Shown here: piece by piece, positions 1 to 32,000 of the stretch
Layout of the letters: each line of letters begins with the position of its first letter
How positions within the stretch are numbered: the stretch's first letter is position 1
Assembly: GCF_000016745.1 (NCBI RefSeq)
Contig: NC_009483.1
Coordinates: forward strand, 1,500,001-1,532,000
Reading direction: 5' to 3'
Length of the DNA stretch: 32,000 bases
DNA from: Geotalea uraniireducens Rf4
GTDB taxonomy: Bacteria; Desulfobacterota; Desulfuromonadia; Geobacterales; Geobacteraceae
The notes under the pieces: generated by a model
Told to the model about the DNA's origin: nothing
What the model saw: the letters and a program-made list of their open reading frames with translations, nothing else
The model's database searches: none
Program-made: the position numbers and the translations under genes

Positions 1-329
1 TCGCTGCCCGGAGCCGGGAGCTGATCGAACGGGCGCGCGGCGGGACCATAGCCGAGGCGGACATAAGCGGTGGCACCTTCTCCGTTTCCAACCTGGGGAT
101 GTTCGGCGTGGAGGAATTTTCGGCGATCATCCACCCGCCGCAGGGGGCGATCCTGGCTGTCGGGGCGGTACAGGACGAGGCTGTGGTCAAGGGTGGGCAG
201 GTAGTTGCGGCCAGGGTCATGCGGGCCACCCTTTCCGCCGACCACCGCCTCATAGACGGTGCCTATGCGGCGCGGTTCATGGCTGAACTGAAGAGGGTGC
301 TGGAAAACCCGGTGGCGATGCTGGTTTGA
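1..329 (+). CDS. C-terminal end of a dihydrolipoamide acyltransferase (E2) of a 2-oxoacid dehydrogenase complex; 5' end lies outside the window
   Basis: Frame 3 is open from position 3. It reads GGTFSVSNLGMFG...DHRLIDGAYAARFMAELKRVLENP, which contains the E2 catalytic-domain DHRxxDG motif. Stop codon at 327-329. Confidence 0.85.
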   Translation, partial: AARSRELIERARGGTIAEADISGGTFSVSNLGMFGVEEFSAIIHPPQGAILAVGAVQDEAVVKGGQVVAARVMRATLSADHRLIDGAYAARFMAELKRVLENPVAMLV

Positions 330-348
330 AGATCCAAAGAGAGTTTTG

Positions 349-540
349 CCACGGAGACACAGAGGCACGGAGAACACCTTAAAAACCGATGGGACGCAGA
401 AAAGGCGGAAAAAACAGAAAAAACGGATTTTAAAACCTTAAAAGACTTTTGGGGTTCCGGTTTAATCCGCCTTTATCCCCCTTTTCCGATTGTTCTGCGT
501 CCCTAAAAAGGTTTTGCCTTTCTCTGGTCTCCGTGGTGAA
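349..540. repeat. ~190-bp imperfect long palindrome in the E2-lipB intergenic region
   Basis: Arms pair colinearly: CCACGGAGACACAGAG (349-364) with CTCTGGTCTCCGTGG (522-536), GGGACGCAGAA (391-401) with TTCTGCGTCCC (493-503), and AAAGGCGGA (401-409) with TCCGCCTTT (466-474). The left arm is built of 8-9-nt CACNGAGN units. Confidence 0.6.
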
Positions 541-558
541 TTGGTGAGATTTCTATTT

Positions 559-1203
559 ATGAACATCATCGATCTTGGCCTGATAGATTTTGACGAAGCC
601 TACAGCATCCAGGAGCGGCTGGCGGCGGAGGTTTTTGCCGGTTCCGGGGCGGAGACGCTCCTTCTCCTGGAACACCCCCCTGTCTACACCATCGGCAGCG
701 GCGGGGACGAGGGGAACATCCTCGATACGGCGATCGAGGTGCGGCGCATCAATCGGGGAGGGGACGTCACCTACCATGGGCCGGGGCAGCTGGTGGGGTA
801 TCCGGTGATAGATCTCGCACGGCGCGGCTGCGATCTGCACCGATACCTCCGTTTCATAGAGGAACTGCTTATGCTTGTCGTTGCCGATTTCCGGGTGGCT
901 GCTTTCCGCTCGCCGGGACGCACCGGGGTCTGGACCGATCAGGGGAAGCTCGCTTCGATCGGCGTCGGCGTGCGGCGCTGGGTGACCATGCACGGTTTTG
1001 CCCTGAACGTGACGACGGACCTCACCCCATTTACCCGCATCAACCCCTGCGGCATGGCGGGCTGTCCGGTTACGTCCCTTGAGGCGGAAGTTGGCGGCAA
1101 CGTGAAAATGATCGAGGTGAAGGCGCGGGTCGGTGCCAGGTTTGAAGGGTTTTTGGATGAATTCATGCCGTTGCGGGACAGCGAAAAAGACCGGGGTTTC
1201 TGA
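559..1203 (+). CDS. lipB: Octanoyltransferase (lipoyl(octanoyl) transferase)
   Basis: Contains RGGDVTYHGPGQLVGYPV and NPCG motifs. The ATG at 559 (MNIIDLGL...) matches the usual LipB N-terminus. The TTG at 490 in the ORF track lies inside the palindrome and is unlikely to be the start. Confidence 0.9.
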   Translation: MNIIDLGLIDFDEAYSIQERLAAEVFAGSGAETLLLLEHPPVYTIGSGGDEGNILDTAIEVRRINRGGDVTYHGPGQLVGYPVIDLARRGCDLHRYLRFIEELLMLVVADFRVAAFRSPGRTGVWTDQGKLASIGVGVRRWVTMHGFALNVTTDLTPFTRINPCGMAGCPVTSLEAEVGGNVKMIEVKARVGARFEGFLDEFMPLRDSEKDRGF

Positions 1204-1263
1204 AACCCCGGAAGCCTCGCCCTGCGCAGGCAACAATGCAATGTACATCTAAAGGAGGTTCAC

Positions 1264-3681
1264 GTGGATACAAACGATCTAAAGTTACCAGTGGAAAAAC
1301 TCAGATGGGAATGCGATCAGAATCAGTTCGATTTCAACACCACCGAGGATATCCCCGAGCTGGAAGGGTCCATCGGACAGGTGCGGGCGCTCAAATCGAT
1401 AGATTTCGGCCTGGGGATGCAGGAAGACGGCTTCAACCTCTTCCTGTCGGGTGAACCCGGCACGGGGCGCAGTTCCACCATCAAGAATCTGCTGAAAAAA
1501 CGGGCCAGAAATGAGCCTCCGCCCCAGGATTGGTGCTATGTTTACGACTTCAAGGCCCCGGACAATCCGCTCTCGCTTTCCCTGCCTGCCGGCAAGGGGG
1601 GGGAACTGGCCGACGACATGAACGATTTCCTCGAAGGTGTCAAGATCAATATCCCCAAGGCGCTGGAGAGCAAGGAGTACGAAACCAACAAGGTCGCCAT
1701 CATCGAGGATTACCAGGAGAAAAACGGCGAGCTTTTCGCAAGGCTCGAACAGGAGGCGGGGGAAAGGGCTTTTTCCTTGCAGCGGACCGTTTCCGGTCTG
1801 GTGATGGTGCCGCAGAAGGAGGGGCGCAACTACACCCAGGAAGAGTACGATGCCCTCACTAAAAATGAGCGGGACAAGCTGGACGAGGTGGGGAAGGAGC
1901 TGACGGAAAAACTCAACGATGTGCTCAGGCAGGTGCGGGATAATGAGAAGGCAACCAAGGATGCCTTGGCCCAGCTCGACCGTGAGTTGGGTCTGTCCGC
2001 GGTGGGGCACAACATGGAACCGCTCAAGGAAAAATACGCGGAATTCGCCAAGGTGAAAGGATATCTGGAGTCGGTGCAGGAGGACATTATCCTCAATCTG
2101 GAAGATTTCAAGCCGCAAGCCGCTGCTCCCCAGATCGCCGGGATCAGGTTTCCGCGCCAGGAACCGTCGTTCGAACGTTATGCCGTCAACGTCTTTGTCG
2201 ACAACAAGGGGCTAGAAGGGGCGCCGATAATATTCGAGGCCAATCCCACCTACAACAACCTTTTCGGCCGGATCGAGCACATCATGCAGATGGGGGGGGC
2301 CGCCACCACCGATTTTACCCTCATCAAGCCGGGGGCGCTGCACCGGGCCAACGGCGGGTATCTCATCGTCGACGCCCGTGAAGTGCTGATCAATCCCTTT
2401 GCCTGGGACGCCCTGAAACGCTGTATAAGAAACGGCGAGATACGGATCGAGGACGTGCTGGAACAGTACCGCTTCATGACGGTGGTCTCCCTCAAGCCGG
2501 AGCCGGTACCGCTTCAGGCGAAGATCATCATGATCGGCTCCCCGTGGATCTACTACCTCCTTTATTACATGGAGCCGGACTACCGGAAGTTTTTCAAGGT
2601 GAAGGCGGACTTTGACAGCCGTGTGGCGAGAACGCCCGAGATCATGAAGGATTACGCCCTCTTTGTTTCCACCCACTGCAGGAACGAAAAGCTCCTCCCC
2701 TTTGACCGGAGCGGCGTGGCAGGCCTGCTTGAGTATTCGGCGCGCCTGGTTGAAGACCAGGAAAAGCTCTCTTCCCAGTTCATGGAGATATCCGATCTGA
2801 TTCGGGAAGCCGATTACTGGGCGCAAAAGGAGAACAGCCCGCTCGTTACCAAGGATTTCGTCAAACGCGCCGTCGAGGAGAAGGTTTACCGGAGCAACCG
2901 GATCGAGGAGCGGATGCAGGAGATGTTCGATGAAGGAACCATCCTCGTGGATACCGCCAACGTGGAGGTGGGACAGATCAACGGCCTGTCGGTCATCACC
3001 CTCGGCGATTACACCTTCGGCAGGCCTTCGCGGGTAACCGCCAGGGTTTACATGGGGCGTGGCGGCATGGTCAATATCGAGCGGGAGGTAAAGCTCTCCG
3101 GTCCGATCCACGACAAGGGTGTGCTGATCCTGACCGGTTACCTGGGGGGGAAATACGCCCATGACAAGCCGCTTTCCTTCTCCGCTTCGATCTGTTTCGA
3201 GCAGTCCTACGAAGGGGTCGAGGGGGACAGCGCCTCTTCAACCGAGCTCTATGCCCTCTTGTCCGCCCTTTCCGGTGTGCCGCTCAGACAGGGAATAGCC
3301 GTTACCGGCAGCGTTAACCAGTTGGGCAAGGTGCAGCCCATCGGCGGGGTGAATTACAAGATCGAGGGGTTCTATGCGGTCTGCAAGGCAAAGGGGCTGA
3401 CCGGCGAGCAGGGGGTTATCATCCCGAAAACCAACGAACGGCACCTGATGCTCAAGGACGAGGTGGTCGCAGCGGTGAGAGACGGAAAGTTCCACATCTG
3501 GAGCGTGGAAACCATCGAACAGGGGATCGAGGTCCTTACCGGCGTCCCGGCCGGGATACAGCTACCCGACGGCGCCTATCCTGCGGGGACCATTAATTAT
3601 CTCGTGGACAAGCGCCTGCGGGAGATACTGGAAAGCAGGAAGAAGTTCTCGGCAACGGCGGAAAAGGAGGAAACGAAGTAG
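1264..3681 (+). CDS. Lon-like protease with an AAA-like domain, a coiled-coil insertion and a C-terminal S16 Ser-Lys protease domain (LonC/LonB-related)
   Basis: GTG start sits 5 nt after AAAGGAGG. P-loop-like GEPGTGRSS, GGYLIVDA, and a C-terminal EGDSASSTE...GGVNYKIEG matching the Lon protease serine and lysine regions. Confidence 0.8.
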   Translation: MDTNDLKLPVEKLRWECDQNQFDFNTTEDIPELEGSIGQVRALKSIDFGLGMQEDGFNLFLSGEPGTGRSSTIKNLLKKRARNEPPPQDWCYVYDFKAPDNPLSLSLPAGKGGELADDMNDFLEGVKINIPKALESKEYETNKVAIIEDYQEKNGELFARLEQEAGERAFSLQRTVSGLVMVPQKEGRNYTQEEYDALTKNERDKLDEVGKELTEKLNDVLRQVRDNEKATKDALAQLDRELGLSAVGHNMEPLKEKYAEFAKVKGYLESVQEDIILNLEDFKPQAAAPQIAGIRFPRQEPSFERYAVNVFVDNKGLEGAPIIFEANPTYNNLFGRIEHIMQMGGAATTDFTLIKPGALHRANGGYLIVDAREVLINPFAWDALKRCIRNGEIRIEDVLEQYRFMTVVSLKPEPVPLQAKIIMIGSPWIYYLLYYMEPDYRKFFKVKADFDSRVARTPEIMKDYALFVSTHCRNEKLLPFDRSGVAGLLEYSARLVEDQEKLSSQFMEISDLIREADYWAQKENSPLVTKDFVKRAVEEKVYRSNRIEERMQEMFDEGTILVDTANVEVGQINGLSVITLGDYTFGRPSRVTARVYMGRGGMVNIEREVKLSGPIHDKGVLILTGYLGGKYAHDKPLSFSASICFEQSYEGVEGDSASSTELYALLSALSGVPLRQGIAVTGSVNQLGKVQPIGGVNYKIEGFYAVCKAKGLTGEQGVIIPKTNERHLMLKDEVVAAVRDGKFHIWSVETIEQGIEVLTGVPAGIQLPDGAYPAGTINYLVDKRLREILESRKKFSATAEKEETK

Positions 3682-3696
3682 TTTTTGAATAAGCCT

Positions 3697-3830
3697 AAAA
3701 CGGCAATTATCCACGAAAAACACGAAAGACACGAAATAAAACAACAAGATATGAAAGACTGCCGATTCACCTCAATGGTGATGTGTCGATCTGATTAGCA
3801 TTTTGATTTTGTTGATGATTTTCGTGTATT
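3697..3830 (+). repeat. Copy 1 (degenerate) of the CACGAA-arm palindromic repeat element
   Basis: AAAACGGCAATTATCCACGAAAAACACGAAAGACACGAAATAAA parallels 21816-21860. It has a central TCACC-N4-GGTGA hairpin and an inverted TTTTCGTGTAT arm at 3818-3829. Confidence 0.6.
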
Positions 3831-4009
3831 TAGAATTATTGATTTGAACGACGCACTGGCTCTGTGAAAACTTTCAGCGTATCCACAGATTCATTTTCAT
3901 TCTTTCTTATGGAAGATCGCTATCAAAGCGACACAGAGCCAGCTGAACCACGTTAAAAACACAAATATTCCCATAAAATTATCATGCCCAAAAAACCTGT
4001 GGTCGTTTT

Positions 4010-4642
4010 TTAAAACTGGCTCGCAACGCCGCGGGCTTTTTCAACTGCGGCGCCCTTAAATGACTCCGCACGATCCGGTATGGCATCAACCCCCTCAACC
4101 ACAATCGACTCGAAATCCTCGATTCCCATAAACCCCATGATCGACTTGAGGTACGGCACGGAATGGTCCTCTTCCTTGCCAAAGTGGAAACCGCCGGAAG
4201 AGTGAATATGGAGACACTTCCTCCCCTGGTCTTTAAGAAGCCCCACAGGGCCGGTGGGGGTGTACGCGAAGGTCTTGCCAACCACGCAGACCGCGTCGAT
4301 GTACATTTTCAATTCTGCCGGAAACCCCAGGTTAAACATCGGGGTCACGAACACGTATTTGTCGGCGGCTATGAATTGATCGGCGTGCTTCCAGATGTGG
4401 CCGACCTTGCGTTGCTCGTCGGTCGTGAGTGACGCGAAGCTTTCGCCATTGCGCATCTTTCCCCAGCCGCTCAGCACATCGGCATCGATCCGTTGGATGT
4501 TGTCGCGGTAAAGATCGAGAAAATACACCTCGTCGGCAGGGTTCTGTCTGAGGTATTCATCCAGGAATTTCTTCCCGACCGAAAGGCTGCAAGAAAATTC
4601 GGTGGGTTTAAGGTTGCAGGTAACATAAAGTAGCTTTGCCAT
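4010..4642 (-). CDS. azoR: FMN-dependent NADH-azoreductase / quinone reductase
   Basis: 210 aa. [13 protein letters not shown]..., [19 protein letters not shown] and HSSGG are typical of the AzoR/AcpD flavodoxin-like fold. Confidence 0.8.
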
Positions 4643-4701
4643 GATGTTCTCCTTTACAATGAAATGTTTTAACGACTGCTCTCGTCTAAAAATTATCTGG
4701 A

Positions 4702-4905
4702 TTACGCTGCATTCTTCTCTTTGTTGATATGAACCATCACTCCGATGAATCCTCCCATGAAGCCACTAATCAAACCGCTCATTCCGTTACCAAGAGCATT
4801 TATGGTGATATTCTGCGGTAACGCGAATATGAAGTAATTGAGTAGAAAGCTCATCAGGAAACCCATAAATCCACCCATCATTCCATTTATAAGTGCGCTT
4901 TTCAT
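4702..4905 (-). CDS. Small two-helix membrane protein with duplicated glycine-zipper motif
   Basis: 67 aa. [13 protein letters not shown] and [15 protein letters not shown] form two hydrophobic segments. It lies in line with the flanking minus-strand genes. AT-richer than its neighbours. Confidence 0.5.
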
Positions 4906-4959
4906 GCCGTTAGCTCTCCCCTCACTTTTGCGATCTATGCCTGTTGTGCTGTCAGGTTC

Positions 4960-5937
4960 TTAAAATACCTTGGAAAGCCGAAAAACCACTTTGGTTCCTT
5001 CCGGACGATTTTCCGCTCCAGTCTCAAAGTAGCTGTTGAGATAGAGCGATAACCCGTTGCCGCTCCACTTGATGCCCGGTCCGATGCCAAAAACTCGTTC
5101 ATCCGAATTGGCCTGGCTGCGGCCATCCACCTTGTCCTCGGTGAGTTGCTGAAGTGCATATCCGTTAATCCCGAGTCGCACCCCTTTGACGACCTCGTAC
5201 GAAGCGGCATAGTTGGCGTGAAAAGCCTGGCCCGGCTGAATCGTTCCTGCCCCCAATCCCACAAATGGTTCATCGTTCTCCGAGTTCCAGAGGTAGTGGA
5301 GCCGCGCACTCATCTCCAGCCTGTCAGTCGGCATGATCGTGAATGCGTAGTAGGGATTGATGCTGACCGTGTTGCTACCGATATTCACCGGTCGGTTGCG
5401 GTCGTATGCTCCTGTTGGCAGCGTGATGTCGAACACAAAGCGGTGAAAGTACGGCATGCCGAAGAGCTTGTGGTCGGTCCACTGAAGAATAAAGGGACTA
5501 ATTATCAGGTCCCCGACGCCTTGTTCACTGCCTTTGGGGCCAAAACTGGTATCCACATCTACATCCACAAGAGGCAGAAGAATTTCGGCACCGTAGAAGC
5601 CGCCGAGGAGGCGGAAATTGGATATATAGGCAACATGCGTGGTGGCACTCACGGCGGTGAGTTTGTTGGAACCAGAAATCTGCTCCCCCTGGCTGTTGTT
5701 AAACTGTCCGGCATGGTAATAATCGAAGGTTTCTTCCACTAGCCACCCTGGGAAGGCAATGCCGTCCTGAAAGGAGGTCTCCCCGAGATTTACCGGCGGG
5801 AGTGGGATATCGGCGGCCGACGAAACCCCGGCGCAAACAAGCAGCCCAATCACGACTAGAATGGCAAGAGTCTTCCTGCCGAACAAACCTTGCTTGTCTT
5901 TCCTGTACAACATTTTCCCTGTCTTACCGTATTTCAT
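4960..5937 (-). CDS. Outer-membrane beta-barrel channel, MetA-pathway-of-phenol-degradation-like family
   Basis: Signal peptide ...LLVCAGVSSAADIP, alternating beta-strand pattern and a C-terminal ...FRLSKVF ending in Phe. GAAAGG RBS upstream of the start. Confidence 0.6.
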   Translation of the reverse strand: MKYGKTGKMLYRKDKQGLFGRKTLAILVVIGLLVCAGVSSAADIPLPPVNLGETSFQDGIAFPGWLVEETFDYYHAGQFNNSQGEQISGSNKLTAVSATTHVAYISNFRLLGGFYGAEILLPLVDVDVDTSFGPKGSEQGVGDLIISPFILQWTDHKLFGMPYFHRFVFDITLPTGAYDRNRPVNIGSNTVSINPYYAFTIMPTDRLEMSARLHYLWNSENDEPFVGLGAGTIQPGQAFHANYAASYEVVKGVRLGINGYALQQLTEDKVDGRSQANSDERVFGIGPGIKWSGNGLSLYLNSYFETGAENRPEGTKVVFRLSKVF

Positions 5938-6009
5938 AAGTACCTTTCTTGTTTTGGGAGCCGCCCTTGATTATGAGCGCGACCCTGTGTAATTCATCAC
6001 TGTTCAAAT

Positions 6010-6921
6010 CTATATCGCGCACATGCCCGTTGCAGGGTCGCAGACCATGGAACTGGTTTTAGGTGAAATAAAGTACCCGTTTCCCGCTTCGTGTCGTGTA
6101 ATCAGTTGCTTAGTCAAAAGTGAGTCAACCGCTGACTTCATTTCTTCATCCGTCAGATCGAATGCCATTTGAACTTCAATCGGTGCCACGGAAACATAGG
6201 TTCTTATAAACGCCATGATCGCCTCTTCACTGGCCGGAACCAGGCGTTCGTGGATTGCTCCGTTTGTCAAATATTCCATCACTGCCTTGAACTCTTCATA
6301 TCTCTTGTATCCACGAAGGATGGTCTCCTTCTCACCAAATCGTACGAGGAAAGTGGGATAACCATGGGCTTGATATCGTGCCGTTAGCGCAAGATCCTGC
6401 TCGAATGCCTTTTGGGCGGCGCCACGGGAAAAATCTTCCAGGAAACGGGCAACATCCAGGCCGACTTCTGCTGCCAATTCCACGAGCACTTCGGTAGTAT
6501 TCGTCAACTTCGCCTCGGCAGCTGACGCTTCACGAATACGTCTGAGATACCTGTTTGCCAGCACTTGATCCTGTATCTGTGCGGCTTTATAGGCAATGTT
6601 TTGCGGGTACGTGGACGGGTATTCTTGGGAAAACAGCTTGAATCCTTCGCTTTGTACCGGCATTCCATGGCGTTCGGAGGCTTCCAGCCAATGCTTGGCA
6701 ATGTTTGCATTGGAGCGGGCCGGGTCTCCTCCGATGTCATTGTATCCGTCGTAAAATGACGTGATATCCTTTACCAATCCTGCCATGACAAAACTGATTT
6801 TTACTTGTTCACCAAATCTGGTTTCCAGCTTACGCAGAACTGGTTCGCTGCCCCAGCACCAGGTGCAAACCGGGTCAGTAAATTCGATGATTTCGACAAC
6901 GTTGTTCATGGTTGTAGTCAT
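6010..6921 (-). CDS. DsbA-family thioredoxin-fold protein with a C-terminal extension
   Basis: FTDPVCTWCWGSEP contains a CxxC motif in a DsbA-like N-terminal context. 303 aa. Confidence 0.7.
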   Translation of the reverse strand: MTTTMNNVVEIIEFTDPVCTWCWGSEPVLRKLETRFGEQVKISFVMAGLVKDITSFYDGYNDIGGDPARSNANIAKHWLEASERHGMPVQSEGFKLFSQEYPSTYPQNIAYKAAQIQDQVLANRYLRRIREASAAEAKLTNTTEVLVELAAEVGLDVARFLEDFSRGAAQKAFEQDLALTARYQAHGYPTFLVRFGEKETILRGYKRYEEFKAVMEYLTNGAIHERLVPASEEAIMAFIRTYVSVAPIEVQMAFDLTDEEMKSAVDSLLTKQLITRHEAGNGYFISPKTSSMVCDPATGMCAI

Positions 6922-7022
6922 GACTTCTCCCTTTTCTCATGAAACGGGGCGCCTTCAAACAGACGCCCCGTATATGCTGCTACCAGGTTTTCGCCAGTCC
7001 CGCTGTAGTTCTGTTGCTATGC

Positions 7023-7628
7023 TTAGCTGGACGCTTTGCCAAGGTGACTCAATACTTCCTCGAACAATATCTGGATCAGTTTGGAGCCCACTTCGTTTGT
7101 CCACGATCCCGCCAACTCGGCGATAAGTTGATTGGTCGACGTGAGGGTCACGCCCGCCCGTTCCATGCGCCGCAAGGCGGTTTCATCGGATATCTGGGTC
7201 GGTGAACCGCCGGCATCGACTACCACCTGCACGTTAAACCCTTCCTCCACCGCGCTCATCGCCGGATAAACGACACATACGTCGTTGGTGAGACCCGCCA
7301 TAATCAGGTTCTTCCGTCCGGTAGCCATAACGGCCGCCCTGTAGTTGGGATCGTCAAAGGCGTTCACTACGCCGGCGCGTTTCACCCGGCGTGCGTGCTC
7401 TTCCGGTGCGATCTCCTCCAGGTCTTTGATCAGAGGCCCCTGTGCCTGCTCTTCCATGCTGCTGGTGAGAATCAGGGGCATACCAAGCGCCTTCGCTGTG
7501 CGAGCCAGCGCACGGGTATTGTTCCTGATCAATTCCTGCGGGATGTTTTGGCACCAACCCAAGGTTCCAACCTGGTGATCAATGAGCAGCATGGCAGCGT
7601 TTGTTGCCGTGAATTTCTCGGTTTTCAT
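7023..7628 (-). CDS. Isochorismatase-family (cysteine hydrolase, YcaC-like) protein
   Basis: AAMLLIDHQVG..., LILTSS... and LIMAGLTNDVCVVYPA are typical of the isochorismatase fold. AAAGGAGAC RBS upstream. Confidence 0.8.
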   Translation of the reverse strand: MKTEKFTATNAAMLLIDHQVGTLGWCQNIPQELIRNNTRALARTAKALGMPLILTSSMEEQAQGPLIKDLEEIAPEEHARRVKRAGVVNAFDDPNYRAAVMATGRKNLIMAGLTNDVCVVYPAMSAVEEGFNVQVVVDAGGSPTQISDETALRRMERAGVTLTSTNQLIAELAGSWTNEVGSKLIQILFEEVLSHLGKASS

Positions 7629-7671
7629 GTTTGTCTCCTTTCTTTCGATCTTGTCTTCCTGATTTAATTAT

Positions 7672-7688
7672 AGCGACAACCGTGCCAA
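7672..7688 (-). promoter_or_regulatory. Sigma-54 (-24/-12) promoter upstream of the isochorismatase-family gene
   Basis: The minus strand reads TTGGCACGGTTGTCGCT against the consensus TGGCAC-N5-TTGCW. GG-N10-GC spacing is exact, with one mismatch in the -12 box. The element lies ~45 nt upstream of the ATG at 7628. Confidence 0.65.
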
Positions 7689-7723
7689 GTAAAAACATCA
7701 ATTAAATCAAGGTGTAATGTTTT

Positions 7724-7910
7724 ACAGATCAACCAAATTACTAAATACGGTAATCATTAATTGTTGAATTTGGTAAAACCTAGTAATTTGTTAAATATGA
7801 CAATAGATCTGCTGCAATCATTCGACTACCAGCGGGAGCATTTTCCCCTGGGGGGGGCTATGTTTTGCCGCAGATCAAAGCGGAAAAATCAGAACATTAT
7901 GGTGATTGAC
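7724..7910 (+). pseudogene. Decayed duplicate of the upstream region and first ~50 codons of the sigma-54 activator gene found at 11661-11950
   Basis: 7724-7815 aligns colinearly with 11661-11751. GCGGGAGCATTTTCCCCTGG (7832-7851) matches GCGGGAGCATTTCCCTATGG (11879-11898). Similarity is weaker out to ~7910. The start-codon region (~125 nt) is missing from this copy. Confidence 0.6.
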
Positions 7911-8026
7911 TTTAATGTGAGAATAGCGTACTAACTCTGCATAATCTTGGAGGATTTTGAATATTTGTTTTGATAATTTAATGAGGGCGACATGGTAGCC
8001 TGTTTATTGGCATTTGATAGATGAAG

Positions 8027-8075
8027 AAAAGCCGCTTTGATCAGTATTTTTGCTGATTGAGCGGCTTTTATTTTA
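8027..8075 (+). terminator. Orphan intrinsic terminator hairpin (T-runs on both strands)
   Basis: AAAAGCCGCTTTGATCAG...CTGATTGAGCGGCTTTT is followed by ATTTT. No intact gene ends here. Confidence 0.55.
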
Positions 8076-8109
8076 GGTTTAGCGAACACAAACAAGAGGT
8101 TCAATTGCT

Positions 8110-8946
8110 ATGAAAAACAAGCTGGCGATTTTCGAAGATTATAAAATTCGCAGAGCATATGACGATGAAACTGAAACTTGGTATTTCTCGGTGGTTGATA
8201 TCATCCAGGCATTGCTGCAACAACCGGATTATCAAACAGCTCGGAAGTATTGGAATAAGCTGAAAGAGCGCATGAGCAAGGAAGGGAGTGAGTCGGTGAC
8301 AAATTGTCACCGACTGAAACTGGAAGCGGCTGACGGGAAGAAGTACCTGACTGATGTCGCCAGCCCGGAAACCCTGCTGCGCCTGATTCAATCGGTTCCC
8401 AGTCCCAAGGCCGAACCGATCAAGCTCTGGCTGGCCAAAGTCGGCTATGAGCGGATGCAGGATATGGCCGATCCGGCGCGGTCACTGGACCGGGCAAGGG
8501 AGTACTGGCAACAGCACGGCAGGAGCGAAAAGTGGATCCAGCAGCGGATGATGGGACAGGAGACCCGCAACAAGCTGACCGATTACTGGAAAGATCACGA
8601 CATCAAAAAAGAGACCGAGTTTGCCATCCTGACCAACATCATTCATCAGGAGTGGGCCGGAGTTGCCGTCAAGGAGCACAAGAAGCTGAAAGGGCTGAAA
8701 ACCCAGAACCTGCGTGACCATATGAGCGAAGCGGAACTGATCTTTACCGCCCTGGCCGAACTCTCCACCCGCCAGATTGCCGAGACGATGGCAGCAACCG
8801 GCATGCCTGAAAACAAGGTGGCAGGGAAGAAGGGGGGCGGCATTGCCCGGAAGGCGCGGATTGATCTTGAGGAGAAGACCGGCAGAAGCGTGGTGACCGG
8901 GGAGAATTTTCTGCCGCCGGGGCGAAAGAAGATTTCGGATAAATGA
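8110..8946 (+). CDS. Bro-N domain protein, DinD (DNA-damage-inducible protein D)-like
   Basis: The N-terminal FEDYKIRRAYDDETETWYFSVVDIIQAL is Bro-N like. The C-terminal half (LKGLKTQNLRDHMSEAELIFTALAE...) resembles DinD architecture. The upstream region is AT-rich. Confidence 0.65.
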   Translation: MKNKLAIFEDYKIRRAYDDETETWYFSVVDIIQALLQQPDYQTARKYWNKLKERMSKEGSESVTNCHRLKLEAADGKKYLTDVASPETLLRLIQSVPSPKAEPIKLWLAKVGYERMQDMADPARSLDRAREYWQQHGRSEKWIQQRMMGQETRNKLTDYWKDHDIKKETEFAILTNIIHQEWAGVAVKEHKKLKGLKTQNLRDHMSEAELIFTALAELSTRQIAETMAATGMPENKVAGKKGGGIARKARIDLEEKTGRSVVTGENFLPPGRKKISDK

Positions 8947-9049
8947 AGTGAGCGGGATTGTCAAATGTGTAGCTCCGGTACGGTTGAGCTGTTGACTTTT
9001 TTGTGTGCTTTTTAATACTGTTGCGGCGGGTGCTAACGTGATCTTTTCT

Positions 9050-9202
9050 TTCTTCGACAAATCCATCAACGAATGTAACGTGGCCGGCACCACCGGCAGC
9101 GGCTTCGGTCTCAGCGGGGAAGGGTATTTCCGGTTGTCGGCCTTCGGCCATCGTGAGAATTTGATTGAGGCGGTGGAGAGGATACCAAGGAGTCATGTAT
9201 GA
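9050..9202 (+). pseudogene. 3'-terminal fragment (~50 codons) of a class I aminotransferase gene, LL-diaminopimelate aminotransferase-like; its end is replaced at the cassette junction
   Basis: Reads [45 protein letters not shown], then a non-native tail PRSHV*. No upstream aminotransferase body exists; there is a stop at 8993-8995 in frame. Confidence 0.7.
9113..9184 (+). repeat. 72-bp direct repeat, left copy
   Basis: Matches 9981-10052 at 71 of 72 positions. The single mismatch is at 9161 vs 10029. Confidence 0.95.
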
Positions 9203-9534
9203 TCAAGAACCTGAACGATAGAGAAGAGTTGGCCCTGCGGGATTTTCTGACCAAGGTTGCTCAGCGCTTCGGGGGCAACTACCTCTACAGCCTCATGTTC
9301 GGCTCCAAGGCTCGCGGCGATGCCCACGAAGGTTCCGACCTCGATGTGGCTGTGGTCATGCAAGATGCCGATTTCGAGACCAAGCGCGCCATCTACGCCA
9401 TTGCCTACGACGAACTGCTGGAAAACGAGGTGGATATCTCGCCGGTCATCTTCTCGCGGGATGTGTTCGAGCGCCAGAAAGCCGCTCACTTTCCGTTGCT
9501 TCGTGAGATCGAACGGGACATGGTGCCGTTGTAA
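9199..9534 (+). CDS. Minimal nucleotidyltransferase (MNT-type antitoxin of MNT/HEPN modules)
   Basis: [19 protein letters not shown] matches the GSxxRG...SDxD NTase motif. AAGGAG sits 6 nt upstream of the ATG. 111 aa. Confidence 0.8.
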
Positions 9535-9542
9535 ACGATCCC

Positions 9543-9944
9543 CTGCTCACCGATGATCCAATTGTCTTCCTGATCCAACGGGGCAACGACTCTCTCAAGA
9601 GCGCCGAGGCGCTGGTCGAACTGGACCTCATCCTCGACGGCCTCTCCCGCGCCTACTACGCCGCGCTGCACCATGCACGGGCGCTGCTGCTCTCCATGGA
9701 CATCATCCCCAAAAGTCACAAAGGCACGCTTACACTCTTTTCCTTGCATTTCATCAAGACCGGCATCATCCCCAAGGAGATCGGGGTTATCTTCTCGATC
9801 CTGCAGAAGATCAGGGAGGATTCGGATTATGAGATCGGGACGTTTTACGAGCGGGATGAAGCGGAGAGGCTTCTGGAGGATACCAGGCTGTTTTGCAGGA
9901 CGGTGGTGGCTGTGCTGAAGGCGAGTGGTAAAGGTATGTTATGA
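9543..9944 (+). CDS. HEPN-domain protein (toxin partner of the MNT); start codon unresolved
   Basis: Frame 3 is open from 9507. HEPN-like sequence SLKSAEALVELDLILDGLSRAYYAALHHARALLLS precedes the first ATG at 9696. KIREDSDY lies in the C-terminal half. There is no in-frame ATG, GTG or TTG between 9507 and 9695. Confidence 0.6.
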   Translation: MLTDDPIVFLIQRGNDSLKSAEALVELDLILDGLSRAYYAALHHARALLLSMDIIPKSHKGTLTLFSLHFIKTGIIPKEIGVIFSILQKIREDSDYEIGTFYERDEAERLLEDTRLFCRTVVAVLKASGKGML

Positions 9945-9980
9945 GCTTGGGAAATATGGGAAGTGTCCCGCTTTTTCCCG

Positions 9981-10052
9981 AGCGGGGAAGGGTATTTCCG
10001 GTTGTCGGCCTTCGGCCATCGTGAGAATGTGATTGAGGCGGTGGAGAGGATA
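9981..10052 (+). repeat. 72-bp direct repeat, right copy
   Basis: See 9113-9184. The two copies start 868 bp apart and bracket the MNT/HEPN pair. Confidence 0.95.
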
Positions 10053-10070
10053 AAGATGAATTTGAAGTAA
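9981..10070 (+). pseudogene. Second copy of the aminotransferase 3' end, here with an apparently native C-terminus and terminator
   Basis: Reads [28 protein letters not shown], followed by a hairpin and a T-run. Confidence 0.7.
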
Positions 10071-10083
10071 GATGAAATTGAAC

Positions 10084-10110
10084 GACGGCCAATAAGGCCG
10101 CCTTTTGTAA
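10084..10110 (+). terminator. Putative intrinsic terminator after the aminotransferase remnant
   Basis: CGGCC-AATAA-GGCCG stem-loop followed by CCTTTTGTAATAATTTTT. The stem is only ~5-6 bp. Confidence 0.4.
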
Positions 10111-10134
10111 TAATTTTTACGTTGAGAGGTGAAA

Positions 10135-10467
10135 ATGAGAGCGACTGTAGAAGGAAGAGGGATTGCGCATCTTATTCATTTTACAAGGTTCGAAAACCTC
10201 AACAGCATCCTTCAGCATGGCATTAGGCCAAGACAAGTTCTTGATGCTGGTGGAGAAGAATACATATTTAACGATGAGCTGAGGCTTGACGGATGCCTGG
10301 ATGCAGTTTCACTCTCTATTAGTTTCCCAAATTATAAAATGTTTTACCCTTATAGATGTCAAGATTATTCAATAAATTGGGCTGTGTTGAGGCTAAAGTC
10401 TTCGATTTTGTGGGACCGAATTCCGGGGACGGACCGAATTCCCGAATTCCGGGGACACCATACTTAA
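10135..10467 (+). pseudogene. N-terminal fragment of a DUF4433/DarT-like ADP-ribosyltransferase toxin gene
   Basis: GIAHLIHFTRFENLNSILQHGI matches the DUF4433 N-terminal motif. Recognisable sequence ends near residue 95 and runs into a tandem repeat. About half the usual length, with no C-terminal catalytic region. AT-rich. Confidence 0.5.
10413..10456. repeat. Tandem duplication at the DarT-like truncation point
   Basis: GGACCGAATTCCGGGGAC is followed by GGACCGAATTC and then CCGAATTCCGGGGAC. Confidence 0.8.
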
Positions 10468-10470
10468 TTC

Positions 10471-10491
10471 AAAAAGCGGCCAATCGGCCGC
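10471..10491 (-). terminator. Intrinsic terminator of the Fic gene
   Basis: The minus strand reads GCGGCC-GATT-GGCCGC followed by TTTTT, 16 nt after the Fic stop codon. Confidence 0.6.
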
Positions 10492-10506
10492 CTCTGCTGT
10501 TTCAAT

Positions 10507-11556
10507 CTATCTCCCCACCGAATACCACGTCCCCTTACCTGTCCCATGCTGCTCCAGATACCCCTGCTGAACCAGTTGGCGCAGATGCAGCTTGACGGTG
10601 TTGCGATTGGCGGCCAGAAGAGTTACTGCATCGGCAATAGTGATCCTGCCACGCTCCCTGGCGATTGCCAGCATCTTTTCCTCCAGCGGCGCCAGTTTCT
10701 CCAGTAACTGTTCGCGCTCAATCTTGCCGAGCAGGACGTCTTTCTGCTTTTTCAGGCTGGTCAGGAAGAAACGCAGCCAGTTATCGAGATTTTCCTCTTC
10801 GCTCCGGATCAGCTTCTGTGATGCCCGCAGCGCCCGGTAATAACCATCCTTGTTTTCCTCCACGATCCTCTCCAGTGAACTGTACGGCACATGACGGTAG
10901 CCGCTCTGCAGGAGCAGCAGGGTGGTCAGGACACGGGAAAGACGGCCGTTGCCGTCCTGGAACGGGTGGATGGCCAGAAAATGGACGACAAACGCGCCGA
11001 TCACCAGAAGCGGATGCAGTTCTCCTTCCCGCAGGGCGGCCACCGTTCCGCTGACCAGTTCCGCCATCAGTCGCGGGGTGTCGAAAGGGGACGCTGTCTC
11101 GAAAATAACGCCGATGCTCCTGCCATCGGCATCAAAGGCCTCCACGTTGTTAGGCAGTGTCTTGTACTCCCCCCGGTGGGCAGCATCCTTTGTGCTGTAC
11201 TTCAGGGTAATGCCGTGGAGCTGCTTGATATGATTCTCGGTAAAGGGGATATACTCCCATGAATCATGGAGCGTATTCATCGCTTCGGCATAACCGGCAA
11301 CCTCCTCTTCATCACGGGAGCGGAACGGGCGCATTTCCAGATTCGCCAACAGCGCTTCAACCTGAAGGTCGGACAGCCTGGCTCCCTCGATCCTGGTGGA
11401 TGATCCCACGGATTCAATGGTTGCCACTCGTTTGAGCGACGTGAGCTTGTCCGGCGCCAGACGGCCGAGCATGTCCCAGCGCCCCTTGAATTCGTCAAGT
11501 TCGGCGATAAGGTTCAGTATCTGGCTAGTGATGCTGATTGATGAGGTTCTGATCAC
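10507..11556 (-). CDS. Fic-family protein (Fic_N + Fic core + C-terminal winged-helix)
   Basis: HPFQDGNGRLSR matches the Fic motif HxFx(D/E)GNGRxxR. The N-terminal SSTRIEG fits the (S/T)xxxE(G/N) inhibitory-helix motif. GTG start sits 9 nt after AGGAG. Confidence 0.85.
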   Translation of the reverse strand: MIRTSSISITSQILNLIAELDEFKGRWDMLGRLAPDKLTSLKRVATIESVGSSTRIEGARLSDLQVEALLANLEMRPFRSRDEEEVAGYAEAMNTLHDSWEYIPFTENHIKQLHGITLKYSTKDAAHRGEYKTLPNNVEAFDADGRSIGVIFETASPFDTPRLMAELVSGTVAALREGELHPLLVIGAFVVHFLAIHPFQDGNGRLSRVLTTLLLLQSGYRHVPYSSLERIVEENKDGYYRALRASQKLIRSEEENLDNWLRFFLTSLKKQKDVLLGKIEREQLLEKLAPLEEKMLAIARERGRITIADAVTLLAANRNTVKLHLRQLVQQGYLEQHGTGKGTWYSVGR

Positions 11557-11569
11557 AAGTTTAAGCTCC

Positions 11570-11641
11570 TACCCGAAACAGTACCCGAAAATACCCGTAA
11601 ATGCAATTGAAATTACCCATAAACATACCCATAAATACCCT
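11570..11641. repeat. Six helically phased TACCC(G/A/T) hexamers immediately upstream of the Fic start
   Basis: Hexamers start at 11570, 11582, 11592, 11614, 11626 and 11636. Spacings are 12, 10, 22, 12 and 10 nt, giving two triplets 44 nt apart. Confidence 0.8.
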
Positions 11642-11660
11642 TATGGTTTCTGATGCAATC

Positions 11661-11751
11661 ACAGATCAACATTATTGCTAAATACGGTAATCAAATATTG
11701 TCAAGTTTAGCAATGTTTTGTAAATTGTTAAATAGGACAACAGAGCAGCTG
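11661..11751 (+). promoter_or_regulatory. Conserved block upstream of the sigma-54 activator gene (duplicate of 7724-7815); candidate enhancer/operator region
   Basis: Shares CTAAATACGGTAATCA and TTGTTAAATAGGACAA (11725-11740; compare TTGTTAAATATGACAA at 7788-7803) with the left copy. Confidence 0.45.
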
Positions 11752-11780
11752 CCGTCAGGTACCTCATAGGGAGAAATAGC

Positions 11781-13310
11781 ATGGCCGTCAGCAGAGATGA
11801 ATTTTTCAGAGAAGTTACCCTCAGGATTTGCAGCAGCCTCCAGATCAACACCGCATTCGGACGAGTGTTCGAGTATCTGCGGGAGCATTTCCCTATGGAC
11901 CACATGTTCCTTGATATCACGGACAAAAGCCTCGGGGTGATTCGCCATATAGCCGTTGCCACTATCGGTACCAAGACCCCCGAGGAGATAATTACTATCC
12001 CTGAAGGGCTCTGGGAATGGGTAAGGAAACTGCAGGTCCCATTTATCCTGACCCCTTCAGATCAGGATGATCGTATTCGAGCATTTGCCCCCCTCATCAA
12101 GCTTGAAGGGCACTCGGATCTGTCGATGCCGCTCAGGATAGAAGAGGAGCTTATCGGATTCCTGGTCCTCCGTGCCAGAGGTGAAGGGAAATTTACTCCC
12201 GAACATGTGGAGTTGCTGGCGACTGTCGCCGAGCCGTTCGCAATAGCACTGGCCAATGTGTTGGCCCACGAGGAAGTAATAAAATACCGGGACATCCTTA
12301 TCGACGATAACCGTTTTCTGAACAGGGAGATTCTTTCCTCGGCGGGCGACGATATTGTCGGAGGGAATTCAGGGCTACGCAATGTGATGGAGATGGTCCG
12401 TCAGGTGGCACCACTAAGCAATACGGTGCTCTTGATGGGGGAAACTGGAACGGGGAAGGAAGTCATTGCCAACGCGATACATTTTGCGTCGCCCCGCAAG
12501 GATGGCCCATTTATCAAGGTCAACTGCGGTGCCATCCCGGAAAGCCTCATCGATAGCGAGTTGTTCGGCCACGAAAAGGGCGCGTTCACAGGTGCGGTTG
12601 CGGCAAAGCGGGGGCGCTTCGAGCGGGCCTCAGGCGGCACCATCTTTCTCGACGAGATCGGCGAACTTCCGCCCCAGGCCCAGGTGCGGCTTCTCCGGGT
12701 GCTTCAAAACCGCGAGATTGAGCGTGTTGGAGGAAGCAAGCCGATCTCCGTTGATATCCGGGTAATCGCCGCCACCCACCGCAACCTGGAACGCATGGTT
12801 TCGGAAAACCGTTTCCGTGAAGACCTCTGGTTCCGCCTGAATGTCTTCCCGATCATCGTCCCCCCTTTGAGGCAGCGGAAAGACGATGTCCCTGCCCTCA
12901 CACGCCATTTTGTGGAACTGAAAAGCCGGGAACTGGGGATAGCTACCCCCCCCGCCATTGCACCCGGTGCGCTGGAAAGACTTATGAACTACGGCTGGCC
13001 GGGAAATGTCCGGGAACTGGAAAACCTGGTGGAGAGGGAACTGATCCGACATCGGGGCGGACAACTGAGATTCGATTCTCTGTTGCCAAGCGAGAGAGGT
13101 GGCGAAACACAACCCGTCACGGAAGGGAAAAGTGGCGGCCCGTTAAACCTCGACGAAGCGATGTCCTTGCATATCGGTAAGGTTCTCAAGATGACCAAAG
13201 GGAAGATTCACGGTCCGGGTGGCGCGGCGGAATTGCTTGGCATCAATCCGAACACGCTGAGGGGGCGAATGAACAAGCTTGGCATAATTTACGGGCGAGT
13301 AAGAAGGTAA
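11781..13310 (+). CDS. Sigma-54-dependent transcriptional activator (GAF sensor + AAA+ + Fis-type HTH)
   Basis: Contains GETGTGKE (Walker A), GAFTGA (sigma-54 contact loop), IFLDEIGEL and a C-terminal AAELLGINPNTLRGRMNKLGI helix-turn-helix. GGGAGA RBS upstream. Confidence 0.9.
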   Translation: MAVSRDEFFREVTLRICSSLQINTAFGRVFEYLREHFPMDHMFLDITDKSLGVIRHIAVATIGTKTPEEIITIPEGLWEWVRKLQVPFILTPSDQDDRIRAFAPLIKLEGHSDLSMPLRIEEELIGFLVLRARGEGKFTPEHVELLATVAEPFAIALANVLAHEEVIKYRDILIDDNRFLNREILSSAGDDIVGGNSGLRNVMEMVRQVAPLSNTVLLMGETGTGKEVIANAIHFASPRKDGPFIKVNCGAIPESLIDSELFGHEKGAFTGAVAAKRGRFERASGGTIFLDEIGELPPQAQVRLLRVLQNREIERVGGSKPISVDIRVIAATHRNLERMVSENRFREDLWFRLNVFPIIVPPLRQRKDDVPALTRHFVELKSRELGIATPPAIAPGALERLMNYGWPGNVRELENLVERELIRHRGGQLRFDSLLPSERGGETQPVTEGKSGGPLNLDEAMSLHIGKVLKMTKGKIHGPGGAAELLGINPNTLRGRMNKLGIIYGRVRR

Positions 13311-13485
13311 ATGCCGCTTTTCATCAAGTCCTAACAGGATCACATGATTGAAGATCCTGTTACGCTATCTCGACATGCGGAAGGCATCGTCACGCCGATT
13401 TATGTAAATTCTTACCAAGTGTTGTAACTTCAGCTAGCGGAAGATTGGACCTAATCAGGAATGCTTTTTCCGGGATAAGACGATA

Positions 13486-14616
13486 TCAGTTTGCGGACAG
13501 GCGGGGCACGTGCTTCGCCTGTTTTTGTTTGTGATGCTTGTCGCGGAAGGATGAAGCCAGGCAGGTGAACTGAAACCAGAACCGGACAAGAAGGGCTGTC
13601 AGCAGCCTGCCGGGAGCATGGTCGGTGAGGCGGTCAAGGTAGCGGTCGTAGAATTCCAGGCACGGGGTGCTCCCTTCTCCCGGCTCAATGCCGCGCTGGA
13701 AATTGCGGTGCGTGTCCAATGCCAGGGCCAGTTGCCAGGCGTTTGCGCGCACATAGGTGCCGGTGGCATACCAGAGCCGGAGTTGGTCCATCCAGGACAA
13801 GGCTTTGATCTGTTGTCTGAATCTGCTGAAAAAGGGGGACAGTTGCAATTGCCGGCAGTGGTCCTGACAGCTGTAAATAGCGGGGATTTCGAGGAGAAAG
13901 TCCTCCCGGCCGATGGCTGCGAAGTTGAGGATGATGGCGTTCAGTGTCTGCCGTTCGGCAAGACCTTCGCGTTCCAAACGCCGGGCCGAGGTGTGGATTT
14001 CGGCGGGTAGGAGCAGCCAGCTCCCCTTTTGGCGGATAGCCTCGGCCATCCTCGTGTCTTCCAATATGGGGAGCGATTCGTCGAATGGCCCAGCTTCATC
14101 GAAAAACGATCGCCGCAGGAGGAGCCCCTGATCGCCGTGGGTGCATTCCCTGCGGTGCAGGCGGGCTTTGCATTCGTAGTGATAGTATCCATGGGAGCGG
14201 CTGTCGCATCGGCGGACAAAGCGCAGGGCAAAGTGTCCCGCCAGATGGTCGTTTCCGTTTTTCGCCACTGCCGCATCCAGGGTGTCGAGACCGCTGCGGA
14301 GGGCATGGCGGTCGGTGAAGGAGGAGTCGGCGTGGAGGAACAGCAGCGTCTTGCTTCTGCTTGCAGCTGCGCCGGCATTGAGCTGCCGGCCGCGCCCCTT
14401 GCCGGAATGGATGACGGAAACGGGAAAGGGGGCGTCTTCTGACAATGCCCATATTTTTGTTACCGTTGTGTCAACAGAACCGCCGTCGCAGATGATGAGC
14501 TCAAGCGCCACCTCGGACTGTTCGGCCAGGGTGCGGAACAGCCCGCCAACTATGCCTGCCTCGTTGTAGACCGGCACGATAATGGATATTTCGGGTTCAA
14601 CTGCCGCTCTGTCCAT
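13486..14616 (-). CDS. Family 2 glycosyltransferase with a C-terminal extension
   Basis: ISIIVPVYNEAG...LELIICDGGSVDTT...GRGRQLNAGA...LLFLHADS is a GT-A fold pattern. 376 aa. Confidence 0.75.
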   Translation of the reverse strand: MDRAAVEPEISIIVPVYNEAGIVGGLFRTLAEQSEVALELIICDGGSVDTTVTKIWALSEDAPFPVSVIHSGKGRGRQLNAGAAASRSKTLLFLHADSSFTDRHALRSGLDTLDAAVAKNGNDHLAGHFALRFVRRCDSRSHGYYHYECKARLHRRECTHGDQGLLLRRSFFDEAGPFDESLPILEDTRMAEAIRQKGSWLLLPAEIHTSARRLEREGLAERQTLNAIILNFAAIGREDFLLEIPAIYSCQDHCRQLQLSPFFSRFRQQIKALSWMDQLRLWYATGTYVRANAWQLALALDTHRNFQRGIEPGEGSTPCLEFYDRYLDRLTDHAPGRLLTALLVRFWFQFTCLASSFRDKHHKQKQAKHVPRLSAN

Positions 14617-14626
14617 ATCTCTCTTT

Positions 14627-15571
14627 TTACTGTACCAGGTTGTCCGCCCTTGATACGAGGTCGGGCAGATCAGGCTTTGTCAGGATGTCGTTGGCGCCGA
14701 GAGTTTTCCATTTATTCTTGTTGTCTTCGGTGGCCAGCGAAGAGAAGATGACAATAGGCAGCTCCTTGAGCCCATCTTCTTTCCTGATCAGCGAGGTCAG
14801 GTGCAGACCGTCCATTTTCGGCATTTCCACATCGGTGATGATCAGGTCCAATTCGCTTTTGAAGCTTGTCTGTGCGGTTCGGCAACGATTCAGCTTGTTG
14901 GTCAGGATGTTCCATGCCTCCTCTCCGTTTTCCGCTTCTTCCACGTTGTAGCCTGCCTGTCGCAGGGAGCCGCAGATGGTGTGGCGGATAAAGGCGGAGT
15001 CGTCGGCAACAAGAATGTTCTTTTGTCCCCTGTCGAATGTGGATCTCATTTCAAGTTGCCCCTGGCTCATGTGTTCCATGACGTCGTTGGAACAGAGTTC
15101 ACCGATGATCTTTTCAAAATCGAGGATGAGGATGATGCGGTCATCCATTTTAACGACGCCGGTAACTTTCGAGTCGTTGATGGTTTTTACCGGCGGTTCG
15201 ACGCATCCCCATGAAATACGGTAGATTCGCGACACCGAGTGGACGAGGATGCCGACGATGATCCGGTTGAATTCCAGGACGATTACCCGGTCAGCCACGA
15301 GGCCATCGGCGTTTTTGTTGAGGACGGTGGCCAGGTCGATGAGGGTGATTACCTTGTCGCGCAACTTGGTCATACCGTAGATTGCAGGGTTGGGGTTAAT
15401 GATTTTCCGCATGTTCGGCAGGCGGATTATTTCGCGCACCTTGGCGACGTTTACCCCGAAATAACAGGGAATAACTTTACCGGCAGCGTCAAGCTCATCG
15501 ACCCTGAACTCTACTACCTCCAGCTCATTGGTGTCGCTTTCCAGCAGAATGTTGTTGTTTTTAGTTTCCAT
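14627..15571 (-). CDS. cheV: Chemotaxis coupling protein CheV (CheW-like domain + receiver domain)
   Basis: The N-terminal part is CheW-like. The C-terminal ILVADDSAFIR...DLIITDVEMPKMDG...K is a phospho-receiver domain. Confidence 0.85.
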   Translation of the reverse strand: METKNNNILLESDTNELEVVEFRVDELDAAGKVIPCYFGVNVAKVREIIRLPNMRKIINPNPAIYGMTKLRDKVITLIDLATVLNKNADGLVADRVIVLEFNRIIVGILVHSVSRIYRISWGCVEPPVKTINDSKVTGVVKMDDRIILILDFEKIIGELCSNDVMEHMSQGQLEMRSTFDRGQKNILVADDSAFIRHTICGSLRQAGYNVEEAENGEEAWNILTNKLNRCRTAQTSFKSELDLIITDVEMPKMDGLHLTSLIRKEDGLKELPIVIFSSLATEDNKNKWKTLGANDILTKPDLPDLVSRADNLVQ

Positions 15572-15637
15572 AGGGTTCTCTCTTTGTCGTGGATTTTCCC
15601 TTGCTTCCTATTAATATCGGCAGCAGACGGTAAAAGC

Positions 15638-17668
15638 TTAGACAATTTTGCCGGATAAATCCCGGCGTACATCCACCCTGTTATCATAAAAGGTGCTTCC
15701 ATTCCCCTCGTCGGTGAGACGCTGGGATGTAAGAGCATTGACCGAGCGGGAACCGGGGGCGTACGCCAGCCACCAGACACCTTCCGCAACCACCACCCCG
15801 CTGGGAACCTTCGGTGTGACCCGGAGGATAAAAGCCACTTCTCCCAGGCCATTCCAGGCAATAACCCGCTCGCCGTCCATGAGGCCCAGCTTCTGCGCAT
15901 CGGCCGGGTTCATCTGCAACGACATGCCCCCCTGTCTGCGGCGCAGTTCCTCCTGCTCGTAAAAGGAGGCGTTAAGGGCAAACAGGGTCGGTGCGGTCAT
16001 GAGCCGGAAGGGAAAGGGGTCTTTTTCGCCGTGGGGGGGGAGGTAGCAGGGGAGGGGATGGTGCTCCCGCGGGTTGAGGATTTCGATCTTTCCCGATGGC
16101 GTCCTGAAGCTGCTTGTCGGGCCGGCCGGTATGGAGAGCTCCACCGCTTTGCCGGCTGCAAGGGCCTCCATGTCGATCCCTGCCCGCATGGGTGTGGGGA
16201 TGGCGAGCAGATGGTCGATCAGTTCATCGGCGCTCTGGCGGAAGAACGGCTCATTGAAGCCCATTGCCTCGGCCAGCAGACCGAAAACTTCCCAGTTGGA
16301 CTTGCTCTCGCCAACGGCAGGGATGACGGCCTTGGCGCGCTGGACGCAATAGGTGCCGTAGCTGCGATAGAGGTCGCTGTGCTCAAGGGATGATGTGGCG
16401 GGGAGGATGATGTCCGCATAACGGGCGGTGTCGGTCATGAACCGTTCGTGGACCACGGTGAACAGGTCCTCCCGTGCGAGCCCCCTGAGAACGGCATTCT
16501 GGTCCGGGGTTACTGCAGCGGGATTCGAGTGGTAGACGTAGAGTCCCATTACCGGCGGATCGTTCATGTCGTTCAGGGAGTGTCCCAGGCGGTTCATGTT
16601 GACGATGCGGGTGGGGTGCGCCATGAAATCCTCCCGGATCACCTCTTTCATGGCAAAGGCCGGGCCGGTGGAGGTGCCGGGGAAGCAGCCCCCGCTGTTT
16701 ATGCCGTAGGCGCCTGTCAGCGCCGGGAGGCAGGCGATGGTGCGCACGGTCATGGCGCCATTGCCGTAGCGGGAGAGACCGCTGCCGAGGCGGATGAACG
16801 GGGCGGCGGCAGCTCCGTACTCCTTTGCCATCTGCTCGATGACTTCCACCGGCAGGCCTGTGAGCCTGCTCGCTTCTTCCGGCGGATATGCAGCGATGAC
16901 CTGTTCTTTCAGTTCGGCAAAGCCCTGTACGTGGTCATTGATGAAATCCTGGTCTACCAGGCCGTCTCGCACCAGGACGTGCATGAGTCCCAGGGCCAGG
17001 GCCCCGTCGCTGCCGGGACGAACGAGAAAAGTCCGGTCTGCCGCAGCCGCGGTCGGGGTCTCGTAGGTGTCGATCAGCCATACCTTTGCGCCGTTTTTCT
17101 TTGCTTCCCGCACCCCGTGCAGGAAATGGATGCTGGTGGCCGCGGCATTGATTCCCCAGAGGATCACCAGGTCGCTCTTGGCTACCGTGTCCGGGTGGGG
17201 AGCGGCCGTCTCGCCCATGACCGCCTGCCATCCGGCGTCCTTTGCCGGCGAGCAGATGGTCCTGGCCAGACGGGAGGCGCCGAGGCGGTGGAAGAAGGGG
17301 TGGCCGCTGTTTCGCTGGACGAGCCCCATGGTGCCGGCGTAGGAGTATGGGAGGATGGCTTCCGCACCGGATTTTTCGATGATCCCCTGCCAGCGGCCGG
17401 CAATTTCGGCAATCGCATCTTTCCAGGAGATGGGGCGGAAACTGTCCGTGCCCTTGGCGCCGGTGCGGATGAGCGGCGTAGTGAGGCGGAGCGGTGAGTG
17501 GACCGTCTCCTCGTAGTGGAGCATCTTCGGGCAGAGCATGCTGCGGGTATAGGGATGTTCAGGGTCGCCGCTTACCTTTACAGCCCTGTCGCCAACCACC
17601 TCCACCAAAAGGCCGCAGGTGTCCGGGCAGTCGTAGGGGCAGACCGAACGTTTGATCTCACCGGGCAT
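15638..17668 (-). CDS. Cytoplasmic molybdopterin (bis-MGD) oxidoreductase, MopB superfamily
   Basis: The N-terminal CPYDCPDTCG...LCPK is a 4Fe-4S cluster motif. There is no twin-arginine signal. 676 aa, with a C-terminal molybdopterin-dinucleotide-binding-like end. Confidence 0.8.
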   Translation of the reverse strand: MPGEIKRSVCPYDCPDTCGLLVEVVGDRAVKVSGDPEHPYTRSMLCPKMLHYEETVHSPLRLTTPLIRTGAKGTDSFRPISWKDAIAEIAGRWQGIIEKSGAEAILPYSYAGTMGLVQRNSGHPFFHRLGASRLARTICSPAKDAGWQAVMGETAAPHPDTVAKSDLVILWGINAAATSIHFLHGVREAKKNGAKVWLIDTYETPTAAAADRTFLVRPGSDGALALGLMHVLVRDGLVDQDFINDHVQGFAELKEQVIAAYPPEEASRLTGLPVEVIEQMAKEYGAAAAPFIRLGSGLSRYGNGAMTVRTIACLPALTGAYGINSGGCFPGTSTGPAFAMKEVIREDFMAHPTRIVNMNRLGHSLNDMNDPPVMGLYVYHSNPAAVTPDQNAVLRGLAREDLFTVVHERFMTDTARYADIILPATSSLEHSDLYRSYGTYCVQRAKAVIPAVGESKSNWEVFGLLAEAMGFNEPFFRQSADELIDHLLAIPTPMRAGIDMEALAAGKAVELSIPAGPTSSFRTPSGKIEILNPREHHPLPCYLPPHGEKDPFPFRLMTAPTLFALNASFYEQEELRRRQGGMSLQMNPADAQKLGLMDGERVIAWNGLGEVAFILRVTPKVPSGVVVAEGVWWLAYAPGSRSVNALTSQRLTDEGNGSTFYDNRVDVRRDLSGKIV

Positions 17669-17919
17669 GGAAACCTCCGTATTGCCGTAATGAAAATGAG
17701 TAGCGTCAGTGGCTTTATAGCATGAAACAGCCTGAAATCAAGTCGGCTAATTGCCCGCAACCTGACTTTTTCACAGGGGCTCAAGTGGTATGGCCAGATA
17801 TGAGTCCGGCTTAATCTTTGTCTTGACTTAGGTGAAAGAAAAGACTTATTATAAGACATTAAAATATTGCGCTTTATCATTTTTACCGTTGTTGGTGCGT
17901 TTGACTGTTATGCGGAGCA

Positions 17920-20505
17920 TTGTCCATGCGCATGCGGAACATGAGCCTGAAAACCAGGATGGCGCTGGCAGTTTCTTCCCTGTTTGTCGTATTTACCACG
18001 ACTTTGGTCTGTTTCGCAGTCTCTTATTATGAACGTGAGTATAAAAAGACCATATCCCGCCAACAGTACGCCCTTGTTTCGTCTCTGGCGAACAGTGTCG
18101 ACGACAAGCTCGAAATCCTTCTCAATGCCCTTGAAGCGGGCTCACCGAAAATATCCCTCGACGACATTACCAATGCCGACAGCGCACAACGCTTCCTAGA
18201 CAACAGATTCACCCTGACTTCCCTTTTCGACAACGGGCTCTTTATTATCTCCCGGGATGGGCGGCTGATTGCCGAAAGTCCCTATCTTCCCAACCGGCGA
18301 GGGAAGGATATTTCGTTTCGCGATTTCTATAAAAAGACCGTTGCTGCAGGACGGCCGCAGATTTCCGAGCCGTACCTTTCCACCCACAATCCCGACCAAC
18401 CGGCGATCATGCTGACCGTGCCCATCTTCGACCGGCAAGGTAAAATGCTTGCAATCCTCGGCGGCAGCATCAACCTGATGGGCAAGAACATCCTTCAGGG
18501 ACTCACCCCCTTTAATATCGGGGCCACCGGCTATATCTATCTTTGCGACAGCAATCGGAACCTTATCGTGCATCCTGATAAGAGCAGGATCATGAAACCG
18601 GGGACGCCGCCCGGCGTCAACATGATGTTCGACAGGGCGATAGCCGGTTTTGAGGGGAGCGGGGAAACGGTCAATTCGAGCGGGGTGACGGTGCTTGCCT
18701 CCTTCAAGCATCTTCGTACCACCGACTGGATATTAGCGGCCAATTATCCCGTAGCCGAGGCCTATGCGCCGCTCCACAAAGCGGTGTATTACTTCGTCTC
18801 CGCCATTACGGTGGGGGTGCTTGCCGTGCTGCTCCTCGCCTGGCTGCTGATGAAACGCCTGACAGAGCCTTTGCTGGCATTTACCCGTCATGTGGAGTCC
18901 TTGCCGGAAAAGGCGGGGGCGCAGAAACAGATTGCGGTTGATTCCTCCGACGAAATCGGCACTCTGGCCAAGGCATTCAATGCCATGCTCTGCGAACTGG
19001 AGCGGCGACAGGAAGCCTTGCGCGAGAGCGAGGAGCGTTACAAGGCTGTTTTTCAGAATAGCCACACGGTGATGATGCTGCTGGACCCGGAAACGGCGGA
19101 GATCGTCGATGTCAACACCGCGGCGTGCAGGTTCTACGGCCATGCAAAAGACGAGCTGACGAGGATGAGGGTCACGGAGATCAACACCCTGCCGCCAAGC
19201 GAAGTATTCGCGGAGATGAACCTGGCCCGGCGCGAGGAGCGGAATTGCTTTTCATTCCGGCACCGGCTTGCGGATGGAAGCATCCGTGACGTTGAGGTCC
19301 ACGGCGGTCCCGTGAGGGTAAAGGGGAAATTGCTGCTCTTCTCGGTCATTCACGATATTACGGCACGCAAAGAGGCTGAGGACGCGTTCAATGCGTCTCA
19401 TACCCTTCTTGAAAAGACCCTGGCAAGCCTCAACGAGGCGGTGTTCATCGTCGAAACCAAAACAAGGGAAATTCAGGATTGCAATATCACCGCCTTGAAG
19501 ATGTTCGGCTATGAGCGGGACCAACTGATTGGCGCACGTACATCCTGTTTGCATGTAACGGAGGAAAACTCCGAATGGTTCGGCAGTGAAATGCTGAAAA
19601 GTTATGAGAGGAAAGGGTACTTTGAGGTCCTGTTTCAGATGAAACGGGCTGATGGTACGGTTTTCCCGTCAGAACATTTCGTGACCCCCATCTATGATAG
19701 CGACGGAAATATTACGAGTAACGTGTGTGTGGTGCGTGACATTACCGAACGAAAACGGGCGGAGGATGAATCCCGACGCCTCAATGAGCTGCTCGAACAG
19801 CGGGTCGGCGAACGCACGGCCGAGCTGGAGGCGTCCAACAAGGAGCTGGAAGCATTCTGCTATTCCGTTTCCCACGATCTCCGCACCCCCCTGCGCGGCA
19901 TCGACGGCTTCTGTTCCATTGTCCGGCAAGACTACGCCGACAAGCTGGATAAGCCTGGACGGGAGTATCTTGAGCGGATCGGCTCCGCTGCCGTACGCAT
20001 GGGACAGTTGATCGACGATCTGCTCAATCTCTCCATGGTAACGCGCAGCCAGTTGACCTATGACATGGTTGACCTGAGTCACCTTGCCCGCGACATCGCC
20101 CAGGAATTTCTGCTGCTGGAGCCGGATCGCCGGGTCGAGTTCGAAATCGCCGACGGGGTGATGGCTAAAGCCGATCGCCGGTTGATCCGGAGTGCCCTGG
20201 AAAACATGCTGCACAACGCCTGGAAGTTCAGCAGTCGCGAGCAATGTACGAGAATCGAGTTCGGTGTCGACACCAGCGAAGGGGATCACATATATTATGT
20301 GCGCGACAACGGCGTCGGTTTTGACATGATTTACGCCCACAAGCTGTTCAGGCCTTTCCAGCGACTGCACGGAATGACCGAATTCGTGGGAACCGGCGTC
20401 GGTCTCGCTTCGGTCCAGCGTATTGTTGCCCGCCACGGGGGACGGGTCTGGGTAGAGGCGGAGCCCGGCAAAGGAGCCACATTTTTTTTCACCCTGGCAA
20501 ACTGA
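17920..20505 (+). CDS. Sensor histidine kinase (periplasmic Cache-like domain, HAMP, two PAS, HisKA, HATPase_c)
   Basis: Two TM segments flank a ~270-aa Cache-like region. H-box FCYSVSHDLRTPL; N/G boxes HNAWKF...DNGVGF...GTGVGL. An alternative start at 17941 is possible. Confidence 0.85.
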   Translation: MSMRMRNMSLKTRMALAVSSLFVVFTTTLVCFAVSYYEREYKKTISRQQYALVSSLANSVDDKLEILLNALEAGSPKISLDDITNADSAQRFLDNRFTLTSLFDNGLFIISRDGRLIAESPYLPNRRGKDISFRDFYKKTVAAGRPQISEPYLSTHNPDQPAIMLTVPIFDRQGKMLAILGGSINLMGKNILQGLTPFNIGATGYIYLCDSNRNLIVHPDKSRIMKPGTPPGVNMMFDRAIAGFEGSGETVNSSGVTVLASFKHLRTTDWILAANYPVAEAYAPLHKAVYYFVSAITVGVLAVLLLAWLLMKRLTEPLLAFTRHVESLPEKAGAQKQIAVDSSDEIGTLAKAFNAMLCELERRQEALRESEERYKAVFQNSHTVMMLLDPETAEIVDVNTAACRFYGHAKDELTRMRVTEINTLPPSEVFAEMNLARREERNCFSFRHRLADGSIRDVEVHGGPVRVKGKLLLFSVIHDITARKEAEDAFNASHTLLEKTLASLNEAVFIVETKTREIQDCNITALKMFGYERDQLIGARTSCLHVTEENSEWFGSEMLKSYERKGYFEVLFQMKRADGTVFPSEHFVTPIYDSDGNITSNVCVVRDITERKRAEDESRRLNELLEQRVGERTAELEASNKELEAFCYSVSHDLRTPLRGIDGFCSIVRQDYADKLDKPGREYLERIGSAAVRMGQLIDDLLNLSMVTRSQLTYDMVDLSHLARDIAQEFLLLEPDRRVEFEIADGVMAKADRRLIRSALENMLHNAWKFSSREQCTRIEFGVDTSEGDHIYYVRDNGVGFDMIYAHKLFRPFQRLHGMTEFVGTGVGLASVQRIVARHGGRVWVEAEPGKGATFFFTLAN

Positions 20506-20553
20506 AGATATCGATGCTTGCCTGCGGGTAGTTTTTCCTGCTATAACTCGACC

Positions 20554-21111
20554 ATGAAACAAGAGCAAAAGCAGGTCTCCATCTGGGAGATTTTCAGGAC
20601 GTTTTTTTATGTCGGCGCTACCGGCTTTGGCGGCGGCATGGCAATAGTTTCCCTTACCGAGCGGGTCTGTGTTCATGAAAAGCGCTGGCTGGGGGTCGAT
20701 GAATTCATGCACGGCCTCGCCTTCGGTCAGATTCTCGGCCCTTTTTCCCTGAATACGACAGTCTTTATCGGCTATTACCTGCGCGGCGTGGTCGGTGGGG
20801 TCACTGCCGGCGTCGGATTCATCGCCCCGTCATTCTGTATCATCTCGCTTCTTTCCTGGCTCTACTTTAAATTCCACGAACTGCCCCAGCTCCAATCCGC
20901 CCTCAAAGGGACCAACCCCGTGGTCATCGCGCTCATTCTCGTGGCTGCGATCGGCATGACGCGCAGCAAGGTGAAAGGGCTCAATGACTGGCTGCTGGCG
21001 GTCCTCTCCTTTGCCGCGGCGGCTTTTTTCAACATGAATGCGCTCGCTATCCTGGTCCTGGCCGGGTTGTGGTCGCTGGGGCGCGGCTACTACCAGAGGG
21101 AACACCGCTGA
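20554..21111 (+). CDS. chrA: Chromate transporter (CHR) family protein, short form, first of a pair
   Basis: Reads WEIFRTFFYVGATGFGGGMAIV... The ATG at 20554 is preferred over the upstream TTG in the ORF track. Confidence 0.8.
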   Translation: MKQEQKQVSIWEIFRTFFYVGATGFGGGMAIVSLTERVCVHEKRWLGVDEFMHGLAFGQILGPFSLNTTVFIGYYLRGVVGGVTAGVGFIAPSFCIISLLSWLYFKFHELPQLQSALKGTNPVVIALILVAAIGMTRSKVKGLNDWLLAVLSFAAAAFFNMNALAILVLAGLWSLGRGYYQREHR

Positions 21112-21635
21112 TGGCCGCCATATTCAACCTTGCCTGGATTTTTCTCAAGATCGGCCTGATTTTTTTCGGCGGCGGTTATGTGCTGATTCCTCTCCTCCAC
21201 CGGATCATGGTCGAGCAGTTCCATTGGCTGACGCTCAAGGAGTTCCTTGACGGGCTGGCGCTTTCCCAGCTTACTCCCGGTCCGCTCGCCATGCTGGCCA
21301 CCTTCACCGGTTTCCGGGCCGGCGGCTTTGTGGGAGGGCTGGTGGCAACGGTTTTCATCTTCCTTCCCTGCACAGCACTTATGCTGTTCCTTTCAAGCCG
21401 TTATGAAAAACTGCGCAACATGGAACTGATCAAGACCGCCCTGGACGGCATCCTGCCTGCCGTGGTCGGCCTGGTTACCGCAGCGGCCTACAGCCTGGGG
21501 AAAACGTCGCTGTTGTCCCCCCGCGATTTTTTCCTCCTCGGAGGGGGATTCCTTATCCTCCAGTTCACCAAGCTGAGCCCGATGGTGGTGATTCTCGGGT
21601 CGGGCGCGATCGGATATTTCTTCCACTTTTCCTAG
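21111..21635 (+). CDS. chrA: Chromate transporter (CHR) family protein, short form, second of a pair
   Basis: Reads MAAIFNLAWIFLKIGLIFFGGGYVLIPLL... Its ATG overlaps the preceding TGA by 1 nt (TGATG). Confidence 0.8.
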   Translation: MAAIFNLAWIFLKIGLIFFGGGYVLIPLLHRIMVEQFHWLTLKEFLDGLALSQLTPGPLAMLATFTGFRAGGFVGGLVATVFIFLPCTALMLFLSSRYEKLRNMELIKTALDGILPAVVGLVTAAAYSLGKTSLLSPRDFFLLGGGFLILQFTKLSPMVVILGSGAIGYFFHFS

Positions 21636-21796
21636 GAGTCTGTCGGACTTAGGGAATCGTAGCGAGAGAATGGCAAATCGAGGACAGATTTTCGGAAATT
21701 TGAGAGCGAATAGTGGACCTATTTGTCGAAAATTTCCGGTAATATGGACCGATTTTCCGTTCTCGCAGTAGATTCATTCCTAAGTCCGACAGGCTC
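21636..21796. mobile_element. 161-bp non-coding palindromic, MITE-like element flanked by CTAG on both sides
   Basis: GAGTCTGTCGGACTTAGG (21636-21653) pairs with CCTAAGTCCGACAGGCTC (21779-21796) at 17 of 18 positions. Inner arms also pair. CTAG lies at 21632-21635 and at 21797-21800. Confidence 0.55.
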
Positions 21797-21814
21797 CTAG
21801 GACCCCAACAACCC

Positions 21815-21994
21815 AAAAACGGCAGTTAGCCACGAATGACACGAATGACACGAATAAACACGAATGTTTTTAACCCTTGTTAAATCTTGAGAAGCCACCG
21901 ATCTGGTGAGTACCTTTTGCATCACAAGTGGTTGTATATTCGTGCAAATTCGTGCAAATTCGTGCAAATTCGTGGTTAAAATGCTTTTTATAGG
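21815..21994 (+). repeat. Copy 2 (best preserved) of the CACGAA-arm palindromic repeat element
   Basis: The left arm is CACGAATGA x4 (9-nt units). The right arm is ATTCGTGCAA x3.5 (10-nt units) in inverted orientation. A central ~75 nt contains a CACC-N5-GGTG hairpin. Confidence 0.8.
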
Positions 21995-21995
21995 A

Positions 21996-22151
21996 TCAAT
22001 TGTCATCCCCCGGCCATCTTCGCATGCAGTAAAAGCACTCTTCGACTGCGTGGGGAATGGTGTCCCGTAGCTGTTCTTTTTCGTATTTTACGGTGCACCG
22101 TTTCGGGGCGGGGTAGCAGTGAAGTTTGTTTTCTTTGACAAAGTAGAGCAT
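21996..22151 (-). CDS. Unlisted small ORF, 51-aa Cys4 protein (possible zinc ribbon)
   Basis: MLYFVKENKLHCYPAPKRCTVKYEKEQLRDTIPHAVEECFYCMRRWPGDDN. GGAGG sits 6 nt upstream of the ATG. It starts 32 nt downstream of the DksA-like gene on the same strand. It is below the ORF-track size cutoff. Confidence 0.5.
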   Translation of the reverse strand: MLYFVKENKLHCYPAPKRCTVKYEKEQLRDTIPHAVEECFYCMRRWPGDDN

Positions 22152-22183
22152 GGCTTACCTCCATTTTCCCAGTTTATGATTCG

Positions 22184-22576
22184 TTACATTTTTGTCCCGG
22201 GGGGATAGGGTGGGCCTTCGCTCCGTTCCTGACACTTGATGCAGTATCGGGTGTAGGGAGCTACCTTCATTCGTTCGGTATCTATTTCTAATCCGCATTC
22301 ATCGCAGACTCCGTAGGTTCCTTCCGACAACCTCCGTTCTGCCTCTTCCATCAGCGTCAGCTCCTGCCGCCTGATGTCGGCAATGGACAGGCCGGTATCT
22401 TCCAGGAGATCGGCAAGCCCCCGCTCTGCATCGTCCAGGGCTATCTCGAACTGGGTATGATACTCCTCTCCCAGTTTACCGAAGAGTTCCCCCCGGAGTT
22501 CGTTCCATAGCTTGCGTTTCTTCTCCATTATTATCTCTTTGAGCAGTTGATCTCTTTTTGCCTTTGCTGAAGTCAT
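22184..22576 (-). CDS. DksA/TraR-family C4 zinc-finger protein
   Basis: CDECGLEIDTERMKVAPYTRYCIKC forms a CxxC-N17-CxxC finger, preceded by a coiled-coil-like N-terminal half. Confidence 0.85.
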   Translation of the reverse strand: MTSAKAKRDQLLKEIIMEKKRKLWNELRGELFGKLGEEYHTQFEIALDDAERGLADLLEDTGLSIADIRRQELTLMEEAERRLSEGTYGVCDECGLEIDTERMKVAPYTRYCIKCQERSEGPPYPPGTKM

Positions 22577-22814
22577 CTGGACCTCCTTCCAGTGGGAAAT
22601 GGTGGCGGGAGCCTATCGAATGCCTGGAATCGACATGATTAGCGTATTTAAATTTTATCATGGAAAGGGAAAAATAAAACAGCTCTCCTTCTCTCTTTGC
22701 CGGATACCCGATTCATTGCGACTTTCGATGTGGTTTCTTTGTGTTGAAGATATATAATGTGAAGTGTGATACCTGTCGATGGTCATCAACGCGAGCTTCA
22801 CAGGGGGGTAAGTT

Positions 22815-25226
22815 ATGGGGGAAAAACCGTGCTACATCAGGTGGTTCGACGAGATATCCATTGATGATGTTCCACTGGTTGGTGGGAAGAACGCCTCGCT
22901 CGGCGAAATGTATCGGGAACTCACGCCCCATGGGGTGAGAATCCCCAACGGCTTTGCCGTGACCGCCGAGGCGTACCGGTACCTGGTCAAATCCGGCGGG
23001 ATACTTCCCGAGATGGAAAAAGCCCTTGCAGGAATCGACAAGAACGACCTCGATGAGTTTGCCAGGCTGGGGCATCGGCTCCGCGACCTGATTTACCAGG
23101 CGCCGCTACCGCAGGACCTGGCGTCGGAGATCATCGCCGCCTACCGCCGTCTTTGCGAGGAATACGGGGAGGACACGGACGTGGCAGTCCGAAGCAGCGC
23201 CACCGCGGAGGATCTTCCCACTGCCTCCTTCGCAGGGCAGCAGGAGAGCTACCTCAACATCAGGGGCAAAGCGCAGCTTCTCGATGCGTGCCGCCGCTGC
23301 TTCGCCTCCCTCTTTACCGACCGGGCCATCTCCTACCGCATCGACCAGGGATTCGACCACTTCCGGGTCGCCCTCTCCATCGGGGTCATGAAGATGGTCC
23401 GCTCGGATCTGTCCGCGAGCGGGGTCATGTTCACCATCGACACGGAAACAGGCTTTCGTGATGTGGTCCTCATCAACGGCTCTTACGGGCTCGGGGAAAA
23501 CGTGGTCCAGGGGGCGGTGAACCCTGACGAGTTCTACGTCTTCAAACCCACGCTCCGCTCGGGGCACCGTCCCATTATCAGCAAGAAGCTCGGCGAAAAG
23601 AAGATCAGGATGATTTACGGCAGAGGCGGGTCCAAGCTCCTCACCCGGAACGTTGCAGTGCCGGAGGCCGAACGACGGCTCTTCTGCCTGACTGACGACG
23701 AGATCCTGGAACTGGCCCGCCATGCAATGGTCATCGAGGAGCACTATGCGGGAAAAGCGGGGAGAGCGCTCCCCATGGATATCGAATGGGCCAAAGACGG
23801 ACGAAGCGGAGAGATCTTCATCGTCCAGGCCCGTCCGGAAACGGTCCAGTCGCAGAAGGACATGGATTTCCTCGAGATCTACCACCTGGAGGGAAAGGGA
23901 GAGGTCCTTGCCTCCGGCACGAGCGTCGGGGAGAAGATCGCGGCCGGCCCTGCCCGCGTCATCTCCGATGTACATCGACTTTCCGAGTTCATGCCGGGAG
24001 AAGTTCTTATCGCCGACACAACCACACCGGACTGGGAACCGATAATGAAGAAGTCTGCTGCCGTGGTCACCAACCGCGGCGGGCGGACCTGTCATGCGGC
24101 CATAGTCAGCCGGGAGCTGGGGATACCGTCCATCGTGGGAACGAACGACGCAACGGGACGGATCGGGACCGGCCGGGAAGTCACCGTGAGCTGCGCGGAG
24201 GGTGAGGTCGGCAGGGTTTACGACACCCTCCTCCCTTTCCGGGTGGAACGGGTTCCCCTTACAGACCTTGCCAGACCGCGGACGAAGATCATGATGAACC
24301 TCGGCAACCCGGACGAGGCGTTCGCCATCTCTAAAATACCCAACGACGGGGTGGGACTGGCCAGGATGGAGTTCATCGTCACCAACTACATCAAGGTCCA
24401 CCCCATGGCGCTCGTCCATCCTGAACGGGTGGTGGACGAGGCTGAGCAGCGGGAGATCGAACGCCTCACCTTCGGTTACGCAGACAAGGAGAGTTACTTC
24501 GTCGAACAGCTGGCAAGGGGGATCGCGACCATCGCCGCCGCTTTCCACCCCAAGCCGGTCGTTGTCCGCATGAGCGACTTCAAGACTAATGAATACGCCC
24601 GGCTTGTCGGCGGAAGGGCGTTCGAGCCGGAGGAGGAGAACCCGATGATCGGCTTCCGCGGCGCCTCCCGCTATTACGATGACCGCTACCGGGAGGGGTT
24701 CGCCCTGGAGTGCCGGGCGATGAAGCGGGTGCGGGACGAGATGGGACTCGTCAACGTCATTCCCATGATCCCGTTCTGCCGGACGGTGGGGGAAGGGGAG
24801 AAGGTCCTTGCCGAGATGGAGAAGAACGGCCTTGTGCGGGGCGAGAACGCGTTGCACATATACGTCATGTGCGAGATTCCCAATAACGTCATCCTCATCG
24901 ACGAGTTCAGCAGGCTTTTCGACGGTTTTTCCATCGGCTCCAACGACCTCACCCAGCTCACCCTGGGTGTTGACCGGGATTCGGCGCTGGTGGCCCATGT
25001 CTTCGACGAGCGGGACCCGGGGGTGATGCGGCTCATTTCCCAGGTGATCGAGGGGGCGAAAAGAAATCATCGCCACAGCGGCATCTGCGGTCAGGCGCCC
25101 AGTGACTACCCGGAGTTTGCCGCGTTTCTCGTCAAAGAGGGGATCGACTCCATCTCCCTCAATCCCGATTCGGTCCTGAAGATCACCCTCAGGGTGCTGG
25201 AGATGGAAAAGACGCTGGCGGGGTGA
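22815..25226 (+). CDS. ppsA: Phosphoenolpyruvate synthase (pyruvate, water dikinase)
   Basis: Contains VGGKNASLGEM, GGRTCHAAIVSRELGIP (phosphohistidine region) and a C-terminal PEP-utilising domain with GSNDLTQL. 803 aa. Confidence 0.95.
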   Translation: MGEKPCYIRWFDEISIDDVPLVGGKNASLGEMYRELTPHGVRIPNGFAVTAEAYRYLVKSGGILPEMEKALAGIDKNDLDEFARLGHRLRDLIYQAPLPQDLASEIIAAYRRLCEEYGEDTDVAVRSSATAEDLPTASFAGQQESYLNIRGKAQLLDACRRCFASLFTDRAISYRIDQGFDHFRVALSIGVMKMVRSDLSASGVMFTIDTETGFRDVVLINGSYGLGENVVQGAVNPDEFYVFKPTLRSGHRPIISKKLGEKKIRMIYGRGGSKLLTRNVAVPEAERRLFCLTDDEILELARHAMVIEEHYAGKAGRALPMDIEWAKDGRSGEIFIVQARPETVQSQKDMDFLEIYHLEGKGEVLASGTSVGEKIAAGPARVISDVHRLSEFMPGEVLIADTTTPDWEPIMKKSAAVVTNRGGRTCHAAIVSRELGIPSIVGTNDATGRIGTGREVTVSCAEGEVGRVYDTLLPFRVERVPLTDLARPRTKIMMNLGNPDEAFAISKIPNDGVGLARMEFIVTNYIKVHPMALVHPERVVDEAEQREIERLTFGYADKESYFVEQLARGIATIAAAFHPKPVVVRMSDFKTNEYARLVGGRAFEPEEENPMIGFRGASRYYDDRYREGFALECRAMKRVRDEMGLVNVIPMIPFCRTVGEGEKVLAEMEKNGLVRGENALHIYVMCEIPNNVILIDEFSRLFDGFSIGSNDLTQLTLGVDRDSALVAHVFDERDPGVMRLISQVIEGAKRNHRHSGICGQAPSDYPEFAAFLVKEGIDSISLNPDSVLKITLRVLEMEKTLAG

Positions 25227-25269
25227 ATAGCGAGGTAGGGCCGAATTAACCTATAAACCTATAAAAAGC

Positions 25270-25447
25270 CAGCAGTGTCCGGTTAGATAATTGCACTGGC
25301 ATCAAAAGCTGTGAAACTATCTTTTTGCACCCTCCCCCAGCCCCTCCCATCGAAGGGAGGGGAGCTTTTATTCCCTCTCCCCTGGTGGGAGAGGGCTAGG
25401 GAGAGGGGGGAATGTGTCGGCTGCAAAAACCTAACCGGACACTGCTG
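25270..25447. mobile_element. 178-bp MITE with perfect 17-bp terminal inverted repeats and a 9-bp target-site duplication
   Basis: The TIR CAGCAGTGTCCGGTTAG (25270-25286) pairs with CTAACCGGACACTGCTG (25431-25447). It is flanked by ATAAAAAGC at 25261-25269 and 25448-25456. There is no ORF. Internal GC hairpins: CCCCTCCC-N6-GGGAGGGG and CCCTCTCCC-N5-GGGAGAGGG. Confidence 0.85.
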
Positions 25448-25568
25448 ATAAAAAGCATTTTAACCACTAATTTTCACGAATTTGCACGAATATACAACCA
25501 CTTGTGATGCAAAAGACCAGTGACGACTCAAGACTTAATATGGGGTTAAAAACATTCGTGTTTATTCG
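25448..25568 (-). repeat. Copy 3 of the CACGAA-arm element, left segment (element is in reverse orientation; it also includes 25258-25269)
   Basis: The reverse complement of 21860-21994 aligns with this segment, including ATATACAACCACTTGTGATGCAAAAG and GGTTAAAAACATTCGTGTTTATTCG. Homology stops abruptly at 25568. Confidence 0.8.
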
Positions 25569-26136
25569 GTACGCCAGGCCAAGCCTGGCTGATCTATCTG
25601 ACTGAAAAGTGTCAGACATGTAAATTGCTCGTTCACCATGTAGTCGCGGTCTGTCACGAGAGGGTAACCAAACGTGGGGAGTAAGACCGGTTCTTTGTAA
25701 GAAAAGAGCGAAGGGTACGATAACTACCCTGACGACGAAGACGCGAGCCCAGCGCAAGCGAACCCGTTTCGGCCTCGTTACACGTAGTTGACAGTGGCCA
25801 ACCTTCCGAATGTGGTGAAGCCTGCCATCCACCGGTGATAAACGAGCGAAAGAACCGGTGGGACTGTCCGGGGTGATTGGGGAGGGCGCGTGTCGAAAGA
25901 TCAGCCGAGGAACCTGGGAGGTCCGACGTAATTCCCAAAGCGAAAGGGTTTCGCCGAAGGGAGAACGCCGACGGGGAATCAATAACCCGCCAAGCGTGTA
26001 CGGTCGGAATTCGGAGCGGCCCATAGTAGCCGGGAAGCGGGGTAATGCCCGTGGAGCCAAGGGGCCGTACTTCAGTCATGTTTACACGGAAAGAGAGGAG
26101 ACCCGCTTGAGCGACAGACGCTCCATAACGGAATGG

Positions 26137-27441
26137 ATGGCCGAAGGATTCGAACCTGAACCCGGACTGCCGGTAAAAGTCTCCCTTCTGCGGTGGAAAC
26201 TGAGCAGCAAGGCCAAACGAGAACCGCAGTTCCGGTTCTATGCCCTTTACGACCGAATCCATCGTCGTGATGTACTTGAAACGGCGTGGTTGCGAGTAAA
26301 GGCGAACAAGGGCGCGCCGGGAGTCGATGGTGTCAGCATTGAATCCATCGAGGTGCGGGCAGACGGAATATCCGGCTATCTTGACGAAATTCAAGAAAGC
26401 CTGAGAACCAAAAACTACAAACCATCCCCGGTGCGTCGCGTCTACATCACCAAGCCCAACGGCAAACTGCGCCCGCTCGGCATACCGTGCGTGCGGGACA
26501 GAATTGTACAGGCAGCCGTACTCCTTATCCTCGAACCGATATTTGAGGTGGACTTTCTCGACTGCTCCCATGGATTTCGTCCCAAAAGGCGTCCCCATGG
26601 AGCCCTCGACCAAGTCGGTAATAACCTCCAACTCGGACGGCAGGAAGTGTATGACGCGGATCTTTCGAGCTACTTTGACAGCATCCCCCACGAGCACCTG
26701 ATAGTAGAACTTGAGCGGCGCATAGCCGACCGGAGTGTCCTCAAACTGATCCGGCAATGGCTTCACAGTCCGGTCAGAGAAGAAGACGGCAGCATCAGCC
26801 GTCCCAAACAAGGGACGCCACAAGGCGGGGTAATATCTCCCCTTCTTGCCAACATCTACCTTCACCGGCTCGACCGGGCCTTTCACGAAGAAGCAGACAG
26901 CCCCTACCACTTCGCCAGAGCGCGCATGGTACGGTTTGCCGACGACTTCGTAGTAATGGCCAGACACATGGGCAATCGCATAACCGGATGGCTGGAAGAG
27001 AAACTCGAAACAGACCTTGGACTCAGCATCAACCGTGACAAAACCGGTATTGTCAGAATGAACAAGAAAGAGAGCCTGAACTTTCTGGGATTCACCCTCC
27101 GCTATGACCGTGACCTGCGGGGCAGAGATTGGGATTATCTCAACATCATGCCGAGTAAGAAGGCCATAGGAGCACTCAAGGGAAAAATCCGGGAGAAGAC
27201 CCGAAGCGGATACAAAAAGCCGCTTGTCGAAGCAATTGCCGAGGTAAACAGCATCCTTCGCGGATGGGGCAACTACTTCGACTACGGGTATCCCCGGAAA
27301 GTATTTCGAGACGTGAATCATTACACGAGGACTCGCTTTCGAATATTTCTGAACAATCGGAGCCAAAGGCGGAGCAAACCCTTCAGGGCAGGTGAAAGCC
27401 TGTATGCCGGACTTAAGCGATATGGTCTGGTTTACCTGTAA
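26137..27441 (+). CDS. Group II intron reverse transcriptase/maturase (no endonuclease domain evident)
   Basis: Contains [69 protein letters not shown] and the X-domain RGWGNYF. The ATG at 26137 is preferred over the 25858 start in the ORF track, which would read through ribozyme domains I-III. Confidence 0.85.
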
Positions 27442-27492
27442 CAGCAAAGCCACAACTCCTCAATAATGCCGTGCAGCAAGAGGCTGATAGGT

Positions 27493-27525
27493 AAGCCGTA
27501 TGCGGGAAATCCGCACGTACGGTTT
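27493..27525 (+). ncRNA. Group II intron domain V
   Basis: AAGCCGTATGCGGGAAATCCGCACGTACGGTTT has the AGC triad, a 2-nt bulge and a GAAA tetraloop. It is nearly identical in pattern to the classical domain V GAGCCGUAUGCG..GAAA..CGCACGUACGGUUC. Confidence 0.85.
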
Positions 27526-27614
27526 GACGAGGGGGAGCTGGTTAAGGCAACTATGGTAAGGCTACTTAGGCACCGCCAAACGAAAGGGGCGGAAACGGAC
27601 AAGCCAAACCTAAT

Positions 27615-27661
27615 GATGTCGTAACCTGCTTCCTACTCTACTGGTTAATTGCTGTTTTTGG
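27615..27661 (-). repeat. Copy 3 of the CACGAA-arm element, right segment after the intron
   Basis: TGGTTAATTGCTGTTTTTGGG (27641-27661) matches the reverse complement of 21811-21831 (TGGCTAACTGCCGTTTTTGGG) with 3 mismatches. Confidence 0.65.
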
Positions 27662-27675
27662 GATGACTGGACGGC

Positions 27676-28830
27676 ATGGAAAGGACACCGGCAGTGAATG
27701 GAATCCTGAAAATCGCTTATAAATTGCTGGTGAACGACAAGGGGAAATTTGCCGCCCTCCTTGTAGGGATAACGTTTGCCGTCTTTTTGATAGTGATGAT
27801 GACCTCCATGTTTGCCGGCATCCTGCACCGCTCGTCCGCCACCGTCATAAACATCGGCGCCAAGGTCTGGGTGATGGACCCGGCGGTGAACACCCCGGCG
27901 AACAGCATCCCGATGCCCGATTACGTCCTGGATGCGGTGCGGAGCATAAACGGCGTCAAATATGCCGTGCCGCTCTATTCCGGCGGAGCACTGGTGAAGC
28001 TGCGCAGCGGCATCTACCAGTCGGTGACCGTCCTGGGGCTGGACGATGCCAGTCTGTATGGCCGACCCGGGCTCATCGAGGGGCAGATCGAGGATATCTA
28101 CGCGGAAAACGCCTTTGTTGTGGTGAAGGACGCCGAATTTCCCAAACTTGAAAATCCACGGCTCGGCACGGAGTTCGAGCTGAACGACCACCGGGGGGTC
28201 ATCGTCGGTATCGCCAAAGTAACCACCAGCGGCCTGTTCGGCGTGCCGACCCTGTACACCACCTACACCAGGGCACTCCAGTACATCCCCTCCATGAGAT
28301 TCACCACTGCATTCATCCTGGTGGAGCCGAAGAGCGCAGCCGCCGTGCCGCACATCAAGGAGCAGGTGAAAGCGCTCGGCTACGACGCGCTGACCAAGGA
28401 TGAGTTCATCCGGAAAACATCCAACTTCTACATGTACAAGACCGGCCTCGGCACCAATGTGCTCCTGATGACGGTCATAAGCTTCATCGTCGGCCTCTCC
28501 ATCTCCGGGCAGACCTTCTACACCTTCATCCTGGAGAACCTGGAGAAATTCGGGGCGCTCAAGGCGATCGGGGCGAAAGGGCGGGAACTGATCTACATGA
28601 TCCTCTTCCAGGCGACCTTTACCTCCCTCACCGGCTATGGACTGGGGATCGGCCTTGCCGCACTGGTCATCACCATGGCAAAACTGCGGCTCCCCAGTTA
28701 CGCAGCCAAGATCACCTACGGGAACCTCTGGTTCGCCTTCGTCATGGTCCTCATCATTGCAGGCATTTCCAGTTACATCGGCATCAGGAAGGTGCTGAAG
28801 ATCGAGCCGTTCGATATTTTCCGGGGGTGA
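27676..28830 (+). CDS. ABC exporter permease, DevC/FtsX-like (MacB-type fold)
   Basis: An N-terminal TM helix, a large periplasmic domain and three C-terminal TM helices (FtsX pattern). Its stop lies 1 nt before the ATPase ATG. Confidence 0.8.
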   Translation: MERTPAVNGILKIAYKLLVNDKGKFAALLVGITFAVFLIVMMTSMFAGILHRSSATVINIGAKVWVMDPAVNTPANSIPMPDYVLDAVRSINGVKYAVPLYSGGALVKLRSGIYQSVTVLGLDDASLYGRPGLIEGQIEDIYAENAFVVVKDAEFPKLENPRLGTEFELNDHRGVIVGIAKVTTSGLFGVPTLYTTYTRALQYIPSMRFTTAFILVEPKSAAAVPHIKEQVKALGYDALTKDEFIRKTSNFYMYKTGLGTNVLLMTVISFIVGLSISGQTFYTFILENLEKFGALKAIGAKGRELIYMILFQATFTSLTGYGLGIGLAALVITMAKLRLPSYAAKITYGNLWFAFVMVLIIAGISSYIGIRKVLKIEPFDIFRG

Positions 28831-28831
28831 C

Positions 28832-29536
28832 ATGGCAGAGCCGGCGGTAAAGGCAAACGAACTGGTCAAATGGTTCGGCGAAGGGGAAGCCAGAACCGTT
28901 GCCGTGCGCGGCGTCAGTTTCGAGGCCCGGTTCGGGGAGATGCTCTACATCGTCGGCCCGTCGGGGAGCGGCAAAACGACGCTTTTGAGCATGATTTCCG
29001 GCATTCTGCGGCCGAACGAGGGGACCGTGACGGTCGAGGACCAGGATATCTGGAGCCTCGCGAGCGACCAGATCGCGGAATTCAGGTTGAACAGGGTGGG
29101 CTTCGTGTTCCAGGACTACCACCTCTTCCCGCGGCTCACCACGCTGGAAAACGTTGCCATCCCCCTGATCCTGAAAAAGCGTGACTGGCGCGAATCCCTG
29201 AACACGGCCATGGAGTACCTGGAGATCGTCGGCCTCAAGGACCGGGCGCAGTTGCCGCCGGTCAAGCTGAGCGGCGGGGAGCAGCAGCGGGTGGCAATCG
29301 CCCGGGCGATCGCCGGCCGTCCCGACCTCCTGATCTTCGACGAGCCGACCGCCTCCCTGGACGGGGATACGGGAAGAAAGATCGTCGATTTCGTGAAGAA
29401 CAACATCCTGAACGACCAGCGCTGCATCATCATCGTTACCCATGACAGCAGGATTTACGAGTACTCGGACAGGATCATGCGGATGGAGGACGGCCGCATT
29501 ACCGGCGTCGAACAAGGAGGGGCACGTGAGGAATAA
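28832..29536 (+). CDS. ABC transporter ATP-binding protein (DevA/LolD/MacB-type)
   Basis: Contains GPSGSGKTT (Walker A), LSGGEQQRVAIARA (signature), LLIFDEPT (Walker B) and IIIVTHD (H-loop). Confidence 0.9.
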   Translation: MAEPAVKANELVKWFGEGEARTVAVRGVSFEARFGEMLYIVGPSGSGKTTLLSMISGILRPNEGTVTVEDQDIWSLASDQIAEFRLNRVGFVFQDYHLFPRLTTLENVAIPLILKKRDWRESLNTAMEYLEIVGLKDRAQLPPVKLSGGEQQRVAIARAIAGRPDLLIFDEPTASLDGDTGRKIVDFVKNNILNDQRCIIIVTHDSRIYEYSDRIMRMEDGRITGVEQGGAREE

Positions 29537-30611
29537 GGTACTGTTTTTCCTGGCGATCATCGGCCTCGTCGCCGGACTGGTGAGCGCCTACATCTTCGGC
29601 ATCGAGAAAAAGCCGCAGCCGCCGGTGTTCAATCCCGCCTCCAATCCCTATGGCAAGGGAATCTACGCCAACGGCATCATCGAAAGCTACCAGACGAACG
29701 GCGAGAACATCAACATCTATCCGGAAGTGTCGGGAATTATCACCAGAATCCTGGTTGCCGAGGGGCAAAGCGTGCGGCAGGGGACACCGCTCCTCATGAT
29801 CGAAGATTCCGTGCAGAGGGCGACCGTAGCCCAGCAGAAGTCCCAGGCCGAGGCCGCCCTGGCCCTCCTGGAAGAGCTCAAGGCTATGCCTAGAAAGGAA
29901 AATCTGGAAGTCGCCAAAGCCCAGGTGGACTTCGCGAGTGCAAGCCTCAAGAACGCGCAGGACCAGCTGGACAAACAACGGCAATCGTACGCACTGAACC
30001 CGAAATCGGTGAGTAAAATCGATTTGGATAACGCCGAGAATGCCGTCCACGTGGCAAAAGCAAATCTCGAAGTCGCCCGGAGACAGTACGAGCTCACCAA
30101 GGCCGGGGCCTGGATCTATGACATACGCAACCAGGAAAAACAACACCAGGCGCTGACAAAGGCGTACATGGCTTCGGATGCTCTCCTCGCCAAATACATC
30201 ATACGGGCGCCGTCAGACGGGGTGATCCTCTCCATAAACGCCGCGGTCGGCAGCTACATATCCCCGCAGGGCACCTATGACACCTATACCCAAGGATCTA
30301 CGCCGGTTTTCGTCATGGGGAGCGCGCAGGCGTATGGCGGGGTCAGGTGCTACATCGACGAGATCCTCGTCCACCGCCTGCCGACGCCGGCCCGGCTGAA
30401 GTCAAAAATGTTCATCCGCGGCACGGACATCAGCATCCCCCTGGAGTATGTGCGGGTGCAGCCTTATGTGTCGCCGAAGATCCAGTTGTCGAACCAGCGG
30501 ACCGAGCGGGTGGACGTGCGGGTGCTGCCGGTCATCTTCAGATTTCAGAAGCCGGGCAATTTTTCCCTCTATCCCGGCCAACTGGTGGACGTCTATATCG
30601 GCGAGGAATAA
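29526..30611 (+). CDS. HlyD-family membrane fusion (periplasmic adaptor) protein
   Basis: The GTG at 29526 follows AAGGAGGGG. It has an N-terminal TM anchor (VLFFLAIIGLVAGLV), a lipoyl-like motif, a coiled-coil hairpin and a beta-barrel C-terminus. It overlaps the ATPase gene by 11 nt. Confidence 0.8.
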   Translation: MRNKVLFFLAIIGLVAGLVSAYIFGIEKKPQPPVFNPASNPYGKGIYANGIIESYQTNGENINIYPEVSGIITRILVAEGQSVRQGTPLLMIEDSVQRATVAQQKSQAEAALALLEELKAMPRKENLEVAKAQVDFASASLKNAQDQLDKQRQSYALNPKSVSKIDLDNAENAVHVAKANLEVARRQYELTKAGAWIYDIRNQEKQHQALTKAYMASDALLAKYIIRAPSDGVILSINAAVGSYISPQGTYDTYTQGSTPVFVMGSAQAYGGVRCYIDEILVHRLPTPARLKSKMFIRGTDISIPLEYVRVQPYVSPKIQLSNQRTERVDVRVLPVIFRFQKPGNFSLYPGQLVDVYIGEE

Positions 30612-30706
30612 CCCTAACCCCGATGAACGGGATAAGTCCCTTCACGAAAAATTCTTCGCAAAAAACATGCAAATAATTTTTCTAAGGGACTAAGGGGGAA
30701 GTCACG

Positions 30707-31042
30707 ATGGAGATACTGAGTAGTGTCGTCCAAATAATCTGCACGGTCATCAGCGTATTAGGCGCCCTGATTGTCATCTATGGCGTCGTTGAGGCGATCA
30801 TCAGTTTTTTGCGGCACAAGCTGTCTGCGGAGAAGAAGGATCAGATAACGGAAAATGAGACGATCCGGCAACGTCTGGGCGCCCATCTCTTGTTGGGGCT
30901 GGAAATTTTCATTGCTGCAGACATCATAAGCTCTGTAGTCAGTCCGAACTGGAGCAAGGTGGGGATATTGGCCGCTATCGTCGCCATCCGAACGGTATTG
31001 AGCTATTTCCTGAGAATGGAAGTAAAACAGACACAAGGGTAA
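30707..31042 (+). CDS. DUF1622-family small integral membrane protein
   Basis: 111 aa. RQRLGAHLLLGLEIFIAADIISSVV...IVAIRTVLSYFL is the pattern I associate with DUF1622. Confidence 0.6.
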   Translation: MEILSSVVQIICTVISVLGALIVIYGVVEAIISFLRHKLSAEKKDQITENETIRQRLGAHLLLGLEIFIAADIISSVVSPNWSKVGILAAIVAIRTVLSYFLRMEVKQTQG

Positions 31043-31059
31043 CCTTTGTGGGAAAATTC

Positions 31060-32000
31060 ATGAAGAAATCGATGTCTTGGTATAGATACGTTTTCAGGGG
31101 AGTCGGGAAAGCAGAGAATGCCGCCAGCCCCGGAACGGGGATGCGGGCACTGATAGTGGTGGGCGGGATAGCGCTCGTCTCGCTTGCCGGCTGTGCCGTG
31201 GGGCCGGACTTTGTCCGTCCCGCGCCTCCCACGGTCGAACAATACACCCACGGGACAGCGCCGACCACGACCATACCTGCCGACGGCCAGACGCAGCACT
31301 TTGCCAAGGGGGCCAGGATCGCCGCAGACTGGTGGCGCCTGTTCAACTCCGCGAAGATCAACGCCGTGGTGCAGGAGGTCATCGCCAACAACCCGAGTCT
31401 CCAGGCGGCGCAAGCGAGCCTGCGCCAGAGTCAGGACAACCTCCGTGCCGGTTACGGTGTATTCTTTCCCCAAGTCGATGCCTCGTTCGATGCCGCGCGG
31501 CAGAAGTTCTCCCCGGCCCGTTTCGGCGGGAGCAATCCCAGCATCTTCAACCTGTTCACCCTTCAGGCCTCGGTCAGCTATGCCCTCGACGTCTTCGGCG
31601 GCGAGCGCCGTGCGGTTGAGGGGTTGCAAGCCCAGGTAGATGTGCAGCGCGCCGCCGTCCTTGGCACCTACCTCACGCTATCGGGCAACGTCGTCAACAC
31701 CTTGATCGCCCAGGCGGCCTACCGCGAAGAGATCAGGGCCACCGAGCAACTCATCGACATGCAGCGGGAACAGGTCGCGATCACCGAAGCGCAGACACAG
31801 GCCGGCACGGTGCCGTACGCGAACGTGCTCAGCCTCCGCAGTCAGCTGGCCGCCGTCGAAGCGACGCTGCCACCGCTCCGGCAAAAGCTCGACCAAGCCG
31901 GGCATCTACTCGCCACCCTGGCTGGCCGTGCACCGGCGCAGTGGGCACCTCCGCAGCTTGAGCTGGCCGACCTCACGCTCCCCCGTGACCTGCCGGTGAC
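31060..32000 (+). CDS. Outer-membrane efflux lipoprotein, NodT/OprM family (3' end outside the window)
   Basis: Frame 1 is open to the window end and is not in the ORF track because it has no stop. Lipobox LVSLAGC, then GPDFVRP..., WWRLFNS and NNPSLQAAQASLRQSQ. The start may instead be the ATG at 31141 (MRALIVVGG...). Confidence 0.8.
   Translation, partial: MKKSMSWYRYVFRGVGKAENAASPGTGMRALIVVGGIALVSLAGCAVGPDFVRPAPPTVEQYTHGTAPTTTIPADGQTQHFAKGARIAADWWRLFNSAKINAVVQEVIANNPSLQAAQASLRQSQDNLRAGYGVFFPQVDASFDAARQKFSPARFGGSNPSIFNLFTLQASVSYALDVFGGERRAVEGLQAQVDVQRAAVLGTYLTLSGNVVNTLIAQAAYREEIRATEQLIDMQREQVAITEAQTQAGTVPYANVLSLRSQLAAVEATLPPLRQKLDQAGHLLATLAGRAPAQWAPPQLELADLTLPRDLPV

Follow-up and report, generated by a model that had tools for sequence, protein, structure and literature searches.

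Why does a sigma-54 activator gene of Geotalea uraniireducens Rf4 lie 3.8 kb away from an operon that begins with a predicted sigma-54 promoter and enhancer, with accessory DNA between them and a diverged direct repeat on either side? The earlier note explained the arrangement by an attL/attR-type integration that left, beside the operon, a degraded partial copy of the activator's 5' end and of the region upstream of it. We examined this reading in the 32,000-nucleotide stretch of DNA that contains the locus (the window), in which the operon, its control region and the activator comprise the following features:

4010-4642, minus strand: Flavodoxin_2 / FMN-dependent NADH-azoreductase-like gene, last of the operon (Pfam PF02525, 6.7e-39)
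4702-4905, minus strand: small conserved ORF of 67 aa, with a gene called at the equivalent position in L082, L088 and L119
4960-5937, minus strand: Phenol_MetA_deg outer-membrane channel gene (Pfam PF13557, 6.9e-62)
6010-6921, minus strand: DsbA-like thioredoxin-fold gene (Pfam PF13743 / PF01323)
7023-7628, minus strand: isochorismatase-family (YcaC-like) hydrolase gene, first of the operon (Pfam PF00857, 4e-21)
7672-7687, minus strand: predicted sigma-54 (-24/-12) promoter TGGCACGGTTGTCGCT, the same element at the same position in relatives
7724-7820: left block, predicted enhancer region of the operon, with dyads at 7738-7753, 7761-7776 and 7788-7803
7821-7851, plus strand: relic, codons 30-39 of a destroyed FDYLREHFPL-clade activator according to clade matches
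11661-11757: right block, with dyads at 11675-11690, 11698-11713 and 11725-11740
11781-13310, plus strand: intact GAF / AAA+ (GAFTGA) / HTH sigma-54 activator of the FEYLREHFPM clade (Pfam, alignment), the resident activator

All five operon ORFs are intact, and dN/dS values of 0.09-0.24 indicate purifying selection. The isochorismatase-family protein shares 89% of its amino acids with its counterpart in C. bemidjiense Bem and 91% with that of locus L088. At the nucleotide level the DsbA-like gene is 88.5% identical to L119, the channel gene 86% to L097 and the Flavodoxin_2 gene 88% to L119 (81% amino acid identity to Bem). The NCBIfam azoreductase subfamily match of the latter falls below the cut-off, and the 67-aa ORF has no family match, NCBIfam included.

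We collected relatives by a protein search, by looking up contigs and by scanning metagenomes with the GAF domain alone. In Bem, L092-L099, L119 and L120 the activator is directly divergent from operon genes of the same type (isochorismatase, DsbA-like, MetA porin and azoreductase-like genes beside a GAF/AAA+/HTH activator), which supports the earlier proposal of once divergent neighbours, for an operon of this type and an activator of this family. The gene order of L119 is that of the window minus the porin (isochorismatase, DsbA, small ORF, Flavodoxin_2) next to an intact FDY-clade activator, and two modules stand there in tandem within 11 kb. Activators from such adjacent pairs (Bem, L119, L094) are 77-80% identical to the resident one, and the closest relatives (92-96%) are all rearranged. 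Exact-protein look-ups with the activator and the isochorismatase-family protein of the window returned the same organism only (SRR9436595/6) and no strain with an empty site. A scan of a genome collection with the full activator gave, among the matches listed (many of them generic AAA+ proteins), relatives of at most 53% identity and no shared synteny, and none of the loci examined shows an intermediate state with an intact left activator plus the accessory segment.

The promoter element TGGCACGGTTGTCGCT has the form GG-N10-GC with one mismatch to TGGCAC-N5-TTGCW, and it ends 43 nt upstream of the isochorismatase-family ATG (7628). About one match of such stringency is expected by chance across the window, and its credibility therefore derives from position and from conservation: the element stands at the equivalent place in Bem, L085, L088, L093, L094, L097, L101 and L119, in line with the near-consensus promoter that the earlier note had placed here. 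The three dyads of the left block (consensus TTRY-N8-RYAA) lie 51-116 nt upstream of the promoter; relative to the inferred start, their centres fall at about -85, -108 and -135. Dyads and promoter are kept together in more than 12 related Geobacteraceae loci in the order operon, sigma-54 promoter (some 165-206 nt upstream of the ATG of the activator), dyads at about -107/-84/-57, and ATG. The putative target promoter and its upstream activator sites are thus conserved across relatives, and the left block probably behaves as an enhancer of the sigma-54 promoter, a role (UAS) that the earlier note had suggested and that the three family-wide dyads support. Inspection by eye of the conserved spacer for an IHF-type consensus revealed the ATCAA core only. 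A fifth dyad-like match at 5924-5939 overlaps the start codon of the porin gene, and coding sequence is its simplest explanation. The paper on the G. sulfurreducens RpoN regulon (PMC2725144) makes no mention of isochorismatase, azoreductase, DsbA or GAF.

To what extent are the two blocks copies of each other? MAFFT alignments of the blocks were used for inference; global identities with free end gaps represent partial alignments (e.g. 63/69) and were kept out of it. Local alignment pairs 7724-7820 with 11661-11757 without a gap at 73 of 97 positions (75%), bearing out the colinear repeat of about three-quarters identity that had been noticed at 7724-7815 and 11661-11751. The score of 74 exceeds that of 300 shuffles (18.3 +/- 2.4, maximum 29) by about 20 sd. 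A second block, 7821-7851 against 11868-11898, is colinear with the first, identical at 25 of 31 positions (81%) and scores 38 against shuffles of 20.8 +/- 2.5 (maximum 30), about 7 sd above them; the local alignment against shuffled controls proposed in the earlier note thus places both blocks far above chance scores. The second block is real as described there but starts at 7821, not 7832, and its supposed weak continuation to about 7910 was not recovered: nothing significant extends past 7851, and when 7852-8110 is compared with the intergenic region in five versions, its scores are no better than those of shuffled sequence. The activator start is indeed missing from the left copy, with a gap of 110 nt (11758-11867: RBS, ATG and codons 1-29) and not of about 125 nt. 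We also considered 7855-7880 (TATGTTTTGCCGCAGATCAAAG) as a possible third, incomplete copy of the block edge and dropped it, its scores against five references being those of shuffled sequence.

Identity is unevenly distributed. Dyads 1 and 3 agree at 15 of 16 positions between left and right versus 65% outside the three dyads, and the longest exact identities fall within the protein-binding dyads, not at the junctions. A peak of identity in the dyads is what convergence or chance resemblance of two independent binding-site clusters would produce. This explanation retains next to no probability and is, at the level of the alignments, already refuted, because colinearity spans 97 nt including the spacers plus 31 nt of coding sequence at the scores given above, and because the entire architecture is homologous across the activator family.

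The 31-nt block points to the gene that once stood beside the operon. In frame, 7821-7851 reads FDYQREHFPL, and the corresponding stretch of the resident activator FEYLREHFPM. At the nucleotide level it matches L099 at 29 of 31 positions and L097, L098 and L119 at 28, versus 25 for the resident gene. The clade call draws on the four diagnostic positions within these 31 nt that separate the FDYLREHFPL clade from the resident gene, at all of which the relic agrees with L099 and its clade; it has two private changes besides. FDYLREHFPL occurs in 21 of 120 homologues, eight example carriers of which are 78-80% identical to the resident activator. The left block bears a signature, ATCATTAATTGTTrAATTTGGT, that is common to L119 and L088 and absent from the right block; its affiliation refers to this shared signature and not to a resolved tree, with identities of about 80-81% to L088/L119 versus 75-79% to right-type blocks, a modest difference. 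Because the activator genes are recombination mosaics (the first 300-450 nt are 91-98% identical to L084/L089, the remainder 75-90%), "clade" is not clean along the gene. Judged from the diagnostic positions, the operon's cognate activator is destroyed except for 31 nt, and it was a member of the FDYLREHFPL clade and not of the resident type. That the left copy descends from the upstream region and 5' end of the resident activator is not supported, since relic and block fit the other clade. The operon is orphaned in locus L088 too: its block is of the left type and adjoins a 63-nt piece of the window-type fic gene, and the locus further contains a different Fic cassette and an FEY-clade activator that lacks a block. 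As L088 shares the orphaned operon, the loss of the cognate activator is older than the split of the two lineages.

The resident activator (509 aa, dN/dS 0.08-0.09) matches Sigma54_activat (PF00158, 1.1e-71) with GETGTGKE, FLDEIGE and GAFTGA in the alignment, and GAF_2 (2.9e-12); the HTH_8 match is weak (E 0.001, below the cut-off), but the AAELLGINPNTLRGRMNKLGI motif is conserved. In intact relatives a sigma-54 promoter precedes the block; here this promoter is missing, and the block contains a sigma-70-like TTGTCA-17-TAAATT at 11698-11726. Right block, activator and about 150 nt downstream form a module (11661-13459) that recurs amid unrelated flanks in L090 (91% nucleotide identity), L084 (88%) and L089 (86%), and no intact sigma-54 promoter stands beside the block in these three loci. 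The module is closer to other genomes (86-91%) than the right block is to its left partner (75%). Since relic and left-block signature fit the other clade and the right module is closer elsewhere, the two copies are paralogous intergenic regions; we read the direct repeat as a pair of paralogous regulatory regions and not a duplication made by insertion.

The segment between relic and right block contains the following features:

7852-11660: accessory islet of 3.8 kb with defence/toxin genes (Pfam, NCBIfam, PADLOC)
8110-8946, plus strand: protein with a Bro-N domain, assigned by PADLOC to the candidate defence family PDC-S13 (PF02498; PDC-S13 5.9e-119)
9199-9944, plus strand: MntA-like nucleotidyltransferase (9199-9534) and HEPN protein (9531-9944), by profile matches
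10129-10467, plus strand: DarT-like fragment (PF14487, profile positions 2-100 of 201 only, below the cut-off)
10507-11556, minus strand: Fic and winged-HTH protein, SoFic-like (PF02661; PADLOC SoFic 1.4e-42)

The nucleotidyltransferase/HEPN pair is flanked by a 72-nt repeat of 99% identity (9113-9184 and 9981-10052) and matches PDC-S09 in PADLOC (2.1e-19), with the MntA match below the cut-off. The DarT-like fragment is cut off by two GAATTCCGGGGAC elements (10418-10456), and six TACCCNWAW repeats precede the SoFic-like gene (11570-11644). The PDC-S13, PDC-S09 and SoFic profile matches point to putative defence/toxin-antitoxin cargo and support the assignment of the segment as accessory DNA. 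The main ORFs of 7852-11660 contain no integrase or recombinase domain (Pfam, NCBIfam, PADLOC), as the earlier note had stated, and megablast of the islet against plasmid and phage collections gave no match. The contigs of SRR9436595/6 break off about 200 nt past Bro-N on one side and shortly before the ORF of the DarT fragment on the other, and the nucleotidyltransferase/HEPN stretch with its 72-nt repeats is not spanned.

We consider it fairly probable that the operon lost its cognate FDY-clade activator, that paralogous regulatory regions now lie side by side and that the survivor acts in trans. An ancestral FDYLREHFPL-clade activator, divergent from the operon, would have been lost except for the relic, and its place would have been taken by the defence/toxin islet followed by an intact FEYLREHFPM-clade paralogue with its own block. 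Deletion or replacement between neighbouring modules, as in the L119 tandem, is the most likely origin, with import of block and activator as the alternative. Such an import, in which a mobile or horizontally transferred unit (block and activator, perhaps together with the defence genes) inserted into the FDY-clade activator and replaced it, seems unlikely to us. It would agree with the recurrence of the 1.8-kb module in L084, L089 and L090 with differing flanks on both sides, with toxin/defence genes just upstream of the unit in the window, in L088 (Fic_N-Fic) and in L090 (Phd/YafQ-like; both Pfam matches below curated cut-offs), and with REP-like GAATTCCGGGGAC elements at several junctions. 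However, no transposase, integrase or terminal repeats mark its bounds, its left edge varies between loci, and the tandem paralogues of L119 make simple deletion or replacement sufficient.

Lower still is the probability of an attL/attR- or Campbell-type integration into the resident activator's 5' end with subsequent decay of the left duplicate, a reading that is already weakened. Direct colinear repeats do flank the accessory DNA, activator and operon are adjacent in relatives, and the fall in identity to L084/L089 near nt 450 of the activator is what a single crossover with a donor of block and 5' end would give. But the insert holds no integrase, the repeats (75-81% identical) are not those of a single target with an identical core at the junctions, and each copy has a relative of 80-91% in another genome. 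The relic, in addition, sides with the other clade at its diagnostic sites, and the 3' end of the resident gene and the 150 nt downstream go with L084, not with an L088-type context.

Under the preferred reading, loss of the cognate activator with a surviving paralogue, the resident activator would bind the left dyads as three dimers, assemble into a hexamer and open the sigma-54 promoter in trans, for which the 3.8 kb between gene and target would be irrelevant; the right block would provide it with a sigma-70 promoter and an operator for autoregulation. Activation of the orphaned promoter by the survivor in this way is plausible. Compared with homologue P0044, it is identical at 36 of 39 positions in the HTH region (92%) and at 97 of 175 in the GAF domain (55%). 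As the clades share the DNA-binding domain and not the GAF sensor, the operon may now answer a different signal. More tentatively, at somewhat less than even chance, the hand-over to a paralogue may have rewired the signal of a detox operon, and the stretch between enhancer and activator may be a recurrent landing site for defence/toxin genes (window, L088, L090). An FDY-clade activator elsewhere in the genome could be the true regulator, our analysis of this genome covering the 32-kb window. It is very improbable that the operon is an orphan activated by nothing nearby, with block and promoter as leftovers and a block likeness devoid of function: the cognate activator is destroyed and dyad 1 of the L088 left-type block has degraded to TTACCAAGTACAACAA, yet the five ORFs remain under purifying selection, the -24 element is perfect, both orphaned lineages (window, L088) keep the GC of -12, identity between the copies is concentrated in dyads 1 and 3, and the neighbouring paralogue has an HTH 92% identical to the cognate type.

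The locus is real and instructive, and it is ordinary genome remodelling that does not overturn the current understanding of enhancer-binding proteins. It defines a cis-architecture for the multi-copy GAF-type sigma-54 activators of Geobacteraceae (-24/-12 promoter, conserved spacer and three TTGT-N8-ACAA-type dyads), a previously uncharacterised family whose predicted targets are hydrolase, thiol-oxidoreductase, porin and azoreductase genes in shuffled sets. It also provides an example, specific enough to be tested, of a sigma-54 operon outliving its activator beside a paralogue with the same DNA-binding domain, and it warns against taking every diverged direct repeat that surrounds accessory DNA for the scar of an integration when only the sequence is read.

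How does the locus compare with known systems? It resembles attL/attR island integration in that direct repeats of a gene end and its flank bracket accessory DNA, and differs in having no integrase, repeats of 75% identity and different clade origin, and no identical junction core. The cargo (PDC-S13, PDC-S09 / MntA-HEPN, DarT fragment, SoFic-like Fic, no mobility gene) is that of defence islands and toxin-antitoxin islets, whereas the islet is small (3.8 kb), partly decayed and located inside a regulator/target pair, not at a tRNA or known hotspot. Among named families, NifA / FhlA / HyfR-type proteins score best for the activator (NifA 380 bits, FhlA 339 bits), but the equivalog cut-offs (529 and 830) are much higher, and the activator has a single GAF domain and no nif or hyc/hyf neighbours. 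Some sources label homologues of the activator "hydrogenase-4 transcriptional activator". NifA recognises TGT-N10-ACA, and the dyad here is TGT-N8-ACA. Escherichia coli NorR, which acts on norVW, is a GAF-AAA+-HTH enhancer-binding protein with three enhancer sites of GT-N7-AC core (PMC2831303). The resident activator is no NorR equivalog (NCBIfam NF003451, 334.7 bits versus a cut-off of 476), its dyads have GT-N8-AC (TTGT-N8-ACAA) instead of GT-N7-AC, and instead of norVW or hmp it would target hydrolase, thiol-disulfide, porin and azoreductase-type genes. It nevertheless shares with NorR the domain order of GAF, AAA+ with GAFTGA and C-terminal HTH at similar size, the divergence of activator gene and sigma-54 target in intact relatives, and three consecutive dyads in the intergenic region that both share, which would fit a single hexamer made of three dimers.

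The colinear repeat that the earlier note had described on either side of the insert between operon and activator was confirmed by the alignment against shuffled controls proposed there. The left block (7724-7820), the enhancer region of the minus-strand operon, aligns gap-free with the right block (11661-11757) upstream of the resident activator (73/97 identical), and the local score of 74 clearly exceeds 300 shuffles (18.3 ± 2.4, maximum 29). A second piece, hereafter the relic, matches at 7821-7851 versus 11868-11898 (25/31 identical, score 38 versus 20.8 ± 2.5 in shuffles), with 110 nt missing from the left copy between the two matches. Homology thus does resume within the activator gene, but the left copy shows no further similarity to the right copy beyond 7851 instead of a weak continuation to ~7910, and the missing stretch is 110 rather than ~125 nt long. 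At 7855-7880 the block edge seemed to recur once more, but this match is at chance level and was rejected. The annotated features are:

4010-4642, minus strand: Flavodoxin_2/azoreductase-like gene, operon member
4702-4905, minus strand: small conserved ORF, operon member
4960-5937, minus strand: Phenol_MetA_deg channel (porin) gene, operon member
6010-6921, minus strand: DsbA-like gene, operon member
7023-7628, minus strand: isochorismatase-family (Iso), YcaC-like gene, operon member
7687-7672, minus strand: predicted sigma-54 -24/-12 element TGGCACGGTTGTCGCT (GG-N10-GC), ending 43 nt 5' of the Iso ATG
between operon and activator: Bro-N protein, PADLOC PDC-S13 (5.9e-119)
islet: MntA-like nucleotidyltransferase and HEPN partner, flanked on both sides by a 72-nt repeat with 99% identity (9113-9184 and 9981-10052)
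islet: DarT fragment, truncated by a pair of GAATTCCGGGGAC elements at 10418-10456
islet: Fic plus winged-HTH gene, SoFic-like (PADLOC 1.4e-42), with six TACCCNWAW repeats upstream
11781-13310, plus strand: intact GAF/AAA+/HTH activator with GAFTGA (domain profiles and alignment)

Chance alone would give roughly one -24/-12 match of this stringency per window, and the element before the Iso gene is credible because of its position and its conservation in relatives, not because of the match alone; on these grounds the previously proposed sigma-54 promoter is probably genuine. The operon genes are all intact, and dN/dS values of 0.09-0.24 indicate purifying selection, also in the comparison with locus L088, which likewise has no cognate activator. 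Across related loci (L085, L086, L088, L092-L099, L119) the operon corresponding to 4010-7628 is a shuffled gene set: in Citrifermentans bemidjiense Bem the iso/dsbA order is inverted and an efflux pump is inserted, the porin gene is variably present, and L085 carries ADH, aldo-keto-reductase and lactamase_B genes in place of the usual ones. Despite this shuffling, the activator and the intergenic architecture are constant across all compared loci.

This architecture runs from the operon 5' UTR through the -24/-12 element, a conserved spacer of ~40 nt, three dyads, CAGCTGCCGTCAG and an RBS to the activator ATG, with the -24/-12 element 165-206 nt 5' of that ATG and the dyads at about -107, -84 and -57. 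Without mismatch, the dyad pattern TTRY-TAAATANG-RYAA occurs in the window exclusively in the two blocks; with up to one mismatch there are four matches against 0.01 expected for the whole window, and in each block a third, looser dyad lies between the two strict ones. Between the copies, dyads 1 and 3 each agree at 15/16 positions and dyad 2 at 11/16, and the other 49 positions reach 65% identity. With +1 set ~12 nt past the GC of the -12 element, the left dyads would be centred near -85, -108 and -135. The conserved three-dyad layout supports the suggestion that the block is the likely enhancer of the sigma-54 promoter. Between promoter and dyad 1, the spacer (7690-7723) holds an ATCAAT(T/A)AAATCAGCATGTAATG element conserved in the window, L088, L097, L084, L113, L085 and L119; it sits where a site for a DNA-bending protein would be expected, its likeness to the IHF consensus being limited to the ATCAA core. 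A fifth dyad-like match, TTATGAAATACGGTAA (5924-5939, minus strand, one mismatch), overlaps the porin start codon and is probably just coding sequence.

An ancestral activator divergent from the operon is supported by its relatives. In Bem, the activator (79% identical) and a DsbA/Iso/.../Flavodoxin_2 operon (Iso 89%, flavodoxin 81% identical to the window proteins) are direct divergent neighbours across a 275-bp spacer containing TGGCACGCATATCGCT. A GAF-domain scan of metagenomes returned 29 loci, and in L092-L099, L107, L108 and L110 varying sets drawn from these four gene families lie directly upstream of and divergent from the activator. In locus L119, Flavodoxin_2, small ORF, DsbA and Iso genes (dsbA 88.5%, flavodoxin 88% nucleotide identity to the window) are followed by sigma-54 promoter, three dyads and the activator P0044. 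The former neighbourhood of an activator and the operon is thereby upheld; that the present activator was this neighbour is not, as the relic is of another clade.

Translated in frame, the relic has FDYQREHFPL where the activator has FEYLREHFPM. It is 29/31 identical to L099, 28/31 to L097, L098 and L119, and 25/31 to the window's own gene. At all four positions that separate L099 from the resident gene it has the L099 state, two of them altering the protein (E to D, M to L), and its other two mismatches are private. FDYLREHFPL is the motif in 21 of the 120 homologues, with 78-80% identity to the resident activator for the eight examples listed, and FEYLREHFPM-like motifs are found in the homologues closest to it. 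The signature ATCATTAATTGTTrAATTTGGT is common to the L119 block, the window's left block and L088, while right-type blocks have ATCAAATATTGTCAAGTTTAGCAA. The right module (11661-13459: block, activator and ~150 nt downstream) shows 88% identity with L084, 91% with L090 and 86% with L089, so the closest relative of each window copy lies in another genome and not in its window partner; the flanks of these three modules all differ, and no intact sigma-54 promoter adjoins the block. The left copy thus appears to be a remnant of the FDY clade and not a duplicate of the resident activator that has decayed; L119, with its FDY-clade P0044, shows what would be the intact state of operon and cognate-type activator. 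This argues against an attL/attR-type integration that duplicated the activator's 5' end, as had been envisaged.

We favour a deletion or replacement between tandem modules as the origin of this arrangement. L119 carries two modules in tandem (1053-15653, both within 11 kb): the Iso/DsbA/Flavodoxin_2 operon with P0044 and, 9.6 kb beyond, a porin/molybdopterin-oxidoreductase operon (DmsABC-like, with molybdenum-cofactor genes) divergent from a second activator, P0056. Deletion or replacement from codon 40 of the first activator to the left edge of the second block would give exactly the window anatomy, with a left relic, a promoter-less right block, the same orientation and paralogue-level identity. 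Import of a block-plus-activator unit, which does recur in unrelated contexts adjoining toxin or defence genes, is the less likely alternative to this deletion or replacement. Further homologue pairs share contigs (P0029/P0077, P0028/P0087). The event is old: in L088, with an activator 92% identical to that of the window, the orphaned operon and a left-type block recur, and behind them lie 63 nt (87%) of the window-type fic gene, a different Fic cassette and the activator, which keeps only ~30 nt of its native leader. The two lineages thus split only after the cognate activator had been lost and with fic already present, which explains why nothing at the locus looks recent.

The islet (7852-11660) yielded no recombinase among the main ORFs called and profile-scanned, in agreement with the earlier note, and nothing similar in plasmid and phage collections. 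Flanking the MntA/HEPN pair are two fragments encoding an aminotransferase C-terminus (9040-9198 and 9981-10070), which look DapL-like; a terminator hairpin and the natural end KMNLK* are preserved in the second alone. Apparently the cassette first inserted elsewhere into a gene's 3' end, duplicating it, and later came here together with these fragments; neither L081 nor L082, contigs of the same organism, spans this stretch. GC-rich palindromic, REP- or MITE-like GAATTCCGGGGAC/GTCCCCGG elements lie at rearrangement junctions (window 10418-10456; L084 ~3150-3180; L113 ~2370-2400; L088 ~4140-4155; L090 392-441 and 1101-1139), in L084 and L113 inside what used to be the sigma-54 promoter region and in L088 adjoining the activator leader. 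The TACCCNWAW direct repeats (11570-11644) form two triplets, each with a start-to-start spacing of 10-12 nt, within the 104 nt that precede the Fic plus winged-HTH gene; the window has seven matches against 1.8 expected. They are a candidate operator for the product of that gene; part of the motif, ACATACCCGTAAATACC, adjoins the block in L090, a locus without fic. Between relic and Bro-N gene, a strong non-coding hairpin seen by eye (8031-8072, AAAAGCCGCT…AGCGGCTTTT, T-runs on either side) has the look of a bidirectional terminator left without a gene to terminate. Elsewhere in the window, the Rfam model for group II introns (RF00029) matches 27491-27641 on the plus strand (52 bits, gathering score 40), directly after a 527-aa ORF (25858-27441, plus strand) that may encode its reverse transcriptase/maturase.

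The resident activator scores under the equivalog cut-offs of NifA, FhlA and NorR; its homologues reach 95% identity and, where sources name them, are assigned to Geobacteraceae and related taxa. Compared with L084, L089 and L088, its first 300-450 nt (within 11781-12230) are 91-98% identical and the genes otherwise 75-90%, a pattern that indicates a recombination mosaic or nucleotide-level constraint. The drop is sharp versus L084/L089 (91-98% over nt 1-450, 75% over nt 451-600, 81-90% over most of the remainder), and with activator genes mosaic in this way homologous exchange in the family is evidently frequent.

Enhancer-binding proteins act in trans and need proximity to the promoter for the enhancer alone, so the 3.8-kb separation of gene and target is no functional problem. 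Resident activator and P0044, the cognate type for left-type blocks, are identical at 36/39 positions in the HTH region and at 97/175 in the GAF domain. On the simplest reading, the survivor would bind the left dyads and drive the orphaned promoter in trans, possibly in response to a different inducing signal, and its own block, with a sigma-70-like TTGTCA-17-TAAATT, would be its promoter and operator; alternatively, an FDY-clade activator may be encoded elsewhere in the genome.

The locus is an uncharacterised NorR-like GAF enhancer-binding protein system after paralogue loss and defence-islet invasion, of use for regulon annotation and as a test case of regulator hand-over, if no surprise for the specialist. 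The layout, with three dyads in a row separating a GAF-type activator gene from its divergent sigma-54 target, is that of NorR/norVW, where three dimers on three sites are required for assembly of the active hexamer (PMC2831303).

Follow-up and report, generated by a model that had tools for sequence, protein, structure and literature searches.

Copies of the dapL 3' end between toxin-antitoxin cassettes: a dispersed, apparently undescribed repeat of Geobacterales

Introduction

Sedentary chromosomal integron arrays and CALINs (clusters of attC sites lacking an integrase) are made up of small, mostly co-oriented, single-operon cassettes that are rich in toxin-antitoxin genes. They have a recurring separator, one chromosomal anchor site and often no adjacent recombinase gene. 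The arrays described here share these properties. They differ in their separator. In place of a structured attC palindrome, the cassettes here are divided by a directly repeated housekeeping-gene 3' end to which a head and a terminator are joined, and the boundaries of this separator vary. No IntI was found. Integron cassettes are promoterless and lie under a common Pc, whereas the MNT/HEPN cassette studied here has its own promoter, TTGCxT-N17-TATACT, in the related loci L027, L088 and L091.

In complex class 1 integrons, a duplicated 3'-conserved segment surrounds ISCR1-borne genes and is explained by homologous recombination of circular intermediates. These integrons resemble the present arrays in that a conserved segment is present in direct orientation on both sides of the genes, complete on one side and partial on the other, and the extent of the second copy varies. 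Here, however, no ISCR or rolling-circle transposase is adjacent and the duplicated segment is the end of a core biosynthetic gene.

Homology-facilitated illegitimate recombination, reportedly described by de Vries and Wackernagel in 2002, and the 'minimal mobile elements' that Saunders and Snyder are said to have described in 2002 as exchanged between conserved flanking genes are similar in other respects. Foreign DNA is gained next to a strongly conserved anchor gene without an enzyme encoded by the element, and one junction is homologous and the other variable. The dapL gene is about 87% identical in nucleotide sequence across these genomes and is thus suited to the role of anchor. These processes are not known to produce an anchor that exists in many portable copies and moves together with the cassettes. 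The repeat described here differs in that it appears to do so and to seed new arrays at other loci.

CIMEs and the tandem accretion of ICEs and IMEs at gene 3' ends (fda and tRNA-Lys, streptococci) place non-autonomous DNA between direct repeats of the 3' end of a conserved gene (PMC7563491; Bellanger et al. 2011 cited there). CIMEs have kept att sites and lost recombination genes (PMC7563491). The present arrays are alike in this placement, in their tandem structure with internal repeat copies and in having no recombination genes in the element. CIMEs have integrase-bearing parent elements at the same site in related strains and constant att cores, whereas no such elements were seen at the 46 dapL ends examined here, the repeat extents differ between cassettes and the units are ten to fifty times smaller.

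MNT-HEPN modules of the MntA/HepT type consist, like the cassette here, of a nucleotidyltransferase gene adjacent to a HEPN gene, with the HEPN start overlapping the MNT stop in relatives. The HEPN domain here belongs to Pfam PF05168 and not to the HepT-like PF01934, the score against the MntA equivalog is below the cut-off, and in the window the HEPN start codon and operon promoter have been lost. Overall, the architecture looks like a variant of known cassette-array and integration-hotspot architectures.

The cassette lies in a window of 32,000 nucleotides from Geotalea uraniireducens Rf4, which is the whole stretch of DNA analysed. The window was compared with 92 further loci, which carry L numbers. 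The apparent one-off scar in the window corresponds to a clade-wide architecture, in which copies of a core-gene 3' end, equipped with a conserved head and a terminator, are interspersed among arrayed toxin-antitoxin and defence cassettes.

Structure of the locus

The element that recurs among these loci, here called the stump, is about 250 nt long. It begins with a conserved, promoter-like head, continues with the final ~155 nt (the tail) of dapL, the LL-diaminopimelate aminotransferase gene of the lysine pathway, and closes with a terminator. Positions marked q are coordinates on a 391-nt reference stump from L001. The features at the center of the window are as follows.

8110..8946, + strand: Bro-N domain gene (Pfam), adjoining the 5' side of the stump; absent at this position in L001
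8991..9184, + strand: left dapL-tail stump (BLAST match at 92% over q133-325 of the L001 reference)
8992-9019, + strand: promoter-like TTGACT-N16-AATACT in the non-dapL head of the stump (promoter scan; head conserved in alignments of 14 and 33 copies)
9113..9184, + strand: left 72-nt direct repeat (repeat search; shuffles of the 44-nt core)
9185..9198, + strand: junction of GGATA with CCAAGGAGTCATGT, in which the MNT ribosome-binding site is joined straight to the stump (identical in L073, L082 and L087)
9199..9534, + strand: MNT (minimal nucleotidyltransferase) gene, 111 aa (Pfam NTP_transf_2 1.3e-08, Polbeta 1.8e-08)
9537..9944, + strand: HEPN reading frame of about 135 codons, lacking a canonical start (Pfam HEPN 2e-18)
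9948..9977, + strand: degenerate cassette-end element (consensus GGAATTAAGTAnnnTGTCCCCGGAATTC), following the HEPN stop and preceding the right tail copy (sequence comparison among loci)
9978..10070, + strand: right tail copy, 5'-truncated (q251 to stop), holding the repeat 9981-10052 and the end KMNLK*
10084..10102, + strand: terminator hairpin of the right tail copy (a terminator follows most stumps)

The two repeats (9113-9184 and 9981-10052) are 72 nt each, match at 71 of 72 positions and start 868 nt apart. Their 44-nt core occurs exactly twice in the window and was expected zero times (100 shuffles). They bracket the MNT gene and the HEPN frame. Both encode the same peptide ending in (L/V)IEAVERI. 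The right copy runs to a natural end, KMNLK*, with its stop at 10068-10070 ahead of the terminator hairpin. The left copy is dapL-derived from about 9041 (FFDK...) to ...VERI, with about 24 dapL-like codons before the repeat, and is cut at q325, so that it has lost its final 6 codons along with the stop and terminator. Its frame ends as PRSHV*, which overlaps the MNT ATG. There is no aminotransferase body 5' of this copy; an in-frame TGA lies at 8993-8995 and the upstream gene encodes the Bro-N protein. In place of a full-length aminotransferase ORF of ~410 aa there are only the last ~50 dapL codons, and Pfam gives no match for the 65-aa ORF. The two copies described in the first-pass annotation are thus confirmed.

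The dapL-tail repeat in other genomes

The 72-mer, at up to 71/72 identity, ends 37 intact dapL ORFs of ~410 aa. The direct repeats in the window (72 nt, 71/72) therefore reproduce the 3' end of a target gene, as in CIMEs, and the earlier attribution of the repeat to an aminotransferase 3' end is borne out. Among the 92 loci and the window, 47 full stumps, 20 partial tails and 46 dapL ends were counted. The tail has 176 protein matches to short ORFs, and the attributable stumps, partial tails and short ORFs are all from Geobacterales. The 120 matches that were listed are all 52-95 aa long; none is full length and several occur in pairs on one contig. Gene callers annotate stump fragments as "LL-diaminopimelate aminotransferase", which inflates counts of dapL in metagenomes.

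The stump ORFs have a common non-dapL N-terminal sequence, NTVAAGA(N/D)VIFSFFDKS, as opposed to SWEFFDKLL in real DapL. In alignments of stump DNA (14 and 33 copies), the motifs TTGACTT and AATACTGTTGCGGCGGGCGC are conserved around a variable spacer. Conservation above the neutral expectation in the head and in the final ~60 nt of the tail hints at a function, such as promoter, recombination site or RNA. The head has no match among the regions upstream of dapL. On sequence comparison, this stump is a dispersed repeat of Geobacterales, and the two 72-nt repeats of the window are what two adjacent, partly preserved copies of it have in common.

This is not congruent with the first-pass reading, in which an aminotransferase gene that was resident and once complete received the toxin-antitoxin pair at its extreme 3' end, with duplication of 72 bp, and later lost its body, leaving the stump as a local remnant that was moved or truncated. 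That account is highly unlikely. It is consistent with the dapL origin of the repeat and with the 24 or so further dapL-like codons before the left copy. However, the sequence before FFDK is a conserved non-dapL head common to the 47 stumps of other genomes, so the truncation predates the window locus. At the syntenic site, L001 has the same stump as a single intact, uninterrupted copy with no dapL nearby, and the real dapL of relatives sits in a dapA-dapB-dapL operon.

The 71/72 identity of the repeats gives no date for the event, because this segment has 69-71/72 identity in unrelated genomes as well. Near-identity as a sign of recent duplication or gene conversion was rejected for this reason. 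The tail allele AGG ATA AAG AAG AAT TTG AAG was considered as a mobile overwriter of real dapL 3' ends and was rejected; 36 intact dapL genes are ~87% identical throughout, with no step at the tail.

It is improbable that the stump is a functional gene, either a ~190-nt small RNA or a 54-aa peptide with its own promoter and terminator, beside which cassettes merely accumulate and which is disrupted in the window. The -35/-10-like motifs around the variable spacer and the terminator that follows would suit such a gene, as would a long-range helix between a pyrimidine tract in the head and a purine tract in the tail (RNAalifold prediction). The 54-codon frame is open in 24/33 copies and its dapL-derived part varies mostly at third codon positions. 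This variation may instead be inherited from, or exchanged with, real dapL alleles, and the head part of the ORF has no codon periodicity (45:52:50). Frameshifts or stops occur in 9/33 copies, and radical substitutions are common. Compensatory change is present in only 1/33 predicted pairs and the stump matches no Rfam family; with essentially no covariation, the stump as an RNA gene was rejected.

A phage or plasmid origin was rejected, as the tail and head patterns have no matches in IMG/VR and the 1.17-kb unit has no blastn match in PLSDB or INPHARED. Full-text literature searches (dapL, Geobacter, toxin-antitoxin, direct repeats, integron) returned no description of the repeat. Many multicopy sequences are listed in the G. 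metallireducens genome paper, and the dapL 3' repeat is not among them in the passages found. The dapL-tail stump repeat is apparently undescribed.

Cassette arrays downstream of dapL

In relatives, the real dapL is part of a dapA-dapB-dapL operon. Of the dapL loci, 26 extend at least 2 kb beyond the gene on its downstream side, and 10 of these contain a further tail copy at a spacing of 0.6-3 kb. These arrays consist of an intact dapL followed by 0.6-3 kb cassettes, mostly toxin-antitoxin pairs, divided by tail copies. For example, the order in L002 is dapA-dapB-dapL, BrnT/BrnA, partial tail, DUF4160/DUF2442, stump, DUF4160/DUF2442/74 aa, stump. Similar arrays are present in L045, L015, L004, L021, L024, L054, L059, L065, L066 and L070. 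L024, with a dapL end and a second tail copy, belongs to the cultured strain Trichlorobacter thiogenes ATCC BAA-34; the cultured Geomobilimonas luticola, Pelotalea chapellei, Geotalea toluenoxydans and Geobacter sp. AOG1 are also carriers, with single-match loci. The cassettes are mostly co-oriented and of single-operon size. In a Pfam census of 147 cassette ORFs, the commonest content is MNT, HepT/HEPN, PhdYefM, PIN, DUF4160/DUF2442 and BrnA. As judged from these comparisons, tail copies, full or 5'-truncated, separate cassettes after the real dapA-dapB-dapL operon and also at secondary variable islands such as the one in the window. The earlier suggestion of a preferred attachment site holds in part. 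Small toxin-antitoxin cassettes favour the dapL 3' end, but there is no sign of a dedicated attachment site, with tail boundaries that range over q180-q309 and no recombinase found.

L002 and L031 form a true occupied/empty pair, the sole clean pair in an all-against-all indel scan. The partial tail, terminator and DUF4160 gene of L002 resemble the dapL end of L031 with its own downstream gene. The scan otherwise mostly recovered the repeats themselves. L054 was considered as a second stump split with a 34-nt overlap; this was rejected, as its sequence is an internally deleted stump beside a 5'-cut one.

The MNT/HEPN cassette and its decay

The same MNT/HEPN pair occurs directly after an intact dapL in two other assemblies, at 86% nucleotide identity, and is followed by a tail copy (L027 and L088/L089). 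The pairing of cassette and repeat thus recurs elsewhere, as the first-pass proposal had required. L027 contains an intact dapL, a terminator, a promoter, MNT/HEPN (86% over 754 nt), a 78-aa ORF and a stump. Its homology to the window cassette begins exactly at window position 9185. In L088, the order is dapL, MNT/HEPN and tail copy. A Y1_Tnp gene lies 0.4 kb beyond the array in L088.

L073, L082 and L087 have window positions 8991-9956 in common (about 90%) with an identical left junction and lack the right repeat. The tail end, terminator and cassette promoter are missing at this junction relative to L027, L088 and L091, so it is a deletion junction of ~100 bp and not a clean insertion point. 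A remnant of the 78-aa third gene of L027 was rejected as the identity of window positions 9939-9980, which the cassette-end element matches better. A comparison of the left copy with a resident L001-like and a donor L073-like source did not discriminate between them, as most of the differences are private decay in the L073 lineage.

An assembly artefact, in which mis-joined reads at the repeated 72-mer gave rise to the direct repeat, is extremely unlikely. The 72-mer is multi-copy in these genomes, as this explanation needs. However, the left junction is found independently in L073, L082 and L087, a cassette-end element followed by a partial tail is found in L029, L083, L050 and L059, and the two copies in the window differ at one base and in extent.

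The MNT and HEPN domain genes are adjacent in one operon, and the pair is conserved in L027, L088, L090 and L091 (Pfam). The window MNT, the presumed antitoxin, has 30 close homologues that are 77-97% identical. An exact look-up of the protein gave no match, and its score against the NCBIfam MntA equivalog is below the cut-off. In relatives, HEPN starts with a GTG that overlaps the MNT TGA stop. In the window, this stop has changed to TAA, so the overlapping start becomes GTA (9531-9533), and the first ATG, GTG or TTG in the HEPN frame is not before 9696 (ORF scan). The HEPN frame is thus probably an inactivated toxin gene. With the HEPN start codon lost and the promoter found in L027, L088 and L091 deleted, the window cassette is not an intact, expressible gene pair and, from its sequence, is decaying. 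HEPN is also frameshifted in L073.

The cassette-end element and recombination

The cassette-end element is ~28 nt long and lies within 0-5 nt of every readable partial tail except that of L002 itself, the flank of which lacks it. It is conserved across unrelated families of cassette genes and could be a site recognised by a protein. Together, the stump and this element are easy markers of variable defence loci in Geobacterales. The partial tails start at q180, 212, 236, 251, 266-274, 289, 295 and 309. Positions q312-342 are common to most partial tails, while the left copy in the window ends at q325.

Integrase and transposase families are absent from the 25 commonest Pfam families of the 147 cassette ORFs, and single-sequence phmmer searches of the loci (689 kb) with approximate query sequences found no ORF resembling XerD or a resolvase. 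These searches covered 2-20 kb around each copy and may miss divergent or distant enzymes. The 868-bp unit contains only the MNT and HEPN genes and has no inverted repeats at its ends. The repeat overlaps are 55-164 nt long and differ between loci, unlike the fixed-length duplication of a transposon. The first-pass judgement that the duplication left by a transposase at its target would be shorter than 72 nt is upheld, with no transposase present. For the site-specific integration that it also considered, no evidence was found. The occupied/empty pair of L002 and L031, the internally deleted stump of L054 and the second core-gene-end duplication around the island likewise speak against a dedicated recombinase. 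With no integrase or transposase found near the arrays and with varying repeat boundaries, homology-driven recombination with later deletions is favoured over site-specific integration or target duplication.

With moderate confidence, cassettes would be shuffled by homologous recombination between the tail copies of this dispersed repeat, followed by deletions. Recombination is read entirely from comparisons between diverged genomes. Cassettes may enter, leave and reshuffle through ordinary homologous recombination between tail copies, with no element-encoded recombinase taking part. This could happen when a circle that has looped out recombines by one crossover, when crossing-over is unequal, or when incoming DNA is joined by illegitimate recombination anchored in homology. 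Deletions would then follow. The window cassette lies between a 3'-cut copy and a 5'-cut copy, the left cut having taken the tail end, the terminator and the cassette promoter. The abutment of the cassette-end element on nearly every readable partial tail is not predicted by purely random illegitimate joining and counts against this model. So does the strong conservation of the stump head and tail end, and among the loci compared neither circular or excised forms nor polymorphism within a species was seen.

It is possible, though doubtful, that the arrays instead arise by site-specific recombination. The tail copies or the cassette-end element would then be att-like sites for a recombinase of the tyrosine or serine type whose gene lies elsewhere in the genome, attL and attR would correspond to the 72-nt repeats, and MNT/HEPN would be a tiny non-autonomous element, CIME-like or like an integron cassette in an array that lacks an integrase. 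Direct repeats of a target gene 3' end are a classic signature of gene-end-targeting integrases. The last ~35 nt of the tail are kept in partial tails (q312-342 in most), the cassette-end element recurs at junctions of unrelated cassette families, and the cassettes are mostly co-oriented and of single-operon size. However, the extent of the repeat varies by cassette (q180-q309), the left copy in the window lacks the 3' part common to other copies, and the left junction is a deletion that took the cassette promoter. No integrase-bearing element was seen at the 67 other copies or at the 46 dapL ends, where sensitivity is limited (26 have at least 2 kb downstream). By inspection, the repeats contain no attC-like RYYYAAC...GTTRRRY palindrome, and they have no Rfam match. 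Compared with integrons and CALINs, no tyrosine recombinase was found in the 689 kb or in the Pfam census and the cassette-end element has no R''/R' boxes (by inspection).

Under the favoured model of homologous recombination, arrays that turn over by this process alone would be a simple, general route to integron-like gene banks and would explain why defence islands nucleate beside conserved genes. If a trans-acting enzyme is involved, the arrays would represent a new site-specific system. More speculatively, Geobacterales may have an integron-like but mechanistically distinct cassette system. In it, a portable dapL-3'-end module with a promoter-like head and a terminator would serve toxin-antitoxin and defence cassettes as recombination anchor and as expression or insulation unit. 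Its partner, as the second site of the reaction, would be the conserved cassette-end element of ~28 nt, which contains a palindrome (core CCGGAATTCCGG-like). Starting from dapL, where they would grow, arrays would seed others at loci such as the window, through host RecA alone or an unrecognised trans-acting enzyme.

The variable island around the cassette

The stump and the MNT/HEPN cassette are part of a larger variable island, which contains the following further features.

7724..7851, + strand: decayed copy of the promoter and first codons of a sigma-54 activator gene (pairs with 11661-11898)
10129..10467, + strand: DarT-like ORF that keeps only its N-terminal half (Pfam DarT 3e-4, profile positions 2-100 of 201)
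10416..10500, - strand: two tandem CCGAATTCCGGGGAC units, a cassette-end element and the hairpin GCGGCCAATCGGCCGC (repeat search, locus comparison)
10507..11556, - strand: Fic/DOC family gene with a C-terminal winged helix-turn-helix (domain search)

The DarT-like ORF has no DarG partner and is the next decayed cassette in the island. On the minus strand, 10416..10500 forms the 3' end of the Fic cassette. The duplicated 5' region of the sigma-54 activator gene (7724..7851 and 11661-11898) brackets the entire 3.9-kb island and is a second core-gene-end duplication at this site.

Repeats and enclosed genes in the window

A repeat search places the two direct copies at 9113-9184 and 9981-10052, 868 nt apart and 99% identical, and the 44-nt core of the repeat occurs exactly twice in the window versus zero times in 100 shuffles. 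Between the copies are an MNT ORF (9199-9534; Pfam NTP_transf_2 and Polbeta) and a HEPN frame (9537-9944; Pfam HEPN, 2e-18). The left copy forms the end of a 65-codon ORF (9005-9202) that finishes as PRSHV* and overlaps the MNT start, and the right copy continues to KMNLK* and a terminator hairpin (10084-10102). No aminotransferase body is present upstream of the left copy, where the neighbour is a Bro-N gene (Pfam). In these respects, including the 72-nt repeat itself, the result agrees with the first-pass annotation, which had also tied the repeat to aminotransferase 3' ends and to this gene pair. Both ties hold: the 72-mer is found at the 3' ends of 37 intact dapL genes (best match 71/72), and the same MNT/HEPN pair recurs with these repeats in relatives, for example at loci L027 and L088.

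A dapL-derived repeat family

The reconstructed 54-aa tail has 176 matches in the protein database, and all 120 of those listed are 52-95 aa long. Among the matches listed, many carry the annotation "LL-diaminopimelate aminotransferase", and in several cases two of them share a contig. They share the N-terminal stretch ...TFxVxxNTVAAGA(N/D)VIFSFFDKS, and genuine DapL differs at the equivalent place. All copies therefore trace back to a single event that fused a non-dapL head with the final ~155 nt of dapL. The stump is thus a member of a repeat family with a common head and not, as first read, the relic of a local aminotransferase gene.

The stump unit was defined on DNA alignments of 14, then 33 copies. 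The head consists of TTGACTT, a variable 15-16-nt spacer and AATACTGTTGCGGCGGGCGC; it is followed by the dapL-derived part up to the stop codon and, in most copies, by a hairpin terminator. The heads fall into two subfamilies. Positions in the unit (q) refer to a 391-nt reference stump, 9940-10330 of locus L001 (from a 3.69-Mb assembly), in which q134 is the -35 motif, q191 the start of dapL homology and q343 the stop.

The -35 and -10-like motifs are kept around the variable spacer, and a terminator ends most copies, which fits a promoter-plus-terminator module. A coding role is unconvincing from the alignments. The 54-codon frame is open in 24 of 33 copies and has frameshifts or stops in the other 9, and codon periodicity is absent in the head (minor alleles 45:52:50 by codon position). 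In the dapL-derived part, variation is over-represented at third codon positions, something that real dapL alleles could have passed on. RNAalifold predicts a possible long-range helix of 11 bp (alignment A3, columns 62-74 with 204-217, the first corresponding to window about 9044-9056) between a head pyrimidine tract, TCTTTTCTTTCTTC, and a tail purine tract, GGAGAGGATAAAGAAGAA. With only one compensatory pair and essentially no covariation, the helix may simply reflect low sequence complexity. The stump has no match in Rfam.

Distribution and arrays

Scanned with an exact pattern, a set of genomes with one representative per species yielded 54 stretches, all from Geobacterales or Desulfuromonadales except for three MAG contigs with other labels. 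The dapL tails or stumps of L006, L014 and L048 are on contigs binned as Actinomycetes, Stenomitos (a cyanobacterium) and Falkowbacteria, which are probably mis-binned Geobacterales contigs. A metagenome scan with the head pattern added 30 loci. When sorted by upstream reading frame, the BLAST matches comprise the ends of 46 dapL genes, intact or edge-cut, together with full stumps (47) and partial tails (20).

Of the 26 dapL loci whose downstream sequence reaches 2 kb or more, 10 have another tail copy after dapL. From one copy to the next the distance is 0.6-3 kb, with about one small operon per interval. The clearest array, L002, reads dapA-dapB-dapL; BrnT/BrnA; a 55-nt partial tail with terminator; DUF4160/DUF2442; a full stump; DUF4160/DUF2442 with a 74-aa ORF; a full stump; and two further ORFs. 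Among 147 same-strand ORFs from the array regions, a Pfam census finds mainly toxin-antitoxin families (MNT 7-8, PhdYefM 6, HepT 5, PIN 5, HEPN 3, DUF4160 3, DUF2442 3, BrnA 2, Gp49 2, TumE 2). Defence genes are few (GmrSD, AbiEii-type AAA), and the 25 commonest families include no integrase or transposase. GxxExxY / PDDEXK_3 genes repeatedly lie directly upstream of full stumps (L007, L023, L035, L045), in cassettes with a characteristic conserved 3' flank.

The MNT/HEPN cassette in relatives

L027, a Geobacteraceae MAG locus, has an intact 410-aa dapL with its terminator, then 45 nt with a TTGCAT-N17-TATACT promoter. Next comes MNT/HEPN, which matches the window with 86% identity across 754 nt, the homology beginning exactly at window 9185 (CCAAGGAG); after it stand a 78-aa ORF and a full stump. 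L088 and L089 have the order dapA-dapB-GGDEF-dapL-MNT-HEPN. In L091 the cassette and its promoter follow lptD and there are no tail copies, so the promoter belongs to the cassette. L073, L082 and L087 match window 8991-9956 at ~90% and have an identical junction (...GGATA joined to CCAAGGAGTCATGTATG); the right-hand tail copy is absent in all three.

Beyond MNT/HEPN, L088 (6885-8847) carries an IS110-family fragment, a HepT 3' fragment, a 54-codon tail copy (q180-343) and a 314-aa Y1_Tnp gene. This gene is IS200/RAYT-like, was seen at no other array, and may encode an enzyme that acts in trans on the repeats. In L087, the L073-type stump::MNT/HEPN unit has a rolling-circle Rep gene (4867-5940; Rol_Rep_N, Rep_trans) 3.8 kb downstream, which suggests an integrated small replicon nearby.

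Junctions and decay of the window cassette

Relative to L027, L088 and L091, the last six codons of the tail are missing in the window, L073 and L087, as are the terminator and the promoter of the cassette. The left junction, first taken for an insertion point, is therefore a ~100-bp deletion. MNT transcription, if any, would now have to start from the stump head.

At the right junction, a degenerate copy of a recurrent cassette-end element comes after the HEPN stop, and the tail, from q251, joins it directly. The element has the consensus GGAATTAAGTAnnnTGTCCCCGGAATTC and is also seen as GAATTCCGGGGACAnnnTACTTAATTC, with a palindrome-like core, CCGGAATTCCGG; it is often joined to a bidirectional terminator hairpin (AAAAGGCGGCCAATCGGCCGCCTTT / AAAAGGCGGCCAATCGGCCGCCTTTGCTGTTTC). 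It stands directly after the last gene's stop codon in many unrelated cassettes, from different families (window 10416-10500, L001 18441, L041, L056, L062, L034, L028 and ~20 other loci), is present as three tandem 62-nt units in L028, and has no match in Rfam. All partial tails with a readable flank abut it, except that of L002. The same layout of element and partial tail is found in L029 (q289), L083 and L059 (q269), L050 (q295) and L088 (q180), and in L054 a stump with an internal deletion adjoins a 5'-cut stump. The simplest description of the window is two neighbouring array tail copies, one 3'-cut and one 5'-cut, that overlap by 72-75 nt.

In relatives, the GTG start of HEPN and the TGA stop of MNT overlap. 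A G-to-A change in the window keeps the MNT stop (TAA) and destroys the HEPN start (GTA), and there is no ATG, GTG or TTG in the HEPN frame before 9696, a point that the first-pass annotation had overlooked. With this start lost and the promoter deleted, the module looks like a decaying toxin-antitoxin pair, the toxin being first to go. In L073, a +1 frameshift affects the HEPN gene, and an in-frame TAG interrupts the stump ORF. The island neighbours of the cassette are likewise fragments or orphans (Pfam), namely a Fic gene and half a DarT gene without DarG:

10129-10467, + strand, DarT-like ssDNA ADP-ribosyltransferase, N-terminal half (profile positions 2-100 of 201; no DarG)

This ORF runs into the boundary repeats and is probably a dead toxin fragment.

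Mechanism and comparison with known systems

The descriptive findings, the repeat family and its arrays among them, are solid. For the mechanism we favour, by inference, RecA-type recombination that acts between tail copies, with deletions afterwards. The route could be a looped-out circle that re-enters via a single crossover, unequal crossing-over between tail copies, or homology-anchored illegitimate joining of incoming DNA. Across carrier genomes, dapL is ~87% identical at the nucleotide level over its entire length and makes an excellent recombination anchor. L002 and L031 (Geomobilimonas luticola) form a genuine occupied/empty pair. L031 has dapL, terminator and DUF4160; in L002, where dapL ends in another terminal allele and another terminator, BrnTA comes next, then a partial tail with terminator and the DUF4160 gene also present in L031. 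The L002 partial tail and terminator resemble the L031 dapL end, so this tail is the former dapL end, pushed away by new DNA that recombined in ahead of it.

The main observation that homologous recombination leaves unexplained is the constant cassette-end element at junctions, and for this reason a site-specific enzyme acting in trans stays a live, though less likely, rival. No recombinase was found near any of the 113 copies, the 5' limits of partial tails lie at points ranging from q180 to q309, deletion junctions are frequent, and the phage and plasmid collections gave no match. These four points speak against a reaction that is site-specific or encoded by the element itself; the dapL anchor and the L002/L031 pair speak for exchange driven by homology.

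In mechanism, the nearest precedents are homology-facilitated illegitimate recombination, minimal mobile elements and the duplicated 3'-conserved segment of complex class 1 integrons. The arrays functionally resemble sedentary integrons and CALINs, but neither of the defining features, attC and IntI, was found here. They also resemble the tandem CIME accretion known at the 3' ends of genes (PMC7563491), although the parent integrase element that marks CIMEs was not seen at 46 dapL ends and their constant core has at most a partial counterpart, most partial tails sharing q312-342 and the window's left copy ending at q325. A full-text literature search found no description of the dapL-derived repeat or of such arrays.

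Syntenic site and island edges

L001 is syntenic with the left flank of the window through a Phenol_MetA_deg gene, an isochorismatase gene and the next ~90 nt (86-93% identity). At the syntenic site it has one uninterrupted stump, which is the closest match of the window head (111/120).

A diverged direct repeat, 7724-7851 versus 11661-11898 (97 nt at 75% and 31 nt at 81%), brackets the whole 3.9-kb Bro-N...Fic island. The left member duplicates the promoter and about 40 initial codons of the neighbouring sigma-54 activator gene (11781-13310) and has decayed, losing 110 nt internally. This is a second case of a core-gene end duplicated at the edge of variable DNA, and it too speaks for homology-driven exchange. 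L001 also has a left-type activator copy beside its isochorismatase gene.

Elsewhere in the window, a group II intron occupies about 25400-27641:

25858-27441, + strand, group II intron RT/maturase ORF (RVT_1, GIIM)
27491-27641, + strand, Intron_gpII domain V/VI (Rfam, 52 bits)
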